From: Bacilli bacterium
GTDB taxonomy: Bacteria; Bacillota_I; Bacilli_A; RFN20; CAG-826
Assembly (NCBI GenBank): GCA_024408295.1
Contig: JAKSVE010000001.1
Span: 21,657 to 85,656, forward strand
Direction: 5' to 3'
DNA: 64,000 nucleotides
Shown: positions 1-64,000 of the stretch, in pieces
How positions within the stretch are numbered: position 1 is the first letter of the stretch
Layout of the letters: the number at the start of each line of letters is the position of its first letter
Program-made: the position numbers and the translations under genes
The notes under the pieces: generated by a model
Databases searched by the model: none
The model's input: only the letters and a program-made list of their open reading frames with translations
What the model was told of the DNA's origin: nothing

Positions 1-2
1 AA

Positions 3-1508
3 GCCGACGTTGCCATCATCAATACCTGCGCAGTTAGAGAAAACGCAGAGGAAAAGGTGTATGGAGAAATCGGAACCTTCAAGGCGAACAAAGAGAGAAA
101 CAAGAACTTCATGTTGGTTCTTGCAGGATGCGTTATGCAGGAAGAGGGAATCGCTGTTGATTTACTTCAGTCATACCCTTGGATCTCTTTGGTCATCGGA
201 ACACATGATGTCCACAATCTCCTCAATCTTTTGAGCGAGGCGTTAAGAAGAAAACAGAGCCTTATCAATGTTCGTTCATTCGCCGATGAAATTGTTGAGA
301 ACATGCCTTCTCAGAGACTTTCAAATTATCAGGCATATGTAAACATCTCATACGGATGCGATAAGTTCTGCACATACTGCATCGTCCCATATACAAGAGG
401 CAGAGAACGTTCACGTGCTCCAGAAGATATCATCAACGAGTGCAAGAAGTTAGTCGATGAAGGCTATAAGGAAATCACCCTCCTAGGCCAGAACGTCAAC
501 TCATATGGCTTAGATTTAAAGAACGGCACGACATTTGCATCGCTCCTCGAAAGCGTTGCAAAGCTCGGAATGCCACGCCTTAAATTCCTCACATCATACC
601 CAAGCCAGTTCTCGGATGACATGATTGAGGTCATGTCCAAATACGACAATATCGAGAAGTGGCTCCATTTCCCTGTCCAGTCTGGTTCGACCAGCTGTTT
701 GAAGAGAATGGGCAGACGTTACACTAGAGACGAATATCTTGAAAAGGTCCGCAAAATCAGAGAGAAAATGCCTGATATTGCCCTCACAACAGACATTATC
801 GTCGGTTTCCCGGGTGAAACTGAGGAAGAATTCGCCGACACATTAAAGATGGCTGAGGAAGTCTCTTATAGCGCTGCGTTCACATTTATCTATTCCGCTA
901 GACAAGGAACGCCAGCCGCAAAGATGGAACAGGTTCCAAGCGAAGTTCAGCATGAAAGATTCAATAGACTTAAGGCTCTTATCGATGAGACAACCGCCAA
1001 GCATTCAATCACTATGGTCGGCAAGACATTTGATATCCTTGTTCAGGGCCCATCAAAGAGAAATAGCGAAGTTCTTTCTGGATACGCAACTAACGGCAAG
1101 CTCGTTAACTTCAAAGGACCTGCATACCTTACAGGCTGCATAGTGCCAGTCAAGATTCTTGAATCACACGTCTATTCCCTAATCGGAGAACTTGCCGAAG
1201 ATCCATTGGTCTTAAAGGCAAAAGACGTCGCTTTCATGATGTCTAAGGATCCAATACTCAAAGAGTATTTATCGTTAGATGAGGCAATAAGAAACGATGA
1301 AAGCATCAAGGCTCTTGGAGATGAATTGGTCAGAACCAAGAAAGCGATGGGCGAGTCATTTTTGGATAAAGAAGCTCACGGAAAATATAGAAAAGAATAT
1401 GAAGCCGTGCTTGAGGCTATGAAGAATAATCCTCTCCTTGCCAACAGAAACGAACTTATGTCATTAGTCGAACAAAGACTTTTAGAGGTCAGGGATTATC
1501 TTAGATGA
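3..1508 (+). CDS. miaB: tRNA methylthiotransferase MiaB, 5'-truncated by window edge, with extra C-terminal YlbF/YmcA-like domain
   Basis: Frame open from nt 3 (ADVAIINTCAVRENAEEKVYGEIG, UPF0004 domain). Radical-SAM motif GCDKFCTYC. TGA stop overlaps the miaA ATG (ATGA). Confidence 0.93.
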   Translation, partial: ADVAIINTCAVRENAEEKVYGEIGTFKANKERNKNFMLVLAGCVMQEEGIAVDLLQSYPWISLVIGTHDVHNLLNLLSEALRRKQSLINVRSFADEIVENMPSQRLSNYQAYVNISYGCDKFCTYCIVPYTRGRERSRAPEDIINECKKLVDEGYKEITLLGQNVNSYGLDLKNGTTFASLLESVAKLGMPRLKFLTSYPSQFSDDMIEVMSKYDNIEKWLHFPVQSGSTSCLKRMGRRYTRDEYLEKVRKIREKMPDIALTTDIIVGFPGETEEEFADTLKMAEEVSYSAAFTFIYSARQGTPAAKMEQVPSEVQHERFNRLKALIDETTAKHSITMVGKTFDILVQGPSKRNSEVLSGYATNGKLVNFKGPAYLTGCIVPVKILESHVYSLIGELAEDPLVLKAKDVAFMMSKDPILKEYLSLDEAIRNDESIKALGDELVRTKKAMGESFLDKEAHGKYRKEYEAVLEAMKNNPLLANRNELMSLVEQRLLEVRDYLR

Positions 1509-2398
1509 TCATCGTTTTGACCGGCGCAACAGGAAGCGGTAAGTCCCGCCTAGCAATCGCTCTAGCCAATTCAATCGGCGGAGAGATTGTAAACGGCGAT
1601 GCTTTTCAGGTTTATAAAGGCATCGAAATTGCAACTGCCGCCCCGAGCGAAGAAGAGAAAAAACTAGCAAAACACCATCTTTATTCGTTTTTAGATGTCA
1701 ATGATGGGTACGATATATCCCGTTATCAAAAAGATTTAAGAGCGAAAATAGAAGAGGTCCTTTCACGTGGATCAGTCCCAATTATTTGTGGTGGAAGTGG
1801 ACTATATCTTCGCGCCGCTTTATATGATTACGATTTAAGCGTGGATACTAAACATGTTGATATGAGTAAATATCAGGATATGGATAATGAGTCTCTTCAT
1901 AAGGTTCTAGAAGAACTAGACGCCAAAGAAGCAGAAAAGATCCATATGAATAACAGAATACGCGTCATGCGCGCTATAGAGATTTGTCTGGCATCTGAAA
2001 CTTCCAAATCTGAGATGATTGAAAAGCAATCACATAAACCGATATATGATGACTGCTATTTCTTTGTTTTGAAAAGAGATAGGAATGAACTCTATCCTCT
2101 AGTGGAAAAACGCGTTGATGAGATGGTAAAAAATGGTTTAGTCGAAGAGACTCTATCTATGATTGAGAAATACGGTAGAGAAGCACCTGCTTTTAAAGCC
2201 ATTGGCATTAAAGAATTCTTCCCTTATCTAGATGGGATGGTCAAGCTTGAAGACGCCATTAATACCATCAAGACCAACACTAGACACTACATCAAAAGGC
2301 AGGAGACGTTCTTCCGTCACCAGTTTGAAGTTGTTGAAATATCCAATGTTGATGATATCTTAAAAGTAATAAAGGAGAACGATGATGTTACCGCCTGA
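1505..2398 (+). CDS. miaA: tRNA dimethylallyltransferase
   Basis: N-terminal P-loop GATGSGKS and the DAFQVYKG segment typical of IPP transferases. 4-nt overlap with miaB. Confidence 0.92.
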   Translation: MIIVLTGATGSGKSRLAIALANSIGGEIVNGDAFQVYKGIEIATAAPSEEEKKLAKHHLYSFLDVNDGYDISRYQKDLRAKIEEVLSRGSVPIICGGSGLYLRAALYDYDLSVDTKHVDMSKYQDMDNESLHKVLEELDAKEAEKIHMNNRIRVMRAIEICLASETSKSEMIEKQSHKPIYDDCYFFVLKRDRNELYPLVEKRVDEMVKNGLVEETLSMIEKYGREAPAFKAIGIKEFFPYLDGMVKLEDAINTIKTNTRHYIKRQETFFRHQFEVVEISNVDDILKVIKENDDVTA

Positions 2399-2612
2399 GT
2401 ATTCTTTGTACGATGAAGTCGAGATGAAGCGACCGCACCCTTGCAGCGCAAGAAGCAAGAGATTCCAAATCGTGAGAGTCGGAGCCGACATTAAGATCAC
2501 ATGCCTTGGCTGCGGGAACATAATCATGATGGATAGGGACTCGTTTAACCAAAAAATCAAAAAGGTTATCGCAAAAAATGAGGGTCCAATAAAAATTTTT
2601 GGTAAAAAATAG
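2382..2612 (+). CDS. DUF951-like small zinc-ribbon protein
   Basis: 76-aa ORF with an HPC...CLGCG pattern resembling DUF951/YyzM-type proteins. Overlaps the miaA end by 17 nt. Confidence 0.65.
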   Translation: MMLPPEYSLYDEVEMKRPHPCSARSKRFQIVRVGADIKITCLGCGNIIMMDRDSFNQKIKKVIAKNEGPIKIFGKK

Positions 2613-2620
2613 CAAAAACG

Positions 2621-2648
2621 CCTCTACATATTAGTGTGGAGGTTTTTT
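2621..2648 (+). terminator. intrinsic terminator after the miaB-miaA-DUF951 operon; its 3' arm contains the SD of the next gene
   Basis: CCTCTACA / TGTGGAGG 8-bp stem (one G-U), 6-nt loop, then TTTTTTG. Confidence 0.6.
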
Positions 2649-2652
2649 GTTT

Positions 2653-4713
2653 GTGATCAAGTTAAGCAAAGTAGGAAAGAAATATATTGAAGGGGGAGAA
2701 GAAAGATGGGTTCTCAGGAATCTTGATTTACTACTCCCGACAAAAGGATTGATATCGATCAAAGGAGAATCCGGGAGTGGAAAGTCCACCCTCCTAAATC
2801 TCATCTCCATGATGGAGAAGTGTGATGAAGGAGATGTCTATATCAATGGGCGAAACGCTTCGAAATTAATTGAAAAGGAAAGGGAAGATTTCCGCTTATT
2901 TGACTGTGGCTTTATCTTCCAGCATTTTAATCTTTTTGAGCATCTAAACGTCATAGATAACATTGCCTTTCCTCTCTTGATGTCTGGGGTAAATAGGCGA
3001 ATTGCGGAGGAAAAAGCATCCGAATTGCTCAAAAAATACAAATTGGAGTACCTAAAAGAGCAGAAGACGTCTCTTTTATCTGGCGGGGAAAAACAACGCG
3101 TGGCCATCCTTAGAGCTATCATAAATGAGCCTAAGATCATCCTTGCCGATGAGCCAACTGGGGCTCTGGATAACAAGAATGAAAAACTCGTTATGGAGCA
3201 CCTTAATGAGTATTCCAAAGAGCATCTAGTCATCATGGTTTCTCATAATGACCGAATCGTTAAAAAATACTCTGACAGAATCATTAAATTAAAAGATGGA
3301 GGCATAAGCGATGATTCGAGCCTCCTAAAGAAAGAAGAGACGACAAAAGTCGTAAATAGAGTGAGGAATAATAATTGGGGGTGGATAGCAAATGTTACAA
3401 AAGGATACTTCAAGAAAGATCTCAAGAGGAACATCCTCTCTTTTGCTGGCTCCCTTATATCTTTTTTCGGGATTCTTATTGCTGTTGGGTTCTATTCTAG
3501 TTCCCAAATTACAATCGAGAAGGAAAAGAAGAAGAGCCTGCTCTACACAAGCGCGAGCGTATCGCTTATCAAGGAAGAGGAGATCGAAGGCTCGCCGCTA
3601 ACGTTGAATAGGACCTCAAGACCAAATTACAGCGAACTCGAGGATTTGCTCCAAGGCGTCGCGACAATTGAATGCGACTACTCATATTTCATTCCTTCGT
3701 ATTCTGCCTACTCAATAAATGGTGAATTGAGGGACCCAGTGGCTTTTGCTCCTATAGAAGATATAACCCTCAAGAGCAGAAGTGAGAATATGGTTATCGA
3801 TGGAGCGGCCCCAGAAACCGATTCCCTAGACCGAGTGTTGGTCAACAAAGAATTTGCCTCTTTAATCGGCGAATCCCCAATAAAACATAAGATAAAAATC
3901 ACAAATAGTCTGAAGATTATTGATGGAAATATTGAGGATTCACTGGATTTTTCATTCAGTTTTTATATAGCTGCGGTAGTGGAAGAGTTCTCTTTCCTTA
4001 ATTCTCCAAGAATCTATTACTCCCTGAATTCTATTAAGGCCCACCTCGCAAATCTATATTTGGAGAAGATATCAATTGCAAAGGGCAAGAATTATTCCGT
4101 TTTGGATTACATAGAATCTTGTCCATCCGATAGCGTCTATGGCTCTTATGCCTACAACATCTTTTTCTCGGAGGATAACGCGAAGAGAGTATTTGATATT
4201 CGAGACAGACTGAAAAGAGAAGGGAGCGATCTGGCAATAACTTCTGAGGCACTTGATACAATGCAGACCTTTTCATCTTTAGTCGATGCATTCACCGCCT
4301 CCTTAGCGCCTTTCTTGATCCTAGCACTTATATCATCATTCGCCATAAATTGTTTTACTTCATACTCATCATATCTTTCTAAAAGAAAGGACTTTGCGAT
4401 TATGCACGCATTAGGAGCAAGAGGGGAAGACGTATCTAATATCAATTTATTCGAAAACACTATTGTCTCCATTTCCTCGATGATCGCATCATTGGTTTTG
4501 GGCTATCCATTATCGAGATTGTTCTCATTTCTATTATCTAGAAGTGTGCAGATAAAAGGGCTTGTTGACCTCCATTTGAACGCCTTTGGAATCCCATTAT
4601 TTCCAATCTTGTTGATTCTTGTGTTTGCGTTGGTGTTTCCAATTATCGGAAGCGTTATCCCTCAATACCTAATGAGAAAACAAAGCTTGGTGAAGGAGTT
4701 GTCAGATGAATAA
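2653..4713 (+). CDS. MacB/FtsX-type ABC transporter, fused ATPase-permease
   Basis: Walker A GESGSGKST, signature LSGGEKQRV, Walker B IILADEPT. One TM, a ~290-aa extracytoplasmic region, then three C-terminal TMs. GTG 2653 gives MIKLSKV; in-frame TTG 2647 is also possible. Confidence 0.88.
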   Translation: MIKLSKVGKKYIEGGEERWVLRNLDLLLPTKGLISIKGESGSGKSTLLNLISMMEKCDEGDVYINGRNASKLIEKEREDFRLFDCGFIFQHFNLFEHLNVIDNIAFPLLMSGVNRRIAEEKASELLKKYKLEYLKEQKTSLLSGGEKQRVAILRAIINEPKIILADEPTGALDNKNEKLVMEHLNEYSKEHLVIMVSHNDRIVKKYSDRIIKLKDGGISDDSSLLKKEETTKVVNRVRNNNWGWIANVTKGYFKKDLKRNILSFAGSLISFFGILIAVGFYSSSQITIEKEKKKSLLYTSASVSLIKEEEIEGSPLTLNRTSRPNYSELEDLLQGVATIECDYSYFIPSYSAYSINGELRDPVAFAPIEDITLKSRSENMVIDGAAPETDSLDRVLVNKEFASLIGESPIKHKIKITNSLKIIDGNIEDSLDFSFSFYIAAVVEEFSFLNSPRIYYSLNSIKAHLANLYLEKISIAKGKNYSVLDYIESCPSDSVYGSYAYNIFFSEDNAKRVFDIRDRLKREGSDLAITSEALDTMQTFSSLVDAFTASLAPFLILALISSFAINCFTSYSSYLSKRKDFAIMHALGARGEDVSNINLFENTIVSISSMIASLVLGYPLSRLFSFLLSRSVQIKGLVDLHLNAFGIPLFPILLILVFALVFPIIGSVIPQYLMRKQSLVKELSDE

Positions 4714-7483
4714 GGTTGTTCTTAAAAACATAACGAAGAAATATAAAGACGATGTGGTTATTGATAACCTGACTTATCGTTTCGGTAGCAATGGTTTATT
4801 CATGATTCTTGGAGAGTCTGGCAGTGGCAAAACCACACTTCTGGATATCATCGGAGGAGTGGATGATGACTATATCGGAGATTGCCTAATTGATGGAATC
4901 TCACTGAGTAAACAGACAGAAGATGAAAGGTCATTATTCCGTCTAACACACATCGGTTATCTAAGACAAAAACCGGAACTATTAGAATTAGACTCTGCGT
5001 TGGATAATGTGACCCTTGTTTCCAATTCTCTTGGATTAAAATCTAAACTAATTAGGCGAAAAGCGAAGGATTTACTCAGTTCTTTTGGTTTGAAGGACAA
5101 GGAAAAGCAAGCTGTGAACACCCTATCTGGAGGCGAAAGATCAAGGGTGGCTCTTGCAGCGATATTGATGCTAGACCCGGATGTGATAATTGCTGATGAA
5201 CCAACAGGCGGCTTAGACAAAGAGAATGCAATATTCGTCTTTGAAAAACTAAAGGCCTTGAGCAAAAAGAAATTGGTGATCGTGGTCACCCATGATAAAG
5301 AACTTGCAAAGAAGTATGCTGACAAGACTTTAACGCTGAAGGGCAGGGGGATTGTTGAGAAGGATTTCGAGAATGAAACAAACGATAATGTCTCGATGAT
5401 TAAAACGGAAGAGAAGAAACGCAAGTTCTCTTTGGCGAATTGGTTTTCTCATTCAAATAGAATATTGGCCAAGAAGAAGTGGAGGACCTTGCTATCAACT
5501 TCCCTCCTGACATTCTCTTTGTTTTCTTTAGGCCTCTCTTCCTATGTTAGGGAAGACCTCGAAGACAGGCTTTCAGAGTGCTTCACCTCAATCACAGGAA
5601 AGAATATGGTGATTGTTCAAAAGAGGAACGCGAACGAACCTACATTTGGACGAGTGATTGCCGCACCATTGGATAGAATACAAAAGCTGTGTGACTCGTA
5701 TGACGATATCGATGATTATGGCCTTTCCTACATAGCCGATTTCGAATCGTATTTCCCTCAAGAGAATAACGGATATTTTGTCTACAGGGGTCAGGAAGCC
5801 TTGATACCCTCCTTATCGATTAGGAACTTCAATGATTTTGCCTGGCTAAATTGTTTTCCTGACAAGACTTATTATCCGGAAAGGCCAACCACGATGGAGA
5901 ATAGCCAGATAGTGTTAGGTATCCCATACGACGTCATGGCCAACCTTTGCTACCGTCTTGGAATTGTAAGGGATTATGCATATCTAGGTGATTATCTATC
6001 GCAAAAACCCCTTGAATTGCTTATTAGAATGCAAAATGATTCATGGACATATACAGATGAACACCTATTCTCTATCGTAGGTGTAACGCAAGATACAAGG
6101 CCAACCATCTATCATCTCAACCCTCGCTTTAACGAGTACGTTCTCGAAGAAAAGATGCGTTTCCCAACATCTGATGAACCCGATTATTCCCTTCCCTGGA
6201 TCCTTCAGAAAGTGTATTTTATCGAGCCATCGATTTCTAAATGCGAATTCATTTCCAAACATAGAAGCGATAACGATCTTAGGGACTTGGTCTTGGAGAG
6301 TTCTTCGTACTTGTACGATAAGACAAGAGAGGAAGACAATCATGTCACGGATAAGAATAGGCTATATGTCTATCTAGCAGATAAAAGGCCTATCGACCCA
6401 TACCTTATCAAGTACATGGAAGGGGACGAAAGGATAAAAGGGTTCTCGTTATTTGGAGAACATATTTATTCGATGTACCCAGAATCCCTCGCTATGGGTT
6501 TCAGCAATCCATTCTTCATCTCAACTTCAAGAGATGATGTTGAACAGGTAACAGAATCAATTTCTAGAGTCAAAAAAGATGATGCTTATGGCAAGGTGAA
6601 CACCTCCGATTCAGTTATCGAAGGCTCCTTTCTCACACCTCAGAACAACGCTTTGACATTTTCATCTGATATGGATGAGTTAGTCGAGGGCAGAAAGCCA
6701 CAAGTTATAGAAGAAGTATGCATTTCAAGCAAACTGGCTGAGAAATTGGATAATCCGGCGACCATATACGCCTCAGGTATGGTGTCATCATCAGTTGATG
6801 GCGAGTATCTCCTGAGGGAATACCGGATGGCAGAACTAAAAGTGGTCGGAGTAGTCAAAGAAGACAATGATGTCATATTTGGAAACGAATATTGGACCAT
6901 AGATTTCTTTAGAGAACTCCTAGGCATGTCATCGTTTTTGTTAGAACCAACGAGCGCGGTGTTCTATTTAAAGAATGAGAGGTATAGTGAATCGTTTGTC
7001 AAATATTGGAGTGCGTTATATCCGACCTACAAATTCATCGATCCTTCAACGACAATAAAAGATAGTCTTTCCACCGTGATGAATTATCTGTCGATTGTCT
7101 TAGGATTCGCTAGCACGTTGAGTCTAGCTTTAGGTTTGGTCTTGTTTTTGACTGTAACCATATTGACGGCGATGGAGCAGAAGAACGAAGGCAGGGCGTT
7201 ATATTACCTTGGATACCCTAGAAGCGAGATAACGAACTCCTACATAACGACCTCAACGATAATTATCCTGCAATCCCTTTTAGCCTCGCTCTTAGGAATC
7301 TCGGTAATAGAGGTGGTAGTGGATAGGACAATCAAATCTGCCTTCAGCCTTTCTACGCCATTTATCCCGAGTTTAAAACCTCATATATTGACACTTTTTG
7401 TGAGTTTATTGTCACTTCTTGCTATTTCGATATATCTAAACAATTGGATACAAAAAAGAAAATTCCGCTTCGAAAAAAGATAA
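4706..7483 (+). CDS. MacB/FtsX-type ABC transporter, fused ATPase-permease with very large extracytoplasmic domain
   Basis: Walker A GESGSGKTT, LSGGERSRV, VIIADEPT, VVTHD. TM after the NBD, a ~530-aa unassigned region, and a C-terminal FtsX-like TM bundle. 8-nt overlap with the upstream gene; SD AAGGAG. Confidence 0.88.
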   Translation: MNKVVLKNITKKYKDDVVIDNLTYRFGSNGLFMILGESGSGKTTLLDIIGGVDDDYIGDCLIDGISLSKQTEDERSLFRLTHIGYLRQKPELLELDSALDNVTLVSNSLGLKSKLIRRKAKDLLSSFGLKDKEKQAVNTLSGGERSRVALAAILMLDPDVIIADEPTGGLDKENAIFVFEKLKALSKKKLVIVVTHDKELAKKYADKTLTLKGRGIVEKDFENETNDNVSMIKTEEKKRKFSLANWFSHSNRILAKKKWRTLLSTSLLTFSLFSLGLSSYVREDLEDRLSECFTSITGKNMVIVQKRNANEPTFGRVIAAPLDRIQKLCDSYDDIDDYGLSYIADFESYFPQENNGYFVYRGQEALIPSLSIRNFNDFAWLNCFPDKTYYPERPTTMENSQIVLGIPYDVMANLCYRLGIVRDYAYLGDYLSQKPLELLIRMQNDSWTYTDEHLFSIVGVTQDTRPTIYHLNPRFNEYVLEEKMRFPTSDEPDYSLPWILQKVYFIEPSISKCEFISKHRSDNDLRDLVLESSSYLYDKTREEDNHVTDKNRLYVYLADKRPIDPYLIKYMEGDERIKGFSLFGEHIYSMYPESLAMGFSNPFFISTSRDDVEQVTESISRVKKDDAYGKVNTSDSVIEGSFLTPQNNALTFSSDMDELVEGRKPQVIEEVCISSKLAEKLDNPATIYASGMVSSSVDGEYLLREYRMAELKVVGVVKEDNDVIFGNEYWTIDFFRELLGMSSFLLEPTSAVFYLKNERYSESFVKYWSALYPTYKFIDPSTTIKDSLSTVMNYLSIVLGFASTLSLALGLVLFLTVTILTAMEQKNEGRALYYLGYPRSEITNSYITTSTIIILQSLLASLLGISVIEVVVDRTIKSAFSLSTPFIPSLKPHILTLFVSLLSLLAISIYLNNWIQKRKFRFEKR

Positions 7484-7590
7484 GAAAAGAACAAATTATG
7501 TCAAAAACTGCTTTTATAATCGCACAAAAAGAGTATATTTGTGTGCAGTTGATTGATAAGAAAGATAATCGGCTAGAAAGGTTGGGACGT

Positions 7591-7791
7591 ATGAAGGGAA
7601 CAGTTAAAATGTTCAACAAGGAAAAAGGATTCGGTTTCATCCGTGGCGAAGACAACAAGGATTACTTCTTCCACTACAGCGACATCGTTATGGAAGGCTA
7701 CAAAATTGCTGAAGTCGGTGAAGCAGTTGAATTCGTAGAAAAGAACACTGATCGCGGACTCCGCGCTGGTGAAATCAAGAAAGTCGCCTAA
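7591..7791 (+). CDS. cold-shock protein (CSD)
   Basis: 66 aa, MKGTVKMFNKEKGFGFI with the RNP1-like KGFGFI motif. SD AAAGG upstream of ATG 7591. Confidence 0.9.
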   Translation: MKGTVKMFNKEKGFGFIRGEDNKDYFFHYSDIVMEGYKIAEVGEAVEFVEKNTDRGLRAGEIKKVA

Positions 7792-7810
7792 TCTGACAAC
7801 TCAAGGATTT

Positions 7811-7839
7811 ATACCTCTTTTACGGGGTATTTTCTTTTT
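7811..7839 (+). terminator. intrinsic terminator of csp
   Basis: ATACCTC / GGGGTAT stem, 6-nt loop, T-run TTTCTTTTT. Confidence 0.75.
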
Positions 7840-7940
7840 CTTGAATCCTTGATTCGTCATCTTATCGATAAACCTTTGGTTTCCCTTTTACTTATCTAGA
7901 CGATAGAGATATAATCTCTAGGAAACGAGAGGTTTTTAGT

Positions 7941-9050
7941 ATGTCACTTAAAGCAGGTATCGTCGGACTCCCTAACGTCGGCAAATCAACATTATTCAAC
8001 GCAATCACCAATTCACACATTCTCGCAGAGAATTACCCATTCGCAACCATCAACCCTAATACCGGTGTTGTCATGGTCCCAGATGAGAGACTTGATTACC
8101 TCACAGACTTATTCAAGCCAGAGAGAAAAATCAATGCCACATTCGAGTTCTATGATATCGCAGGACTCGTCAAAGGAGCATCCAAAGGCGAAGGTTTAGG
8201 AAACCAATTCCTTGCCGCCATCAGAGAATGCGATGCAATCGTTGAAGTTGTCAGATGCTTTGAATCAGCGGACATCATTCACGTTGAGGATTCAGTTGAC
8301 CCTGCTAGAGACATCGATATCATCAACCTCGAACTTGCTATGTCAGACCTCGACTCAGTCTCCAATAGAATTGGAAAGATCGAAGTTAAGGCACGAGTCG
8401 CAAAAGATAAGACCGCTCTTTATGAGCTTCCAATCTTAACCGCCATTAAGGAAGTGCTCGAGGACGGAAGACCAGCTAGATCAGTGAAAGGATTGAGCAA
8501 GGAGCAAATGGAATATGCCAAGAAAAATTTCTTCCTCCTTACTTTAAAGCCAATCCTCTATGTCGCAAACGTCGCAGATAGCGATTACATGGACATCGAT
8601 AGCTGTGCTCATTATCAGACAGTTAAGAAGATCGCAGAAGAAGAGAATACAGTATGTATTCCAGTATCTTGTGAGATTGAATATGAAATCTCCCAGTTAG
8701 AAGGAGATGAAAAGAAAGAATTCCTTGAGTCATTAGGCGCAAAGGAATCAGGACTCGATAAGCTCACAAAAGCAGCTTATAAGCTCCTTAATCTCTCAAC
8801 ATTCCTCACATGCGGAACCGATGAATGTCGCGCTTGGACATTCAAGAACGGAATGCTCGCACCTCAGTGTGCAGGCGTTATCCACACCGACTTCGAAAAG
8901 GGCTTCATCAAAGCAGAGGTCTACAAGTTCGAAGACATCGTCACATACAAGACTGAGGCTGGTGTCAAAGAAGCTGGCAAACTCAGAATGGAAGGAAAAG
9001 AATACGTCATGCAAGATGGTGACATCGTATTCTTCAGGTTCAACAGATGA
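7941..9050 (+). CDS. ychF: ribosome-binding ATPase YchF
   Basis: G1 motif GLPNVGKST, conserved YPFATI, C-terminal TGS-like end ([16 protein letters not shown]). Confidence 0.93.
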
Positions 9051-9529
9051 TGAAGTGGAGAGTGGGATACGGCGAAGACATCCATCGCCTTGTTCCTGAC
9101 AAGAGATTGATAATCTGTGGCATCGAATTGCCTTTCCATATGGGACTTGAAGGCCATTCGGATGCGGATGTTGGCTACCACGCAGTAAGCGATGCAATCT
9201 TAGGCGCGCTCGCATTAGGCGATATTGGAAAATATTTCCCGCCTAGCGATGAACAGACCGAAGGAATTGATTCTGCAATCATCGTAAGCAAATGCATTTC
9301 TCTTATGAGAGAAAAGGGATACACAATCAACAATGTTGATGTGATTATCTACACCGAAGCCCCAAAACTTAGAAACTACATTGATTTGATGAGAGAATCG
9401 CTCGCAAAAGTATTGGAATGCGATGTTGACGTGGTCTCAATCAAAGCAAAGACAAACGAGAAACTTGATGCAGTAGGAATGCAGAAGGCAATCCGCTCAT
9501 CAGCCATCGTCTCGCTTGTCGAGGAGTGA
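9047..9529 (+). CDS. ispF: 2-C-methyl-D-erythritol 2,4-cyclodiphosphate synthase
   Basis: GYGEDIHRL and GHSDADV motifs, ~160 aa. ATGA overlap with ychF. Confidence 0.9.
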   Translation: MMKWRVGYGEDIHRLVPDKRLIICGIELPFHMGLEGHSDADVGYHAVSDAILGALALGDIGKYFPPSDEQTEGIDSAIIVSKCISLMREKGYTINNVDVIIYTEAPKLRNYIDLMRESLAKVLECDVDVVSIKAKTNEKLDAVGMQKAIRSSAIVSLVEE

Positions 9530-9531
9530 TT

Positions 9532-11160
9532 ATGACGAATGAAGAATTATTAAAAAGCGCCATCAAATCCGCGTTGGAGAAATGCGGGATTGAGGCCCTC
9601 GATAATGAAATAGTAATCGAAAGAACTAGAGATGAAGCGCATGGAGACTACGCAACAAACGTTGCTATGCGTCTTTCTAGAAAAGCCGGTAAAAAGCCTA
9701 TCGATTTTGCAAATGACTTAGTTGCAAACATTGCCTCAGATAATATCGATAAGGTTGAAATCGCCGGTCCTGGCTTTATTAACTTCTTCCTCAAGAAGGC
9801 ATCCCTTGGAAGCGTTGTCTCAACCATCATCAACATGGGAAGCGAATGGGGACAAGGTGCTCCAAAAGGCAAGAAGATCAATGTTGAGTTCGTCTCTGCA
9901 AACCCAACCGGTGACTTGCACTTAGGCCACACAAGAGGCGCAGCGTTAGGAGATGCAACAGCAAACCTCTATAGAAAAGCGGGATATGATGTAACAAAAG
10001 AGTATTACGTCAATGACTGCGGAAACCAGGTTGCTCATTTAGGAAACTCAATCAGATGTCGCTATCACGAACTCTTCGGAGAAAAGTGTGAATTAGGACA
10101 GGATGATTACCATGGCGTTTCCTTAATCAAGATTGCTGAGTCAATCAAAGAGCAATATGGTGACAAGTATCTTGTTGATAATGAAGAATCAAAGGCGTTC
10201 TTTATTAGATATGGCATCGACACAAACCTTGCTGGCATCAAGAAAGATATGGCAGACTTCGGAGTCGTCTTCGATAAGTTCTCATATGAATCTGATATTA
10301 GAAAAGGTGGAACAATCGAAAAGACAATCGAGGATTTGAAATCCAAGGGATATATCTACGAACAAGAAGGCGCAACCTTCCTAAGAACAACAGATTTCTT
10401 GGATGACAAGGATAGACCAATCATCAAGGCAGACGGATGCTACACATACTTCATGCCAGATATCTGCTATCACTACAACAAAGTTGAAAGAGGGTACGAC
10501 ACATTAGTCGATATGCTCGGAGCAGATCACCACGGATACATCAACAGAATGAAATCCGCTCTCATGATGAAGGGCTGCTCAAAGGATACTCTTGAAGTTG
10601 AAATCTATCAGATCGTCAAGGTCTTCAAGGATGGAGAAGAAGTCAAGATGTCCAAGAGAACAGGTAAGGCTGTCTCGCATCGTGAGTTGGTCGAAGAAGT
10701 CGGAAGCGACGCAGTCAGATACATCTTCTGTGAAAGAAGTGGAGACGCACACTTAGACTTCGATATGAACTTAGCTCTCTCAAAGAGCAAAGATAACCCT
10801 GTGTATTACGCACAGTACGCTCACGCAAGATGCCATTCTCTCTTGGAGATGGGCAAGGATATCGGCATTGATTCCGCAGGTTCAAAACTATCAGGAAGCA
10901 AAGAAAGTGATATTTTAAAGCAACTTGCAGAATTTCCGAGTATGATATTGAGTGCCGCGGAGATAAGAGCACCTTATAAGGTGGCTAATTACATCCAGAA
11001 GCTAGCATCCATGATTCATGAATACTATGCGGCAACCAAGATCATCGACAGGAACGATATCGATTCCTCAAAGGCGAGATTGGGATTAATCCTGGCTTGC
11101 AAGATCACACTTGAGAATGCATTAGCAATTCTCGGTGTCAGCGCACCAGACAAAATGTAA
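9532..11160 (+). CDS. argS: arginine--tRNA ligase
   Basis: Class I HIGH-type motif (SANPTGDLHLGH) and KMSKR. SD GAGGAG 7 nt before ATG 9532. The ORF track's GTG 9526 overlaps the ispF stop. Confidence 0.92.
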   Translation: MTNEELLKSAIKSALEKCGIEALDNEIVIERTRDEAHGDYATNVAMRLSRKAGKKPIDFANDLVANIASDNIDKVEIAGPGFINFFLKKASLGSVVSTIINMGSEWGQGAPKGKKINVEFVSANPTGDLHLGHTRGAALGDATANLYRKAGYDVTKEYYVNDCGNQVAHLGNSIRCRYHELFGEKCELGQDDYHGVSLIKIAESIKEQYGDKYLVDNEESKAFFIRYGIDTNLAGIKKDMADFGVVFDKFSYESDIRKGGTIEKTIEDLKSKGYIYEQEGATFLRTTDFLDDKDRPIIKADGCYTYFMPDICYHYNKVERGYDTLVDMLGADHHGYINRMKSALMMKGCSKDTLEVEIYQIVKVFKDGEEVKMSKRTGKAVSHRELVEEVGSDAVRYIFCERSGDAHLDFDMNLALSKSKDNPVYYAQYAHARCHSLLEMGKDIGIDSAGSKLSGSKESDILKQLAEFPSMILSAAEIRAPYKVANYIQKLASMIHEYYAATKIIDRNDIDSSKARLGLILACKITLENALAILGVSAPDKM

Positions 11161-11181
11161 AAAATTAAAGGAGAATATAAT

Positions 11182-11595
11182 ATGAACAAGAGCATGTTAG
11201 ACGTGGCCATCGAGGTCATCACAAACGAAGGACATTCAATGTCTTTCATGGATTTATTCAACGCAGTCAAGGCAGAGCTTGGACTCGATGATGAAGCAGC
11301 AAACAAGAGACTTGGTGAATTCTACACAGAATTAACACTCGACAGCCATTTCGTCGCACTTACCGATAACTGGTGGGACCTCCGTGTCAGACACACATAT
11401 GACAAGGTCCATATCGATGTCGCTGATGTCTACACAGATGTCGATGACAACTCAAGCAAGGATGAAGAGGATCTTAAGGAAGAGCAGGAATTCGAGGCTC
11501 AGATTTCAGGTTCATCATCACTTGGCGAAGACGAAATCGAAGACGAAGACGGCGAAGAAAAGTCATCAAAGGACGACAGTTTCGACCTTCTTTAA
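11182..11595 (+). CDS. rpoE: DNA-directed RNA polymerase delta subunit
   Basis: N-terminal globular domain (MLDVAIEVI...FMDLF) followed by a long D/E-rich tail. SD AAAGGAG. Confidence 0.85.
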   Translation: MNKSMLDVAIEVITNEGHSMSFMDLFNAVKAELGLDDEAANKRLGEFYTELTLDSHFVALTDNWWDLRVRHTYDKVHIDVADVYTDVDDNSSKDEEDLKEEQEFEAQISGSSSLGEDEIEDEDGEEKSSKDDSFDLL

Positions 11596-11606
11596 TCAAG
11601 ATAATT

Positions 11607-11631
11607 GCCGTGCATTGCCACGGCTTTTTCT
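11607..11631 (+). terminator. intrinsic terminator of rpoE
   Basis: GCCGTG / CACGGC stem plus TTTTTCTT. Confidence 0.7.
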
Positions 11632-11651
11632 TAAAGAAAGGACGGGACTAT

Positions 11652-12431
11652 ATGTGGGAAAAAGAACTTGAAAAGATGATTGAAGCTGCATATGCGGCTG
11701 AAGTCAAAATCAAAGAGATTTACAACACGAAATTCGATGTTGAAATTAAATCGGATGATTCGCCTGTCACTTTAGCGGATAAGACTGCGGATGCCCTTAT
11801 CAAGTCAATGCTTGAAAAGGAATTCCCTCACTTTGGTTTCTTAACCGAAGAAAGCAAGGACACAGGCGAAAGACTCTCGAAAGAAGACATTATCATCGTT
11901 GATCCTGTTGATGGAACCAAAGAGTTCGTCAATAGGAATGGCGAATTCACGACAAACATCGCATTAGCTCATAACCACGAGGTAGTGGTGGGCGTTATCA
12001 ACGTACCGATGAAAGACGTATTGTATTACGCTATCAAAGGACAAGGCGCTTATCGTTTAGAAAAAGGCAAGGATCCAGTTAGAATCCATGTCTCAAATAA
12101 AAAAGATCATCTTATTGCCGTCAGATCGCGTTCATTCTTCAATGAGAAGGAACAGGCGATGATGGATAAACACAGTGACATGATCGAGAGAATCGATGTC
12201 TATGGCGCAGCGCTAAAATTCTGCAAGATCGCAGAAGGAATGGCCGACATTCAGTACCGCTTTTCAAGCAACACCAAGGAGTGGGATGTCGCTCCTGGGA
12301 ACTTGCTTATCGAAGAAGCGGGCGGAGTCATGGTAAAACCTGACCTAACAAGATACACATACAATCGTGTTGATCCATATAATCGAGAAGGCTATATCCT
12401 CGCAAATTGCATAGAAAATGTGCTTTTATAG
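11652..12431 (+). CDS. inositol monophosphatase / 3'(2'),5'-bisphosphate nucleotidase family protein
   Basis: Motifs DPVDGT and WDVAPG. ATG 11652 lies downstream of the rpoE terminator. Confidence 0.85.
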   Translation: MWEKELEKMIEAAYAAEVKIKEIYNTKFDVEIKSDDSPVTLADKTADALIKSMLEKEFPHFGFLTEESKDTGERLSKEDIIIVDPVDGTKEFVNRNGEFTTNIALAHNHEVVVGVINVPMKDVLYYAIKGQGAYRLEKGKDPVRIHVSNKKDHLIAVRSRSFFNEKEQAMMDKHSDMIERIDVYGAALKFCKIAEGMADIQYRFSSNTKEWDVAPGNLLIEEAGGVMVKPDLTRYTYNRVDPYNREGYILANCIENVLL

Positions 12432-12448
12432 CAATAAAAGTGCGGTAA

Positions 12449-12475
12449 ACCGGCCAAATTAATGGTCGGTTTTTA
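12449..12475 (+). terminator. intrinsic terminator (copy 1 of a duplicated hairpin)
   Basis: ACCGGCCA / TGGTCGGT stem plus TTTTTATT. Confidence 0.75.
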
Positions 12476-12585
12476 TTATCTTTTCCCACCATGAAAAGTT
12501 TGGAAAAAACGCGCTTAGAAATTTACAAATTTTCTTGTTTATTTTTTTCGAATTTTTAATAAAATATACGACGGAGGAAATAATC

Positions 12586-12819
12586 ATGGACGCATACAAC
12601 AAGTGGATGGAAGGAAACCCAAGATGGCTTAAGATCGTTCTTTGCCTTTGGATCCTTGATATCACATGGGCAGTCTGGAGAATCCTTAAGGCAGTTGCAA
12701 AGAAGGACTGGTTACAGCTCGTTCTCGCAATCCTTTGGATCATCGCTGCAGGCACAGTTGGATGGATTCTCGACATCATCTGGATCCTTTTATTCAACTA
12801 CCCATTCTGGTTCAAATAA
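12586..12819 (+). CDS. small two-TM membrane protein
   Basis: 77 aa. SD GGAGG 8 nt before the ATG. Two hydrophobic helices (IVLCLWILDITWAVW; LVLAILWIIAAGTVGWIL). Confidence 0.7.
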   Translation: MDAYNKWMEGNPRWLKIVLCLWILDITWAVWRILKAVAKKDWLQLVLAILWIIAAGTVGWILDIIWILLFNYPFWFK

Positions 12820-12835
12820 TAGAATCAAACAAACT

Positions 12836-12860
12836 ACCGGCCATTCATGGTCGGTTTTTT
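12836..12860 (+). terminator. intrinsic terminator (copy 2 of the duplicated hairpin)
   Basis: Same arms ACCGGCCA / TGGTCGGT as at 12449, followed by TTTTTTG. Confidence 0.75.
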
Positions 12861-12873
12861 GTTTCCCACTTTG

Positions 12874-12900
12874 ATAAAAGAAAATAGGCCGAAGCCTATT
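12874..12900 (-). terminator. intrinsic terminator of the NifU-like gene
   Basis: Minus strand: AATAGGC TTCG GCCTATT then TTCTTTTAT. Overlaps the stop codon. Confidence 0.65.
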
Positions 12901-13189
12901 TAGATTCTTTCTTCTCCTGAAGCCTGTTGTTATACGCTTCAAGAACTTCTTCTGGGTAAGATCCGGTCGCATCGCATCTGATGACTCCAGGGACTTCTTC
13001 CATAAGGATGATTTCAACGCCGTCCTTGATGTCTGCGTCCACATATACGCAACCCTCGCACGCGCCAACCATTCTTAAATATACGATACCGTCCTTGAAT
13101 CCGATGTATTCGATGTCTCCGCCTTCTCTTTGAAGGAATGGGCGAACCTTATCTAATGTTTGTTCAATTTGAATGTCTATTTGTTCCAT
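12896..13189 (-). CDS. NifU C-terminal-type (Nfu) Fe-S cluster scaffold/carrier
   Basis: 97 aa, LDKVRPFLQREGGDIE...GACEGC motif. Confidence 0.85.
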   Translation of the reverse strand: MEQIDIQIEQTLDKVRPFLQREGGDIEYIGFKDGIVYLRMVGACEGCVYVDADIKDGVEIILMEEVPGVIRCDATGSYPEEVLEAYNNRLQEKKESK

Positions 13190-13277
13190 AGCGGCTTAAT
13201 TCTAGTTACTTTATGAGAATATAGCAACAAAAGTGATAATAAAAATCGCTCAAAGACATTATAATGTCCTTGCAATT

Positions 13278-13643
13278 ATGGAAGAGTTAAAGAGACGTTT
13301 AAAACCTAGTGAAAGAAAAATCCTAAGAGGCATCATGCATCTTAAGGATTTGGGCTTAGAACCAACGATGGATGGCTTAGCCAATTACCTATATGGTGAG
13401 CTCAATGAAGGAACATATCCTTTAAAGGATGATGAAGGTTTCTCATCTTTAGCGAAATCCCCTAAGAAGATTAAGAATAAGATCAATCTCTTGGTGAGAT
13501 ATGGCTACATCCGCTTGGTCTATGATGAAGAACTCGACGAGAGATTCCTCTATCTTGGCGAAAAGGGAATTGAAGAAGCTAAGAAAACGACTCTAAAATC
13601 CAATAAGGCAAAAGAAGTTATTCAATTTAGAAAGATTAAATAA
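13278..13643 (+). CDS. hypothetical protein, possible winged-helix
   Basis: ORF with housekeeping-like codon usage. TATAAT at 13260-13265 favours ATG 13278 over GTG 13233. No motif recognised with certainty. Confidence 0.55.
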   Translation: MEELKRRLKPSERKILRGIMHLKDLGLEPTMDGLANYLYGELNEGTYPLKDDEGFSSLAKSPKKIKNKINLLVRYGYIRLVYDEELDERFLYLGEKGIEEAKKTTLKSNKAKEVIQFRKIK

Positions 13644-13654
13644 AGGAGAATCAT

Positions 13655-15367
13655 ATGGCAAAAGAATTAGATTGCTTTGAAAACTGGCCGTTCGTTGTCC
13701 CTGATCTAGACAAGGCTTGCGTGAAAATCGAGAAGCTTGTTGAAGAGATGAACAACGCTAGTGATGGACCAACCGCGCTTGCTGTCTATAAGAAGATGGG
13801 CAAGTTCACAGACAAGATCATGGATGACCTAACCCATATCTCAGTCTTGTACAGCTTAGAGACTACAAACGAAGAATACTCAAAGGCAAATGAGTATGTT
13901 GATAACAATAGCCCTAAGCTCTCTGCATATATGCAGGAGTTCACAAAGGCTATGATCAACTCAAAGTATAGAGACTATCTTGAAGAGAAACTCGGAACAT
14001 TCATCTTCACAATGTTTGACTACTCTCTCAAGTCATTCGACGAGAAAATTATCGAAGAGGCAATCGAAGAGAATAACCTCGTCTCAGAGTACATGAAGGT
14101 TCAGGCTTCTGTAAGAATCAAGTTCAGAGGCGAAGAATACAACATGTCTCAGATGGGCAAATATCTCACAAGCAACGATAGAGAGACAAGAAAAGAAGCA
14201 TCAAACGCGTACTACAAGGCTCTAGAATCATTCAAGGACACATTTGAGGAAATCTACGATAAGCTCGTCAAAGTCAGAACCAGAATGGCAAAGAAGATGG
14301 GCTATGAATCATACACTGATTTAGCCTATATCAGAATGAATCGTTATGACTACACTCCAGAAATGGTCGCATCATATAGAGATCAGATTGCAGAAGTCGT
14401 CACTCCAATCGCAACAAAGCTTGCTAAAGAACAGGCTAAACTCCTTGGATTAAAGTCACTTAAGGTCTATGACCTTGGCTCACACTTCCAGAACGGAAAC
14501 CCAATTCCTAATGGCACAACCGAAGATAAGGTCAATGCAGCAAAGAAGCTCTACAAAGAACTTTCACCAGACACCGATTATTTCTTCAACTTCATGGTTG
14601 ATCACCATCTTATGTTCTTAGACGCTAAGCCAGGCAAGCAGTCAGGCGGATATATGACATACTTCCCTGTCCATCAGTGCCCAATCATCTTCTCTAACTT
14701 CAACGGAACTTCAGGTGACGTCGATGTCTTGACCCATGAATTTGGCCACTCATTCCAGGCCTATGCATCAAGAGGCATCGCAGTCTCTGAATATAGACAA
14801 CCAACAATGGAATCCTGCGAATGCCACTCTATGTCCATGGAATTCTTCGCAGAACCATATATGCAGTACTTCTTTGATAACCCAGACAAGTATCGTTATG
14901 TCCACCTCGCTGATTCAATCTCATTCCTCCCATACGGCGTAACAGTTGATGAATTCCAGCACTGGGTTTACGCAAATCCAGAAGCAACTCCTGCTGAAAG
15001 AGATGCAAAGTGGCATGAGCTCGAACTCAAGTACACACCATACAAGGTCAAGGCATATAAGGGCTGCAAGTATATGGAAGAAGGCCATAGATGGCTCACT
15101 CAGAACCATATCTTCTCAACCCCATTCTATTACATCGACTACACTCTTGCTCAGGTTATCGCATTCGAGTTCTTCAACCTCGACAGAAAGAACCACGAGA
15201 GAGCATGGAAGAAGTACATGAAGCTTTGCAAAACCGGCGGAAAGTATCCATTCGTCACGCTCATCAATAGCGTTGGACTCAAATCACCATTTGAACCTGG
15301 AGTTCTCAAGAAGACCGTTAAGCCTCTTGTCAAAGTCCTTAAGGATTATCATCCAGAAAACTTCTAA
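13655..15367 (+). CDS. pepF: M3B oligoendopeptidase F family
   Basis: Zinc motif HEFGH, ~570 aa. SD AAGGAG. Confidence 0.88.
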   Translation: MAKELDCFENWPFVVPDLDKACVKIEKLVEEMNNASDGPTALAVYKKMGKFTDKIMDDLTHISVLYSLETTNEEYSKANEYVDNNSPKLSAYMQEFTKAMINSKYRDYLEEKLGTFIFTMFDYSLKSFDEKIIEEAIEENNLVSEYMKVQASVRIKFRGEEYNMSQMGKYLTSNDRETRKEASNAYYKALESFKDTFEEIYDKLVKVRTRMAKKMGYESYTDLAYIRMNRYDYTPEMVASYRDQIAEVVTPIATKLAKEQAKLLGLKSLKVYDLGSHFQNGNPIPNGTTEDKVNAAKKLYKELSPDTDYFFNFMVDHHLMFLDAKPGKQSGGYMTYFPVHQCPIIFSNFNGTSGDVDVLTHEFGHSFQAYASRGIAVSEYRQPTMESCECHSMSMEFFAEPYMQYFFDNPDKYRYVHLADSISFLPYGVTVDEFQHWVYANPEATPAERDAKWHELELKYTPYKVKAYKGCKYMEEGHRWLTQNHIFSTPFYYIDYTLAQVIAFEFFNLDRKNHERAWKKYMKLCKTGGKYPFVTLINSVGLKSPFEPGVLKKTVKPLVKVLKDYHPENF

Positions 15368-15376
15368 AACAAACTT

Positions 15377-15398
15377 GGGAGCATCAGCTCCCTTTTTT
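15377..15398 (+). terminator. intrinsic terminator of pepF
   Basis: GGGAGC ATCA GCTCCC then TTTTTTG. Confidence 0.8.
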
Positions 15399-15442
15399 GT
15401 TATAATCTAATTGGATAATTCATAAATACAGGGAGAACTAAC

Positions 15443-16066
15443 ATGAAAGTTATATTGGTCAATGGCTCACCACATCAGCATGGCTGCACATGGAGAGCTT
15501 TAAAAGAAGTTCAGGGCGAACTAATCAAAGAAGGAGTGGAAGCTGAAATCTTCTGGATCGGAAATAAGCCACTCAGCGGATGCATCGGCTGCGGATACTG
15601 CAAAGCAGGACAAGGCTGCGCCTTCAAAAATGATAAGGTCAACGAATTCATCGAGCTTGCAAAAGACGCTGATGGATATGTGTATGGATCGCCTGTTTAT
15701 TACGCTGGAGCAGCAGGAAGCCTTAAGGCTTTCTTAGATAGAGCATATTATTCTGGTGGCAAGTACCTACACGGCAAAGTCGGTGCGGCAGTGGTCTCTT
15801 CAAGACGCGCAGGCTCAACCTCAACATTTGATGAAATCAATAAGTACTTCACCATCTCCCAATCATACGTTGTCTCTTCTTGCTATTGGAACGAAGTCCA
15901 TGGCTCAAATGCAGAAGAAGTAGAGCAAGATAAGGAAGGCCTCTACACAATGAAGGTGTTAGCTAGAAATATGGCCTATATTCTTAAATGTATTGAAGCC
16001 GGAAAGAAAGAAGGCCTCGTCAAGGCTGATGTTGGAAAGCGCGAGATGACCAACTTCATCAGATAA
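15443..16066 (+). CDS. flavodoxin-fold NAD(P)H-dependent FMN reductase / iron-sulfur flavoprotein
   Basis: MKVILVNGSP start and the compact Cys cluster CIGCGYCKAGQGC seen in Isf-type proteins. Confidence 0.8.
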   Translation: MKVILVNGSPHQHGCTWRALKEVQGELIKEGVEAEIFWIGNKPLSGCIGCGYCKAGQGCAFKNDKVNEFIELAKDADGYVYGSPVYYAGAAGSLKAFLDRAYYSGGKYLHGKVGAAVVSSRRAGSTSTFDEINKYFTISQSYVVSSCYWNEVHGSNAEEVEQDKEGLYTMKVLARNMAYILKCIEAGKKEGLVKADVGKREMTNFIR

Positions 16067-16077
16067 GGGAGAACATC

Positions 16078-17016
16078 GTGGAGTGGTATTGGATACTTCT
16101 AATCGTGGTATTGTCTACCATTCTTTTCCTTGCGCTTATCTTATATATTCTCTCAGTCGTTGGCTTTATCACCGTATATTCGAGAACTGAAGTCAAATCG
16201 TTTGATAAAATCGACCTATCTGGAACAAAATACGGTGGATTTGAGGGAGTTTTATACCCTGCCTTCAAGTTTATGCGCGCTCTTCCATATGAAGATCATT
16301 ACATCGAATCCTTCGATGGCTTGAAATTGCACGCCAAATATTACAAAGGCACCAACAACAAGTTGATGCTCCTAGTTCACGGATATCATGCAGACCCGTT
16401 GAACAACTTCGCTATTATAGGAAAGAGATTCTTAGAAGATGGATATAGCCTCTTGATGATTGACCAAAGAGGACATGGTGAAAGTGGTGGCAAATGGACC
16501 ACATTCGGAGATTTAGAAAGCAACGACATCTTAAGATGGATGAATTATATCGATAAGAATCTAAATGAAGACACCATCATCCCTTATGGCGTATCACTTG
16601 GCTGTGCAACCCTTGAAATGGCCTCAAGCAGCCAAATGCCGGAGAAGGTCAAGTGTTTAATCCTCGACTGCGGCTACGCCTCTCCATTGGAACAAATGGC
16701 TAAATCATATAATGATAAGCTAGGACCTATCGGTAAACTCGTTGTCAAAATGTTCTTCAGGATGCACGCAAAAGTAATTGGCAAGTTCTCATTGAATAGA
16801 AAATGCTATTTAGAGCTGGAAAAAGCCACTAAGCCTTGCCTATTCATACACGGCGGAAAAGACTCAACGGTTCCATTTGAAAAAGGCGAGAAGAACTATA
16901 ACCACTGCGGTGCAAGAAAAGAAAAAGCGTTCTTCCCTGACTCAGAACACAACACCTGCTTCATGCAGCATGGCGATGAGATCATTGAGAGGATAAACGC
17001 TTTACTTAGCGAATAG
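16078..17016 (+). CDS. membrane-anchored alpha/beta hydrolase
   Basis: N-terminal TM, HGYHAD, nucleophile elbow GVSLG. GTG start after SD GGGAGAA. Confidence 0.8.
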   Translation: MEWYWILLIVVLSTILFLALILYILSVVGFITVYSRTEVKSFDKIDLSGTKYGGFEGVLYPAFKFMRALPYEDHYIESFDGLKLHAKYYKGTNNKLMLLVHGYHADPLNNFAIIGKRFLEDGYSLLMIDQRGHGESGGKWTTFGDLESNDILRWMNYIDKNLNEDTIIPYGVSLGCATLEMASSSQMPEKVKCLILDCGYASPLEQMAKSYNDKLGPIGKLVVKMFFRMHAKVIGKFSLNRKCYLELEKATKPCLFIHGGKDSTVPFEKGEKNYNHCGARKEKAFFPDSEHNTCFMQHGDEIIERINALLSE

Positions 17017-17018
17017 AA

Positions 17019-18269
17019 TTAAGCGATAGCTAACTCGAGGGAAACCTTCGAGTTTTCTTTATCGATATCGAGTTTCTTGATTTTTGCCAATCCGTTTGTA
17101 AGGCTGTTTGCCTCGACTGTGAAGTGGAATGAGAAGTCATCAAGACCTGAGAATTTCATTTCGCCGACAGATGCGATATTTGCGGTGATGTCGACTGTGA
17201 CGATTTCGGTGTGGGCTTCGTTGTAGATTGGGTTCAAATCAGCATAGAAGCAAGCATCTGACTCAACTCCGTTGAGGATGAATGATGTTTCGACCTCAGC
17301 CTTGTTGATGATGTAGTATGGGTCGCTGATTCCGAAATCGAATTTGTATCCGCTGAATTCGAATTCTGGGTGGAACTGTGCAATGCCTTCCGATAAGTCC
17401 TTTGCCGCAAGTGCATTGAACTGGCTTTCCGTTAATTCAAGGTCGATTGATGTCTTGCCTGCCAAGATTGCCTGCGTTGCAAGTGTTGCGATATCTCCGA
17501 TTCCTTCTGCATTTCCGACTTTTGGTGTTCTGTGGCCTGTGAAGATCTTGTCAGTTGCGATGTTCAAGTAAATATCACCATCGACGATTCCGGCATCGAA
17601 ATCAAGGGCACGGAGCAAGTCTCTGACGAATGGTTCGTTGACGTTGTCCTCAATGATTTTGTTCAAGTCGAGGGTGTATGTCATGGTTTGCAAATCAAGG
17701 CCAGGAAGAACTGATTCTGTTGATGATGGGAGGAATCCGTTGAGCATGCTTGTAACTCTAGCTGGGGAGATACCGAGGTATTTGCCGAGCTTGACCCTAT
17801 CGATTTTGAAGTTGAGTTTGTTTCCTTCAGTGATTGAGAATCCTGCTGAGATTTTTGCGGATGTTTTGATGATGTTTCCGTATCTTACGCAGGCGTAGAT
17901 TGATAAATTCTCACCTTCTCCGACGACATATACGCTATCAAGGACTGCATCTCCAGCCTTAGCCATGTAATTCTGTGTCTCTGGGAATTCAGGGATCTTG
18001 GTCTGAACTGTCTGGATGATGAAGGCATTAAGCTGGTCAGGTGTGATTGTGACGCTGAGCTTATTGTCTTCGTAATTTGATGTCTTGATGTTATCAAGAG
18101 AATCGTAGACAGAACCTGCGAGGTGGTGGGAAATATCGAAACCGCCTTCGATGTTTTTGAATCCTGCTGTCTGGTCATCGTAAATCAAGACATAGAGTGT
18201 TGCGACCGCTGCCGCTGCTAGAACAACTATCACAATAAGTGATATCAATAACTTCTTTAAAAATTTCAT
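17019..18269 (-). CDS. N-terminally anchored extracytoplasmic protein of unknown function
   Basis: 416-aa ORF with a single N-terminal TM (LLISLIVIVVLAAAAVATLYVLI). No catalytic motif recognised. Confidence 0.7.
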   Translation of the reverse strand: MKFLKKLLISLIVIVVLAAAAVATLYVLIYDDQTAGFKNIEGGFDISHHLAGSVYDSLDNIKTSNYEDNKLSVTITPDQLNAFIIQTVQTKIPEFPETQNYMAKAGDAVLDSVYVVGEGENLSIYACVRYGNIIKTSAKISAGFSITEGNKLNFKIDRVKLGKYLGISPARVTSMLNGFLPSSTESVLPGLDLQTMTYTLDLNKIIEDNVNEPFVRDLLRALDFDAGIVDGDIYLNIATDKIFTGHRTPKVGNAEGIGDIATLATQAILAGKTSIDLELTESQFNALAAKDLSEGIAQFHPEFEFSGYKFDFGISDPYYIINKAEVETSFILNGVESDACFYADLNPIYNEAHTEIVTVDITANIASVGEMKFSGLDDFSFHFTVEANSLTNGLAKIKKLDIDKENSKVSLELAIA

Positions 18270-18329
18270 GCGCTAATTGTAGCATTAGAAACTAGTAAAT
18301 GTGCAACATTATTATTCTATTGATAGAAT

Positions 18330-18758
18330 ATGTTCGTGAAAAAAGAGAAGAGAAACAGGGCCAAGGAAGCTCTTGATGCCTATAATGAGGGCAAAGAGAG
18401 AAGGAAAAAAGAGATAAAAGAAGAAACCTCCAGATGGAAAAGGTTTTGGAAGTGGTGCTGGTATTTGACTACCTGGCCTTTTAGATGGGCTTGGATGTCT
18501 ATCCACGATTGGAAGTTCCTCATCATCTTTATCATCGTATTTTTAATTGTGTCGAGTTCCGTATGGGGATTTTATCTAGCGGGATTGATATTATGGGCAA
18601 ATGAATCTGCAAGAAACTGGTGTTTTGGCATCGGATCATTTATGTGGCTTTGGTGGATAGGTCCATTCACGCCTTTTACCCAACTTGTAATCATCATATC
18701 CATAGGTGTTAAAGCGATAGTGGATCGTATTGGAATGAAAATTAAAAAACGCAATTAA
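18330..18758 (+). CDS. small polytopic membrane protein
   Basis: K/E-rich N-terminus followed by Trp-rich hydrophobic helices. Confidence 0.6.
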   Translation: MFVKKEKRNRAKEALDAYNEGKERRKKEIKEETSRWKRFWKWCWYLTTWPFRWAWMSIHDWKFLIIFIIVFLIVSSSVWGFYLAGLILWANESARNWCFGIGSFMWLWWIGPFTPFTQLVIIISIGVKAIVDRIGMKIKKRN

Positions 18759-18781
18759 CGATAATTACCAAAATTCGCATG

Positions 18782-18807
18782 AAAAAAAGGCCTGATTTCT
18801 CAGACCT
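18782..18807 (-). terminator. terminator of the tRNA operon (also usable for the convergent + gene)
   Basis: Minus strand: AGGTCTGA GAAA TCAGGCCT then TTTTTTTC. Confidence 0.7.
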
Positions 18808-18820
18808 ATGATTTTATTGT

Positions 18821-18906
18821 TGGTGCCCGGGACCGGACTCGAACCGGTATGGTATTGCTACCGAGGGATTTTAAGTCCCTTGCGTCTACCATTTCGCCAC
18901 CCGGGC
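18821..18906 (-). tRNA. tRNA-Leu (anticodon TAA), CCA encoded
   Basis: GCCCGGGTGGCGAAATGG...anticodon loop CTTAAAA...long variable arm...GGTTCGAGTCCGGTCCCGGGCACCA. Confidence 0.93.
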
Positions 18907-18915
18907 ATAATTCGA

Positions 18916-18990
18916 TGGTCCCCCGTGACGGGCTCGAACCGTCGACCCCTTGATTAAAAGTCAAGTGCTCTACCACTGAGCTAACGGAGG
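18916..18990 (-). tRNA. tRNA-Lys (anticodon TTT), CCA encoded
   Basis: TAGCTCAGTGGTAGAGC D-arm, CTTGA-CTTTTAA-TCAAG anticodon arm, GGTTCGAGCC T-loop. Confidence 0.92.
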
Positions 18991-18995
18991 ATGCA

Positions 18996-19071
18996 TGGCT
19001 GGGGTAACTGGATTCGAACCAGTGCGTAACAGAGTCAAAGTCTGTTGCCTTAACCACTTGGCGACACCCCA
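18996..19071 (-). tRNA. tRNA-Gln (anticodon TTG), CCA encoded
   Basis: TGGGGTGTCGCCAAGTGGTTAAGGC..., ACAGA-CTTTGAC-TCTGT, GGTTCGAATCC. Confidence 0.92.
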
Positions 19072-19077
19072 AAAGGG

Positions 19078-19161
19078 TGGTGGGCGAAGATGGATTCGAA
19101 CCACCGAACCCGAAGGAACAGATTTACAGTCTGCCGCGTTTGGCCACTTCGCTATTCGCCC
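19078..19161 (-). tRNA. tRNA-Tyr (anticodon GTA), long variable arm, CCA encoded
   Basis: GGGCGAATAGCGAAGTGG..., loop CTGTAAA, GGTTCGAATCC, acceptor TTCGCCCACCA. Confidence 0.92.
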
Positions 19162-19193
19162 ATTTTTTGCCACACGTTTATCCTCCACGAGGC

Positions 19194-19268
19194 TGGTGGA
19201 TGCTATAGGGTTCGAACCTATGACCCCCGCCTTGTAAGGGCGATGCTCTCCCGCTGAGCTAAGCATCC
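19194..19268 (-). tRNA. tRNA-Val (anticodon TAC), CCA encoded
   Basis: GGATGCTTAGCTCAGCGGGAGAGC, loop CTTACAA, GGTTCGAACCC. Confidence 0.92.
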
Positions 19269-19298
19269 GCGGAAACGCCTCCTAAACGTGCGTGAAAT

Positions 19299-19327
19299 AA
19301 TATATCATTATGAAGTTAAGCCGTCAA
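19299..19327 (-). promoter_or_regulatory. sigma-70-type promoter of the tRNA operon
   Basis: Minus strand: TTGACG, 17 nt, TATATT. About 25-30 nt upstream of the tRNA-Val 5' end. Confidence 0.55.
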
Positions 19328-19410
19328 TCAAATAAAAGACTTAATTTAAAGTTTTTTCTAATGTGTCATTATTTCCTTATTATTTATAATAATATATAAG
19401 GGGGCAGGTT

Positions 19411-19755
19411 ATGGACTATCGCAAGGACATTGAAAAATTAAATAGCCAACTAAGAATTTGGAAGACTATGATTATCGTCGGAGCCGTTTTGGGCGGCATT
19501 CTTTTCATGCTTGCCGTGTATTATGAAACCGCAGGCGTTCTTGAAGATAATGAAGGCTTGTATGCTATTGGAAACTTGATCGCTGTGCTTGCCGGCTTCC
19601 CGCTTGATGTTATGGTGGCAGGAATCATCCTAAATGCCATCTGGAGAAGAAGGATAATAAATAGAGTGAGACTGATGTCTGAGACGTCTAGTAACGATGC
19701 TCCAAAAGAAGACCCTTTATCAGATTTTGTGAACAAAGACGATCCATTTCATTAG
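19411..19755 (+). CDS. small membrane protein
   Basis: 114 aa with two hydrophobic helices. SD AAGGGGG upstream. Confidence 0.65.
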   Translation: MDYRKDIEKLNSQLRIWKTMIIVGAVLGGILFMLAVYYETAGVLEDNEGLYAIGNLIAVLAGFPLDVMVAGIILNAIWRRRIINRVRLMSETSSNDAPKEDPLSDFVNKDDPFH

Positions 19756-19785
19756 AAGTGGATTTTTCTTTATATAAATATAGAT

Positions 19786-19813
19786 ATAAAAAGCGACGAT
19801 ATTTCACGCCGCT
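19786..19813 (-). terminator. intrinsic terminator of pgi
   Basis: Minus strand: AGCGGCG TGAAATAT CGTCGCT then TTTTTATATC. Confidence 0.65.
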
Positions 19814-19827
19814 AATTTGATTTGGTA

Positions 19828-21117
19828 TTAGAATCCAGGCTTACCAAGAAGATGGAACATGTTCTTCTTGTAAACTTCAACTCCTGGCTGGTCGAATGGG
19901 TTGACTCCATTGAGGTATGCAGACATTGCGCAAGCGATTTCGAAGAAGTAGAAGAGGTATCCTAAGTTATGAGCAGACATCTTCTCGACGTCGAGGACGA
20001 TGTTTGATCTGTGGCCGTCGATGCTATGAGCTGCTAATGTGCCTTCATATGCCTTTTCCTGGACGTATGAGACTGTCTTGCCTTCGAGGTAGTTAAGACC
20101 ATCGAGGTTGTCGTCATCATGCCCGATTGTGACATCATGTCTATGATTGACGAAGTGGAGAACTGTCTCAAAGAATACTGAGCTTCCATCCTGGATGTAC
20201 TGACCTAATGAGTGTAAGTCTGTTGTGAATGTTGCGGATGATGGGAGGAGTGACTTTCCATCCTTTCCTTCGGATTCGCCATAAAGCTGCTTCCACCATT
20301 CTGATAACTGGCGGACGTTTGGACCATAAGTGATGAAGAATTCAACGTTCTTGTGCTCACGAGCGTAGATGATGTGACGAGCAACAGCATACTTGTATGC
20401 TTCGTTCTTCATGATGTCCTTCTCCATTGCGTCTAATCTAGCTTCTGCTGAACCTTCAAGAATTTCCTGAGGGTCGATGCCAGCACAAGCGATTGGGAAT
20501 AATCCAACTGCGGTCTGGACTGAGAATCTGCCACCGATGTTTGATGGGAGGACGAATGTTGTGTAGCCTTCCTTCTTAGCGAGTGTAAGGAGTGCGCCTT
20601 TCTCTTTATCGGTTGTTGCAAAGATTGCCTTTCTAGCTGCTTCTTTGCCGTCTCTCTTTTCAAGCAAATCCTTAACCAATCTGAATGCGATTGCAGTTTC
20701 AGTGGTGGTACCTGACTTTGAAATGACGTTGACTGCGAACTTCTTTGTCTTGAGGTAATCTAAGACCTGTGAGAGATAGCATGGATCTAGGTTCATGCCG
20801 AGCCAAATCATTTCGACTTTATCGTGGTTGAATACTCCATTGATTGCCTCGATTGCAGCTCTAGCGCCTAAATATGAACCGCCGATACCGCAAACGACAA
20901 GTGCTTCGTAGTTATCTCTAACATACTGAGCCTTTTCCTTGATTAATGCTAATTCTTCCTTGTCGTAGTTGACTGGATGGTCAACCCAACCTAAGAAGTC
21001 AGAACCTGCTCCGGTTCCTTCTCTGATCATCTTGTCGATTTTCTCGACTCTATCCTGATATCTTGCTGGATCTATCTTTTTTACTAAGTGATCCAAGTTT
21101 GTAACAACAACTGCCAT
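19828..21117 (-). CDS. pgi: glucose-6-phosphate isomerase
   Basis: ~430-aa Gram-positive-type PGI. Motifs GIGGSYLG, ISKSGTTTE, GGRFS. Confidence 0.93.
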   Translation of the reverse strand: MAVVVTNLDHLVKKIDPARYQDRVEKIDKMIREGTGAGSDFLGWVDHPVNYDKEELALIKEKAQYVRDNYEALVVCGIGGSYLGARAAIEAINGVFNHDKVEMIWLGMNLDPCYLSQVLDYLKTKKFAVNVISKSGTTTETAIAFRLVKDLLEKRDGKEAARKAIFATTDKEKGALLTLAKKEGYTTFVLPSNIGGRFSVQTAVGLFPIACAGIDPQEILEGSAEARLDAMEKDIMKNEAYKYAVARHIIYAREHKNVEFFITYGPNVRQLSEWWKQLYGESEGKDGKSLLPSSATFTTDLHSLGQYIQDGSSVFFETVLHFVNHRHDVTIGHDDDNLDGLNYLEGKTVSYVQEKAYEGTLAAHSIDGHRSNIVLDVEKMSAHNLGYLFYFFEIACAMSAYLNGVNPFDQPGVEVYKKNMFHLLGKPGF

Positions 21118-21121
21118 TGTT

Positions 21122-21472
21122 TTAGTCTCCGTTCTCTTCTTTAATCCATTCAGGAAGCTTTTTCTCCAATTCTGCGAATGAGATGTCTTCCTCGTTGATT
21201 TTCTTTTTTCTTAGTGGTTTCTTTCTTTCCTGCGAGGTTACTCCTTTTAGAGAAACCTTCATGAAGTCTTTTTCCGGGTCGTAGTCTATCACTTTTACCT
21301 TGTAAATGTTGCCAACTTGTACATAACCGGCAAAATTTCTTACATAACTGTTAGATAATTCCGAAATGTGGAGTAACCCAGTCTCTTCATCATCGAATAG
21401 AAGGATGGCATATTTTGGGTATACTCTAACGACTGTGCCCTCGATGATATCGCCTACTTGTGAATGGCTCAT
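21122..21472 (-). CDS. S1 RNA-binding domain protein (YabR/GSP13-like)
   Basis: GDIIEGTVVRVYPKYAILLF...GLLHISE S1 fold pattern with a basic tail. Confidence 0.85.
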   Translation of the reverse strand: MSHSQVGDIIEGTVVRVYPKYAILLFDDEETGLLHISELSNSYVRNFAGYVQVGNIYKVKVIDYDPEKDFMKVSLKGVTSQERKKPLRKKKINEEDISFAELEKKLPEWIKEENGD

Positions 21473-22173
21473 GCGCTTTCCTCCTCGAATCTTTTCATAT
21501 CGTCAATCGTGTTGATTTTATAGTTTCCCGAATTGCCTTTTACAATAGCAGGGGCCATATGAAGCTCGTTCAACACCAACGAACCTTCATCTGTGTAATC
21601 TCCTAAATGGTCTTTTGCTTTATCCATCGCACTCTTGAGGATGAATAATCTTCCTCCTTGAGGCGTAGCAAGGAGTATAGCGTGACTTCTATCCTGGTAG
21701 GAGACGATTCTATCTCCGTCCATTGACACGGCAAGCGAATCGGTGACAGGGAATGCAACGACTGCGAATCCCGCCTCTTCTATCTTCTTGACCATAGGGG
21801 TGATGTATTTACCGCTATGAGGTCTATCAGCATCGGTGATCAAGACAATCGTATTCTTGTCTTCTTTTTCGCTGATTGCCTTTATGGCGTTATATGCGCT
21901 CTCTTCTCTAGTTTCTCCGGATATTGCGTAGGAGTATTTCTTGGAATATCCAACCCTATTCAATATCTGTCCGATTAGAGGGAAGTAATCGATCTTTGCA
22001 ACAAACACAACCTCATCGATTATTTCATTGCTTTCGAATGCCTTAGCAACGTGCAAGAAAAGCTCTTGGCCTCTTGCCATGACGTATTGCTTTGGAGTAT
22101 CTCCTCCAAACCTTACCCCAGAGCCACCCATCAAGATGACCCCGATTACCTTATTTCCTGCCGAATTACACAT
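21469..22173 (-). CDS. ispD: IspD-family cytidylyltransferase (2-C-methyl-D-erythritol 4-phosphate; a TarI-like role not excluded)
   Basis: GGSGVRFGGDTPKQY N-terminal motif, TDADRP, ATPQG. 4-nt overlap with the S1 gene. Confidence 0.75.
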   Translation of the reverse strand: MCNSAGNKVIGVILMGGSGVRFGGDTPKQYVMARGQELFLHVAKAFESNEIIDEVVFVAKIDYFPLIGQILNRVGYSKKYSYAISGETREESAYNAIKAISEKEDKNTIVLITDADRPHSGKYITPMVKKIEEAGFAVVAFPVTDSLAVSMDGDRIVSYQDRSHAILLATPQGGRLFILKSAMDKAKDHLGDYTDEGSLVLNELHMAPAIVKGNSGNYKINTIDDMKRFEEESA

Positions 22174-22215
22174 CTAGAATAGTGTATCACTTTATTTTGC
22201 TGTCTATAAGATAGC

Positions 22216-22247
22216 AAAAGAAAAAGAGAAGCGTTTTCATGCTTCCC
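22216..22247 (-). terminator. intrinsic terminator of the zinc-ribbon membrane protein gene
   Basis: Minus strand: GGGAAGC ATGAAAAC GCTTCTC then TTTTTCTTTT. Confidence 0.65.
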
Positions 22248-22262
22248 TTTTGATGTTTTTGT

Positions 22263-23393
22263 TTAGTTCTTCTCGAGCAAGTTAGCAACGACAAGTCCAA
22301 CTGAAGCGATGAGTGAGAATGTCAATGCTGTAGCAAGTGAGCCATTTACTGTTGCAACAGCTGCGCCGAAGTCGATGAGTGTGATGAATACGCTTGCGGT
22401 GACGAGTGATGCGACGATTAATCCAGCAGATGCGAATCCAGCGATGAATGAGATCTTAGAATTCTTTTCTGATTTGACTAAGGATGCGTATCCCGTACCG
22501 ACTGAGATCGAACCGGCAATGACTGCTAAGATGATGATGATTCCGACGACCAAGAACATGATTCCTGAGACCATTTCGCCGGTTAAGCCTGTTGCCTGGC
22601 CTGTGACGATCTGCTTGATTGCTGAGAGCAAGAATGCGTTTGTGGTGTTGTTATATGACTTAGCCATATTGAGTGCGCCTCTCATAGCGGTGCAGACACC
22701 GGAGATTCCGAAGACTCCTGAGACGAATCTGATAGCAGAAGTTGCAATCTTTCCTCCGTCTTTCTTAGCGATTCCGAGTACGAATGAACCGATGAGTAAG
22801 GCAAGAAGAACAATGATCATCGAGAAGATAGCGTAAATCTTGCCACCTCCATTTGATGAGTAAATGCTTGGTGTTTCGCCTTCTTCGAAGTAGAGGGAGA
22901 AGACGATTCCGTAGTAGATGAGGGTTGTCAATGTGACGATAGCCAAGTTCTTAGCGTATTTGATTTCCTGCCCTTTCTTAAGAACCAAGATTGAGTTGAT
23001 AAGTCCGCGAATTGCGTAGAAATATACAACTACAGTTGCAGCTAAGAATGCCACTAAACCAATGATGGTCTTTGTCATCTCGATTGTTACCTGAGCATCC
23101 GAGACGCCTTGATGGCGGAGGTTGTTGATGTGTGGCCATGCTTCCCACAAGAAGTAGTAGCCGCCGACTTCATTTCCGCCGACTCTAATTACTGGGGTGA
23201 TGATGTAGATGAGAGCTGTTGCAAAGAAGATGATCATCACGACTGAGAGAATTGCGTTGAACACTCTTTCAGCGCTGGCTCTTTGCTTTTTGTCAGCTGG
23301 TTTTGGAGCGCCGCATTTTGTGCAGAATTTTTCGGTATTTCCTTCTTCTCCGCACTTAGGACACTTCCATGTTTGAGAGACGTTATTTTCCAT
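22263..23393 (-). CDS. polytopic membrane protein with N-terminal zinc ribbon
   Basis: CPKCGEEGNTEKFCTKCG followed by about 8 hydrophobic helices. SD AGGAGGAG. Confidence 0.75.
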   Translation of the reverse strand: MENNVSQTWKCPKCGEEGNTEKFCTKCGAPKPADKKQRASAERVFNAILSVVMIIFFATALIYIITPVIRVGGNEVGGYYFLWEAWPHINNLRHQGVSDAQVTIEMTKTIIGLVAFLAATVVVYFYAIRGLINSILVLKKGQEIKYAKNLAIVTLTTLIYYGIVFSLYFEEGETPSIYSSNGGGKIYAIFSMIIVLLALLIGSFVLGIAKKDGGKIATSAIRFVSGVFGISGVCTAMRGALNMAKSYNNTTNAFLLSAIKQIVTGQATGLTGEMVSGIMFLVVGIIIILAVIAGSISVGTGYASLVKSEKNSKISFIAGFASAGLIVASLVTASVFITLIDFGAAVATVNGSLATALTFSLIASVGLVVANLLEKN

Positions 23394-23417
23394 AAAGTTC
23401 TCCTCCTAATGCCCAAC

Positions 23418-23446
23418 ATTATAAACCTATTTGTTATGAAATACAA
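23418..23446 (-). promoter_or_regulatory. candidate promoter of the zinc-ribbon membrane protein gene
   Basis: Minus strand: TTGTAT, 17 nt, TATAAT. Confidence 0.45.
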
Positions 23447-23472
23447 AAAACCACAGTTTTCTAGTCCTGTGG
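23444..23472 (-). terminator. intrinsic terminator of the HAD gene (overlaps its stop)
   Basis: Minus strand: CCACAG GACTAGAAAA CTGTGG then TTTTTTGTAT. Confidence 0.7.
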
Positions 23473-24294
23473 CTTCTCTTTGTTTTCGTGCTTTCCGAGT
23501 TCCTCGGCAATCTCGATTCCCTTAATGATGAGCTTCATAAGCTTTTCGAGTTGCTTGCCTTCTCTATAGTCGGCGAATGCCATGTAGTTGACTCTGCCTT
23601 CGTTATAAAGTGGAGCGACTTTCTCCTTGCATCCCTGCTTATATACGGCGATTGATTTACCTCCGTTGTTCTTGGCAAGAATCATTGCAGGAACGTCTGT
23701 CATTCCATCACCGATATAGATGATGTTTGAATATGGGATTCTCTTATTTGGTGTCTTTTCGTTTAGACCTTGGTCATCGGAGACGTCGGTTACTCCTTTT
23801 GCTATGCGGAAGAAGTACTGCGTCTTCTGGGTGAAGTTGATTGTAAGCTTTGGCCAATAGATCTCTCCATTTTCATCGAATAGGTATTCGCAAGCGTACA
23901 TCTTGGTGAATTCCTTTGCGATAGCGCAGCCATCGACGATTTCTTTGTTGCCAGAAGAGATTAAGTAATGTTCAACCTGGAGACCATGAGCTTTGCCATA
24001 GTCGTTAATTCTTTGGAACCAAGTCTCAACTCCTGGGAAGAACTTGATGTTTTTTCCCATCTCATTGAGCCATTCCTTTGTCATCTTGATGCCTTTTTCT
24101 TCAGCGGCTTTCTTCATGACATAGAGGTATGAGAGGATTCTATCTGCACCGGTTTTTGCAGAGAATTCTCCTGTTTTTGCCCAGAATTCAGCTGGGGTCA
24201 TTCCTAATGCAGGGACGAATCCGAAATCCTGCATGTCCTTCTTTGCTAACGTGGAATCAAAATCATAAAGAATTGCAACAATTGGTTTGGCCAT
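23461..24294 (-). CDS. HAD superfamily hydrolase
   Basis: Motif I (ILYDFDSTL) and motif IV (GDGMTD). ATG 24294 is preceded by AGAGG. Confidence 0.8.
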   Translation of the reverse strand: MAKPIVAILYDFDSTLAKKDMQDFGFVPALGMTPAEFWAKTGEFSAKTGADRILSYLYVMKKAAEEKGIKMTKEWLNEMGKNIKFFPGVETWFQRINDYGKAHGLQVEHYLISSGNKEIVDGCAIAKEFTKMYACEYLFDENGEIYWPKLTINFTQKTQYFFRIAKGVTDVSDDQGLNEKTPNKRIPYSNIIYIGDGMTDVPAMILAKNNGGKSIAVYKQGCKEKVAPLYNEGRVNYMAFADYREGKQLEKLMKLIIKGIEIAEELGKHENKEKPQD

Positions 24295-24330
24295 AATAAA
24301 TACCTCTGCTGAAAATAACTTCAGCAAATA

Positions 24331-24359
24331 AGTATAATTTCATACTTATTAATTGTCAA
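24331..24359 (-). promoter_or_regulatory. candidate promoter of the HAD gene
   Basis: Minus strand: TTGACA, 17 nt, TATACT. Followed by a 5'-UTR hairpin TGCTGAA/TTCAGCA. Confidence 0.5.
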
Positions 24360-24375
24360 ATTAGGCCGATGGATA

Positions 24376-25908
24376 CTAGAAGAATAACTCGTAATCAACC
24401 AATCCATCGTAGAAGTCTTTTTCGTGGGAGACGATGATGACAGCGCCAGGGAATCTCTCAACTGCATCAAACAATGCGTCCTTGGCCTTCTGGTCTAGGT
24501 GGTTTGTGGGTTCGTCCAATACGAGGAAGTTAGCTTTCTTGAGAGTCATTAAAGCAAATCTTGTCTTTGTTACTTCGCCTCCGGAGAGTTCGCTCATAGG
24601 GCGCAATGCTAAGTCTTTTCTGACCCCGCAGTTTCCGAGCGCAGTTCTAATCTGGGTATTGTTTAAATCTGGGTAGTGGGAGTGGAGGAATTGGAATGGG
24701 GTAAGAGACATATCAATTCTCTCGTCCTGACTATAGTAGTTGATAACAGTTCCTTCGAGCCATCTGAATTCGCCATCGATTGTAGGGATGATGTCTAAAA
24801 TTGATTTGAGAAAAGTGGTCTTTCCAACGCCATTTTGGCCAAGAATTGCAATCTTTTCGCCTTTATTGAGGATAAAACTGATTGGATCAAGAAGTGGTTT
24901 GCCCTTATATCCGATTGATAATTCTTCAACAATCAATGGCTTTTCTCCAACATCATGGGTGAATGGGAATGAGAAACGGACGAAGCCTTCCTCTTTGCCT
25001 GGAGCATCCATAACATCTAAGTGAGCAAGCCTTGCTCTATGCGATTTAGCCGCTTTAGCGGATGTTGCTCTAACGATATGTTTAGCGATGAATTCCTCTT
25101 CCTTCTTGATGTATCTTTGCTGAGCTTCGTAATTCTTCTGGTACTGCTCTTTGTCGATTTCGTGTTGGACGAGGTAGTGTTCGAAGTCACCTTTGTATCT
25201 TGTGATGGTGCCGTTTTCTAAAACGAAGACGACATTTGCGATTTTCTTTAAGAATTCTTGGTCGTGAGAGACGACTAAGAATGCGTTTGGGTATGAGTTG
25301 AGGTATGAAGCTAGCCAAGCAACTTGGGACTGATCCAAGAAGTTTGTTGGCTCGTCCATTATTAAAACATCTTTTTCCTCGAGCAACATCTTCGCGATAT
25401 AGGCCTTCTCTCTTTGACCGCCTGAAAGCTCGTGAAGAGGCATATCTAAATGAGTTCTATCAAAGCCAAGTCCATCACTGATACGGCCAACCTTTTCCTG
25501 TAAAGAGTAGAAGTCTGCTTGCTCTAGTTCGTCTTGAAGTCTCTGTGCTTTTGCGAGGATTTTCTCAAAATCATCGGAATATGCAGCCTTTTCATATAGT
25601 TCTTCCATCTGTTTCTCTTTAGCGAAAAGATGTTTGTAAACACCATAAAGGTAGTCTTCAACAGGCATATCCTGCTGGACTTTTAACTGCTGGTCTAAAT
25701 ATGAATAAGTAACTCCATTGGTCCAAGACACCTTTCCTGAATCAGGGGTTATATCGCCGACGATCATAGACAAAATAGTGGTCTTGCCACAGCCATTCAC
25801 TCCAACAAGGCAGCAGTGCTCCCCAAGGTTTACCTTCATGTTAGCCTTCTTGTAGAGCTCCTTGTCTGAGTAGTTAAATTCGATGTCCGTTAATTCGAGT
25901 AATGCCAT
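24376..25908 (-). CDS. ABC-F family ATPase (translation-associated type)
   Basis: Two ABC cassettes (GVNGCGKTT, GQNGVGKTT; LSGGQREK, LSGGEVTK) and no TM segments. Start taken at MALLELTDIEF. Confidence 0.88.
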   Translation of the reverse strand: MALLELTDIEFNYSDKELYKKANMKVNLGEHCCLVGVNGCGKTTILSMIVGDITPDSGKVSWTNGVTYSYLDQQLKVQQDMPVEDYLYGVYKHLFAKEKQMEELYEKAAYSDDFEKILAKAQRLQDELEQADFYSLQEKVGRISDGLGFDRTHLDMPLHELSGGQREKAYIAKMLLEEKDVLIMDEPTNFLDQSQVAWLASYLNSYPNAFLVVSHDQEFLKKIANVVFVLENGTITRYKGDFEHYLVQHEIDKEQYQKNYEAQQRYIKKEEEFIAKHIVRATSAKAAKSHRARLAHLDVMDAPGKEEGFVRFSFPFTHDVGEKPLIVEELSIGYKGKPLLDPISFILNKGEKIAILGQNGVGKTTFLKSILDIIPTIDGEFRWLEGTVINYYSQDERIDMSLTPFQFLHSHYPDLNNTQIRTALGNCGVRKDLALRPMSELSGGEVTKTRFALMTLKKANFLVLDEPTNHLDQKAKDALFDAVERFPGAVIIVSHEKDFYDGLVDYELFF

Positions 25909-25950
25909 AACGGAAGAAGTATAGCGATATTCAAAAGAAAAAGCCACTCA

Positions 25951-26151
25951 TTAAGAGTGACTTCCTTTGTTGCAACAGCATGACTTGTGGTATTCATCTA
26001 CAAGTGAATTGCACTTTGAACAATTCCCATTATCACATCCGCTGCAGCAGTGTATAGGCTTCTTCCTTTTCTTCTTCACTAGGACGATTATGAGTGGATT
26101 GAGCACAATCAACAACGCCAACAGGATGAATAGATATTCAAACCATTCCAT
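25951..26151 (-). CDS. FeoB-associated Cys-rich membrane protein
   Basis: 66 aa. One TM, then CCSGCDNGNCSKCN...CCC. ATG 26151 is 3 nt after the feoB stop. Confidence 0.75.
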   Translation of the reverse strand: MEWFEYLFILLALLIVLNPLIIVLVKKKRKKPIHCCSGCDNGNCSKCNSLVDEYHKSCCCNKGSHS

Positions 26152-26153
26152 GC

Positions 26154-28448
26154 TTATGCGCCTTTTGAGGTCTCCTTGTTCCTGGACATGACGATGTAGG
26201 CCACAACAACGATGAACGCTAAGCCGAATAGAGTGAAGAGCAATCCACCCCACCAAGCGATTTCGTAGAGTCTTCCAACCCAGAACACGACACCTGATAA
26301 CACATAGGAGATGATGATCCAGAACAACATCGTCTTAACGAATTCTTTTCTGGTCTGTTCAGCATATGCAGTTGAAATTGCGGCCATGCATGGGAATGTA
26401 AGGAGATTGAATACCGCGAACGCATAGATTCCTGCACCAGTGATTGAACCGGATAGTGCAATTGATTCTGCCAATGCACCTTCGTCTCCGCTTGAGAAGA
26501 GAAGTGCCATCGTTCCGACAACATCTTCCTTTGCGACCAATCCAGTCAGCGATGAAACGACATATTTCCAGCCATCTTCGCCCATTGCCCATCCCGTTGG
26601 GTGGAAGACATATGCTAATGCCTTGCCAACATAGCCGATAAGCGAATTGCCCATGTCCTCGACCATGCAGAATGTTCCGTTTTCAACGCCGAATGACTGC
26701 AAGAACCAAATGACTACGAGAGAGGCAGCGATAATGGTTCCAGCCTTGATGACATAGTGCTTAAGCTTTTCCCAAAGGTGAGCACCGACGTTTCTAGGCT
26801 GAGGCATGTGATATTGAGGCAATTCCATAATAAATGGAGAGACGTACTGTTCTTTGTCGAATAATCTCATGAATATGGCAAGGATAACCGCCAAGAAGAT
26901 ACCGCCAACGTACATGGAGAATACGAATATGTCGGCATAGTGGAGGCCTAATGCTCCAATAACGGCGGCAAGTAAGGTCCAGATTGGAGCCTTCGCACCG
27001 CAAGAGAAACAGGTGATCAATCTGATTGTTCTGTTCTTCTCTTTTTGATCTTCAAGCGTTCTAGTGGCCATGATTGCAGGGACTGAACAACCAAATCCAG
27101 TAAGCATTGGGATGAATGCTTTTCCTGATAAACCGAATTTTCTGAATGCTCTATCAAGGATGAAGGCAACACGTGCCATATATCCTGAGTCTTCTAGGAT
27201 CGCCATGAACAAGAAGAGCATCATAATCTGAGGAATGAAACTGCAAACCGCATCAAGGCCATTTAATAATCCATCGACGATTAATGAGCAGTACCAAGTC
27301 TCGGATGCGCCTGCCATATCGAATAACGCGTTGGCGCCATCCATAAGCGATCCGGTCAAGAACCCGAACCAAGATTGAAGGAAGACACCAAGCGATGGAA
27401 TGCCTTCTAAGGCGGCAACCTCGCCCGTTATCTCATCTATTTCAGCCCCCATACCGGTAAAGAAGTTGATGACACCGACATTTTGAATATTCAATCCGGC
27501 TTCGCTTCCGAACCAATTTGCGATTGTCCCCATGAAGAGGAAGTCTTCGGCAAACGTGAAGTGGAAGATGACAAACATGATTGCGATGAAGATTGGGATT
27601 CCCCACCATCTATGGGTCATAACTTTATCTATTTTGTCGGATTTTGTAAGCTTTTCTTCCTGTTTTGCGGATTTTTTGCTGACAACTGTAGAGAAATGAT
27701 TTGAGATGTAACTGTATCTTGCATCCGATACCAAAGCCTCAAAATCATCTCCGAATACTTCATCGGTGAACGTTGCTTTGAAGGCGTCCACCATTTTGAC
27801 CAAGTCTTTATGGTTATCGATTTCTATTTCATCGTTCTCAACAAGCTTAACCGCATGGAATAGAGGATTATCTACTCCCATCCCTTCAAAAGCGATTTTG
27901 ACATCGTTGATCAAGTGGTGGAGGTTGCTATCCTCAAGCACCGTGTTCCCTTTTCTTGGAGTCTTGGATGCTTCTATTGCTTTCTCCATCAACTCCTTAA
28001 TGCCTTCTCCTTTTAGTGCGGAGATGCTGACAACAGGAACTCCAAGTCTTCGAGACAAGTCGTCAACATTGATGCTGTCGCCATTCTTCTTTACGGCGTC
28101 CATCATGTTCAACGCAACGACTAAAGGGATGTCCATCTCCATGATTTGGGTGGTGAGATAGAGGTTTCTTTCTAGGTTCGTAGCATCGACGATGTTTATG
28201 ACGCAATCTGGTTTCTCATCTATGATGAAATTACGAGATACGACTTCTTCAGGCGTATATGGGGAAAGAGAATAGATGCCTGGCAAGTCGACGATTGATA
28301 CGTCTTCATTGCCTTTCTTATAAACGCCTTCTCTCTTATCAACCGTGACTCCTGGCCAGTTGCCAGTATGGGCGGTGGAGCCAGTCAAGGCGTTGAATAA
28401 TGTGGTCTTTCCTGAGTTAGGATTGCCAGCTAATGCGAATTTCTTCAT
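26154..28448 (-). CDS. feoB: ferrous iron transporter B
   Basis: N-terminal G domain GNPNSGKTT...DLPG with a polytopic C-terminal permease. 764 aa. Confidence 0.95.
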   Translation of the reverse strand: MKKFALAGNPNSGKTTLFNALTGSTAHTGNWPGVTVDKREGVYKKGNEDVSIVDLPGIYSLSPYTPEEVVSRNFIIDEKPDCVINIVDATNLERNLYLTTQIMEMDIPLVVALNMMDAVKKNGDSINVDDLSRRLGVPVVSISALKGEGIKELMEKAIEASKTPRKGNTVLEDSNLHHLINDVKIAFEGMGVDNPLFHAVKLVENDEIEIDNHKDLVKMVDAFKATFTDEVFGDDFEALVSDARYSYISNHFSTVVSKKSAKQEEKLTKSDKIDKVMTHRWWGIPIFIAIMFVIFHFTFAEDFLFMGTIANWFGSEAGLNIQNVGVINFFTGMGAEIDEITGEVAALEGIPSLGVFLQSWFGFLTGSLMDGANALFDMAGASETWYCSLIVDGLLNGLDAVCSFIPQIMMLFLFMAILEDSGYMARVAFILDRAFRKFGLSGKAFIPMLTGFGCSVPAIMATRTLEDQKEKNRTIRLITCFSCGAKAPIWTLLAAVIGALGLHYADIFVFSMYVGGIFLAVILAIFMRLFDKEQYVSPFIMELPQYHMPQPRNVGAHLWEKLKHYVIKAGTIIAASLVVIWFLQSFGVENGTFCMVEDMGNSLIGYVGKALAYVFHPTGWAMGEDGWKYVVSSLTGLVAKEDVVGTMALLFSSGDEGALAESIALSGSITGAGIYAFAVFNLLTFPCMAAISTAYAEQTRKEFVKTMLFWIIISYVLSGVVFWVGRLYEIAWWGGLLFTLFGLAFIVVVAYIVMSRNKETSKGA

Positions 28449-28450
28449 AG

Positions 28451-28690
28451 TTAACCTCCTACCTCAACAAGGATGTATTGGGCTTCGTCTTTTCTAAGAG
28501 ACAATTCGTATCCTCTGATTGTGATTTCGACTGGATCGCCCATCGGAGCGACCTTGCGAAGGTAAACGGTGGTGTTAGGCGTCACGCCCATATCGAATAG
28601 ACGCCTTCTGATCCTGCCTTCGCCTTGCACGCTTTTAATTAGGCCAGTCTCGCCTACGTGCAATTCTGATAATTTCTTTAGCATTTCCAA
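28451..28690 (-). CDS. feoA: FeoA family protein
   Basis: 79 aa SH3-like FeoA pattern (RRLFDMGVTPNTTV...GDPVEI). Confidence 0.88.
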   Translation of the reverse strand: MEMLKKLSELHVGETGLIKSVQGEGRIRRRLFDMGVTPNTTVYLRKVAPMGDPVEITIRGYELSLRKDEAQYILVEVGG

Positions 28691-28713
28691 TTTCCTTCCT
28701 TAATGTTTTGAGC

Positions 28714-28926
28714 TTAAGCGATGAATATCTTCCTTGATAAAGAAGCATCCAAAGCAAGCCTACCGTCTTTGACTTTAAGGATTACCCCGCCAGATTGGAC
28801 GCTTAAGACAGTCACGGTGGAATTCAACGTAATTCCTAGGTTTTCTAGGTGCTTCTTGGTCTTTTCATCCGCGATTATCCTTACGATTCTTACCTCCTGA
28901 TCAACAGGAGCCATGATGATTGGCAT
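28714..28926 (-). CDS. feoA: FeoA family protein (second copy)
   Basis: 70 aa, LENLGITLNSTVTV...GGVILKV. SD AAAGGAGAA. Confidence 0.85.
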   Translation of the reverse strand: MPIIMAPVDQEVRIVRIIADEKTKKHLENLGITLNSTVTVLSVQSGGVILKVKDGRLALDASLSRKIFIA

Positions 28927-28943
28927 AGTGGTTTCTCCTTTCA

Positions 28944-29018
28944 GTTAGACGATGCTAACTCCGTAATTATAATCATTTATAAGTTAGATACAACTAATTT
29001 ATGTTAGAATTAACTAAC
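28944..29018. promoter_or_regulatory. three GTTAG-N6-CTAA(C/T) inverted-repeat operators in the feo / regulator divergent region
   Basis: GTTAGACGATGCTAAC (28944-28959), GTTAGATACAACTAAT (28983-28998), GTTAGAATTAACTAAC (29003-29018). Confidence 0.6.
28966..28993 (-). promoter_or_regulatory. candidate feo operon promoter
   Basis: Minus strand: TTGTAT, 16 nt, TATAAT. The -35 lies inside operator 2, and operator 1 lies between the -10 and the SD. Confidence 0.5.
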
Positions 29019-29077
29019 TAGTAAAAATATGGAAATACTAGGAGAATAGTTTTATCCTTATGGATAGAGGTATCTTT

Positions 29078-29440
29078 ATGCAGTTATACGAATCAAGCGA
29101 AGATTATTTAGAGAGAATCCTGATGATTCAGGAGGAGAAGGGCTATGTCCGTTCTATCGACGTTGCTAAAGAGCTTGGTTTCTCCAAGCCGTCCGTATCT
29201 GTTGCAATGAAGAAGCTGAGAGAAAATGGCTATATCACTTTTGATGACGATGACCATATTCATTTGACTGAATCCGGACTTGATGTTGCGAAGAAGATGT
29301 ACGAAAGACATCAGACGTTATCCGCATTATTCATCAAGTTAGGCGTAGATGAGAAAATCGCAAAAGAAGATGCCTGCAAGATCGAGCATGATTTGAGCGT
29401 TGAAACCTATGAGGCTTTAAAATCGCTCCTCGATAAATAA
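29078..29440 (+). CDS. DtxR/MntR-family metal-dependent transcriptional regulator (no SH3-like C-domain)
   Basis: SEDYLERI...wHTH (SVSVAMKKLRENGYI)...HQTLSALF dimerisation helices. 120 aa from ATG 29078. Confidence 0.85.
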   Translation: MQLYESSEDYLERILMIQEEKGYVRSIDVAKELGFSKPSVSVAMKKLRENGYITFDDDDHIHLTESGLDVAKKMYERHQTLSALFIKLGVDEKIAKEDACKIEHDLSVETYEALKSLLDK

Positions 29441-29444
29441 GAAT

Positions 29445-29466
29445 GTGCCGAATGGCACTTTTCTTT
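29445..29466 (+). terminator. intrinsic terminator of the regulator gene
   Basis: GTGCC GAAT GGCAC then TTTTCTTTT. Confidence 0.7.
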
Positions 29467-29487
29467 TAGAAATGCTATACTGAGACC

Positions 29488-30759
29488 ATGAATAAGCCGT
29501 TTATCATCAGAGGAGACATCATCTTCTCAAACCAAGACAAGTCTTTAAATGTCAACAAGAACTCATATCTCGTGTCCGATGGATATAAATCATTGGGTAT
29601 CTTTAAGCGTATACCTAAGAAATATAAGGATTATGAGTTAATAGACTACAAAGGAAAGCTCATCATTCCAGGATTCTCAGATTTACATGTACACGCACCT
29701 CAATATCAATATAGAGGAACCGGTATGGATGTCGAACTAATGGAATGGCTTGAGAAATACGCATTCAAGGAAGAGAGAAAATACGGGAACAACACCTATG
29801 CCAAGAAAGCGTATAAGATGTTTGTCGACGAATTGAAAAACGGATACACAACTAGAGCTTCTATTTTCGCAACAATCCATAGAGAAGGTACCAGAATCCT
29901 CATGAAACTCCTTGAGAAGAGTGGGCTTTCAACATATGTTGGCCTTGTTGAGATGGATAGGAATTCACCGGATTATTATCGTCAGGCGTCTGTTGAAGAA
30001 GCACTAAAAGATACCGAGCAGTGGATAGTGGAATCACAGCTGTTTGATAATACATACCCAATAATCACACCTAGATTCCTGCCTACTTGTTCGGATGAAC
30101 TTATGGCTGGATTGTCCGAATTAAGAAAGAAATACAATCTAAAATCGCAGAGTCATTTGGATGAGAATCCTCTAGAAATCCAGTTTGTAATGGAGATAGA
30201 AAAGGACGTTGACCACTATAGTGGTGGGTACATTAAATTCGATATGTTCGGTTTAGATCACGACTGCATCATGGCCCACTGCGTTCATAACAACGAAGAA
30301 GAAATCAAGTTACTGAAAGATAGAGGCATATTTGTCGCTCACTGCCCTGAATCGAACATGAATGTCACAAGTGGAATTGCTCCAATTTCAAAATATCTAG
30401 ATATGGGCATCAGGGTTGGCCTTGGCTCGGATGTTGGAGGCGGATCATCACTCTCCCTTCTTAGAGCGGCAAGGCAATCAATTCAAGTATCTAAGCTCTA
30501 CCGTAGATGCATCGATATGAATCTTAGATCTCTAGATTCAAAAGACGCATTCTATATGCTCACTAGAGGTGGAGGAGAATTCTTCGGACACGTTGGCTCA
30601 TTAGAAAAAGGATATGAATTCGACTGTGTTGTTGTTGATGACAGCAAAATAAAAACCCTTTTGAATGACTCGCCAGAAGAAAGAATCGAAAGGCTTTTGT
30701 ACTTAGGGGATGAATCATTAATCGTTGCAAAATACTGCAAAGGAAAGAAGATAATCTAG
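29488..30759 (+). CDS. guanine deaminase-like amidohydrolase
   Basis: PGFSDLHVHAPQYQYRGTGMDVELMEWLEKYAFKEE closely follows the guanine deaminase N-terminal metal-binding region. HxH motif present. Confidence 0.8.
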   Translation: MNKPFIIRGDIIFSNQDKSLNVNKNSYLVSDGYKSLGIFKRIPKKYKDYELIDYKGKLIIPGFSDLHVHAPQYQYRGTGMDVELMEWLEKYAFKEERKYGNNTYAKKAYKMFVDELKNGYTTRASIFATIHREGTRILMKLLEKSGLSTYVGLVEMDRNSPDYYRQASVEEALKDTEQWIVESQLFDNTYPIITPRFLPTCSDELMAGLSELRKKYNLKSQSHLDENPLEIQFVMEIEKDVDHYSGGYIKFDMFGLDHDCIMAHCVHNNEEEIKLLKDRGIFVAHCPESNMNVTSGIAPISKYLDMGIRVGLGSDVGGGSSLSLLRAARQSIQVSKLYRRCIDMNLRSLDSKDAFYMLTRGGGEFFGHVGSLEKGYEFDCVVVDDSKIKTLLNDSPEERIERLLYLGDESLIVAKYCKGKKII

Positions 30760-30760
30760 T

Positions 30761-30797
30761 AAAAAAACGCCAGAATCTCAGCGAAACTGGCGTTTTT
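30761..30797. terminator. bidirectional intrinsic terminator between convergent genes
   Basis: AAAAAAA-ACGCCAG...CTGGCGT-TTTTTAT. Confidence 0.8.
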
Positions 30798-30798
30798 A

Positions 30799-31926
30799 TT
30801 AATATAGAAGAATACTTCTGATATTGTCCAACTCAGAGGATGTCATGCCGATATCCAGGAAGTAGTTGTATGTCTTTTCTTTTAATGTGGCACCTTCTAA
30901 TCCCATAAGATATTTATTATAAATCTTTGGATTGTCGAGGTTTCTTGTGCCGTTGATAAGTCCGAAGTTGGAGAAGAGGTAATCTCTACATAACGTATCG
31001 TGGTCCAAGCCGAGTAACGCTCCGAGGAAGTATGCAGTGACCCCGGTTCTATCCGTTCCAATCGCGCAGTGGAAGACGATTGGATATGATTTCTCATCCG
31101 CGAATACCTTAAAGATATTCTTGAATTGCTCCTTCTCGTTTATGTGAGTTTTTGAAATTTCGTTTTCCAAAGGCAACGAGACGTATTTGACGTCATTGCC
31201 GATCAAGGATTTCCCCAAGTGTTCCATGTGCCCGGTTTCTCCATCATCGACGGTTCTTAGGTCTAGTTCAGTCCTTATTCCGACCACATCTCTTAAGAAT
31301 TCCTTTCCCTTACCGCTGATGGTGGGTGTTAAAGAATCGGTGTATCTCTCATTGAACTGGCCACTTCTGATGACCATGTTCTGCTTTACGTGCTTTCCGT
31401 CGCTTGTTGTATATCCGCCCATATCTCTTGCGTTGGTAACTCCTCCGATATCAAGGTTTCTAGGGGTGGTGGATAATGTATTGAATGACTGCACGGTGCT
31501 CTTATATTTATGATTGCCTGCCTCAGCCTCAATTTGATAGTAGTAAGTCGTTCCAACCTTAAGGTTGCTTAATGTTGCAGTCGTATCATCATACTCATAT
31601 ACGAGCGGATTAATCATATCCTCGGATTCGCTTAGGTAGAATGTGTACAAGCTGACTCTTTTTGAATCGAAGGTTTTGAATTCCCAAGTGATTTCTAAAT
31701 CATTTGGCTTCGAGACCTCTTCATATCCTCTTGCGTATGTCTCAACAGACTCTATCGAATCGTTAAGATATTGGTTCTGCAAATCGGTGTGGATATCAAT
31801 GTCTTTGTATTCATTGAAGGAGAATGAAAAATCACCGTCTCCGGCTGTGACACTGCTATACACCTTGCCACAAGATGCAAGCAATCCTAATGCGATGACG
31901 GCTAGTGGAACGACTCTCTTTCTCAT
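30799..31926 (-). CDS. lipoprotein tyrosine-phosphatase-family protein (Y_phosphatase3-like) with N-terminal beta-sandwich region
   Basis: Lipobox LLASC after MRKRVVPLAVIALG. CX5R motif HCAIGTDRTG. SD GGAGG before ATG 31926. Confidence 0.8.
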   Translation of the reverse strand: MRKRVVPLAVIALGLLASCGKVYSSVTAGDGDFSFSFNEYKDIDIHTDLQNQYLNDSIESVETYARGYEEVSKPNDLEITWEFKTFDSKRVSLYTFYLSESEDMINPLVYEYDDTTATLSNLKVGTTYYYQIEAEAGNHKYKSTVQSFNTLSTTPRNLDIGGVTNARDMGGYTTSDGKHVKQNMVIRSGQFNERYTDSLTPTISGKGKEFLRDVVGIRTELDLRTVDDGETGHMEHLGKSLIGNDVKYVSLPLENEISKTHINEKEQFKNIFKVFADEKSYPIVFHCAIGTDRTGVTAYFLGALLGLDHDTLCRDYLFSNFGLINGTRNLDNPKIYNKYLMGLEGATLKEKTYNYFLDIGMTSSELDNIRSILLY

Positions 31927-32033
31927 ATCTATCCTCCGAATATAGTTAAATGATAACAAAACCAATGCTTTATTCACATATACAAGCGCATTGGCAACGA
32001 AAAAAGCCCGGATACCCGAGCTTTGATTTCTGA

Positions 32034-32117
32034 TGGTGCGGGAAATGAGACTCGAACTCACAAGGATCTCTCCATACGCCCCTCAAACGTACGCGTTTAC
32101 CATTTCGCCATCCCCGC
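32034..32117 (-). tRNA. tRNA-Leu (anticodon GAG), CCA encoded
   Basis: GCGGGGATGGCGAAATGG..., TACGT-TTGAGGG-GCGTA, long variable arm, GAGTTCGAGTCTC, CCGCACCA. Confidence 0.9.
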
Positions 32118-32165
32118 GGCGAAGTGTATTATATGCACACTCCAAGAGAATGGCAACACTTTTAT

Positions 32166-33806
32166 TTATAAACCCAAGATTGGGAATACAAGTAATTGTG
32201 CGATTGCGAAGAACAAGAGCAATGACGATACGTCAATGATGGTTGTAAGGATTGGCTGAGCAATGACAGCTGGGTCTTTTTTAAGAGCGGCAGTGACGAG
32301 TGGCAAGACGATTGCCAAGACCTTTGAGAAGATGATTCCAGCGAATAATGTGATGGAAACCGCCGCAGAAACAATGAGAACTGGCTTGAAGAATGTCCAG
32401 CTCCAGATGTTTCCTTGCCACAATGTGACAAGCGCATCGGCATCAAGTCCCTTCATCGCGATGACTGCATCAACCGCGTGGCTGTTGATAACGATTCCGG
32501 TCATTTGTTCCATTGTGAACCAAATCATGCCAAACGCTCCAACGATTGCAGCGGTGATGAGCGATGATCTGATTTCCTTCCAGATGATCTTTCCGAAGTC
32601 GCTAGGGCCGAATTCTCTAAGTGAGAGACCGCGGATCATGAGAGCGATGGTCTGGCCTCCTGAGTTACCGCCTGTATCCATGAGGACTGTGATGAATGCC
32701 GTTAAGACTGCAAGTGTTCCAAGAGTGTCTTCAAGTCTTGAGAGAACCATTGACGAGAATGTTCCTAAGACCATAAGGATGATAAGCCATGGGAAGCATT
32801 TCTTTGCCATGTCCCAAGGCTTTGTTTCGAGGTATGAATCCTCTAATGTACCGACCTTGTTCATGGATTCGATATCCTCGGTTGTCTCTTCGACCATGAC
32901 GTCGATAGCGTCGTCGACTGTGACAACACCGACGAGTCGATCTTCGTCGTTTAAGACCGCCAAGGCCTTCATGTCGTTATAACGTCTGAATAAGTTAGCG
33001 ACTTCCTCTTTGTCGGTATTTGCCTGAACTGTTGGGATATCCACGCTCATGATGTCCTCGAGTTTCTCGTCTTCTTTAGCGAAGATGAGATCGTCTAAGT
33101 TGACCATACCGATGAATTTTCTCTGTGGATCTCTAACGAAAATGGTATAGATGGTTTCCGCATCCTTACCTTTTGAACGAATCTGCTGGATGGTTGACTT
33201 GACATCCATGTCGCCTCTGAACTCGAGGAACTCGGTAGTCATGACCGCTCCGGCAGTATCTTCTTTATATTTTAATAACTGGTTGATGGAGGCACGCATT
33301 TCCTTGTCTGCCGCCTTGAGGACTCTCATAGCGAGGTTAGCTGGCATATCGCCGACAACGTCAGCGATGTCGTCTGCGTACTGCTCGTTGATGACTGCGA
33401 CAAGTTCTTTGTCGGTCATGCCGCGGATGAGTTCCTCTTTCTTGTCCTGGGATAACTCCTCGAACAATTCCGCCGTCATCTCAGCCTTCATCATTCTGAA
33501 AAGTCTGATTAAAGTGGTGACCTCAATCTCATCGCAAGCTTCTGCGATATCGATGTCAGGAACCTCTTCGAAGATTCTGACAAGCTCTTTCTTGTCTCTT
33601 GCATTGATCGCAGCTTCTAATTGTTCTTTTGTGACCTCTTCGATGTCGACTGTCTCTTCGACGGTTTCATCAGCGGCCTCGATGGTCTCCTGATCTGGGA
33701 CGATTGGATCATCGTCATCTAAGATGACAGGTTCACTAGGAGGAACATCCCTAATCTGTTCTGTCTCTTCGACTTTTTCTTCTTTGATTTCTTCTTCGTT
33801 TAACAT
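32166..33806 (-). CDS. mgtE: magnesium transporter MgtE with acidic N-terminal extension
   Basis: MgtE N-domain, tandem CBS region, and C-terminal 5-TM domain (GNSGGQ motif). SD AAAGGAGG before ATG 33806. Confidence 0.92.
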   Translation of the reverse strand: MLNEEEIKEEKVEETEQIRDVPPSEPVILDDDDPIVPDQETIEAADETVEETVDIEEVTKEQLEAAINARDKKELVRIFEEVPDIDIAEACDEIEVTTLIRLFRMMKAEMTAELFEELSQDKKEELIRGMTDKELVAVINEQYADDIADVVGDMPANLAMRVLKAADKEMRASINQLLKYKEDTAGAVMTTEFLEFRGDMDVKSTIQQIRSKGKDAETIYTIFVRDPQRKFIGMVNLDDLIFAKEDEKLEDIMSVDIPTVQANTDKEEVANLFRRYNDMKALAVLNDEDRLVGVVTVDDAIDVMVEETTEDIESMNKVGTLEDSYLETKPWDMAKKCFPWLIILMVLGTFSSMVLSRLEDTLGTLAVLTAFITVLMDTGGNSGGQTIALMIRGLSLREFGPSDFGKIIWKEIRSSLITAAIVGAFGMIWFTMEQMTGIVINSHAVDAVIAMKGLDADALVTLWQGNIWSWTFFKPVLIVSAAVSITLFAGIIFSKVLAIVLPLVTAALKKDPAVIAQPILTTIIDVSSLLLFFAIAQLLVFPILGL

Positions 33807-33948
33807 GGCTGTTACCTCCTTTGAGGCAAGTTTAACCTTTATTAATAAAGAAGTGTTAGCGAAAAATAATCTTTTCGCAAAAATGCGTATTTGTCCCCGC
33901 AATTTAGTGGTCTATAATATCTCCGGATTCAAATAGGAGATTACCAAA

Positions 33949-34524
33949 ATGGCAGAATTAAAATTCATCGTTGAGACATCAGCACGTCACGTCCACGTCA
34001 CAGATGCAACCCTCAAGACATTATTCGGCGCAGATGCTGAATTGACAGTCAAGAAGATGCTTTCACAGCCTGGACAGTTCGCTTCAGGACAGAAGGTCAC
34101 AGTCGTCGGACCAAAAGGACAGCTCGCATGCTCAATCCTCGGCCCAACAAGAAAAGCAGATCAGGTCGAATTATCATTATCAGACGCTAGAGCAATCGGC
34201 GTTGTCGTCCCAGTAAGAGAATCAGGCGACACAAAGGGATCAGCTCCAGTCAAGCTCGTCGGCCCATGCGGCGAAGTCGAATTGGCTGAAGGCGCAATCG
34301 CAGCTAAGAGACACATCCACATGACCCCAGCTGATGCAGAAGCATTCGGCGTCACAAACGGAGAGATCGTCAACGTCAAGGTCTCAGGCACAGGAAGAGA
34401 GACAATCTTCGGTGACACAGTCATCCGTGTCCACGAAACATACGCACTTGCAATGCACATCGACACAGATGAGTGCAACGCAGCTTGCGCAGCCGGAACA
34501 ATCTACGGCGAAATCGTCAAGTAA
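33949..34524 (+). CDS. pduL: phosphate propanoyl/acetyl-transferase PduL
   Basis: Duplicated PduL repeats (SARHVHV...; AKRHIHM...). 191 aa. Confidence 0.88.
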   Translation: MAELKFIVETSARHVHVTDATLKTLFGADAELTVKKMLSQPGQFASGQKVTVVGPKGQLACSILGPTRKADQVELSLSDARAIGVVVPVRESGDTKGSAPVKLVGPCGEVELAEGAIAAKRHIHMTPADAEAFGVTNGEIVNVKVSGTGRETIFGDTVIRVHETYALAMHIDTDECNAACAAGTIYGEIVK

Positions 34525-34778
34525 TGAGAAAAGAATACTCATATACACCTACGGGAGTTTGCTCACGCAGAATCAACATCGTCCTCGAAGACAACATCAT
34601 CGAAAGCGTTGAATTCATCGGCGGATGCAACGGAAACACCCAAGGAGTTGCTAAGTTAGCAGCCGGAAGAGACGTTGATGAGGTCATCGAAATCCTCGCA
34701 GGAACTAGATGCGGTGGAAGACCAACATCATGCCCAGACCAGCTCGCTAGAGCATTGCTTAACGCAAAGAACGCATAA
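34524..34778 (+). CDS. TSCPD-domain (TIGR03905-like 4-Cys) protein
   Basis: 84 aa ending ...GTRCGGRPTSCPDQLARAL. TAATG overlap with pduL. Confidence 0.8.
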   Translation: MRKEYSYTPTGVCSRRINIVLEDNIIESVEFIGGCNGNTQGVAKLAAGRDVDEVIEILAGTRCGGRPTSCPDQLARALLNAKNA

Positions 34779-34784
34779 GAGACC

Positions 34785-34815
34785 AGCGGATGCCAATGCA
34801 TTCGCTTTTCTTTTT
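34785..34815 (+). terminator. intrinsic terminator of pduL operon
   Basis: AGCGGATGC CAAT GCATTCGCT (9 bp) then TTTCTTTTT. Confidence 0.8.
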
Positions 34816-34817
34816 GC

Positions 34818-34845
34818 TTGATTTAAATGCGTTCTGGCTTACAAT
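34818..34845 (+). promoter_or_regulatory. promoter of the metK leader
   Basis: TTGATT, 16 nt, TACAAT. Confidence 0.55.
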
Positions 34846-34865
34846 AATGCCACGACGAGAAAGTC

Positions 34866-35017
34866 GAACATCAAGAAGCGGTTAAAAAGGACTGTGAAAA
34901 ACCGCTAGCAACTCCTCTATAGAGGTAAGTGCTTGTCCCAAGCCGGACCCACCCCGGAACGATGTTAGACAGGATTGCTATTTAGATGAGGCCTTCCACC
35001 ATGTGGGAGGTATTTTT
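34866..35017 (+). promoter_or_regulatory. SAM-I-clan riboswitch (atypical, SAM-I/IV-like) with terminator expression platform
   Basis: P1 AACAUC/GAUGUU. P2 AGCGGUU/AACCGCU enclosing GGACUG. Conserved AGCAAC after P2. Short P3 CCUC/GAGG, then GUGCU. Terminator CCTTCCAC CAT GTGGGAGG plus TATTTTT sits 20 nt before the metK SD. Confidence 0.6.
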
Positions 35018-35037
35018 CGTCTAAAGGAGTTATAGAT

Positions 35038-36204
35038 ATGAAGAATAAGTTCTTATTCACCAGTGAGTCCGTTTCAGAAGGACACCCAGACAAGGTTTGC
35101 GATCAGATTTCAGACGCAATCCTTGATGCTTGCTTAGCAAAAGATCCAAAGGCACACGTTGCATGCGAGACATTCGCAACAGAGGAATTCATCCTTATCG
35201 GCGGAGAAATCACAATGGACGGAGTGGTTGATTACGAATCAATCGCTAGAGGCGTGTTAAGAAAGATTGGCTACAACAAGCCAGAAGATGGAATCGGTGC
35301 GGATTCATGCAAGATTCTTGTCAAGATCAACACCCAGTCGCCAGACATTGCAATGGGTGTAGAAAAAGAAGACCCATTGAACAACGGAGCAGGAGACCAG
35401 GGCATAATGTTTGGCTATGCCACAAACGAATCAGACGGATATATGCCTCTTGCAATCTCAATCGCCCATAAGCTCGTAAGAAGCGCAACGGCAAAGAGAA
35501 AATCAGGAGAATTCAAGCATGCTAGACCTGATATGAAATCCCAGGTCACAATCGACTATACCGACCCAACTCACCCATTAGTGGACACAGTCCTCATGTC
35601 ATGTCAGCATGATGAAGAGGCGGATTTAGAGGAATTCCGCAAGTACATCCACGAAAACATCATGATTCCTGTTGTTGCGGGATTCGGCATGAATACGGAT
35701 TTCAAGTTCTTGGTCAACCCAACTGGAAGATTCGCAGTCGGCGGACCAAAAGGCGATACGGGATTAACCGGAAGAAAGCTAGTCGTCGATACCTATGGCG
35801 GATATTGCCGTCACGGTGGTGGCGCATTCTCTGGCAAAGACCCATCAAAAGTCGACAGATCAGCATCATATTATGCTAGATACATCGCCAAGAACCTCGT
35901 TGCAGCAGGTGCAGCAGATAGAATGGAAATCCAGCTTAGCTACGCAATTGGAGTTGCTGAGCCATTATCAATCTCGGTATCAACATTCAAGACCGCTCAC
36001 GTTGAGGATGATAAAATCTTGAGCGCAATCAAGGAATACTTCGACTGTAGACCAGGCGCTATAATCCAGCAATTCTCAATGAGAACGCCAAACTTCAAGT
36101 ACCAGGATACCTGCAACTATGGATGCTTCGGCAGACCAGATATTGACCTCCCATGGGAGAGACTTGATAAGGTTGAAGCCCTTAAGGCATACTTCGCAAA
36201 ATAA
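35038..36204 (+). CDS. metK: S-adenosylmethionine synthase
   Basis: FTSESVSEGHPDK, GAGDQG, GGGAFSGKD motifs. Confidence 0.96.
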   Translation: MKNKFLFTSESVSEGHPDKVCDQISDAILDACLAKDPKAHVACETFATEEFILIGGEITMDGVVDYESIARGVLRKIGYNKPEDGIGADSCKILVKINTQSPDIAMGVEKEDPLNNGAGDQGIMFGYATNESDGYMPLAISIAHKLVRSATAKRKSGEFKHARPDMKSQVTIDYTDPTHPLVDTVLMSCQHDEEADLEEFRKYIHENIMIPVVAGFGMNTDFKFLVNPTGRFAVGGPKGDTGLTGRKLVVDTYGGYCRHGGGAFSGKDPSKVDRSASYYARYIAKNLVAAGAADRMEIQLSYAIGVAEPLSISVSTFKTAHVEDDKILSAIKEYFDCRPGAIIQQFSMRTPNFKYQDTCNYGCFGRPDIDLPWERLDKVEALKAYFAK

Positions 36205-36219
36205 GCAGAAAATGAACAA

Positions 36220-36260
36220 ATGTAACCATCGATGTAAGAGGTTACATTTTTTCTTTTTTA
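36220..36260 (+). terminator. intrinsic terminator of metK
   Basis: ATGTAACC...GGTTACAT then TTTTTTCTTTTTT. Confidence 0.8.
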
Positions 36261-36372
36261 AAAAAATAGTGTCGACTACATCGGCACTTTTTAACTATTG
36301 CTTTCCTTTTTGAAATTGTTGGCTAGAATAAAGGGTGTAGTAGGGGAGTATCCCCCTCCGGAGGACATAGAT

Positions 36373-36924
36373 ATGAAATATCAGATTATCGGTAAAAACA
36401 TCGAAGTCACCGACGCTATCCAGAACGTAGTCGAAGAAAAGCTCGCTAGGATGGACAAGTACTTCATCATCAACGAGGACGTAGATTGCCGCGTTGTTGT
36501 AAGAAGCTACAAAGTCGGCGCAAAAGTGGAAGTCACAATCTTCACAAAGGAAATGGACTTCAGAACAGAAGTCGTCGATGCTGATCTTTATGCTGGAATC
36601 GACCTCGCAGTCGACAAGCTCGAAGACCAGATGAGAAGACTCAAGACAAGAATGTCAAGAAAGGGCGATCTCTCACTCGGCAGATCAATCGCATTAGAAG
36701 AACTCGAAGAAGACGAGATGGAAGAGGATGCAGAGGAAGTTGTCAGAACAAAGTCTGTCTACCTCAAGCCAATGACACTTGATACAGCAGTCATGAAGAT
36801 GGAGGCAATCGGCCACTCATTCTTCTTGTACTATGACATCGACGATGAAAGAGTCTGCGTCTTATACAAGAGAAACGATGGAGGCTATGGCGTTCTCGAG
36901 GCAGAGAACAACTTCAAGGCCTAA
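36373..36924 (+). CDS. hpf: ribosome hibernation promoting factor (long form)
   Basis: MKYQIIGKNIEVTDAI start, an acidic linker, and a C-terminal dimerisation domain (KPMTLDTAVMKME...FLYY). Confidence 0.9.
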   Translation: MKYQIIGKNIEVTDAIQNVVEEKLARMDKYFIINEDVDCRVVVRSYKVGAKVEVTIFTKEMDFRTEVVDADLYAGIDLAVDKLEDQMRRLKTRMSRKGDLSLGRSIALEELEEDEMEEDAEEVVRTKSVYLKPMTLDTAVMKMEAIGHSFFLYYDIDDERVCVLYKRNDGGYGVLEAENNFKA

Positions 36925-36942
36925 TTCAATTCGCCAAACTAG

Positions 36943-36966
36943 AGGGAGATTCGTTCTCCCTTTTTA
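36943..36966 (+). terminator. intrinsic terminator of hpf
   Basis: AGGGAGA TTCGT TCTCCCT then TTTTAT. Confidence 0.75.
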
Positions 36967-37212
36967 TATTCCTTCCAGTAATTTTTGAACGTCATGCTCG
37001 TCCTGAAGACCGGATTTTTCCGCTTCACCAGCCATATCGTCCTGAATGGTTTTCAAAGCGCGAATCAATGACTTTTCCAATACGATTTGATTTTCATTGA
37101 CTGTGAACGATAGATAATCTCCAGGTTTAGCCCCTAGCACATCTAAAACATCTGAAGGGATGGCCACTTCACCGTTTGCATTAATATTTGCCTGTTTGAT
37201 AAACGAATCCAT
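36964..37212 (-). CDS. AbrB/MazE/SpoVT-type DNA-binding domain protein
   Basis: 82 aa. NGEVAIPSDVLDVLGAKPGDYLSF..IVLEK looped-hinge-helix pattern. SD AGGAGG before ATG 37212. Confidence 0.7.
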   Translation of the reverse strand: MDSFIKQANINANGEVAIPSDVLDVLGAKPGDYLSFTVNENQIVLEKSLIRALKTIQDDMAGEAEKSGLQDEHDVQKLLEGI

Positions 37213-37331
37213 GATAGACCTCCTAGAATATGAGCTGAGACAAGATGTTACACGAATCATATCATATCGGTTCATCGTGTCTATACATTTATGGATTATT
37301 TCCAATAATACAGCCACACGACCCTTTTTCG

Positions 37332-37340
37332 TGATAATAT
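37332..37340 (+). promoter_or_regulatory. extended -10 element (TGATAATAT), 6 nt upstream of ATG 37347
   Basis: TGnTAATAT, no SD between it and the ATG. Implies a leaderless or near-leaderless transcript. Confidence 0.4.
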
Positions 37341-37346
37341 ACTCCC

Positions 37347-37658
37347 ATGAAGAAATCCCTGACCAAGAAAACGATACAAGGAAGAGAATACTTCTATCTT
37401 TGCTATAGGACTAAAGGCAAACTTACCACCAAGTATCTCGGCACTGTTGATAGTCCTAAATACAAGAAGTATCTTTTGAGTCTGACCAAAACCGGCGCGA
37501 ATTACGGGTTAAGACGTTCAAGAATCGATAACTGGAAAGCAGGGGTTCCTATTGCCTATATTGAGGATTCCTACATCGTTCTAGAATACAAGAACGGAGT
37601 AAAGGAATATCTCGATTCGAAGGAAAACGTCAAGAAGGTGGTGTTCCCAAATGGATGA
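37347..37658 (+). CDS. hypothetical small basic protein (candidate antitoxin/partner of the downstream kinase-like gene)
   Basis: 103-aa ORF. 8-nt overlap (ATGGATGA) with the next gene. Confidence 0.6.
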   Translation: MKKSLTKKTIQGREYFYLCYRTKGKLTTKYLGTVDSPKYKKYLLSLTKTGANYGLRRSRIDNWKAGVPIAYIEDSYIVLEYKNGVKEYLDSKENVKKVVFPNG

Positions 37659-38154
37659 GGAGAAGAAGCAACTGATCATCGTCGCGGGACCTGAAGCCTC
37701 AGGAAAGAAGACCTTCGCCGAGGTCTTCAAGACCGCATTCCTCCAGGGTTTGCCTGAAGATAATCTATATAAAGGCATCATATCGGGCATGTCTTTCTAT
37801 TGTGTGTCCTCTTTATCCACTTCTGATGAGGTCAAACTAGTTAAATTAGCAAAAGAAAGAGGTTATAGAGTGACCATCTATTTCCTGTTCGCTCCACATG
37901 AGCTTTGTTTAGTGAGAGCAAGACTCCGCTCAATCGTCTCGAAGATTCCGTACAACGAAACAGAAATGAAGGCAAAATACGATTCTTCCCGCAAAAACCT
38001 TGCAGAACTGAAGACATCAACAGACATCGTCTTCTTCATTAGAAATCTCAAGGAATTCGATTTCGTTTCGGCTTTATCGCCTAGCGAATTGACCGCAAGA
38101 ACATACCAACTCACCATTCAAAAGGTCCAACTTTCGGTTGAATTACCGGAGTAA
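37651..38154 (+). CDS. zeta-toxin/COG4185-like P-loop kinase family protein (short, Walker A slightly degenerate)
   Basis: LIIVAGPEASGKKT Walker A-like. ERGYRVTIYFLFAPHELCLVRARLR matches the E-G-Y-x-V..F..l.s.EL...R core of zeta-like kinases. Confidence 0.6.
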   Translation: MDEEKKQLIIVAGPEASGKKTFAEVFKTAFLQGLPEDNLYKGIISGMSFYCVSSLSTSDEVKLVKLAKERGYRVTIYFLFAPHELCLVRARLRSIVSKIPYNETEMKAKYDSSRKNLAELKTSTDIVFFIRNLKEFDFVSALSPSELTARTYQLTIQKVQLSVELPE

Positions 38155-38202
38155 GATAAGAATTATCTTGCTTAAAAGTATTATTCATTTACAATTTACC
38201 AC

Positions 38203-39054
38203 ATGGAAAAAGTTATTTTCAGCGACCTTGATGGGACTCTTTTTTATCCTAAGACCAAAAGAAAGATGGTCCCAGGCAAGAATAAGAACTTCATTGACCG
38301 CTTCGTAAGGGATGGAGGAAAACTAGTTCTTGTCACAGGCAGAGGACATATGTTTGCCGACAAGGTTTGCGAATATATCAATCACCAGGTTGACTATATC
38401 TGCTGTAACGGCGCTTCGATATACCAGAACGGAATCCCTATAAAGGAATCCTCTTTTGAGCCTGAAACCCTCAAGGAAATCATTGATTTCACCGCGAAGA
38501 GCTACAACACGAGAACCGTCATTCTTTTCACTAAGCATAGAAATATGGTGTTCCCTAAAGAAGGCCTAGCCTTATGGGTCAAACTCTTCTATCCGATTTA
38601 TATGGGTATGCAGGGTTCCTACAAGGAAGTCATCGTCAAGGACAACGAGGCTTATCGTGAAGAGCTTGAAAAAGGAGAAGTGGAGAAGGCCATGATCTTC
38701 TTCTCCGCCACCCCGCTAGGCAGCAACAAGGCAAATGCCGCCAACAAGGAACTCAGAAAATTGTTCGGCGATAAAGCGGAGTTCTCCTGGACCAACCAGT
38801 GCATTGAAGTCACCCCTTTTGGATGCTCAAAGAGCAACGCGATATCGTATTATCTTGATTATAATCAGATAAACAAGGATAATGTGTTAGTTGTCGGCGA
38901 CTCCGGAAACGATATTTCCATGTTCGAGGCCTTCAAAGAAGAGAGCTATTGCATGGCTCATGCCCACGACGACGTAAAGAAACACGCTAAGCACATCGTT
39001 AAGCGTTTCTATAATTTAGAGGACTATATCTACCCATCTGAGGAGAACAAGTAA
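38203..39054 (+). CDS. Cof-type HAD-IIB phosphatase
   Basis: DLDGTL motif I, GDSGNDISM motif IV. Confidence 0.85.
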   Translation: MEKVIFSDLDGTLFYPKTKRKMVPGKNKNFIDRFVRDGGKLVLVTGRGHMFADKVCEYINHQVDYICCNGASIYQNGIPIKESSFEPETLKEIIDFTAKSYNTRTVILFTKHRNMVFPKEGLALWVKLFYPIYMGMQGSYKEVIVKDNEAYREELEKGEVEKAMIFFSATPLGSNKANAANKELRKLFGDKAEFSWTNQCIEVTPFGCSKSNAISYYLDYNQINKDNVLVVGDSGNDISMFEAFKEESYCMAHAHDDVKKHAKHIVKRFYNLEDYIYPSEENK

Positions 39055-39089
39055 TCTACCTCTAAAACATTTCTAAGGAAGGAAAAATT

Positions 39090-39947
39090 ATGAATCAGAA
39101 TTGTTTAGTACTTGCAACATTGGTTCGCTACCAGTCAATGGTCAGAGACACTCTCGAGTATGCTCTTGAGAGAGAAAGCTATGACGTTAATGTCTACAAC
39201 ACAAAGAAAGCAGCAATCATCGCTGAACTCGACAACAATACTCCATTGAAGTCATTCATCGAGAACAATGGCGAAAACGGACAGAAGTTCGAAGCACAGA
39301 TCCGTGAATTCCACGAGACAGTCTATGGCGAAGGTTCAACAATCCTCAAACTCGCAAACGACGGATTAAGAGTTGACCACGCTCAGCACATCGCAATCTT
39401 CAAGGGTGTTATCCCAGTTCACGAAACAGTCGCATCACTCATCAACGGCTACATCGCAGACGCAAAATCAAAGAACCTTGATGTCGCAGCAGGAGAAAAG
39501 GCAGCTATCGCAGAAGAAAGATTCTACCGCGGCGTTTGCTTCCTCACACTTTCACAGAACTTAGTCAAGCTCTTCAACGATTACAACAACGCAAGAAGAG
39601 AAGCTAATGGCGCTGAAACAGCAGCTTCAAGATTCATCGGCAACGACATCAGCGAAATCGTCAGATTAATCAACGAAGTCATGAATGCATCACGCCTTAC
39701 AGACGAAAGATATTGGGGCGCAGCAGATAAGCTCAACCTCCTCGTCCACTACATGACAGGCAGACGTGCACTCCCAATGGGCAAAGGCATGGGTGAAGCT
39801 ATCAGAGAATGCCAGGATGGTATCGCAGGATTCGTCCGTGAAGTCGAACAGGACTTCCACGCAATCGTCGATCCATTCATGCAGGAATTCATCGCAGACG
39901 TCCAGGCTCAGGCAGCAGCTGCAGGACAGGCTCCAGCAGCAAACTAA
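39090..39947 (+). CDS. hypothetical soluble protein with high-expression-type codon usage
   Basis: 285-aa ORF. SD AAGGAAGGA. Codon choice is like fba, pduL and pgcA (AAC, GAC, ATC, TTC, GCA, TCA). No recognisable motif. Confidence 0.7.
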   Translation: MNQNCLVLATLVRYQSMVRDTLEYALERESYDVNVYNTKKAAIIAELDNNTPLKSFIENNGENGQKFEAQIREFHETVYGEGSTILKLANDGLRVDHAQHIAIFKGVIPVHETVASLINGYIADAKSKNLDVAAGEKAAIAEERFYRGVCFLTLSQNLVKLFNDYNNARREANGAETAASRFIGNDISEIVRLINEVMNASRLTDERYWGAADKLNLLVHYMTGRRALPMGKGMGEAIRECQDGIAGFVREVEQDFHAIVDPFMQEFIADVQAQAAAAGQAPAAN

Positions 39948-39975
39948 TCTAATTAATCACAATAAGGAGAACTAA

Positions 39976-40383
39976 ATGGCAAAGTCAGTTACCAAAATAA
40001 GTGCATGGGAAAAACTATGGATTGTTATCGCCAGCTTATTTGCTGTGGCCGGCTTAACATTCATAGTCTTCGGTATCATTGGAAGCCATTGGGCTGTTTC
40101 CTATAGCGATAACTGGATCCTTACATCGGAAGTTGCATTCACTGCAAAGATCCACCTTTCATATCGCTGGTTCGGAACAATCCTCCTCTTGGCTGGCGCA
40201 ATCATCTCAGTCATCTCATTGAACTTCTTCGAGAAGAAGTCCGATGCTGATCAGGAAAGAGCGGAGAGACGTGCTCAGAGAATGAAAATCATTCAGGAGT
40301 CATCAAAACCAACCGAAAACCAGACTGAAGGCGCTCAGGAAGTGGCTTCAACCCCAGCTGAAGAACCAACACCAGCTGAATAA
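39976..40383 (+). CDS. small two-TM membrane protein with charged C-terminal tail
   Basis: SD AAGGAGAA, two hydrophobic helices, and an ERAERRAQR...PAEEPTPAE tail. Confidence 0.7.
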   Translation: MAKSVTKISAWEKLWIVIASLFAVAGLTFIVFGIIGSHWAVSYSDNWILTSEVAFTAKIHLSYRWFGTILLLAGAIISVISLNFFEKKSDADQERAERRAQRMKIIQESSKPTENQTEGAQEVASTPAEEPTPAE

Positions 40384-40398
40384 GACACTAAACAATCT

Positions 40399-40424
40399 AG
40401 CGGGTCGTAAGATCCGCTTTTTTG
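40399..40424 (+). terminator. intrinsic terminator
   Basis: AGCGGG TCGTAAGA TCCGCT then TTTTTTG. Confidence 0.75.
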
Positions 40425-40513
40425 TTACATTCATTAGATGCACGTGTTGCATTTTGGCCTATCGAGCAAGATGCAGGAGGACAAATTGGCCTCTATTATC
40501 GTGAAGAAGAGGA

Positions 40514-40546
40514 CAAAATAAAACTCCCCGGAATCAATCCAGGGAG
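40514..40546 (-). terminator. terminator downstream of tRNA-Ser(GGA)
   Basis: Minus strand: CTCCCTGG ATTGATTC CGGGGAG then TTTTATTTTG. Confidence 0.7.
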
Positions 40547-40558
40547 ATTTATTGCACT

Positions 40559-40649
40559 TGGCGGAGGAAGAGGGATTCGAACCCTCGCTCAGTGTTACCC
40601 GACTATGAGCTTTCCAAGCCCACCCCTTCGGCCTCTTGGGTATTCCTCC
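40559..40649 (-). tRNA. tRNA-Ser (anticodon GGA), CCA encoded
   Basis: GGAGGAATACCCAAGAGGCCGAAGGGG..., loop TTGGAAA, long variable arm, GGTTCGAATCCCTCTTCCTCCGCCA. Confidence 0.92.
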
Positions 40650-40739
40650 AAAGGATTTGCCATCTTTTCTCTAACGGCTTGAAGATTATAGTATCTATAA
40701 AATGATTTTTCAATCTTGCATTGGTATAATCTACCTCGT

Positions 40740-41702
40740 ATGAAAGAAATAGTTGTCAACAAACAAAACTCCGGACAGAAAATCGAGAAGTTCGTGAAAA
40801 GATACCTCACTGAGGCACCTTTAGGCTTTATATATAAGGCTTTTAGGAAAAAAGACATTAAAGTCAATGGCCATTGGGTCCATAAAGACCACGTGGTCAA
40901 TGAAGGGGATGTGGTTAGAATCTACGTCACAGACGCTCAATTGGCAGACTTTGCAAAGCCAAGAGAAGCAATCAAGCAAGATTTCCCATATAGAATCGTA
41001 TACGAATCAGAGAATGTCTTGATCGTTGATAAACCAGCGGGAATCCTCGTCATCGGCGATTCTAACGAAACAAGAAACACCTTAGCTAGAAAAGTGTTGG
41101 ATTACCTTTACTTCAAAGGCGAGTTCGACCCAAATAACCATATCTTCGTTCCATCTCCAGCTCATCGTTTAGATAGAAATACCGCAGGACTTGTGGTGTT
41201 TGGAAAAACCGATGCTGCACTCCATGAATTAGAAGAGATGTTCAAAGAGAGAAACAACATCGAGAAGAGATACACCGCATTGGTCGCTGGTGTTCTTAAC
41301 GGAGAAGGTGAAGTGGACGCCCCTTTAGCAAAAGACGCCGAACAGGGAATAGTCAAGGTTACCCCAATCTCCAAAGGAGGCAAGAAGGCTCTCACCAAAT
41401 ATAGAGTCCTCAAGAACTTTGATGACGCAACATTAGTTGAATGCGAGCTCATCACCGGAAGAACCCACCAGATTAGGGTCCATATGGCGTCAATCGATCA
41501 TCCGATGGTCGGAGACGGAAAGTACGGAGACTTCCAAACAAATCGCATCTTTAAATCAATCTATAACTTCGATAGGCAGTTCTTACATGCAACAAGCATG
41601 ACCTTCCATCAATGCAGATACCCTCTAAAAGAGCTTGAAGGTCAGACATTTGTGTCGAATTTGACTAAAGAAGAGGCTGAACTCATTGCCCATTTAAAAT
41701 GA
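40740..41702 (+). CDS. RluA-family (RluC/RluD-type) 23S rRNA pseudouridine synthase
   Basis: N-terminal S4-like domain and catalytic HRLDRNTAGLV motif. TGGTATAAT at 40722-40730 favours ATG 40740. Confidence 0.88.
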   Translation: MKEIVVNKQNSGQKIEKFVKRYLTEAPLGFIYKAFRKKDIKVNGHWVHKDHVVNEGDVVRIYVTDAQLADFAKPREAIKQDFPYRIVYESENVLIVDKPAGILVIGDSNETRNTLARKVLDYLYFKGEFDPNNHIFVPSPAHRLDRNTAGLVVFGKTDAALHELEEMFKERNNIEKRYTALVAGVLNGEGEVDAPLAKDAEQGIVKVTPISKGGKKALTKYRVLKNFDDATLVECELITGRTHQIRVHMASIDHPMVGDGKYGDFQTNRIFKSIYNFDRQFLHATSMTFHQCRYPLKELEGQTFVSNLTKEEAELIAHLK

Positions 41703-41751
41703 GTGTGTAAAATAATAGATGAACAAATCCACATAAGTGGGAGGAACATAA

Positions 41752-43464
41752 ATGAGCAACGTTGTAATGAGCAACTACGTCAGATGGCTATTATGCCCAA
41801 AGACGACAGAAGAAGAGAGAAACACTCTTATTTCAATGAACGCCAAGGAGAAAGATGACGCTTTCTTCCAGGATATCGAATTCGGTACCGCTGGCATGAG
41901 AGGAATCTTAGGCCCAGGCACAAATAGACTTAACAGATTCACAGTCAAGAAAGCATCAATCGCATTCGCATTATATCTCCTTGAAACATTCAAGGATGTT
42001 GAGAAGAAGGCTGTTGCTATCGCTTACGACAACAGATGGTATTCTCCTGAATTCTGCGAATTGTCAGCAGAAATTCTTAACGATTACGGAATCGATGCAT
42101 ATTACTTCGATTCATTGAGACCAACACCAGAATTATCATTCGCGGTCAGAGAACTCAACTGTATCGGTGGTATCATGATCACCGCATCACACAACTCAAA
42201 GGAATATAATGGCTATAAAGTCTATGATGAGACAGGCTGCCAGTTAGTTCCTGAGAAGATTGAAAGAATGATTGAAATCCTCAACAACCTTCCAGATGAA
42301 TTGACAGTCGAATCAAACCCAGTCCCAGAAAGAGGAACATCACACATCATCGATTCATCTTTAGATGATAAGTATGTCGCATTAGTTGAAACCCTCCAGA
42401 TCAATCCTGATCTTAAGAAGGAAGGCTTCAAGATTGTCTATACCCCTCAGCACGGTACATCATACGAGAACGCTATGCGCGTCTTCAATGAACTCGGATA
42501 CGATGTCACTCCAGTTGCTGCTCAGTGTGAGCACGATCCTAACTTCGGCGCTACCCTCTCACCAAACCCAGAGACCGCAGAAGCATTCATCGAACCAATC
42601 AAACTCGCAGAAGAAATCAATGCTAACCTCATCGTTATGACAGACCCTGACGGCGATAGATGCGGACTTGCATACAATAACGGCACTGAATGGGTCAGAT
42701 TGACAGGTAACGAATCAGCTGCTCTTCTCATCGACTATATCATGTCAAATAAGGCTGCTCGCGAAGAACTCCCTGCAAATGGCGCTCTTTATGACACAGT
42801 CGTCACATCAGACTTAGGAAGAAAGATTGCAACTTCATACGGAGTCAATGTCGAATCATTCTTAACAGGCTTCAAGTACATCGGCCACCAGATCGACCAC
42901 TACGAGAAAGTCGGCAGTGGACCAGAATTCGTCTTCGGATATGAAGAATCATACGGCTGCTTAGTCGGACCATTCGTCAGAGACAAAGACGGAATCCAGG
43001 CAATCACACTTTACTGCGAAATGGCTCTCTATCACCACTTACAGGGCAAGACCCTTGGTGAGGCATTCGTCGAACTTCAAAAGAAGCACGGTTTCCACAA
43101 GGCAACAACAAAGTCATTCATGTTCCCTGGATCAGATGGCAAGGACAAGATGAACTCAATCATCGACTATGTCAGAAGCAACCCTCCAAAAGCACTCAAA
43201 GACACTGCTGTTGTTGAGATCTATGACTTCTTAAGCGATGAGAAGATCGATTGCAAGACAGGTGAGAAGACGCATCTCGACCTCGATTCATCAAACGTCT
43301 TGAAGTTCGTCTTCGAAGATTCAAGCTGGTTAGCTATCCGTCCTTCAGGAACCGAGCCAAAGTGCAAGGTTTATGTTGAAGGAACATCAACCACCGCTGA
43401 AGGCGCAACAGAAAAGGCTCTTGGCATGATTGCAGAATTCTGCGCTTATGCCGGAATGGAATAA
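41752..43464 (+). CDS. pgcA: phosphoglucomutase / phosphomannomutase (PgcA-type)
   Basis: Phosphoserine loop TASHNSKEYNGYK, Mg loop DPDGDR, GYEESYG sugar loop. Confidence 0.92.
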   Translation: MSNVVMSNYVRWLLCPKTTEEERNTLISMNAKEKDDAFFQDIEFGTAGMRGILGPGTNRLNRFTVKKASIAFALYLLETFKDVEKKAVAIAYDNRWYSPEFCELSAEILNDYGIDAYYFDSLRPTPELSFAVRELNCIGGIMITASHNSKEYNGYKVYDETGCQLVPEKIERMIEILNNLPDELTVESNPVPERGTSHIIDSSLDDKYVALVETLQINPDLKKEGFKIVYTPQHGTSYENAMRVFNELGYDVTPVAAQCEHDPNFGATLSPNPETAEAFIEPIKLAEEINANLIVMTDPDGDRCGLAYNNGTEWVRLTGNESAALLIDYIMSNKAAREELPANGALYDTVVTSDLGRKIATSYGVNVESFLTGFKYIGHQIDHYEKVGSGPEFVFGYEESYGCLVGPFVRDKDGIQAITLYCEMALYHHLQGKTLGEAFVELQKKHGFHKATTKSFMFPGSDGKDKMNSIIDYVRSNPPKALKDTAVVEIYDFLSDEKIDCKTGEKTHLDLDSSNVLKFVFEDSSWLAIRPSGTEPKCKVYVEGTSTTAEGATEKALGMIAEFCAYAGME

Positions 43465-43482
43465 ACTCCAAAGATAAAATAG

Positions 43483-43522
43483 GGAGACGTTATTTAGGAT
43501 TTTCTGAATGCGTCTCTTTTTT
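43483..43522 (+). terminator. intrinsic terminator of pgcA (long loop)
   Basis: GGAGACG...CGTCTCT then TTTTTG. Confidence 0.55.
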
Positions 43523-43574
43523 GATGAAACCATTTATTGATTGACATTATTCCTTGGTTAAATACCATTTAATT

Positions 43575-46500
43575 ATGGATACATTTAATTTGCCCCTAAC
43601 TTTAACTGACCTCACTGACAATAGCGTTATTGATTTGAATTGTGCTGTCGCAATTTCAGAAATTAAAGCGACCGTTTCTCTATATGACCTCGGTCCTAGG
43701 ATACTGAATAGAGCGCGGTTGTTCATGCCTGTGAATGTTGCGGCTTCGTTGGCTCGCATAAGCTGCTTTGCTACAGGATGTTATATTGATGTTGCCGAAA
43801 TCATTGAGATAGATGGTGTATACTATGCCATTTTTGACATTACCAATCGTTTAATTCACTTGAGTTCGGGAAATATCGATTTGACTTTCCGCCTATCCGG
43901 AAGCGCTCCGGGAATCCAATTTGATTTTACCCCCGGGATAGCGGAGGCATTTGTCCAGGCAGAGACGAGGGAAGCTATTTTCTTACCAAAGGAGACTATT
44001 TCCCTAATTTCTTCTCTGAATGATTCGTTTGCGGTTTCAGTCACTCCGATTAATTCTTCTGTTAGTGTTGTTAGACCCCTGTTCAGAGGATTGTTAAAAG
44101 AAGAATACTGTCTTGTTTACAATGCATTTTACAATGGCACGGCATATTCTTCCGTTTTTCCTCTAGGATGGGGTATGAGCGAATTGCCTGAATGGGATGA
44201 CGATGAAAAAGTGCTCTACGATGGCGAAAAGAGACCGATAAAGTTCGTACCGACTCTTAATAACCAAAACGTTCTAATAGATTCAATGGGCAGTAGAATA
44301 TGCGCAAAGCTGATGTCTTCTACCGTTGAGATAACCAAGATTGGCGAGGACGGTGCTATCGTATTTGACAGAAACTCGGGCAGGATTTCGTCAAAAACTT
44401 CTTTTGGAAGGATTACTTCGTTTGCGTATCAGACGGGTAGAATCGTGATTTCCGACCCATACGGGAATGTGATTTCCATTCGTAGAGTGCTTAACCAGCT
44501 CCTCATCTCCCTAAACAGTGGGGATATATCATTTTCTTGCGACATCTATGGTCCGTCTCAAGTTTCTATATTTGAACAATCTGCTGGTGTTGGGCGAGGT
44601 TCTGAGACGATTACGTATGGAAATTATGGGAGAGTGATCTCTGTCGAATCGTTTGACGGGGAGAAAATAGAGCTTGAATATTTTTCCAGTGGGAAAATTA
44701 AAAAAATATGCAAGAGAAGCGCAACGGGTGAGTCTTTTGACAGTTCTGAATTTTCCCATTATTCTGATTCATTTTCTATTACCGATGAATATGGGAAAAC
44801 TATTGCGTATCGCTTTGACGATTCCCTTGAGATAGTGTCATCTTTTGATGCTTCATCGGGAAATAGATTATTTATTGGCAAGCGAAACGCGACTGACGAT
44901 GATTACGTCATGGCCGACGACCCAGTCGTTCTGCTGAGTGATGATGGCCACGATTTTATCTCTGTAACAGGCATTAATAATCCAAATCATTCGGTGGGAG
45001 GTTCTGAAGGCATTCACGCCACTATCGAAGGAGCTGTAATCAACGACTCGGAGGAATATATGCTCTCATTGGTCGTATACGGCCATGCCCCTTCTCCGTC
45101 TAGATCTGGCGCGAACTGTAGAGGAGTTGAAGTGTCAGTTCGCTTAGAATACGGAAGAAGCGGACCACAGCCGTTGCAACCAGATAATATAAAAATTGAA
45201 GCCGACCGATATAATGTCGTTTGCGCTAGCTTACCAATAAAATCTTCGTACCAAGGTCGTCCGCTTACCTCTGTAAGTGCATATTTAATAGTTACGGATG
45301 AGTCTTATTCCACTTTTGTCTTATTTGCAACCATTACGAGGGCGACTAAGATTAAGAGATCCTTTGTATATTTTGAAAATGAGTCCGAAGATTTAAACCA
45401 TCTTCGCATATTCAATCCATCGAGAATTATTGGGACCGACGGTATAGACCTGGTCGGAAGGGATATAAGAGTCACGCAATCGGACGCTGTTTCCAATATG
45501 TATTCGTCCATGAATGGCAATGATATCGTATTTTTTGATGATGGGAAATATGCAGTATATGGCATCTCCGTGCGCTATTTTGACGGCCAATACCGTTTAT
45601 CATCTAATGCCGATTTCTCTTTTTCTTCCAATGTATCCTCCGAATGCGTAAGTGTTACAAGGTATGTCCGTGAAGGACTTAGGCTGAACGTGGAGTCGAT
45701 ATTATTCTCTCGCAATACCCAAGACGTGAGAAAAAACTTTGTGATGCTCGACAATTTAGGCAGGATTATCCGGGAAGAGTGTGACTCATCCGAAACTGTA
45801 TACCGTTATAATTCTAGCGGATTAATAGAATCTGTATCTCAAATTGGTCAGGGTTCAACGGAATATTATTACGACGATAGCGATAGGCTTATCTCAGAGC
45901 AGCATTCTAATAGATCATTATCCTTCGCTGTGTTCTATGCGTATTACGGGAATTATGAACGAGCATGTTTCTCCCAAAGGAGCGGATGCCCATACGAATA
46001 TTTCGAATTTAGTGACGGATATGGTCCAATGAGTTCGTTGATTCGATGGTTCGGGACAAACTACTTTACGCGACACCAGGATGGTAGAATCGCATCAGCC
46101 AGCGACGGAAATCGTGTCGCCTCATTTGGTTACAATCATAAGAAAGAATGTATAGGGGCTTCGTGCTCTGGGGCAATAGAGAGAATTGATTCCGAAACTC
46201 AAACGGAAACCAGATGGCTGCTCAATTCATATTCCTGTGTGATAAGTAGAGACGAATACGGGAGACCGTACGAATACAGTGTAAACGGTACTCTAAAATC
46301 CAGACTGATATATTCCGACACGGATATATACACTAATTATTTTGATATAACGTATGATGACGAGAGAATCCATTCCTCCAACTCATCAAAACTCATTTTT
46401 AGATTCGAGACACTCGATAGTACGATGACGCATTATCTCTATGATTCATTTGGCCGCGTGATAGACGTTGACGTCATGGAGAGCGAATCATTGAGGCAAT

Positions 46501-48308
46501 GCCAAACTTCATTGAGGTTCAATGATTTCGGCGAGCTTTCCTCTAGACGTTTTTCGTCCAGGCTTCTTGGGGACGTTGTGATTGTTGAAAATTTTTCATA
46601 TTCCCTAGGCGGGAGACTAAGTGGTCATGAGTCATCTGTTGAAGAAGAGTATGCGCAAACGTCTTGTCTAGATTGTGTGGAATATGATTATTTAGGCGCG
46701 GTTGTCGGAAGAACAAGAACATGTGGTGAATTATATCTATCCGAGTCTTCATCGTACTATATTCAAACGATAGATGCCGAAGATTTCAAGGTGTCGTCGG
46801 TTGAAATTTCGGTTTGTGGGCGTTCCGTATGTGGTTTCTCAGTAAAGAGGGATTCTTCCGGATTCATTGTCGCCGATTCGAATTCTTTTGTCGGACAAGG
46901 AGAAAAATTATATGAATATGACGACTTGCGTAGGCTGTCGAGAGTTGTCGATAGTGATGAGGGGTTGAGCATCGAGTACTCGTATAATCAGTCCGGAGAT
47001 ATTGCGAGCAAAACTATCCACGCATTTGGAGCGAATGGCGACGTCTCATCTGAAACGGTGCTTTATACGTACGATTCTCTTCACAGGATTATTAGCTACG
47101 GCAGTGAGCAAATATCGTACAACACATACGGCTATCCGACCAACTATCGTGGTATGCATATGTCTTGGGTGGCAAGGAATTTGGTTTATGCAAATCGATT
47201 TGGCAGATATGTCAGCTTCTCATATTACTCCGATGGCAGTCGTTTCAAAAAGACATTGAGTGATAAAGAAGTTACATACGTATATGACCATGATAGGCTT
47301 GCTGGCGAGAGTATAGCGTACGCAGACGGGACCGTCTGCAAAGTTGTCTATGTCCGCGGAATCGATGGTTTAGTCAGCGCATTAGTGGTGGATGGCGTCT
47401 GGCATTTCCTCGTTAGGAATCTTTTTGGCGATGTCGCCGCGATCTTGTCGCAAGACGGTTCGCTCGAATGCAGCTACCGCTATGACCCATTTGGCGTGCC
47501 GACCGTGTTGGATGCCGATGGGAATGTTGATACAAGCCTAAATTCGATTGGCAACCTCAATCCTTTCAGGTATAGGGGATATTATTATGATGTCGAGACA
47601 GGCCTCTACTGGTTATCCTCGCGTTACTATGATCCAGAGATAGGAAGATTCATAAGTCCTGATAGTGTGGATTGTCTTGATCCGACAAGCATAAACGGAT
47701 TGAACCTTTATGCATACTGCAACAATGATCCGGTGAACTACTGTGACCCTTCTGGGCACATAGCTGTATCCGCTATATTAATAGGAGCCCTTATTGGATT
47801 TGTGACCGCGTATCTATCAGATGTATTTTATAATTTCCGAGACGGAGTAGATTTATCTGATTTTAATACCTTTAAAGATAATTGGCTGAAGTACATCGGT
47901 TCAACAATCGGCGGTGCGGTTGGGGGCCTTGGATCTGGCTTGCTTACAACGGCACTTGCGAGTGGATTGGGGAACGTTATTGAAGCATCTTTTGCTGGTG
48001 ATATTAAATCCTTTGGTGATGTTTTTCTTCAATTTTCGATAGGTGCTGTAATAGGCGGAATTGGTTTTGGGGTTAGTAAAGTCATTTCTTCGCATTTTGC
48101 AAACAAAAAAATATACGGATTATTGGGAAACCTTTCAGATAATGCTAGGGTTAACAAAAGGCTCGCAAATTTGGGTTATAAGAATTTGAAAATAGGTCGT
48201 GATGGATTTGCTAAAGTGTATTCTACTTTGTTTCAAGATTATGGATTTAATCTTTTGAAAGACTGCATATCGTATTCGTACGATTTTGCTACCGGTCTAA
48301 TATTTTGA
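43575..48308 (+). CDS. RHS/YD-repeat polymorphic toxin-like protein with glycine-zipper membrane C-terminal domain
   Basis: Numerous YD repeats. RHS core ...RYRGYYYDVETGLYWLSSRYYDPEIGRFISPD...NLYAYCNNDPVNYCDPSGH, followed by a 182-aa hydrophobic Gly-rich tip. ATG 43575 is preferred over in-frame TTG 43554, which lies inside the putative promoter. Confidence 0.85.
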   Translation: MDTFNLPLTLTDLTDNSVIDLNCAVAISEIKATVSLYDLGPRILNRARLFMPVNVAASLARISCFATGCYIDVAEIIEIDGVYYAIFDITNRLIHLSSGNIDLTFRLSGSAPGIQFDFTPGIAEAFVQAETREAIFLPKETISLISSLNDSFAVSVTPINSSVSVVRPLFRGLLKEEYCLVYNAFYNGTAYSSVFPLGWGMSELPEWDDDEKVLYDGEKRPIKFVPTLNNQNVLIDSMGSRICAKLMSSTVEITKIGEDGAIVFDRNSGRISSKTSFGRITSFAYQTGRIVISDPYGNVISIRRVLNQLLISLNSGDISFSCDIYGPSQVSIFEQSAGVGRGSETITYGNYGRVISVESFDGEKIELEYFSSGKIKKICKRSATGESFDSSEFSHYSDSFSITDEYGKTIAYRFDDSLEIVSSFDASSGNRLFIGKRNATDDDYVMADDPVVLLSDDGHDFISVTGINNPNHSVGGSEGIHATIEGAVINDSEEYMLSLVVYGHAPSPSRSGANCRGVEVSVRLEYGRSGPQPLQPDNIKIEADRYNVVCASLPIKSSYQGRPLTSVSAYLIVTDESYSTFVLFATITRATKIKRSFVYFENESEDLNHLRIFNPSRIIGTDGIDLVGRDIRVTQSDAVSNMYSSMNGNDIVFFDDGKYAVYGISVRYFDGQYRLSSNADFSFSSNVSSECVSVTRYVREGLRLNVESILFSRNTQDVRKNFVMLDNLGRIIREECDSSETVYRYNSSGLIESVSQIGQGSTEYYYDDSDRLISEQHSNRSLSFAVFYAYYGNYERACFSQRSGCPYEYFEFSDGYGPMSSLIRWFGTNYFTRHQDGRIASASDGNRVASFGYNHKKECIGASCSGAIERIDSETQTETRWLLNSYSCVISRDEYGRPYEYSVNGTLKSRLIYSDTDIYTNYFDITYDDERIHSSNSSKLIFRFETLDSTMTHYLYDSFGRVIDVDVMESESLRQCQTSLRFNDFGELSSRRFSSRLLGDVVIVENFSYSLGGRLSGHESSVEEEYAQTSCLDCVEYDYLGAVVGRTRTCGELYLSESSSYYIQTIDAEDFKVSSVEISVCGRSVCGFSVKRDSSGFIVADSNSFVGQGEKLYEYDDLRRLSRVVDSDEGLSIEYSYNQSGDIASKTIHAFGANGDVSSETVLYTYDSLHRIISYGSEQISYNTYGYPTNYRGMHMSWVARNLVYANRFGRYVSFSYYSDGSRFKKTLSDKEVTYVYDHDRLAGESIAYADGTVCKVVYVRGIDGLVSALVVDGVWHFLVRNLFGDVAAILSQDGSLECSYRYDPFGVPTVLDADGNVDTSLNSIGNLNPFRYRGYYYDVETGLYWLSSRYYDPEIGRFISPDSVDCLDPTSINGLNLYAYCNNDPVNYCDPSGHIAVSAILIGALIGFVTAYLSDVFYNFRDGVDLSDFNTFKDNWLKYIGSTIGGAVGGLGSGLLTTALASGLGNVIEASFAGDIKSFGDVFLQFSIGAVIGGIGFGVSKVISSHFANKKIYGLLGNLSDNARVNKRLANLGYKNLKIGRDGFAKVYSTLFQDYGFNLLKDCISYSYDFATGLIF

Positions 48309-48322
48309 TTGGAGGGACAACT

Positions 48323-48961
48323 GTGGTTCTGTCATTTCTAATTATTATTGATTTTGCCTTATGTATCTTATTACTTGCACTGCTTGTTGCGGTTGCATTT
48401 ACTAGCTATTTTTATTACTGCATAGGTATATTTGCGTTGCTTTTGTTCACTTATCTTTTGGGCAGTACATTTTTTCACATCTCCTCGAAAAGGGCATTGA
48501 TCGGCAAGGAAGATAATTATTACAATTTTCCAAAATATTATGAACGCGAGATAGAGGAGATAACTGTGTGCAAGAAAAAGAACATTTGGGAGATGCACAT
48601 CGGTGGTAATACTATAAATTTTGTATTTGGTCACTACTTGTTTCAAAAGAGTTTCATAAGAGCGTATGTAGTCCGAAATTTAATGTATAAACACGTCGAC
48701 AGAAAAAGAGAGCTTAGGAATCTTATGAATTACAGATTCCAATCGCCAAACAGCAATAACGTGGATATAGTTTTCATCTCCGAAGATAAAAGGAAAAGAA
48801 TTAGAGTGTGCAATTGCGGACAAATTCAGAACACCATTTTATCTAGAGCCATAACAAAATCTCATTTTTACAAACTATATTTTTCGAATGTGACATATTA
48901 CGCTTTCATGAATCAAATCGTTCATATTAATGAAAAAATATATGATAGTTTTGTAGACTAA
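48323..48961 (+). CDS. two-TM membrane protein, candidate cognate immunity protein
   Basis: SD GGAGGG 6 nt before GTG 48323, 15 nt after the RHS stop. Two N-terminal TM helices and a ~150-aa basic cytosolic part. Very AT-rich. Confidence 0.65.
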   Translation: MVLSFLIIIDFALCILLLALLVAVAFTSYFYYCIGIFALLLFTYLLGSTFFHISSKRALIGKEDNYYNFPKYYEREIEEITVCKKKNIWEMHIGGNTINFVFGHYLFQKSFIRAYVVRNLMYKHVDRKRELRNLMNYRFQSPNSNNVDIVFISEDKRKRIRVCNCGQIQNTILSRAITKSHFYKLYFSNVTYYAFMNQIVHINEKIYDSFVD

Positions 48962-49198
48962 TCTTCTGTGAGACAAACGTACATTCTTAAATCGTGACAC
49001 AGCCATCAGTCTATGAATAATGTGAAGCAAATAGTTGGAATAGCGATATTAGAATTGTTGTGGAAGAACTCTTCTGGCGGCCAGTGCCTAATATGTGAGC
49101 TTTGGAATGTTGAGCGAACAGGGGATTGCAACTGCAAGATATGTTCTCTTTAGTATAGTTTGCCGTGTGACATTAGAACGTTTTTGCGGAGTTTAATG

Positions 49199-50026
49199 TC
49201 ATGCTATATCGTCAAAATGCAGTTCTGATATTTCGTTGGCAGGTAGCATCTTCTCTAATTCTATTGCTATCCCGTCATTGTTATTGTCTTTTTCTGTGAT
49301 TATTGCATCTTCAGGGATTATTTCTAGGTTTGTGTTGCTCATTAGATAGCGAACACCAGCCTCATTAAGCATCTCCAAATCATTGACCGAATCACCAAAA
49401 GCAATCGTGTCTTCTTTCTTTATCCCTAGCTGTTCTTGAATGTATTTAAGACAAGAGCCCTTGTTGACTCCGTCGATATATAACTCGCTATAGGAGGAGC
49501 CACACCATTTACGCCACTTTATTGGGTAGTGGGAGTTAGCAATCTCCTCAAGTTTTCCTAAATCTTTGGCGTTACAGTCGAATATAGCCGTATAGACGTC
49601 TTCCTTGAGTATTTCCTTGAAATCTCCATAAATCGGCCTCATATAAGGGAAATATGCATTAAGATATTCTTTACGGAACATTAAGTATGTTTGACTCTCA
49701 GATTCTGAGCAGAGGTCGGTAATGATACCTTTTGCTCTATCAACAATATCAAGCACATCATCTTTCTTGAGGATATATTTTAGTTCCTTGAAAGACGAAT
49801 CGCATGGATTGAAGGTATGCATTCCGTTTAAGGTGATTACAGGGCCGTTGCATCCTAGGTCCTCATAGTAATCTTTTATGGCTCTCCAAGGACGCCCGCT
49901 TGAAATGACGACGATATGCCCGTCTTTAATTGCCGTCTGTAGGACCTCTTTGGTTTTGTTTGTTATCTGGTGCTTAGAATTCAGGAGTGTTCCATCCATA
50001 TCCAAGGCTATTAATTTCTTATTCAT
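49199..50026 (-). CDS. Cof-type HAD-IIB phosphatase
   Basis: DMDGTLL motif I, GDSVNDLEM motif IV. Start taken at MNKKLIALDMDGTLL. Confidence 0.85.
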   Translation of the reverse strand: MNKKLIALDMDGTLLNSKHQITNKTKEVLQTAIKDGHIVVISSGRPWRAIKDYYEDLGCNGPVITLNGMHTFNPCDSSFKELKYILKKDDVLDIVDRAKGIITDLCSESESQTYLMFRKEYLNAYFPYMRPIYGDFKEILKEDVYTAIFDCNAKDLGKLEEIANSHYPIKWRKWCGSSYSELYIDGVNKGSCLKYIQEQLGIKKEDTIAFGDSVNDLEMLNEAGVRYLMSNTNLEIIPEDAIITEKDNNNDGIAIELEKMLPANEISELHFDDIA

Positions 50027-50160
50027 TGTCGTGACGTTAATATTCCGCACATATTCTACATACTTAACAAGCGAACGTGAATAGATGGTGAAACGGTTGG
50101 CCCTATCGTCTGACTAAGGCTGAGAACCCTATTTTCTATTATGTGTGTGCATGCGATAAT

Positions 50161-51258
50161 ATGAGCATGTCTACCCCACAGTTCCCATTTACTAATAAAG
50201 ATGTCACAACGACATTGGTGAAAAGATACTCAACCGTCTATCTAATTGTCTTAAGCATCATATCTCTATTTGAAGTCTTCATGATTGCTAGAGGCATATT
50301 CGTCTTCGATTTTGCAAGAATTAAGCACGTCCTTTATTTTGTGTCGTATATATTCTTGCTCACGATGTCTTTGGGGGAAGTCCTAATCATATTCCTGAAC
50401 AAGAAGGGGAAACTTAAAGACAGCTGGCTATTTTACTCCATGTATGCCTATTGCCTTGCGATTGTTATCTGGGCATCGTTGATATCGATTCTCGACTCTA
50501 ACGGCTCAGACATCCCATTTGTCTATTTCACCATCATCATCACTATCGCGGGATTGTTATTCATCAACCCTTGGTACTATATCTCAACGGTTCTTGCCTC
50601 ATTCACCGCCGTATTCCTAATAAGCAACAAAGATGACCTACTCTCGGGCCTTTCTGGCGGTGACCTCATCAACGACATAGTCTTTATCGTCATGTGCATA
50701 CTTGTCGCGGTTAGACAATATAAGTCCACATTGAAACAAGAGAAGTACGCCTGGACATTAAATGAGCTCAATTACACAGACCACTTAACCGGCTTAGGGA
50801 ACGAGAGAAAGTATTTCGAGGTCATCGAAAGGATTAACTCCGGCATAAGCAAAGGACGAAAGAAATTCGCTGTTACGGTAATAGATGTAAACGGAGTCAA
50901 AGTCACGAATGATAAATACGGACATAGATTCGGTTGCCATTTAATCGTCACAACCGGAAATATCCTCCCAACAATCTTCAAGTCAAGCACCTTATTCCAT
51001 ATCGGAGGAGACGAATTCGTCGGCATAATCGAGGGCGAGGATTACACTCATCTCGACGCAAGATTAAGTGAATTCAAAGAGAAGCTAGAATATTCCGATA
51101 TTGAATTTGAAGGAAAGCCGTTGTTCTTAAGTGCCGCAATCGGTATAGCAAAATGCGAAGATGAAAGCTCTTATAGAGAAGTCTTCCAAAAAGCCGATGC
51201 TGCGATGTACGAGGATAAGAAGATAGTCAAAGAGACTCACAACATTCCTAGTAGATAA
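50161..51258 (+). CDS. membrane-bound diguanylate cyclase (GGDEF domain)
   Basis: About 6 N-terminal TM helices, then LTGLGNERKYF...HIGGDEFVGI. Start uncertain: ATG 50161, or in-frame GTG 50143. Confidence 0.85.
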   Translation: MSMSTPQFPFTNKDVTTTLVKRYSTVYLIVLSIISLFEVFMIARGIFVFDFARIKHVLYFVSYIFLLTMSLGEVLIIFLNKKGKLKDSWLFYSMYAYCLAIVIWASLISILDSNGSDIPFVYFTIIITIAGLLFINPWYYISTVLASFTAVFLISNKDDLLSGLSGGDLINDIVFIVMCILVAVRQYKSTLKQEKYAWTLNELNYTDHLTGLGNERKYFEVIERINSGISKGRKKFAVTVIDVNGVKVTNDKYGHRFGCHLIVTTGNILPTIFKSSTLFHIGGDEFVGIIEGEDYTHLDARLSEFKEKLEYSDIEFEGKPLFLSAAIGIAKCEDESSYREVFQKADAAMYEDKKIVKETHNIPSR

Positions 51259-51262
51259 GAAT

Positions 51263-51296
51263 ACCTCCTGCCTAGTAGTGGTGGGAGGTTTTTTCT
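51263..51296 (+). terminator. intrinsic terminator of the GGDEF gene
   Basis: ACCTCCT...GGGAGGT then TTTTTCTG. Confidence 0.75.
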
Positions 51297-51427
51297 GTCA
51301 CCTTCGATTCAGACACGCTATCAAATAGATAAACCGGTAAAAATTAACCGAATATTCTAGTTTCAGTTATACTCAAATTAAATTTGTGTATAATTAAACC
51401 GCTAATCTAAAAAGGGAGGATTAAAGC

Positions 51428-52294
51428 ATGTTAGTTTCTGCAACAGAAATAATCAATAAAGCTCACGAAGGCCACTATGCTATCGGAGCATTCAACACAA
51501 ACAACCTCGAATGGACAAAGAGCCTCTTAAAAGCAGCTCAGGACGCTAAGGCTCCAATCATCATTCAGACATCAGAAGGCGCAGCTAAATATATGGGCGG
51601 CTTCAAGATGGTCGTTGACATCATCAGAGATTTACACGATTCAATGGGAATCACAGTTCCAGTCGCATTACACCTCGACCACGGAACATATGAAGGCGCT
51701 AAGAAGTGCATCGAACTCGGCTATACATCAGTCATGTTCGACGGCTCACACTACAGCATCGAAGAAAACATCGAAAAATCAAAGGAGATCCTCGCTCTTG
51801 CTCATGCAAAGGGAATCTCAGTCGAATGTGAAGTCGGTGGCATCGGCGGTGTCGAAGACGGAGTCGCTTCACAGGGTGAATTAGCAGATCCAGCAGAGTG
51901 CAAGATGGTCGCAGCTCTCGGAGTTGACTTCCTCGCATGCGGTATCGGAAACATCCACGGCAAGTATCCAGAGAACTGGGCTGGCTTAAACTTCGAAAGA
52001 CTCGCAGAAATCAACGCTGCAGTTGATGGCAAGCCACTCGTCTTACACGGTGGTTCAGGCATCCCATTCGAGCAGACAGACAAGGCTATCAAGAACGGTG
52101 TTTCAAAGATCAACGTCAACACAGAACTTCAGTTAGTCTATGCAGCTGCTATCCGTAAATACATCGAAGCTGGATTAGACCTCCAGGGCAAGGGCTTCGA
52201 CCCACGTAAGCTCATGAAGCCAGGATTCGATGCAATCACAGAACAGACAATCGCTCTCATGAAGGCATTCGGCTGTGCTGGAAAAGCTGAGTAA
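51428..52294 (+). CDS. fba: class II fructose-bisphosphate aldolase
   Basis: YAIGAFN, LHLDHG, VLHGGSG motifs. SD AGGGAGGA. Confidence 0.95.
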   Translation: MLVSATEIINKAHEGHYAIGAFNTNNLEWTKSLLKAAQDAKAPIIIQTSEGAAKYMGGFKMVVDIIRDLHDSMGITVPVALHLDHGTYEGAKKCIELGYTSVMFDGSHYSIEENIEKSKEILALAHAKGISVECEVGGIGGVEDGVASQGELADPAECKMVAALGVDFLACGIGNIHGKYPENWAGLNFERLAEINAAVDGKPLVLHGGSGIPFEQTDKAIKNGVSKINVNTELQLVYAAAIRKYIEAGLDLQGKGFDPRKLMKPGFDAITEQTIALMKAFGCAGKAE

Positions 52295-52322
52295 TCAACT
52301 CTAGGCCAACATTGATGAAAAC

Positions 52323-52356
52323 ATACCTCCATCCGTGATGATGGGGGTATTTTTTA
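52323..52356 (+). terminator. intrinsic terminator of fba
   Basis: ATACCTCCAT / ATGGGGGTAT 10-bp stem then TTTTTAAT. Confidence 0.85.
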
Positions 52357-52370
52357 ATGCCAAAATCGGC

Positions 52371-52403
52371 GAAAGAAAACGGGCATCATCGCTGTTGCCC
52401 GTT
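52371..52403 (-). terminator. intrinsic terminator of trpS
   Basis: Minus strand: AACGGGCA...TGCCCGTT then TTCTTTC. Confidence 0.75.
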
Positions 52404-52420
52404 GTTAGGTTTGTATCAGT

Positions 52421-53410
52421 TTATTCGAGTGTTAACAATCCGACTGCGTTCTGAACACGCTTAAGGGTGACGTTGGCGATTGCGTTTGCCTTCTTTGCGC
52501 CTTCCTTTAAGACATCGAGATATTCGCCTGATGCGATAATCTCTTCATATCTTGCTTTAAATGGAGCGAGTTCTCTTTCGACCGTGTCAGCGACTTCCTT
52601 CTTGAAGTCTCCGTATCTTGTGCAGCCTTCGAAGTGCTTTGCGGCTTCTTCGATTGTGATATCGTTCAACGCTGCATAGATGGTTAAGAGGTTTGAGACG
52701 CCTGGCTTATTGACTGGATCGTAGTAGACAAGCGCTTCCATGTCTGTGACTGCCGACATGATTTTCTTTCTGATGGTCTTCATGTCATCCTTGAGGAAGA
52801 TGTCGCCTTTTGGATCTGATTTGCTCATCTTCTTGGTTGGGTCACTAAGTGACATGATTCTTGCTCCGACCTTATTGACCTTGCCTTGTGGCATGACAAG
52901 GATGTCGCCATATTTATGATTGAAGCGGTGGACTAAGTCTCTAGCGAGTTCAATATGCTGGAGCTGGTCTTCGCCAACTGGAACTGTCTTTGCATCGTAT
53001 AAGAGGATGTCCGCAGCCATAAGGACTGGGTAAGCGAATAATCCTAAGCCGATTTCTTTGTCATTCATCTTAGCGGATTTATCCTTGAACTGAGTCATTC
53101 TTGATAATTCGCCCATATAGAGATAGTTCTGGACGATTGAATTCAATTCTGAATGGGCAGAGACGGTTGACTGAAGGAAGATTGTTGCCTTCTTTGGGTC
53201 TAAGCCAGATGCAAGATAGAATGCAGCGATATCGCGTGAATTTTGTCTAAGGACCTCTGGGTCGATAGGTAATGTCAACGCGTGTAAGTCTGCGATGAAA
53301 ATGAAGACTTCTCCGTTATCCTGGAAGTCCTTGAAGTGCCTAAGCGCACCGATGTAGTTGCCAAGAGTCAATTGGCCTGTTGGTTTAATGCCTGATAATA
53401 TACGTTCCAT
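52421..53410 (-). CDS. trpS: tryptophan--tRNA ligase
   Basis: SGIKPTGQLTLGNYIGAL (HIGH region) and KMSKS. 329 aa from ATG 53410. Confidence 0.93.
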   Translation of the reverse strand: MERILSGIKPTGQLTLGNYIGALRHFKDFQDNGEVFIFIADLHALTLPIDPEVLRQNSRDIAAFYLASGLDPKKATIFLQSTVSAHSELNSIVQNYLYMGELSRMTQFKDKSAKMNDKEIGLGLFAYPVLMAADILLYDAKTVPVGEDQLQHIELARDLVHRFNHKYGDILVMPQGKVNKVGARIMSLSDPTKKMSKSDPKGDIFLKDDMKTIRKKIMSAVTDMEALVYYDPVNKPGVSNLLTIYAALNDITIEEAAKHFEGCTRYGDFKKEVADTVERELAPFKARYEEIIASGEYLDVLKEGAKKANAIANVTLKRVQNAVGLLTLE

Positions 53411-53476
53411 GTGGGAAATTATAAAACAATATAAGTTTATTGCAAAACTTAAAGCCAAAAGTTTTATAATAAACTC

Positions 53477-53926
53477 ATGATTAAGATTTACTATTCACCA
53501 AGCTGCTCAAGCTGTCGAAAAGTCAGAAAGTGGTTCGAAGAACAGAAAATACCTTACATCGGCAAGGATATTTTCAGTGGGACCCTCTCGACCGAAGATC
53601 TTAAGGAAATCATCCAGAAATGCATCGATGGAACAGAAGAGATCATTTCACCAAGAAGCAAAATTGTCATGGAAAACAACATCGATTTCGATTCCATGAA
53701 AATCTCTGAGCTTATCGAATTCATCAAGAAGAACCCATCGGTATTAAGAAGACCAATCATCGTTGACGATAGAAAGGTTCAGGTTGGATATAACCCAGAG
53801 GAAATAAGGACCTTCATCCCACCGGCAAGAAGACTCGCAGAGATGACCTGTAACGTCGAGTGCCCAAGATTCGGGCAGTGCGACGCCAGCCTCGATATGC
53901 TAGGAAAAACGCCTATCCACAATTAG
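53477..53926 (+). CDS. spx: Spx/ArsC-family global redox regulator with Cys-rich C-terminal extension
   Basis: MIKIYYSPSCSSCRKVRKWFEE CxxC start and LRRPIIVDDRKVQVGYNPEEIRTF, closely following Spx. Confidence 0.88.
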   Translation: MIKIYYSPSCSSCRKVRKWFEEQKIPYIGKDIFSGTLSTEDLKEIIQKCIDGTEEIISPRSKIVMENNIDFDSMKISELIEFIKKNPSVLRRPIIVDDRKVQVGYNPEEIRTFIPPARRLAEMTCNVECPRFGQCDASLDMLGKTPIHN

Positions 53927-53938
53927 GATGGGCGTATT

Positions 53939-54511
53939 TTATTTCCCTATAGCCTTTAGGGCTCTTTCGATTTTATGCACCTTGTTTTCAACGAATGGTA
54001 TCTTGAACGAATCAAGAAGCGTCCTTAGATTGTCGATGGTGCTATCCATCTCATTTCCTTCCAGCTCAATTTCATAATCAGTAATGCCTGAGTATTCGTT
54101 TTTGTCTATCGATAAGGTTCCACCTTTATATGGGACATCGGTTCTAGTGGTGGTTAAACTTGTATAGATTCTAAGTTCTCTTGTGTTTACACCTAACTCA
54201 TCTAATCTATCTTTTATCTCGCATTTCGGAAAGAGGTGGTTATCTTTGAATGAGATGAATTCATCCTGTGTAATCGTGTGATTAATCTCTAGGAGGCCGA
54301 CTTCCAAAGGAACCTTAAGAGTCAATTCCAAGGAACCATTCTTTTCTCTTGCCCTTAACGCTATCAAATTGGATTTGAGAACTCGATTTTCCGTATCGAT
54401 ATAGTGGTTGGTCTGCGTATACATTCCATATTCTTTATATGTATCAATAAGCAACTCATAGTCGCTTTTTGATATCAATGCTTTTGCTTCAATCTCAATG
54501 CTGTTACTCAT
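53939..54511 (-). CDS. CYTH-domain protein (triphosphatase/class IV cyclase fold)
   Basis: EIEAKAL start motif (ExExK); 190 aa. Confidence 0.75.
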   Translation of the reverse strand: MSNSIEIEAKALISKSDYELLIDTYKEYGMYTQTNHYIDTENRVLKSNLIALRAREKNGSLELTLKVPLEVGLLEINHTITQDEFISFKDNHLFPKCEIKDRLDELGVNTRELRIYTSLTTTRTDVPYKGGTLSIDKNEYSGITDYEIELEGNEMDSTIDNLRTLLDSFKIPFVENKVHKIERALKAIGK

Positions 54512-54540
54512 AAATATCTCTAATGTGTTATTATAATGGC

Positions 54541-54921
54541 ATGAATACTTTAATACTCGCAGAAACTAATGATTTCTTACTAAAAAACCTCTGGTGGATG
54601 ATTGCCATCGCCGTGTTAATTGCAATAGGTGCCTTCTTCTTGATTGAGGCGTTGCTCGCAAAGAAAAAGAAGAACCCTAAAGTCAAAATCGCTACAAAAA
54701 GTGAATATCTCCTCGCTTTAGGCGGAGAAGATAACATCCTTGAGAAAGAATTAAAGGGCTCAAGAATCGTTGTTAAGCTAACCGACTATTCGAAGGTTGA
54801 TGAGGAGAAATTAAAAGAAGCCGGAGTCACCGGCTTCATCAAGATGAGTGATAAGCTCACCCTTGTCATCAAAGATAAGGCGGAAGTTGCCTACCAAGTT
54901 ATTTTTGGTAATAACGATTAA
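54541..54921 (+). CDS. membrane-anchored PTS-EIIB(Glc)-like domain protein lacking the catalytic Cys
   Basis: One TM, then LLALGGEDNI...RIVVKL...EEKLKEAGVTGFIK...LVI, which follows the EIIB fold pattern. Start uncertain: 54523, 54541 or 54598. Confidence 0.6.
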   Translation: MNTLILAETNDFLLKNLWWMIAIAVLIAIGAFFLIEALLAKKKKNPKVKIATKSEYLLALGGEDNILEKELKGSRIVVKLTDYSKVDEEKLKEAGVTGFIKMSDKLTLVIKDKAEVAYQVIFGNND

Positions 54922-55459
54922 AGACGTGAATCTTGATGTCTTCTGTTGGGAATCCCATAACGTTATCGTAGGATCCAACAATTGACTTAATTAGACCCGC
55001 TTCATCTTGAATGCCATAAGCGCCAGCCTTGTCTAGAGGCTGGTATTTCTTTATGTAATCCCAGATCTCTTCATCGCTTAACTCGTTGAAGTATACATCC
55101 GTAACCACCGAGCGGTTTACCTCAACGCCTTTTCCGATATATGTGTAGCCCGAGATAACAACTTGCTTTCTTCCGGATTCTTCTTTAAGCATCCTGAATG
55201 CATCATCCTCATCAATAGGCTTTCCGAGGACTTTCTCGCCAAGCACGACTATTGTGTCGCAGGCAATGACTTCGTCTTCTGGATATTTGGAGTGGATGGC
55301 GTAAGCCTTCAATTTGCTTTCTTCAACTGCTAGATTGCTTGCTGAAACTATCCCCTCAATTGCCTTTTCATCAACATTTGGGACGATGATTTTGTATTCA
55401 GTAATCAGCTTCTTAAGCAATTCCCTTCTACGAGGAGACTGTGAGGCTAAGATGAGCAT
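54899..55459 (-). CDS. maf: Maf-like nucleoside triphosphate pyrophosphatase
   Basis: LILASQSPRRRELL start and AGAYGIQ motif. Confidence 0.9.
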   Translation of the reverse strand: MLILASQSPRRRELLKKLITEYKIIVPNVDEKAIEGIVSASNLAVEESKLKAYAIHSKYPEDEVIACDTIVVLGEKVLGKPIDEDDAFRMLKEESGRKQVVISGYTYIGKGVEVNRSVVTDVYFNELSDEEIWDYIKKYQPLDKAGAYGIQDEAGLIKSIVGSYDNVMGFPTEDIKIHVFNRYYQK

Positions 55460-55460
55460 A

Positions 55461-57134
55461 TTATTCGTTTACGCTCATGATTACTGGGATAATCATTGGG
55501 CTTCTATCGGTTTTTCTTGTGATGTAGTGAGAAACAGCGTTCTTGATTGTGGTTTTTATCTCCGCAAAAGTGACCTTATTTCTCATGATTTGGTTGATTG
55601 CGTCCTCGGCTGCCATCTGTGAGTGTCTCATCAAATGAGTGTCACCTGTGACCGCGAATCCGCGTGCGTAGATGATTGGCTTATCGATGAGCTTGTTTCT
55701 CTTTGAATCGATAGCAACAACTACTGCGACCATGCCGTCGTTCTTGAGTTGCTCTCTATCGCGGATAACTGCATTTGATAATCCGTCGATGTCGTTTCCG
55801 TCGATGTAAACATCTTCAGCCTGGACGTGTCCGTTTCTTGTGACTGTGTGATTCTTTAATGTTAAGACATCTCCATTGTCGCAGACGAATGTGTTTTCTG
55901 CTGGTAATCCAATAGCCTGACCGATTTCTGCGTGGAACTTAAGCATTCTATATTCGCCATGGACTGGCATGAAATACTTAGGGTTTGCAAGTCTAAGCAT
56001 CAATCTTAATTCCTGTCTTGATGGGTGACCAGAGGAGTGGAGGGAGAATGCTAAGCCGTTTTGCTTAACGTCTGCACCCTGTTTTACGAGGGAGTTGACG
56101 AGCTTATCAACTAAGGCTCCATTGCCTGGAATTGGGTTTGAAGAGAAGACGATTGTGTCGCCTGGCAAAATTCTGACATTTTTATGATCACCTCTTGCGA
56201 TACGTGATAATGCCGCCATAGCTTCGCCTTGTGAACCCGTGCAAAGAATGCATACTTCGCTAGCTCTATAGTTTCTTAACATATCATCTGTGATGATTGA
56301 TGCATCAGGAATCTTGATGTATCCGTAACGTCTTGCAAGGCCAACGACTGTTTCCATTGATCTTCCAAGGATACAAATCTTTCTATTGTGTTCGACTGCA
56401 ACTTCAACGACCTGCTGGATACGGTTGATGTTAGATGAGAAGGTTGAGACGATGATTCTTGCCGGAGATTTGTCGAAGATTTCCTGAACACCCTGCTTAA
56501 CTGCGGTTTCGGATGGGGTATAGCCTTCGATTTCTGCGTTGGTGGAATCCGCCATCAAAAGATCGATTCCTTCCGTACCTAGCTTTGCTAACTTTGAGAT
56601 TTCGAAGTTAGGTCCAACTGGAGTAAGGTCGATTTTGAAGTCGCCCGTTTCAACTATTCTTCCCTGCTTTGTATCGATGCAGATACCATATGCATCAGGG
56701 ATTGAGTGGGTAACTCTAAAGAATGAGACGTGGAAGTCATCGGTGATATCCACTTCGGAATCCGAATCGAATTCGACGATTCTTACTTCTTCCTTGATCC
56801 TTGCGTCCTCAAGTTTGTGTCTAATAAGCGCTGCAGCGAGTCTTGGAGCATAGATTACTGGGATATTGACACTTCTTATAAGGAAAGGAATGCCACCGAT
56901 ATGGTCTTCGTGGCCGTGTGTGATGAATAATGCTTTGATCTTTGATCTGTTGTTCTTGAGATAAGTATAGTCCGGGATGACATAGTCTACGCCTGGGAGG
57001 TTGGCTTCAGGGAACCTGACGCCAGCGTCTACGAGGATGATTGATCTTTCGGTTTCGAAGCAATATGTGTTCTTGCCGACTTCGCCCAATCCGCCGAGCG
57101 CAAATATATTTACCGGAGATTCGTATTTAACCAT
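55461..57134 (-). CDS. rnj: ribonuclease J
   Basis: Metallo-beta-lactamase motif HGHEDHIGG, beta-CASP region, C-terminal domain. 557 aa. Confidence 0.93.
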   Translation of the reverse strand: MVKYESPVNIFALGGLGEVGKNTYCFETERSIILVDAGVRFPEANLPGVDYVIPDYTYLKNNRSKIKALFITHGHEDHIGGIPFLIRSVNIPVIYAPRLAAALIRHKLEDARIKEEVRIVEFDSDSEVDITDDFHVSFFRVTHSIPDAYGICIDTKQGRIVETGDFKIDLTPVGPNFEISKLAKLGTEGIDLLMADSTNAEIEGYTPSETAVKQGVQEIFDKSPARIIVSTFSSNINRIQQVVEVAVEHNRKICILGRSMETVVGLARRYGYIKIPDASIITDDMLRNYRASEVCILCTGSQGEAMAALSRIARGDHKNVRILPGDTIVFSSNPIPGNGALVDKLVNSLVKQGADVKQNGLAFSLHSSGHPSRQELRLMLRLANPKYFMPVHGEYRMLKFHAEIGQAIGLPAENTFVCDNGDVLTLKNHTVTRNGHVQAEDVYIDGNDIDGLSNAVIRDREQLKNDGMVAVVVAIDSKRNKLIDKPIIYARGFAVTGDTHLMRHSQMAAEDAINQIMRNKVTFAEIKTTIKNAVSHYITRKTDRSPMIIPVIMSVNE

Positions 57135-57242
57135 AAATAAACACTCCTAATTAATCGATAAATCGTATGAAGACAATTTCTCTACGTAAAGATTAACACG
57201 GGAGTGTCGTTTTATTAAATAAAAATTATTGAAAGCGGTTAT

Positions 57243-57791
57243 CTAGATGGCAATTGCGTTAGGAAGAGCCTTCATCGGGTCCTTCGGGTCGATGCGGTCA
57301 TAGAAGAGGATTCCTGATAGGTGATCAATCTCATGCTGCAACACGATGGCGTCATAGCCTCTTGCAACAATCTTGACTTCTTCCCCGGTTGCGGCGTCGA
57401 TTGCCTTAACGTCGATTCTATTTGCTCTATAGATGTGTCCTTCATGTTCTTCGTCGACTGATAAGCATCCTTCTCCGGCTTGGAGGTAACACTGCTTAAC
57501 GCTTTGGACAACGATCTTAGGGTTGACCAACTGGAGCTGAACATAGTTGCCCTTATCATCGAGTGGATAATAGACAACGATCATTTTCTTGTTGATACCA
57601 ATCTGTGGAGCGGCAAGTCCTACGCCCTCCCTGACCTCTGGATGAGCTTTCCTATATTCCTCATCTTGTGAATCTTTGAGATACTGAAGCATCTCATCGA
57701 TTGTGGCTTTATCTTCGGCACTTAATGGAAGTGCGACCTCTGCACATGGTGCACGCAAGGATTTCTGCGTATCTTTAACTATCTTAATCAT
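57243..57791 (-). CDS. def: peptide deformylase
   Basis: GLAAPQIG, EGCLS, HEIDH motifs. Confidence 0.93.
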   Translation of the reverse strand: MIKIVKDTQKSLRAPCAEVALPLSAEDKATIDEMLQYLKDSQDEEYRKAHPEVREGVGLAAPQIGINKKMIVVYYPLDDKGNYVQLQLVNPKIVVQSVKQCYLQAGEGCLSVDEEHEGHIYRANRIDVKAIDAATGEEVKIVARGYDAIVLQHEIDHLSGILFYDRIDPKDPMKALPNAIAI

Positions 57792-57837
57792 CGATGGTAT
57801 TGTAGCACATTGAACAAAAAAACATTAGAATAATGGC

Positions 57838-58200
57838 ATGGAAGAAAATCTACTTAGATCATTAAATGAACTCAAAGCCGCAATCGATGGCGATTTTCGC
57901 GTCTTAGCTATGCTAGAAGCGGAGAAAGAGATGTATCAGGATGAGACCATCGTCCCGCTCGTGCAAAGAAAGAATGCCGCAGAAGAGGACTATGAGTTAG
58001 CAATCAAGATTCATGGAGAGAATTCTCTTGAAGCCAAGGAAAAAGAAAAGGCTCTATATCTTGCTAAGAAAGAACTTGATGAACACCCAAGCGTTAAGAA
58101 ATATAACGACGCTTTCATAGTGGTCAGGGATATCTACATGGAGATTGATGATGTCATATTCTCCCCGTTTAGAAAGAAGACTTTAGGAGATGTTTGCTAA
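57838..58200 (+). CDS. YlbF/YmcA-family regulatory protein
   Basis: 120-aa helical protein with the ...HPSVKKYNDAF... pattern. Conserved Bacillus-like synteny: ylbF, rsmD, coaD. Confidence 0.7.
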   Translation: MEENLLRSLNELKAAIDGDFRVLAMLEAEKEMYQDETIVPLVQRKNAAEEDYELAIKIHGENSLEAKEKEKALYLAKKELDEHPSVKKYNDAFIVVRDIYMEIDDVIFSPFRKKTLGDVC

Positions 58201-58733
58201 TGCTTAAATTGGTATCGGGAAAATATCGTTCTAGGGCCATTGAAGTCCCACCAAACGTGACCGTTCCAACCAAGTCGATGGTTAGAACAGCAGTGGGTAA
58301 TGCCTTGATGGATGAGCTGAGGGGTGCAGAAGTCCTTGATTTGTTTGCAGGCTCCGGCGCTCTTGGCTTTGAATCTCTATCTAGGGGTGCTAAACACTGT
58401 GTGTTTGTCGATGCTTCAAAAGAAGCAATCGCAGTCATCAAGAAGAACGCAGAGACTCTAAAAGAGAAGAACTGCGATATCTTGTTCATGGACTATGAAA
58501 TGGCCTTGTCTAAGTTTAAGAACCCATTTGATATAATCTATTTAGACCCTCCATATAAAATGAAGGAAGTCTATGAGAATGTCCCTATGGAAATCCTTGA
58601 TAAGGGATTATTAAAAGATGGTGGTGCAATCGTCTTAGAATACGAAGGTGAAATCACCGTTAACAAAGAACCGTTCTCATCGTATAGAGAATATTCATAC
58701 GGAAGGACCCATGTCCTTATCCTGAGGAAGTAA
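58200..58733 (+). CDS. rsmD: 16S rRNA (guanine966-N2)-methyltransferase
   Basis: MLKLVSGKYRSR start, DLFAGSG SAM motif, LDPPY motif. TAATG overlap with the upstream gene. Confidence 0.9.
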   Translation: MLKLVSGKYRSRAIEVPPNVTVPTKSMVRTAVGNALMDELRGAEVLDLFAGSGALGFESLSRGAKHCVFVDASKEAIAVIKKNAETLKEKNCDILFMDYEMALSKFKNPFDIIYLDPPYKMKEVYENVPMEILDKGLLKDGGAIVLEYEGEITVNKEPFSSYREYSYGRTHVLILRK

Positions 58734-58735
58734 TT

Positions 58736-59212
58736 ATGAAAAAAGCTGTATATCCTGGAAGTTTTGATCCAATCACAATCGGACACATGGAGATTTTGCA
58801 GAGATCTTTAGAGGTCTTTGATGAAGTCACACTCCTTTTGGCGGTCAATCCAAATAAGAATTCAGTCTTCTCAGTCGAAGAAAGATTGGAGATGATGAGA
58901 GAAGCAACGAAGAATATGCCTGGCGTAAAAGTGGATTTCTATCCTGGTCTCACCGTTGATTATTGCCGTAATTACGGAGCAAAGCATTTGATCAGAGGTC
59001 TAAGAGCAGTCACCGACTTCGAATATGAATTCCAACTCAGTGCCGCAAACCATTTTGCAGCACCGGATATTGATATGGTCTTCTTCATGTCGAAGAAGGA
59101 AAACACATTCATCTCATCCTCGACCATCAATGAATTGAACAGAGCAGGAGTGGATATCTCTCCTCTTGTTCCTCCAATTGTTGTGGAGATGTATAAAAGA
59201 AAGACGAAATAA
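58736..59212 (+). CDS. coaD: phosphopantetheine adenylyltransferase
   Basis: YPGSFDPITIGH motif; 158 aa. Confidence 0.93.
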   Translation: MKKAVYPGSFDPITIGHMEILQRSLEVFDEVTLLLAVNPNKNSVFSVEERLEMMREATKNMPGVKVDFYPGLTVDYCRNYGAKHLIRGLRAVTDFEYEFQLSAANHFAAPDIDMVFFMSKKENTFISSSTINELNRAGVDISPLVPPIVVEMYKRKTK

Positions 59213-59221
59213 GAAAGTAAA

Positions 59222-59253
59222 AGGGTGCCTCGGAAGAAGCACCCTGTTTTCTT
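59222..59253. terminator. bidirectional terminator between convergent genes
   Basis: AGGGTGC...GCACCCT flanked by an A-rich stretch and GTTTTCTT. Confidence 0.75.
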
Positions 59254-59809
59254 ACTTTGTAACGATTGAGATTGAATTCAATTCCTTGTCGCCTCTAAGA
59301 GGTGAGTAGAAGAGGTCTTCTGATTCGAATGTGTCGTTGGAATCGATTGTGATGTTATCAAATGGGATTCCAACCGCTCTAAGCTGGTAAGTAGCTAAGA
59401 CTTGAAGATCGATGAAGTCAACGCCTTCGGTTCTCTTTGCTGCGCCTGTATAGCCTTTTGCGATAACTGAGAGAAGTTCTTCTCTATCAACAACAACATG
59501 CGCGAATGTTAATCCAGGACCAACGTAGACAGAGACATCTTTTGATAGGAGTCCATATCTAGCAATGACTTCTTTCATTCCTGTTTTAAGGAAATCGTTC
59601 TCGAGTCTCTCTTTTGTGAGGAGGCATGCTCCGATTAAGTTCTTTGACTTGGAATAGAAGACAAGTGGGATATCATCTCCGTAGTTGACTACGAGTGGAT
59701 GGTTGCTTGCCATTGTTGTGACAATGTTGTCTGCGACTTCTCCGGCAAGTGGGGCGTCGCCTTTATGGGAGATCTGAATTGCTCCGTTTTCAATAAGGAT
59801 AGTTTTCAT
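59252..59809 (-). CDS. YfiH/PgeF (DUF152, laccase-domain)-like protein with substituted catalytic residues
   Basis: Collinear pattern with YfiH: GDDIPLVF vs TADCLPVL, VGPGL vs LGPAI, LFYSPLRGDK vs FFSYRRDK. The His/Cys/His positions are replaced. Confidence 0.55.
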   Translation of the reverse strand: MKTILIENGAIQISHKGDAPLAGEVADNIVTTMASNHPLVVNYGDDIPLVFYSKSKNLIGACLLTKERLENDFLKTGMKEVIARYGLLSKDVSVYVGPGLTFAHVVVDREELLSVIAKGYTGAAKRTEGVDFIDLQVLATYQLRAVGIPFDNITIDSNDTFESEDLFYSPLRGDKELNSISIVTK

Positions 59810-59823
59810 ATATCTATATTATA

Positions 59824-59852
59824 TATAAAAAGAAACCCGCTGGAGAGCGGAT
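59824..59852 (-). terminator. intrinsic terminator of the 59869-60768 gene
   Basis: Minus strand: ATCCGCT CTCC AGCGGGT then TTCTTTTTAT. Confidence 0.75.
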
Positions 59853-59868
59853 TTCTAATTATTTTTAA

Positions 59869-60768
59869 TTAAGCGATTGTCTTGTTGTCAGCGAAGAGGT
59901 TGTTTGGGTCCTTTTCGTATGGATCGCAGTGGTTCCACATGTTCTTGAGCATTGTTGCTCTTTCTGCATCTGTGTCACCTGAGACTGAGAAGAGAACTTC
60001 TGAGATTCCAGCTCTTCCAGCTGCGAATGCTTCTTCTGAGTAGTCAACCAAGAGGATGGTTGGGACTGGGAATGCAGCGATGACGCTTGTTGAGTCAGCG
60101 CCTGATGACTGGAGGGAGAATGAATCATAGTTTGATTCTGATAAACCTGCTCTCTGGTAGTATGGTGCATCCATGAGTGCTGGGCCAACTGTGTTGAAGA
60201 GGTTCATGTGGTTGATGATGTAACGGTTGAATGCTGATGTGCCGTCAACGTTCTCATAGTCTTCATCAGTTGTTGATTCTTCTGAAGCTGAGATTGTGTA
60301 CATCTTGAATTCTTCTTTCTCATTTGTTGGAGCGTAGTTGTACTTTGACCACTTGTCTCTAAGATACTTGAAGCCTGATTCTGCTGTGTTGCAGTTTGAG
60401 CAATCTTCCTTGATGTAGACGAGGAAGAACTTTGTGCCATATGACATGTCTAAGTCAGCTGTAGTTGTTGCGCCAGCTCCGATCTTGGCCTGGTTATCAG
60501 CAAGAGCGACTGTGAACTTGTCAGCTTCTGACTGAGCTTCATCATTTCCTGAGAGAATGACTTCGCCTTCGAGTGAAAGTGAATACTTGTTGTAGAATGT
60601 GCCTTCTGACTTACCTGCAGCACTTGAAACCCATTCTGAGATATAAGGGATTGAGAAGATAAGAGCGAAGATACCGCCGACGATAAGGATTGGCTGAACC
60701 CATGCAGTGTCCTTGATCCAACGCCAGATTTTGACGAAGAACGATCCGATAGCTTTAAGAATTAGCAT
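59869..60768 (-). CDS. N-terminally anchored extracytoplasmic protein with a CxxC motif (possible thioredoxin-like fold)
   Basis: N-terminal TM (WVQPILIVGGIFALIFSIPYI). FFLVYIKEDCSNCN motif. SD GGAGG. High-expression-type codons. Confidence 0.7.
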   Translation of the reverse strand: MLILKAIGSFFVKIWRWIKDTAWVQPILIVGGIFALIFSIPYISEWVSSAAGKSEGTFYNKYSLSLEGEVILSGNDEAQSEADKFTVALADNQAKIGAGATTTADLDMSYGTKFFLVYIKEDCSNCNTAESGFKYLRDKWSKYNYAPTNEKEEFKMYTISASEESTTDEDYENVDGTSAFNRYIINHMNLFNTVGPALMDAPYYQRAGLSESNYDSFSLQSSGADSTSVIAAFPVPTILLVDYSEEAFAAGRAGISEVLFSVSGDTDAERATMLKNMWNHCDPYEKDPNNLFADNKTIA

Positions 60769-60948
60769 TGCTAAACCTCCGAGATAGTAGCCTGTTTATA
60801 TAAACAGCCCTATAAATATACCATTACCCACCTATGGTGGCAATCAAGACTTTACTAAGAACTGAAAATAAACACAAGAATTTTTTGATAAAAATTAGCG
60901 ATTATGTTGTATATTCCGTTGGCAAGACTATAATTTCAGCACACAAAT

Positions 60949-61983
60949 ATGAAACAGTCCTTTAAACAATTTAGAAACAAGAGAATGGCGTGGATAGATT
61001 CACACCCTCTCTATAAAAATGTGCTCGAATGTGCGTACATCCTCTTCATGTCCACATTGTCTGCATTGATCTTTGCATTCGGGTTCAAATCGTTCATGAA
61101 CCCAGGTCTTGGCGCTGATTATCCAACGATTGTAGCAGGAGGAGCTTCAGGCGTCTCTCAGACATTGATCATGGCCTTCAGGGTATTCGGATGGACAACG
61201 TTTGATGAGAGCCTCATGATCTCAATCCTATATTTCGTCATCAACGTGCCTCTATTCATCCTTGCCTTCTTCGGAATTGGCAAGAGATTCGCGATATTCA
61301 CCATCATCAACGTCATTGAGGTTTCTCTCTTTGTGGATTTACTAGATCCATCAAGAGTGGAGATGATTGGCAAAATCGCTGAGTTTGTTAGAGGAAATGG
61401 TGGCTTATTGGCTAGAGTTCTCTTCGCTGCGGTCTGCACGGGATTAAGCAGTGCCATCACATTTGTTGCCGACATCTCCGCTGGCGGAACAGATGTCATT
61501 TCCTATTACATCGGAATTAAGAAGAAGTCATTGGTTGGCCGATATGGACTCTATGTTAACGGAGGAATCCTTATTGCCTTCACCACATTCGATATCATTC
61601 ATTCCATTCAGGGTGGAGGTGATACATCTTCAAACATAGCCGTATCACTAAGTAAGGTGTTCTTCACCGTCCTCTATTTCGTCATCACGATGATTATCAT
61701 CGACGCCATCAACACCAAGAACCAGAAAATCAAAGTCGAGATCATCTCATCAAATCCTAACATCGGAAAAGAAATCGTTGCAAAGATTCCTCATGCCGCA
61801 ACATTGGTCGAAGGATTCGGCGTATATTCTGGGCTTAAAAAGTACATATTCACAATGGTTGTCTCCCGATATGAACTCAAATTATTGCTGCAAATCCTCA
61901 AGGAAATCGATGACGCAGCCTTTATCGAGGTTGAACCAATTTCATCTGTTTTTGGAAGATTCCACACAAGACCAGTCAAGTAA
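60949..61983 (+). CDS. YitT-family membrane protein (DUF2179 C-terminal domain)
   Basis: Five or six TM helices plus a C-terminal soluble domain (ATLVEGFGVYSG...TMVVSRYEL). Confidence 0.8.
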   Translation: MKQSFKQFRNKRMAWIDSHPLYKNVLECAYILFMSTLSALIFAFGFKSFMNPGLGADYPTIVAGGASGVSQTLIMAFRVFGWTTFDESLMISILYFVINVPLFILAFFGIGKRFAIFTIINVIEVSLFVDLLDPSRVEMIGKIAEFVRGNGGLLARVLFAAVCTGLSSAITFVADISAGGTDVISYYIGIKKKSLVGRYGLYVNGGILIAFTTFDIIHSIQGGGDTSSNIAVSLSKVFFTVLYFVITMIIIDAINTKNQKIKVEIISSNPNIGKEIVAKIPHAATLVEGFGVYSGLKKYIFTMVVSRYELKLLLQILKEIDDAAFIEVEPISSVFGRFHTRPVK

Positions 61984-61988
61984 TCAAG

Positions 61989-62010
61989 GCGCCCAGTTGG
62001 GCGCTTTTTT
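61989..62010 (+). terminator. intrinsic terminator
   Basis: GCGCCCA / TGGGCGC then TTTTTT. Confidence 0.75.
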
Positions 62011-62062
62011 AAACCGCTTTCATTTTGCAATTAACTATCAAAGTTAGATAATAGCGCCCGGT

Positions 62063-63421
62063 ATGAATAAGGATCTTACTGTCGGGAAACCATATAAAGT
62101 GCTCTGGATGTTCTGCATCCCTCTTTTCGGCAGTGTTATTTTCCAGCAGTTGTACAACTTAGCGGACTCTTGGGTGGCAGGCAACTTCATTGGTCAAAAC
62201 GCGCTGGCTGCGGTTGGAAACTCTTATGAAATCACGCTCATTTTCTTGGCGATCAGCGTTGGCTGCAATATCGGATGCTCCGTTATTACCTCAAGGTATT
62301 TTGGCGCGAAGGAATTCGGCAAGATGAAGACCTCGATTTACACGGCCGTTATCTTCAGCACGATACTCTGCGGAATACTCATGATTCTTGGTTTATCTCT
62401 TTCCGGTGTCCTGTTAAAGTGGATGGATACACCTCTTGAGTTGTTGAATGATTCTAAATTATATTTAGACATTTATGTTTGGGGACTCCCTTTTGTATTT
62501 TTCTATAACATCGCAACCGGCATATTCTCCGCAATGGGGGATTCGAAAACACCATTCATTTTCTTGGCAATTTCTTCTGTATCGAACATCGCAATGGATA
62601 TCCTGTTCGTTGCTGCATTCCAGATGGGAGTAGCAGGTGTTGCTTGGGCGACATTTATCTGCCAAGGCGTGTCTTGCATTCTCGCTATGCTATTCGTTTT
62701 CTTGCGAATCAATAAGATCAAATGCGAGGACAAAGTTGAGCTCTTTTCCATTCCTATGCTCAAGCAGTTTCTTATCATCGCTCTTCCAAGCATGCTCCAG
62801 CAAAGCTTTATCTCCTTTGGCAACATCATTATTCAAAAGTTCATCAATGGATATGGGCCTGAGGTTATTGCCGGCTATTCCGCAGCGATTAAGCTCAACA
62901 ATCTTGTCATTGTCTCCTTTGCCACAATCGGAAACGGCGTATCAAATTACACTTCTCAGAACGTTGGCGCAGGGAAACTTGATAGATTGAGGCCTGGTTT
63001 CAATGCGGGGGTTCTCCTTGTTTGGTTGATCTCAATCCCTGTCATCCTTCTCTATTGCTTACTCCCACAGCCATTATTGAATTTCTTCATACAAAACCCA
63101 ACTGAATTAGCGGTGGATTCTGCATCGATTTTCCTGCGAATTGTCGCTCCTTTCTATCTTTTTGCCTCCGTAAAGCTTATGGCAGACGGTGTGCTTAGGG
63201 GCGCTGGAAAGATGTGGTCATTCATGATAGCCACCGGTGTTGATTTGGTGTTGAGATGCATACTTGCGTTTGCTATTCCAAATCTGTTTGATGTCGGATA
63301 TGTTGGTATCTGGATGGCGTGGCCAATCGGCTGGCTTGTTGCCTTGGCGATGTCTCTTATATTCTTCTATAGCTACACTAGAAAAGTTAAGCAAAATAAA
63401 ACCCCGGTCAAGGAATCTTAA
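62063..63421 (+). CDS. MATE-family efflux transporter
   Basis: 12-TM protein. N-terminal P..LF.S.IFQQLYNLADS.. pattern typical of MATE/DinF. Confidence 0.88.
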   Translation: MNKDLTVGKPYKVLWMFCIPLFGSVIFQQLYNLADSWVAGNFIGQNALAAVGNSYEITLIFLAISVGCNIGCSVITSRYFGAKEFGKMKTSIYTAVIFSTILCGILMILGLSLSGVLLKWMDTPLELLNDSKLYLDIYVWGLPFVFFYNIATGIFSAMGDSKTPFIFLAISSVSNIAMDILFVAAFQMGVAGVAWATFICQGVSCILAMLFVFLRINKIKCEDKVELFSIPMLKQFLIIALPSMLQQSFISFGNIIIQKFINGYGPEVIAGYSAAIKLNNLVIVSFATIGNGVSNYTSQNVGAGKLDRLRPGFNAGVLLVWLISIPVILLYCLLPQPLLNFFIQNPTELAVDSASIFLRIVAPFYLFASVKLMADGVLRGAGKMWSFMIATGVDLVLRCILAFAIPNLFDVGYVGIWMAWPIGWLVALAMSLIFFYSYTRKVKQNKTPVKES

Positions 63422-63435
63422 TCGGGGATTTTTTT
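63402..63435. terminator. bidirectional terminator shared by the MATE gene and convergent tRNA-Ser
   Basis: AAAACCCCG...CGGGGATTTTTTT. Overlaps the MATE stop and abuts the tRNA 3' end. Confidence 0.7.
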
Positions 63436-63436
63436 C

Positions 63437-63527
63437 TGGCGGAGAAGAAGGGATTTGAACCCTTGCTAGGCTTGCACCCACTAGCAGTTTTCGAGACTGC
63501 CCTCTTCGGCCACTTGAGTACTTCTCC
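63437..63527 (-). tRNA. tRNA-Ser (anticodon CGA), CCA encoded
   Basis: GGAGAAGTACTCAAGTGGCCGAAGAGG..., GCAGT-CTCGAAA-ACTGC, long variable arm, GGTTCAAATCCCTTCTTCTCCGCCA. Confidence 0.92.
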
Positions 63528-63642
63528 ACAGCAAGGGATATATTAACTCATGTGCAAAAATTCGACAATGAAAAACGCGCATATACATGTACGTTAAGTT
63601 CGTGATAGAATATTAAATGATGGCTTGGCCATCTATTTAACC

Positions 63643-64000
63643 ATGATTTACGCAAACTTGACTCAACAAATCATAGATATCTGGAACGCATTCGTCGATA
63701 TCCTTTCCCATTTGGATTGGAAATTGATAGTGGTTCTTCTTATTTTGGTTGCGCTTCTCGGGTTGATCATCTCACTTATTGTTGGTCAGACTCTTGGAAG
63801 AAGAGGGGATAGAACGTTTGAAAAAGATGTCAAGCACGCTTCCTTCACCGCCAGAATCATCAGAGTCAACATGAAGGAGAAGTTGGTAACGTTCTTCAAC
63901 ATGTACACCATGAGAAAAGTCAGGAACGTCAGACTTGATGACTACATCTCCTCATTTGCCATGTCAGATCAGCAGGCAGTTCGCGATTGGTTTGAGGCCA
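63643..64000 (+). CDS. membrane protein of unknown function, 3'-truncated by window edge
   Basis: ATG 63643, then 119 codons with no stop to the window end (MIYANLTQQIIDIW...one TM LIVVLLILVALLGLIISLIV...). Absent from the ORF track, presumably because it has no stop. Confidence 0.6.
   Translation, partial: MIYANLTQQIIDIWNAFVDILSHLDWKLIVVLLILVALLGLIISLIVGQTLGRRGDRTFEKDVKHASFTARIIRVNMKEKLVTFFNMYTMRKVRNVRLDDYISSFAMSDQQAVRDWFEA

Follow-up and report, generated by a model that had tools for sequence, protein, structure and literature searches.

Organization of the RHS locus

We analyzed a 64-kb stretch of DNA from a Bacilli bacterium, hereafter called the window. Between pgcA and a Cof-type HAD phosphatase gene (cof), it contains a long ORF whose product is identified by its sequence as an RHS/YD-repeat polymorphic toxin, followed by a short ORF, the putative immunity gene. 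The features are listed below; P0001 and P0002 are the nearest full-length relatives of the RHS protein, and P0036 is a homologue of its N-terminal region.

41752–43464, pgcA, upstream of the RHS gene
43482–43522, plus strand, intrinsic terminator of pgcA (hairpin GGGAGACG...CGTCTC, then a T-run), left edge of the inserted module
43541–43568, plus strand, promoter-like site (TTGACA, 16 nt, TACCAT), best match of the region (10/12)
43575–48308, plus strand, RHS/YD-repeat polymorphic toxin gene, intact, 1,577 aa counted from the ATG
43575–44156, plus strand, N-terminal orphan domain (aa 1–194), acidic, without a signal peptide, β-rich in a low-confidence model
44157–44873, plus strand, first shell segment (aa ~195–433), beginning with FPLGWG, from hhalign to P0001 and BLASTP to P0036
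44874–45734, plus strand, non-repeat insert inside the shell (aa ~434–720), approximate boundaries
45735–47480, plus strand, main YD-repeat shell (aa ~721–1302), from identity to P0001 and P0002 and from Pfam RHS_repeat
47481–47759, plus strand, RHS-associated core with a predicted aspartyl autoprotease (aa 1303–1395), from TIGR03696 and the RhsA alignment
47760–48305, plus strand, putative C-terminal toxin tip, 182 aa, from hydropathy, zipper motifs and homologues
48311–48315, plus strand, Shine-Dalgarno (SD) sequence GGAGG of the immunity gene, directly past the RHS stop codon (48306–48308), indicating translational coupling
48323–48961, plus strand, putative immunity gene, 212 aa, GTG start, two N-terminal transmembrane (TM) helices and a soluble domain of ~150 aa
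48962–49198, no strand, non-coding gap of 237 bp between the immunity gene and cof
49199–50050, minus strand, Cof-type HAD phosphatase gene, downstream of the RHS locus and convergent

The RHS ORF, which ends at position 48308, could start at TTG 43554 (1,584 aa) or at ATG 43575 (1,577 aa). Any 5′ extension is precluded by an in-frame stop together with the pgcA terminator. The start codon is not preceded by an SD sequence. In a leaderless-mRNA layout, 6 nt separate the –10 box of the promoter-like site from the ATG, and at least six further SD-less genes of the window show the same arrangement (–10 box, 6–7 nt, ATG). The site is a putative promoter, from which the RHS gene is presumably expressed. 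An identical RHS protein has already been recorded in NCBI assembly GCA_024500545.1.

A preliminary description of this DNA had proposed a 4.7-kb ORF with YD repeats, isolated between the housekeeping gene pgcA and the Cof phosphatase gene and bounded by the pgcA terminator and a 237-bp gap. Each of these points was borne out: the ORF is single and intact, RHS repeat profiles matched it above their cut-offs (see below), and both flanking genes and both bounds were located at the positions listed above. The terminator has a folding energy of –17.7 kcal/mol (z = –2.7 relative to shuffled sequences) with a U-run behind the hairpin. The 237-bp gap contained no orphan toxin or immunity remnant, its fold could not be told apart from those of shuffled sequences, and no further RHS or immunity fragments were found in the 64-kb window.

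Among 55 genes in the window, the RHS gene showed the least native-like codon usage (z = –2.8), as seen from the fractions of ATA (0.38 versus 0.14), TTT (0.71 versus 0.23) and CCG (0.36 versus 0.08). However, its total GC content (0.423) equals that of the window (0.427), and thus the foreign composition previously claimed for the locus is confined to the choice of codons. With a GC content of 0.33, the immunity gene is AT-rich.

RHS shell and N-terminal region

The RHS protein matched Pfam RHS_repeat (PF05593) with 32.4 bits (cut-off 22), with residues 752–784 in TTG numbering as the best-scoring stretch, and NCBIfam TIGR01643 (YD_repeat) with 30.3 bits (cut-off 15.8). The shell shares 28% identity over ~700 aa with P0001 and 26% with P0002, both of which are full-length metagenomic RHS proteins. 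The PDB matches include RhsA, TccC3, YenC2 and Tse5, and all PHROG and PDB matches are limited to the RHS core. Judging from this homology, the shell would form a closed β-cocoon around the C-terminal domain.

The shell begins after the orphan domain, and its first segment (aa 195–433) aligned with aa 569–827 of the signal-bearing P0001 (hhalign, E = 8e-5). The insert at aa ~434–720 had no family match; its only alignment, a loose one, was to the corresponding region of P0036. It may serve as a surface or receptor module, if the CBM-type inserts of P0001 and those of the mosquito protein SGS1 (PMC9935623) are taken as a guide.

For the N-terminal domain (aa 1–194), no match was found in Pfam, NCBIfam, PDB or PHROGs, and its only homologues were P0036 and the RHS protein of locus L015. 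The first 744 aa had one distant homologue among 1.84 billion representatives; with the third member of this N-terminal family, on L015, all three members are signal-less. An AF2 model of aa 1–760 reached a pLDDT of only 30, with the N-terminal 200 aa modeled as β strands at low confidence.

Predicted autoprotease core, putative toxin tip and immunity gene

TIGR03696 (Rhs_assc_core) matched with 80.3 bits (cut-off 32.5) at aa 1310–1402 in TTG numbering; this profile and RHS_repeat both scored above their curated cut-offs. When aligned with RhsA (7q97), the candidate catalytic aspartates D1363 (47661–63) and D1391 (47745–47) fell on the catalytic D1324 and D1346 (PMC8765631), and the core end ...DPVNYCDPSGH was aligned as well. 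The self-cleavage-type motif (PxxxxDPxG) proposed in the preliminary description is thus present, with DPSGH lying exactly at 47745–47759. The cleavage site is predicted after H1395, and the RHS protein is probably cleaved autoproteolytically.

The variable 182-aa tip and the tightly coupled small ORF that had also been described were recovered as the region 47760–48305 and the 212-aa immunity gene, with GGAGG at the RHS stop codon. The tip is hydrophobic and contains 14% glycine, three hydrophobic segments and eight glycine-zipper motifs ([GAS]xxxGxxx[GAS]). It has a TM-like helix right behind the cleavage site as well as glycine-zipper segments, and its tail (~80 aa) is more polar. Six homologues (48–62% identity) were found, all of them RHS C-termini or orphan fragments, and the zipper glycines are invariant in all seven family members. 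The tip had no family match in Pfam or NCBIfam, and its AF2 model (pLDDT 44) was too poor for a fold search. Glycine-rich hydrophobic composition is by itself no proof of pore formation. Taken together, the sequence features suggest that the tip is most likely membrane-attacking, of an ordinary kind, and presumably pore-forming.

For the immunity ORF, a start at GTG 48323 is likelier than one at TTG 48305, given the GGAGG at 48311–15, and the gene callers' length for the orthologue in the sister strain L013 is 212 aa as well. The hydrophobic stretch covers residues 1–61 of the ORF, and its two TM helices are what immunity proteins against channel-forming effectors usually have (PMC12744356). 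No match to any described family was found in Pfam or NCBIfam. Over 205 aa, the immunity protein shows 30% identity to the product of the ORF behind the tip homologue P0034 in L009, further matches occur in L010, and a 212-aa ORF also lies behind the tip match in L037. In both L009 and L010, tip homologues (48–62% identity) are followed by immunity homologues; tip and immunity protein thus recur jointly in other metagenomic RHS arrays. These comparisons indicate that the tip and the immunity gene are exchanged as a cassette, with tip homologues carried on other RHS cores or orphan fragments, and the small ORF is likely to have a protective role. Between strains, the dN/dS was 0.13 for the tip and 0.14–0.17 for the immunity gene, which shows that both are under purifying selection, and the immunity gene is intact and constrained in strains with and without the toxin.

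Variation among related genomes

In three related species (L003, L004 and L005), the pgcA-(cof)-trpS interval lacks RHS genes. Within the species, a sister strain that is 98% identical carries an RHS deletion, the endpoints of which are two copies of an 8-bp microhomology:

43751–43758, plus strand, left copy of GGCTCGCA, deletion endpoint in the sister strain L013
48160–48167, plus strand, right copy of GGCTCGCA, deletion endpoint

Between these copies, 4,409 bp of the RHS gene are gone in L013 and L014, with the immunity gene left intact. In L044 and L045, the immunity gene is frameshifted, and the same species harbors a second, unrelated signal-less RHS gene (L044) at a neighboring site. 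The comparison indicates that the module is an accessory insertion in the variable pgcA–trpS interval of an uncultured gut Bacilli lineage, and that it is dispensable, since sister strains have lost the RHS gene or have a frameshifted immunity gene. The retention of the immunity gene after toxin loss in L013 and L014 fits protection from neighbors better than addiction.

The horizontal acquisition previously suggested is in agreement with a site that is empty in three related species and variable within the species, and with the atypical codon usage. More generally, none (0/3) of the observations contrary to the preliminary description was made: the RHS profiles did match, neither a standard secretion signal nor an LXG domain was found, and the locus is not conserved at this site with native codon usage across the clade.

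Export and delivery features

The N-terminal 25 residues of the RHS protein are acidic (net charge –4) with no hydrophobic region, and the best 12-residue hydropathy was 1.56, whereas P0001, P0002 and a lipoprotein encoded in the window reach 2.5–3.0. No Sec signal peptide was detected by this charge/hydropathy heuristic, which argues against a WapA-type Sec-dependent RHS protein. In Pfam and NCBIfam searches, no LXG, PAAR, SpvB or Tc domain was found in the protein, and aa 1–200 gave no match to any family even at E = 10. Secretion-system or partner genes (including WXG100/Lap-type genes and an ess locus) were not found in the 64-kb window. The targeting domain of a T7SSb substrate of the LXG/LrhA type was thus not found in the protein, nor were its partner genes in the window. 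Features of a T6SS RHS effector are likewise missing: neither PAAR/prePAAR nor VgrG occurs in the protein, and no T6SS genes occur in the window. The protein is also not placed with the TcB/TcC components of Tc toxins: SpvB/TcB domains are missing, PF03534, PF12256 and PF12255 gave no match, in contrast to P0010 and P0026, and no large gene that could encode a TcA partner adjoins the RHS gene.

These results agree with the earlier statement that the window shows no signal peptide, LXG/WXG, PAAR, T6SS, T7SS or Tc partner. The accompanying view of the host as reduced and possibly wall-less found no support: the window contains GGDEF, FeoB, MgtE and YlbF-type genes and a lipoprotein, and the nearest genomes are labeled only 'Bacilli bacterium' (horse faeces) or 'Faecalibacillus sp.' We assume an extracellular role for the RHS protein by analogy with the behavior of its family.

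Proposed function and alternative explanations

We consider it highly probable that the locus is a functional two-gene RHS toxin/immunity module for antagonism between bacteria, Tse5/Tsi5-like and membrane-depolarizing. The YD-repeat shell, starting from about aa 195 and broken by the insert of ~290 aa, would enclose the 182-aa tip in a cage whose fold is predicted from homology. The aspartyl autoprotease (D1363, D1391) would cut behind DPSGH, so that the tip would lie free within the shell, which would hold it harmless in the producer cytoplasm. In the target cell, the tip would most likely enter the cytoplasmic membrane and dissipate the membrane potential, in a mode likened to that of Tse5 of Pseudomonas aeruginosa and the T7SS toxins TspA, TelE and EsxX. 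At the membrane, the co-translated and membrane-anchored immunity protein would guard both the producing cell and its kin. The module appears to carry its own leaderless-type promoter and to be gained and lost by strains, some of which would retain the immunity gene alone. Counting against this reading are the missing SD sequence at the RHS start, the poor codon usage, the dispensability of the module and the absence of a recognizable export determinant in the RHS protein and of secretion genes in the 64-kb window.

With regard to export, a cytoplasmic cage might be freed by lysis of a subpopulation, holin/endolysin-type or prophage-driven (T10SS-like), and release of this kind would need no signal peptide. 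Signal-less RHS-cage Tc toxins are known to be freed in this way, as in Yersinia entomophaga (PMC10847048). RHS relatives were found on 21 IMG/VR viral-labeled contigs; in L009, genes for a phage terminase and portal adjoin a signal-less RHS array, and a PHROG profile of 2,333 positions was matched by the RHS core. Missing signal peptides are also common in the retrieved relatives, at 6 of the ~15 N-termini that are complete. However, no holin, endolysin or prophage genes occur in the 64-kb window, the tip was not found on viral contigs, and these contigs may contain host flanks; moreover, L015 resembles an integrative element rather than a phage. We regard lysis as a tentative possibility. 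Somewhat more doubtful is a dedicated non-Sec exporter whose genes lie in another part of the genome, for example a T7SSb as proposed for Listeria LrhA. LrhA is a T7SSb-linked RHS toxin, N-terminally truncated variants of which also occur in Listeria without partner genes (PMC10327511), glycine-zipper membrane toxins are typical T7SSb cargo (PMC12744356), and secretion genes could lie beyond the window. On the other hand, an LXG or WXG100-type domain was not found in the RHS protein, and its gene directly follows pgcA and the pgcA terminator, with no genes for small helical partners on the 5′ side. A low-confidence model shows the N-terminal 200 aa as β strands and not as a helical bundle, and the homologous loci L012, L015 and L044 likewise lack partner neighbors. 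The preliminary description had instead raised a route that is as yet undescribed. In such a route of export or delivery, the orphan N-terminal domain would serve as a targeting or receptor module; we find this unlikely. The near-absence of homologues for the first 744 aa, the three signal-less family members, the second unrelated signal-less RHS gene next to this site in the same species, and the lack of a known trafficking domain in Pfam or NCBIfam, of PHROG or PDB matches outside the core and of a PADLOC match are all compatible with it. Nevertheless, a missing match is no evidence for a new machine, the observations are confined to the 64-kb window, the family's loci share no conserved neighbor gene, and lysis and T7SSb stand as known alternatives. 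In our ranking, holin/lysis-type release and a dedicated system encoded elsewhere are about level, and both precede a truly new route.

The RHS gene might instead be a decaying or inert remnant, out of use and with a product no longer exported since the loss of the signal-peptide region. The 300–570 additional N-terminal residues of signal-bearing homologues, the absence of an SD sequence, the atypical codon usage, the RHS deletions in L013 and L014 and the immunity frameshifts in L044 and L045 would be consistent with decay. We judge this improbable, because a stop-free ORF of 4.7 kb would hardly persist without selection, the dN/dS of the tip between strains is 0.13 (10 substitutions, of which 7 are synonymous and 3 non-synonymous), both catalytic aspartates are preserved, the promoter-like site follows the native leaderless layout of the genome, and distant genomes also encode RHS proteins with this signal-less architecture. 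It is very improbable that the module acts inside the producer, for instance in abortive infection or addiction. The protein lacks an export signal, the gene pair looks like a toxin/antitoxin arrangement, and some relatives lie near phage or mobile-element genes; however, PADLOC returned no match, toxin-less strains keep the immunity gene and, to our knowledge, every characterized RHS C-terminal toxin acts outside its producer.

Comparison with known systems

LrhA of Listeria resembles the RHS protein as a signal-less Bacillota RHS toxin of ~1,650 aa with a TM-containing immunity protein encoded downstream (PMC10327511). However, LrhA adjoins essC8 and has a helical N-terminal region with DUF6531 and three small WXG100-like genes upstream, none of which is found here. 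Truncated LrhA variants without the targeting region occur, and their export is unexplained (PMC10327511).

WapA-type toxins of Bacillus subtilis and Streptococcus suis, together with P0001 and P0002, share the YD shell, the RHS core, the variable C-terminus and the downstream immunity gene. The WapA-type systems occur in the same phylum-level setting as the RHS locus. In contrast to the present protein, WapA-type toxins, P0001 and P0002 have a Sec signal peptide and long N-terminal extensions (PMC12704120). Here, the N-terminus is acidic, the shell starts after only ~194 aa, and the locus has no array of orphan C-termini and immunity genes.

The glycine zippers of the tip are a likeness to the T7SS toxins TspA, TelE and EsxX, which depolarize membranes and have [GAS]xxxGxxxG zippers. 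Toxin-less strains often retain the membrane-bound immunity proteins against these toxins as orphans (PMC12744356); L013, with its immunity gene kept and its RHS gene lost, is a parallel. These toxins are delivered via an LXG domain and Lap/WXG partners and are not RHS-caged; no sequence similarity to them was detected for the tip, and in the search for homology to characterized glycine-zipper toxins, matches to Pfam, NCBIfam and PDB sequences did not extend past the RHS core.

The mosquito protein SGS1 (PDB 8FJP) has an RHS/YD shell, bacterial in ancestry, with predicted transmembrane helices inside (PMC9935623). It shares with the RHS protein the lack of a classical signal peptide and an RHS core with an Arg and two Asp needed for catalysis. 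Its receptor-type domains, inserted on the shell, and its helices directly behind the cleavage site, stored in the shell and predicted to become TM helices (PMC9935623), are possible counterparts of the insert and the tip of the RHS protein. The tip-family profile reached the post-cleavage residues 2689–2822 of SGS1 (E = 6e-4), a signal that comes largely from the shared RHS core and the glycine/hydrophobic-rich composition and does not establish homology of the tip proper. SGS1 differs in being a eukaryotic protein of 3,364 aa with β-propellers and lectin domains.

Tse5 (RhsP1) of Pseudomonas aeruginosa, with its immunity protein Tsi5, uses a Gram-negative T6SS via a VgrG-linked N-terminus, whereas the present locus belongs to Bacilli and has no PAAR, VgrG or T6SS; in this comparison, no deposited family was found to resemble the tip or the immunity protein in sequence. 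According to PMC12744356, PMC9637101 and PMC10684867, the RHS shell of Tse5 shields a pore-forming C-terminus, Tsi5 is membrane-bound, and the RHS cage makes a cytoplasmic immunity protein unnecessary. The architecture of the present module is similar, with a predicted RHS shell and aspartyl autoprotease around a hydrophobic C-terminus (depolarizing in Tse5) and a membrane protein, the putative immunity determinant, encoded immediately 3′.

Identification of the RHS gene and its product

A long open reading frame on the plus strand, which begins at TTG 43554 or ATG 43575 and ends at position 48308, is followed directly by a small open reading frame. Residues are numbered from the ATG, and the genes considered are as follows:

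41752–43464, pgcA, upstream flank
43575–48308, plus strand, RHS gene
48323–48961, plus strand, small ORF, putative immunity gene
49199–50050, minus strand, cof, Cof-type phosphatase gene
50143–51258, GGDEF gene
51428–52294, fructose-bisphosphate aldolase gene

We compared the long product with domain models and found that it exceeded the curated thresholds for RHS_repeat of Pfam (32.4 versus 22 bits), YD_repeat of NCBIfam (30.3 versus 15.8 bits) and the RHS-associated core TIGR03696 (80.3 versus 32.5 bits). The shell (residues ~740–1395) is 26–28% identical to those of P0001 and P0002, two full-length metagenomic homologues with Sec signals, and the C-terminal core matched solved RHS structures, including RhsA, TccC3, YenC2 and Tse5. 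A DPSGH motif is encoded at 47745–47759. Its aspartate, D1391, and D1363 of FISPD align onto the catalytic residues D1346 and D1324, respectively, of Pseudomonas protegens RhsA, in which mutation of either residue abolishes self-cleavage (PMC8765631). These domain scores, homologues, catalytic alignment and motif position bear out the preliminary description of an RHS/YD-repeat locus, and the defining sequence features place it in the RHS polymorphic-toxin family. The same description is upheld in that the HMMs detected both repeats and core, neither an LXG domain nor a signal was seen, and the locus is not conserved across the clade.

Segments of the RHS protein
aa 1–194, N-terminal region, acidic, without a hydrophobic segment
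aa ~195–433, first shell segment, aligned by profile comparison with aa 569–827 of P0001
aa ~434–720, non-repeat insert, no family match
aa ~721–1395, main shell and core
aa 1396–1577, tip

The N-terminal region, the insert, the tip and the small protein had no match in Pfam or NCBIfam. Matches in PHROGs and the PDB were confined to the RHS core, that in PHROGs being a generic RHS-core family, and PADLOC assigned neither the whole RHS protein nor the small protein to a defence system. An AlphaFold2 model of aa 1–760 from a two-sequence alignment had a pLDDT of 30, a confidence too low for use.

Gene starts and putative expression signals

The RHS gene is immediately preceded by an in-frame stop and by the pgcA terminator, so that the protein cannot extend further at its N-terminus. 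The terminator, a hairpin (43482–43522, –17.7 kcal/mol, z = –2.7) with a U-run behind it, was recovered by direct folding; an intrinsic-terminator scan had missed it owing to its long loop. The fold of the 237-bp gap between the immunity gene and cof (48962–49198) was indistinguishable from those of shuffled sequences.

No Shine-Dalgarno (SD) sequence precedes ATG 43575. A TACCAT –10 box, separated by 16 nt from its partner, a perfect TTGACA, is found 6 nt before this codon, and the same layout (–10 box, 6–7 nt, ATG) recurs at at least six other SD-less genes of the window. On the strength of this layout and its recurrence, we infer that the RHS gene is transcribed as a leaderless mRNA from its own promoter, in the native style of the genome. 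Many window genes lack an SD sequence and carry a –10-like TAnnnT hexamer ending 6–7 nt before the ATG, as seen upstream of 18269 (–), 38203, 53477, 57791 (–), 57838 (58200 side), 59809 (–) and 43575, which suggests that leaderless mRNAs may be widespread in the source organism.

GTG 48323 is the most likely start of the small ORF. A GGAGG at 48311–48315 lies seven nt before this codon, just past the RHS stop codon (48306–48308), and the resulting length of 212 aa is also that of the orthologue as called in another assembly.

A small family of N-terminal domains

An exhaustive phmmer search of the first 744 residues against 1.84 billion representatives returned a single real homologue, P0036, and otherwise only a 65-aa fragment. 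P0036 is a 1,589-aa RHS protein of locus L012, 25% identical over aa 14–428. A third member was found in an RHS protein on the IMG/VR contig L015. These three were the only proteins found to share the domain; all of them lack a signal peptide, and their loci have no conserved neighbour in common. A profile of the three sequences had no match among 5.8 billion proteins, where low-complexity words probably swamped the candidates, and nothing was found for the N-terminus in the metagenome DNA scan or in a profile search of the PDB. A CBM96/DNRLRE identity, suggested by strings noticed by eye (FDIT-like and PxLxVxY-like) as well as by the CBM96 domain of P0001, was rejected (hhalign probability 0.5%; no Pfam match at E = 10).

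The L015 protein (L015:6674–10933) stops just before the DPxG motif (...YCGNDPVM*) and thus carries no toxin tip. Subtilase, HTH and MobL relaxase genes lie downstream, and the tip was probably lost through insertion of a mobile element.

The tip and putative immunity cassette

The tip opens with a TM-like helix immediately past the predicted cleavage site (IAVSAILIGALIGFVTAYL), continues with glycine-zipper segments (GSTIGGAVGGLGSGLLTTALASGLG and AVIGGIGFG) and ends in a more polar tail of ~80 aa; glycine makes up 14% of the whole. Six homologues with 48–62% identity were retrieved, each either the C-terminus of an RHS protein or an orphan RHS fragment, and the glycines of the zipper do not vary among them. 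No tip was found on viral contigs. AlphaFold2 rendered the tip all-helical from seven sequences, at a confidence too low for use (pLDDT 44).

The small protein has two predicted N-terminal TM helices. Behind the tip homologue P0034 of locus L009 lies an ORF with 30% identity to it over 205 aa; in L010, an immunity homologue likewise stands behind the tip homologue, and in L037 the tip match has a 212-aa ORF directly behind it. The two genes thus travel as a cassette, and such co-travel is the hallmark of toxin/immunity pairs. We consider it very probable that the tip and the small protein form such a pair.

Immunity to channel-forming effectors almost always comes from membrane proteins (PMC12744356). 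In Tse5 of P. aeruginosa, the RHS shell shields the pore-forming C-terminus inside the producer, and hence Tsi5, a membrane immunity protein, suffices (PMC12744356; PMC9637101, PMC10684867). Given this precedent, the hydrophobic zipper tip, the TM immunity protein and the cassette organization, the module most likely works by analogy with Tse5/Tsi5. The tip would be caged in the shell within the producer and freed by the shell's own cleavage; once released, it would depolarise the target membrane, and immunity would act at the membrane level. The pore or depolarisation step itself we regard as somewhat probable.

The region past the cleavage site also starts with a hydrophobic, Gly-rich TM-like helix in most retrieved RHS relatives, signal-bearing or not (L009, L012 (P0036), L042, P0001 and P0002), and the C-terminus of the L042 protein has a weak Romo1 glycine-zipper match. 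Among these relatives, a membrane-active tip may be the norm. In L009 (1–18080), five orphan C-terminus/immunity cassettes stand behind a 1,484-aa signal-less RHS gene; one of them belongs to the tip family studied here, and the array directly adjoins divergently oriented phage terminase and portal genes.

Variation among strains and the insertion site

In three related species (L003, L004 and L005; PgcA identity 82–85%), pgcA is followed by cof and/or trpS, cof being absent from L003, and neither the RHS nor the immunity gene is present between them. The GGDEF and aldolase genes are likewise missing from this set, notably from L003 and L004; in L005, pgcA and cof are separated by an unrelated ORF of 160 aa. 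The whole pgcA–trpS interval (41752–53458) is accordingly variable between related species. The RHS gene is also lost or varied within the species, and conservation at this site across the clade does not hold.

In the sister strain L013 (98% DNA identity), exactly 4,409 bp are missing between two copies of GGCTCGCA (43751–58 and 48160–67). The remnant comprises 61 RHS codons, then a frameshift and the final 46 codons of the tip; the immunity gene is intact. The same 65-aa RHS stump also appears in another NCBI assembly (L014). Of the changes in the L013 immunity gene, 10 are synonymous and 6 non-synonymous (dN/dS 0.14); L046 and L047 retain the RHS 3΄ end, with dN/dS values of 0.13 for the tip and 0.16 for the immunity gene. 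A frameshift interrupts the immunity gene in L045 and also in L044, where pieces of 58 and 154 aa result. The L044 strain (94–96% nucleotide identity) carries a second RHS gene (L044:2308–7654; 1,573 aa, no signal peptide) between cof and the GGDEF gene, equivalent to window positions ~50086–50151. It differs from the first in its N-terminus and in its hydrophobic tip, and is accompanied by a TM immunity gene of its own (205 aa). Since this second insertion is at an adjacent site, the pgcA–trpS interval is an RHS hot spot.

The foreign composition proposed in the preliminary description was recovered in codon usage, which is less native-like in the RHS gene than in any other of the 55 window genes (z = –2.8), but not in GC content (0.423 versus 0.427 for the window). 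Around the insert, there were no direct or inverted flanking repeats above chance, no integrase or transposase and no other RHS fragments. A tRNA-Ser gene (40559–40649) lies ~3 kb upstream of the insertion, with no integrase present; the window also has a five-tRNA cluster at 18821–19268 (–; Leu-taa, Lys, Gln, Tyr, Val) and single genes for tRNA-Leu (32034) and another tRNA-Ser (63437). The next most atypical codon usage belongs to two large ABC-type ATPase/permease fusion genes at 2647–7483 (688 and 925 aa; mean log relative usage ~–1.26 versus a mean of –1.01), which may be another acquired block. A small ORF at 36964–37317 (–), resembling an AbrB/SpoVT-type antitoxin by eye, and the adjacent gene for a 167-aa protein at 37651–38154 (+), with a Zeta_toxin-family match (30.4 bits, cut-off 22.3), may be a toxin–antitoxin remnant.

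Host and export of the RHS protein

The nearest named relatives of the source are 'Bacilli bacterium' MAGs from horse faeces, and the L001 contig, which bears the label 'Faecalibacillus sp.', has 41% GC. The window encodes GGDEF, FeoB, MgtE, PduL, YlbF and one lipoprotein, and the 64 kb gave no sign that the organism lacks a wall or is strongly reduced.

No T7SS, T6SS, Tc, holin or phage genes were found in the 64-kb window. The first 25 residues of the RHS protein have a net charge of –4, and the best 12-residue hydropathy of the N-terminus is 1.56, compared with 2.5–3.0 in P0001, P0002 and one window lipoprotein. The absence of a visible delivery system in the window, as had been noted, is thus sustained. 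Signal-less RHS proteins are not rare among the retrieved relatives: L009, L012, L015, L021, L023 and L042 lack a signal, and L007, L008, L016, L024/25, L027 and L035 have one.

To our knowledge, only Sec-dependent export (WapA) and, by inference, T7SSb-dependent export (LrhA) have been described for Gram-positive RHS proteins. Lysis-type release requires no Sec signal, as exemplified by RHS-cage Tc toxins (PMC10847048), and some RHS relatives occur on viral-labelled contigs or beside phage packaging genes; the window locus, however, is neither viral-labelled nor next to such genes, and we regard release by lysis as possible rather than probable. Export by a system encoded elsewhere in the genome seems unlikely. 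The T7SSb route is also free of a Sec signal, but its example, LrhA of Listeria, has a helical N-terminus and WXG-like partner genes (PMC10327511), both of which are absent at the window locus. More doubtful still is the reading that uncultured gut Bacilli export RHS cages of ~180 kDa, devoid of a Sec signal, LXG, PAAR and partner genes, by an undescribed route, with the orphan, apparently beta-rich N-terminal domain as a targeting or cell-surface module. A second, unrelated signal-less RHS gene occupies the adjacent site in the same species. It is very improbable that the locus is an inert remnant. The export of the cage need not be extraordinary; if it proceeds by lysis or through a T7SS encoded far away, the locus is an accessory weapon of an ordinary kind.

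Significance and comparison with known systems

Among bacterial weapons, RHS toxins form a major class. The present locus is well supported as an RHS toxin/immunity module; both its N-terminal domain and its tip/immunity family are unannotated, and it adds a probably membrane-active cassette to the polymorphic-toxin repertoire. It also belongs to a small signal-less RHS family; signal-less RHS proteins recur in gut Bacillota, twice in one species, and their loci form a concrete set for asking how large RHS cages exit Gram-positive cells. Gain, loss and immunity-only strains within the species form a clear pattern. Toxin with immunity, immunity only (after a clean microhomology deletion) and frameshifted immunity make up a natural population experiment, and these three allele states are expected if the toxin is truly used among kin in the horse gut.

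We compared the window protein with the known classes by their defining features. It belongs neither to the WapA (Sec) class, whose N-terminal feature it lacks, nor to the LXG/LrhA (T7SSb) class, whose N-terminal and neighbourhood features are absent, and the features that define the PAAR-RHS (T6SS) and TcB/TcC classes are likewise missing. A weak profile match, suggestive only, places the tip family on the post-cleavage helices of the mosquito protein SGS1 (E = 6e-4), which are predicted to become TM helices (PMC9935623). SGS1 is, like the window protein, a signal-less RHS shell that would store membrane helices.

Follow-up and report, generated by a model that had tools for sequence, protein, structure and literature searches.

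An RHS protein with a conserved glycine-zipper tip and a candidate two-transmembrane immunity partner: a putative caged membrane toxin

Introduction

The rhs locus in the 64,000-nucleotide stretch of Bacilli DNA analyzed here (the window) raises the question of what a short, glycine-rich C-terminal tip does at the end of a large RHS-repeat protein. In particular, the tip might be a toxin that acts on membranes, a device that carries some other activity across a membrane, or an element that holds the repeat shell at the cell surface. To answer this question, we describe the domain anatomy and conservation of the tip, report on its confinement to RHS carriers, and examine the immunity-type gene to which it is linked. 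We consider it probable, at roughly 60%, that the locus encodes an RHS-caged, membrane-inserting and membrane-depolarizing toxin tip together with a two-transmembrane (two-TM) immunity protein, carried on a mobile cassette.

Results

The RHS protein is encoded by the open reading frame at 43554..48308 on the forward strand. Its homologue P0157, which is 96% identical, has a gene call that begins with MDSFNL, and the ATG at 43575 is therefore the likely true start of rhs (43575..48308, +; 1577 amino acids); we number residues of the protein from the TTG at 43554 (1584 amino acids), following the scheme of the initial annotation. No Shine-Dalgarno sequence precedes this ATG, and thus the rhs mRNA may be leaderless. 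A weak promoter-like site (TTGACA-16-TACCAT; 43541..43568, +; 10 of 12 matches) stops 6 nt before the ATG, and sites of this type occur across the region no more often than expected by chance.

The YD/RHS-repeat shell extends over 45807..47480 (+), as far as repeats are detectable, with matches to PF05593 (E=1.2e-7) and TIGR01643 (E=4e-7) from aa 752-787, and the solved shells of Rhs, Tc and teneurin proteins align to aa 1112-1407. The shell is followed by the RHS-associated core (47481..47759, +; TIGR03696 at aa 1310-1402, 80.3 bits compared to a cut-off of 32.5), which comprises the plug and the aspartyl autoprotease, and in which both Asp-Pro motifs of the self-cleaving protease (YDPEIG and CDPSGH) are kept, directly before the first helix of the tip. 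DPSGH occupies aa 1398-1402 (positions 47745-47759), and we predict a self-cleavage site after H1402 by analogy with Tse5 of Pseudomonas aeruginosa, which is cleaved between L1168 and I1169 (PMC10684867). A repeat shell and a core that ends in DPxG...DPxG before a variable tip are two marks of an RHS/YD polymorphic toxin, and both are present in this protein.

We looked for a delivery route in the protein and around it. The N-terminal 643 aa recovered one near-identical fragment and no other relatives, and this end of the protein displays no signal peptide or hydrophobic segment. A Pfam search of the protein gave no match to PAAR or LXG domains, and there was likewise no match to CdiA. The scanned ORFs of the 64-kb window include no T6SS, T7SS, other secretion or phage genes; those that flank the rhs locus are all housekeeping genes. 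Thus, neither an LXG domain nor T7SS genes among the scanned ORFs, the marks of an LXG/T7SS toxin, were found.

The tip consists of the 182 aa after DPSGH (aa 1403-1584; window positions 47760-48305). We number its residues with the H of DPSGH as residue 1, and we give hydrophobicity as the Hessa scale summed over 19 residues. The initial annotation held that the tip opens with a hydrophobic helix, which we confirmed: helix 1, IAVSAILIGALIGFVTAYL (47760..47816, +), is a strongly hydrophobic TM-type segment (-1.0 kcal/mol, which is transmembrane strength) that contains G10xxxG14 and in which I9 and G10 are each 90% conserved among 40 aligned tips. It is followed by an acidic polar loop with a conserved D22, DVFYNFRDGVDLSDFNTFKDNWLK (47817..47891, +), by a first glycine-zipper helical hairpin, YIGSTIGGAVGGLGSGLLTTALASGLGNVIEASFA (47892..47996, +; zippers G48-G52-G56 and G53-G57-G61), and by a second glycine-zipper helix, FGDVFLQFSIGAVIGGIGFGVSKVISSH (48012..48095, +; G96/G100 and G101/G105). 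The two GxxxG-rich segments described initially are thus present, and their zippers are conserved, but these segments are only marginally hydrophobic (+4.1 and +3.6 kcal/mol, respectively), such that strong hydrophobicity is confined to one of the three hydrophobic segments of the tip. The remainder had been taken for a soluble tail of ~85 aa; this needs correction, as the tail is about 70 aa long (tip residues 114-183; 48096..48305, +) and is not plainly soluble. It is basic (net charge +5) and amphipathic, with three predicted amphipathic helices, a fairly hydrophobic C-terminus and a conserved N..VNKRL..G...LKIG..G motif.

The zippers are conserved in the alignment of 40 tip sequences, which share 21-62% identity. 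Zipper positions are occupied by G, A or S in about 80-100% of the 40 sequences at most positions, with G61 as the main exception (62%): in the first hairpin small residues are otherwise 78-100% conserved at most positions, and 80-90% of sequences have a small residue at G96, G100, G101, G103 and G105. Moreover, a contiguous GxxxGxxxG lies in a predicted helix and is kept among relatives, as expected of a glycine-zipper motif. The window tip itself contains seven GxxxG motifs, a modest excess over the 3.5 found in composition-preserving shuffles (p about 0.04); we regard the conservation, as read from the alignment, as the stronger evidence. With the 40-sequence alignment, AF2 produced an all-helical model of seven helices (residues 2-27, 39-56, 62-80, 86-123, 129-138, 150-161 and 164-182; pLDDT 79, pTM 0.52), in which the tail lies in one helical bundle together with the TM helices; the confidence of this model depends wholly on alignment depth, since the pLDDT was 38 with 7 sequences (unusable) compared to 79 with 40.

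We searched for an enzyme, a fold or a named family. No Pfam or NCBIfam family reached its cut-off with the window tip, and the same was true of Pfam for all 40 family members. Two tip profiles (A3 and A4) found no sequence relative among all PDB chains at E <= 10, and Foldseek of the 40-sequence AF2 model gave no match with E < 1 in either PDB or BFVD, so that no viral structural match was found in the latter. No column of the alignment is conserved as His, Cys, Glu or Ser; the sole conserved polar residues are D22, Y46, N129, N133 and K145. Several candidates were set aside. PF09154 (Alpha-amy_C_pro) matched 4 of the 40 members below its cut-off, which we consider noise; IrtA, Mep2 and PsaL, from the PDB profile searches, were low-complexity TM matches and were rejected as compositional; and the top PDB rows from Foldseek, complex I membrane subunits of 140 residues with a TM-score of about 0.36-0.41, reflect a generic helical-bundle resemblance. 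The initial annotation had reported no enzyme motif and no assignable named toxin family, and had proposed profile searches and Foldseek of a structural model as the check. Both statements hold: Pfam, NCBIfam, PDB and Foldseek gave no match, there are no conserved catalytic-type residues, and the tip falls in no known enzymatic toxin family. Its description of the tip as a glycine-zipper multi-helix membrane domain likewise agrees with the conserved zippers, the helix of TM strength and the all-helical model. We conclude that the tip is, on this indirect support, a conserved glycine-zipper helical domain of membrane type that carries no enzyme signature.

A profile search of 1.84 billion representative proteins placed the tip in a family that comprises at least 150 clusters (50% identity), of which 71 have E <= 1e-10. 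Almost all members with upstream sequence come after the RHS core end NLYAYCxNNPVxxxDPxG, and the hosts are human-gut Bacillota, Mollicutes-like bacteria and one Anaeroplasmataceae phage. The metK of the window shares just 57% identity with its Anaeroplasmatales counterpart. A plasmid search gave no match, and two tip queries against IMG/VR contigs recovered no relatives. The tip also occurs as a short orphan cassette with a partner gene, and it swaps with unrelated tips in rhs arrays; the rhs arrays at L001 and L014 contain several different orphan cassettes, made up of a tip and an immunity-type gene.

A candidate immunity gene lies immediately downstream of rhs (48323..48961, +; 212 aa from the GTG at 48323). 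Its Shine-Dalgarno sequence, GGAGGG (48311..48316, +), begins 2 nt past the rhs stop, with the GTG 6 nt further, and an independent gene call in a Logan contig yielded the same 212-aa product. The protein has two N-terminal TM helices (at about 48335-48391 and 48419-48475; Hessa values -3.5 and -1.2) and a basic domain of ~150 aa, which is predicted to be soluble and, by the positive-inside rule, cytoplasmic. We found a two-TM homologue of this gene directly after the tip in 7 of the 8 related loci with enough downstream sequence (L010, L006, L001, L002/L003, L008, L004 and L014); in the eighth locus, L007, a transposase gene stands in its place. This arrangement supports the assignment of the downstream gene as a candidate immunity gene of the cognate type for a polymorphic toxin. 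Furthermore, the linkage in 7 of 8 loci and the orphan tip-plus-immunity cassettes together support the polymorphic-toxin reading and disfavor a membrane anchor. The proposal of a membrane-inserting effector on an RHS protein is partly supported: the genetics (two-TM gene, orphan cassettes) agree with it, and a single segment is strongly hydrophobic.

The family falls into two subgroups: 49 tips have a tail of the window type, and 36 have the same N-terminal module followed by an unrelated tail of ~70-80 aa. Both subgroups have immunity proteins that combine two TM helices with a soluble domain, but these proteins are unrelated, and hhalign detected no similarity between those of one subgroup and those of the other. 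Since unrelated immunity proteins go with different tails, immunity specificity tracks the tail. Thus, the tail matters, and a simple pore model gives no reason why.

Discussion

We propose the following mechanism for the caged toxin. The YD-repeat cage encoded by rhs would be cut by its own C-terminal core, most likely after DPSGH, and the 182-aa tip would stay enclosed after the cut; if so, the cage could chaperone a hydrophobic cargo. The tip would be a non-enzymatic toxin that inserts into membranes, with helix 1 as the true transmembrane segment. The glycine-zipper segments appear too polar to insert alone, and might pack against each other or against other copies of the tip through their small-residue faces, forming an ion-conducting or proteolipidic pore. 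We infer that such a pore would cost a neighboring cell its membrane potential. The two-TM protein, probably co-transcribed with rhs, would protect the producer in one of two ways: it may bind the tip, in or at the membrane, or it may capture the tail. Toxin and immunity gene would make up a mobile polymorphic-toxin cassette, and they occur in full-length genes, in orphan modules of rhs arrays and on one phage. A more speculative extension, which we hold to be doubtful, is a secretion-independent weapon against wall-less gut bacteria: cages encoded on temperate phages or mobile cassettes would be freed by lysis of the producer or lysogen, and the tip would insert straight into the exposed membranes of Mollicutes-like neighbors that do not have the prophage-encoded two-TM immunity protein, to the kin-selective gain of lysogens.

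The closest functional precedent for the caged toxin is Tse5 (PA2684, RhsP1) with its immunity protein Tsi5. Tse5 likewise consists of an Rhs cage, a C-terminal aspartyl autoprotease and a non-enzymatic hydrophobic tip of ~150-180 aa, and its C-terminal tip, Tse5-CT, is an Rhs-encapsulated integral-membrane pore former that inserts into membranes, forms ion-conducting pores and depolarizes cells; two TM helices are predicted in its immunity protein (PMC9637101, PMC10684867). Toxin and immunity correspond point for point in their architecture, with the window side known by prediction: the tip is hydrophobic and non-enzymatic and has TM as well as amphipathic helices, and its candidate immunity protein has two TM helices. 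In contrast, the tips share no detectable similarity of sequence or fold (at E <= 10 in PDB searches with profiles A3 and A4, where the presence of the whole Tse5-CT in the deposited chains is unconfirmed), and the Tse5 entry 8cp6 was matched via its Rhs core only. Nor was the window tip found to resemble any other characterized pore former in sequence or fold. Tse5 has a PAAR-like N-terminus, delivery by VgrG and the T6SS and a Gram-negative host, whereas the window protein has no PAAR domain, T6SS or recognizable export signal and its family resides in gut Bacillota, Mollicutes-like bacteria and one phage. The window immunity protein also differs from Tsi5 in its additional soluble domain of ~150 aa. 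The initial annotation did not mention the Tse5 precedent for an RHS-caged pore former (PMC9637101, PMC10684867).

An RHS cage that holds a pore-forming tip, paired with two-TM immunity, is thus already known from Tse5, and the locus overturns no existing view because that concept is established. The novelty lies in the sequence family and in the bacteria that host it, in its occurrence on an Anaeroplasmataceae phage, and in the fact that no secretion signal or system can be recognized. To our knowledge, Tse5, a T6SS effector of a Gram-negative bacterium, has so far been the sole studied case of an RHS-caged pore former. The locus brings to light a family, as yet unnamed, that comprises at least 150 clusters of this design and has no recognizable export route. 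If the caged-toxin reading is correct, the principle of the cage as chaperone for membrane toxins reaches single-membrane or wall-less bacteria, competition among poorly studied wall-less gut bacteria gains a handle, and the toxin-immunity pair is suited to dissecting tail-specific immunity.

We considered that the tip might instead combine an entry module with a cargo, such that tip residues 1-113 permeabilize or translocate while the basic 70-aa tail is an effector on a cytoplasmic target, neutralized by the cytoplasmic domain of the immunity protein. This zipper module carrying a tail across the membrane is the main rival, although we judge it unlikely. The two subgroups fit it well, with one shared N-terminal module, unrelated tails and immunity specificity that tracks the tail type, as does the predicted cytoplasmic location of the immunity domain. 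Moreover, other RHS tips in the same arrays join a Gly-rich TM region to a clearly soluble C-terminal domain (L009:189-854), and in the T6SS effector Tde1 of Agrobacterium tumefaciens, a polymorphic effector whose glycine-zipper segment likewise acts on the target membrane, the zipper is reported to be needed to translocate a DNase domain (PMC10240207); the window tip, in contrast, has no detectable enzymatic domain. Against a cargo role, the tail is just ~70 aa long, searches gave neither a family nor a fold match for it, none of its catalytic-type residues is conserved, and its amphipathic character and hydrophobic end are more like those of a membrane-surface element; AF2 also bundles it with the TM helices. 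In addition, a tail that is a mere handle for immunity binding would account for tail-specific immunity just as well.

It is also conceivable, but highly improbable, that the tip acts in lysis: in the context of a phage or prophage, it would permeabilize the membrane of the producer itself and thereby free the signal-less RHS protein or phage progeny, with the downstream protein as an antiholin-like regulator. Holins are typically small multi-TM proteins with a charged C-terminal tail. The Anaeroplasmataceae phage (PV036447.1) encodes a full RHS protein with a family tip and a downstream gene weakly similar to the immunity gene of the window, the rhs array of L001 adjoins phage terminase and portal genes, and in 9 of the 10 carriers of more than 800 aa no signal peptide is evident (judged by eye, with some of these being N-terminally truncated gene calls). 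However, the window locus lies among housekeeping genes and not among phage genes, the searches of BFVD and IMG/VR gave no viral structural match and no relatives, and a lysis role leaves both the 1400-aa cage and the polymorphic orphan cassettes unexplained.

The weakest alternative, raised initially and in our view close to negligible, is that the TM helices are a C-terminal anchor that tethers the YD shell to a wall-less cell surface, as in teneurins, with the downstream gene encoding an unrelated membrane partner: related loci do come from genomes labeled Anaeroplasmatales or Mollicutes, in one host the division cluster is reduced as in Mollicutes and carries no peptidoglycan genes between rsmH and ftsA, and mosquito SGS1, in which predicted TM helices come after an RHS shell, was initially reported to be a surface protein (PMC9935623), but teneurins are anchored N-terminally and do not have the second catalytic Asp (PMC9935623), whereas the window RHS protein has no N-terminal TM anchor and keeps both Asp-Pro motifs before helix 1, its missing signal peptide means that a shell anchored by its C-terminus would remain cytoplasmic and not be displayed, movement as orphan cassettes with an immunity-like partner and swapping with unrelated tips are the behavior of a toxin-immunity module, and the TM helices lie inside the cage, not in a membrane, in the SGS1 structure.

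Two other comparisons bear on the caged toxin. First, EsxX of Staphylococcus aureus and the CdiA-CT ionophores are small helical C-terminal glycine-zipper toxin domains that depolarize target membranes and are neutralized by membrane immunity proteins (PMC11630599 for CDI); they are set apart by their carriers, since they ride on LXG/T7SS proteins or CdiA, whereas almost every member of the window family with upstream sequence follows an RHS core. Second, SGS1 of Aedes aegypti (PDB 8fjp) also combines an RHS/YD shell and an intact autoprotease motif with predicted TM helices inside the solved shell (PMC9935623). It differs as a salivary protein of a eukaryote, in which the TM helices take up ~300 aa and are joined by a Tox-SGS domain, and it has no immunity gene. 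We rejected homology between SGS1 and the tip and take the likeness as a hint only: tip-only profiles did not recover SGS1 in PDB searches, and the 40-sequence tip profile scored a marginal 8.0 bits against the SGS1 fragment, a value reached by 3 of 2000 shuffles. A further, doubtful possibility is that the module of helix 1 and zippers is a bacterial ancestor of the caged TM helices in mosquito SGS proteins. A phmmer alignment to SGS1 extends ~90 residues into the tip, and the first post-cleavage helix of SGS1 resembles that of the window protein (DPDGQIAVTLVLMIIGAIVGAYL vs DPSGHIAVSAILIGALIGFVTAYL).

The RHS protein and its tip domain

The rhs reading frame spans 43554..48308 on the forward strand and encodes 1584 aa when counted from TTG 43554, the numbering of the initial annotation. 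The true gene is most likely 43575..48308, since a 96%-identical fragment from another sample begins MDSFNL..., the equivalent of ATG 43575. The protein carries RHS repeats (Pfam) and an RHS-associated core (NCBIfam TIGR03696, aa 1310-1402, 80.3 bits; cut-off 32.5), which ends in ...NLYAYCNNDPVNYCDPSGH. We confirmed that 47745 is the D of DPSGH, that the tip occupies aa 1403-1584 (47760-48305, forward strand), and that the sequences originally quoted for it are correct.

Counting the H of DPSGH as residue 1, we found that helix 1 (IAVSAILIGALIGFVTAYL, tip 2-20) has a summed Hessa value of -1.0 kcal/mol and is thus a genuine transmembrane-strength segment, and that both Asp-Pro motifs of the self-cleaving protease stand before it. 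The two glycine-rich segments, with tip window minima at 50-68 (+4.1 kcal/mol) and 89-107 (+3.6 kcal/mol), are marginal, as expected for helices that enter the membrane only as hairpins or oligomers. The hydrophobic helix and two GxxxG-rich segments initially proposed were borne out, with the contiguous zippers G48-G52-G56 and G53-G57-G61, the pairs G96/G100 and G101/G105, and seven GxxxG motifs compared to 3.5 in shuffles (p about 0.04). In contrast, the tail, described as soluble and ~85 aa long, is 70 aa (tip 114-183; net charge +5), is predicted to form three amphipathic helices (hydrophobic moment 0.39-0.59), and is not simply soluble. AF2 with 40 sequences yielded a seven-helix bundle (pLDDT 79, pTM 0.52); with seven sequences the model was unusable (pLDDT 38).

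A word-indexed search returned six close relatives of the tip (48-62% identity), all located after an RHS core end, and a tip-only profile (exhaustive HMMER, 1.84 billion representative proteins) reached at least 150 clusters at E <= 1e-3, 71 of them at E <= 1e-10, with members named only "hypothetical protein". The motif NLYAYCxNNPVxxxDPxG precedes nearly all homologues for which upstream sequence is present. Across 40 aligned sequences (21-62% identity to the window), about 80-100% have G, A or S at most of the zipper glycine positions; the main exception is G61 (62%). The best-conserved columns are I9, G10, D22, Y46, G53, G57, N129, N133, K145 and G147, and no His, Cys, Glu or Ser column is conserved. 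The tip pattern goes beyond chance and is under selection, its conservation being structural rather than catalytic.

The tip matched nothing in Pfam or NCBIfam, no Pfam family scored above cut-off in any of the 40 family members, and PDB searches by sequence or profile gave compositional transmembrane matches only. Foldseek of the 40-sequence model against PDB and BFVD returned nothing below E=1. Thus, the original view that the tip has neither an enzyme motif nor a named toxin family stands, as profile searches reached no known enzymatic family.

We also noted that the first 643 aa of the RHS protein (43575-45503) have a single relative among 5.8 billion proteins, the 96%-identical fragment; this part, expected to set export or receptor binding, is therefore essentially orphan sequence. 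Between 43483 and 43575, a hairpin and T-run (GAGACG...CGTCTCTTTTTT) lie 3' of a phosphoglucomutase gene, followed by a TTGACA-16-TACCAT site that ends 6 nt before ATG 43575. There is no Shine-Dalgarno sequence for rhs, in contrast to the strong GGAGGG of the downstream gene, and the rhs mRNA may be leaderless.

A candidate immunity gene and related arrays

GGAGGG begins 2 nt after the rhs stop and GTG 48323, a further 6 nt on, opens a 212-aa protein; gene calling on a Logan contig independently gave the identical product. Its two transmembrane helices are strong (-3.5 and -1.2 kcal/mol), and a basic domain of ~150 aa follows at the C-terminus. Homologues (27-40% identity) adjoin tip homologues downstream at L010 (the same locus in another sample), L006, L001, L002/L003, L008, L004 (cut off by the contig end) and L014; at L007, a transposase gene occupies this place. 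At L015, where the tip is only 33% identical, a two-transmembrane gene of 226 aa apparently shares a YLFxKSFI...R.LRY motif with the window gene by eye, and was undetected by tblastn at E <= 0.01. Classic rhs arrays are seen at L001 and L014, where a full-length rhs precedes several short orphan tips, each paired with a small gene; one of these genes encodes a Pfam Imm40 protein. Such an arrangement is the genetic hallmark of a polymorphic toxin and its cognate immunity.

In L010, from a different sample than the 96%-identical fragment, tip and immunity protein match those of the window at 100% and 99.5% identity, respectively. G+C falls to 0.366 over 48001-50000 (tip end, immunity gene and next spacer), compared to 0.40-0.48 elsewhere, consistent with a horizontally acquired cassette. 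Other orphan tips in such arrays (L006:47-1390, L009:189-3229) are very glycine-rich and hydrophobic, one of them with a soluble C-terminal domain; a 180-aa protein, multi-transmembrane by eye, directly follows the L006 tip and is present in L009 too. These lineages may commonly carry membrane-directed tips.

Proposed mechanism and alternatives

The core of Tse5, the Rhs-caged toxin of Pseudomonas aeruginosa, cuts one residue beyond DPxG; toxicity depends on this cleavage, and the tip (roughly 16 kDa) is held in a cavity of ~32,000 cubic angstroms (PMC10684867). Tse5-CT inserts and forms an ion-conducting pore that collapses membrane potential, and two transmembrane helices are predicted in Tsi5, its immunity protein (PMC9637101). 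By analogy, we infer for the window protein that the RHS cage would cleave and then chaperone the tip, that helix 1 would insert at the target membrane, and that the zipper hairpins would pack together via small-residue faces to build an ion-conducting pore and so collapse the membrane potential. The original observation holds, and we consider a membrane-inserting effector in an RHS cage, the main proposal of the initial annotation, to be the best reading.

The family is modular: 49 tips share the whole domain, while 36 share residues 1-113 only and carry an unrelated basic tail of ~70-80 aa. The full-length members L012 and L013 of this second group have immunity-type proteins of 138-141 aa (two transmembrane helices and a soluble domain, as in the window's protein) with no profile similarity to the window immunity family, so immunity specificity tracks the tail. 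This would fit if the tail were a handle bound by the immunity protein or, as the main rival holds, cargo carried across the membrane by the zipper module, for which Tde1 offers a precedent, its glycine zipper being reported to translocate a DNase across the membrane (PMC10240207). The tail is tiny (~70 aa), amphipathic, without catalytic-type residues, and modelled within the bundle; we therefore favour the handle. The other alternative, a teneurin-like C-terminal anchor displaying the YD shell, is ruled against by topology, since the protein has no N-terminal signal peptide and the shell would remain in the cytoplasm, by retention of both Asp-Pro motifs (teneurins lack the second Asp of the autoprotease; PMC9935623), and by the toxin-immunity arrays.

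The RHS-caged membrane-toxin principle is already established. The window pair would resemble Tse5/Tsi5 in mode of working, but shows neither tip homology nor PAAR/T6SS features; glycine-zipper toxins carried by LXG proteins and CdiA are alike in principle, whereas this family is tied to RHS. The novelty lies in a moderately large toxin-immunity family, so far without a name, that occurs in gut bacteria (wall-less and Gram-positive) and in a phage. The Aedes aegypti RHS protein SGS1 likewise has transmembrane helices directly after the cleavage site, and its first helix (DPDGQIAVTLVLMIIGAIVGAYL; PDB 8fjp) closely resembles that of the window (DPSGHIAVSAILIGALIGFVTAYL), the stretch compared being 47745-48030. 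The family profile scored a marginal 8.0 bits against the SGS1 fragment, reached by 3 of 2000 shuffles; a common origin is possible.

Hosts, phage and export

Tip carriers in the species-representative genome set are MAGs labelled Anaeroplasmatales, Mollicutes, Firmicutes and Clostridium. On the metagenomic contig L015 (8460-18115), the rhs-immunity pair is flanked by mraZ-rsmH on one side and by a weak ftsA match and then ftsZ on the other. No peptidoglycan genes intervene between rsmH and the ftsA match, an arrangement that we take to be the reduced division cluster characteristic of Mollicutes, which lack a wall. Anaeroplasmataceae phage NatCom_34063 (PV036447.1, Ca. Heliusvirales; L016:7006-13182), a complete gut phage genome from human faeces, encodes a complete 1836-aa RHS protein whose tip belongs to this family (44% identical) and is preceded by one extra transmembrane helix. 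A gene of 214 aa follows downstream, with weak similarity to the window immunity gene; both products are annotated as hypothetical proteins. Ca. Heliusvirales are predominantly temperate (PMC11283538), and the L001 array adjoins terminase and portal genes.

All scanned window ORFs around rhs are housekeeping genes, with no T6SS, T7SS or phage genes among them. Nine of 10 carriers >800 aa show no obvious signal peptide on visual inspection (some gene calls are N-terminally truncated); the tenth, P0082, has a classic one. Release through lysis, that by phage included, is a speculative possibility.

Two genes past the immunity gene, 50143-51258 encodes what looks like a multi-pass membrane protein whose C-terminal domain is a GGDEF diguanylate cyclase. 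Signalling by c-di-GMP would not be expected in classical Mollicutes, so the window host may not be one. Elsewhere, a 167-aa ORF (37651-38154) matches only the C-terminal part of the Zeta toxin family (PF06414, E=3.4e-7, profile positions 102-179 of 199); it may encode a zeta-like kinase that is truncated or divergent. Five tRNA genes cluster at 18824-19268 on the reverse strand, and three others occur singly at 32037, 40562 and 63440.
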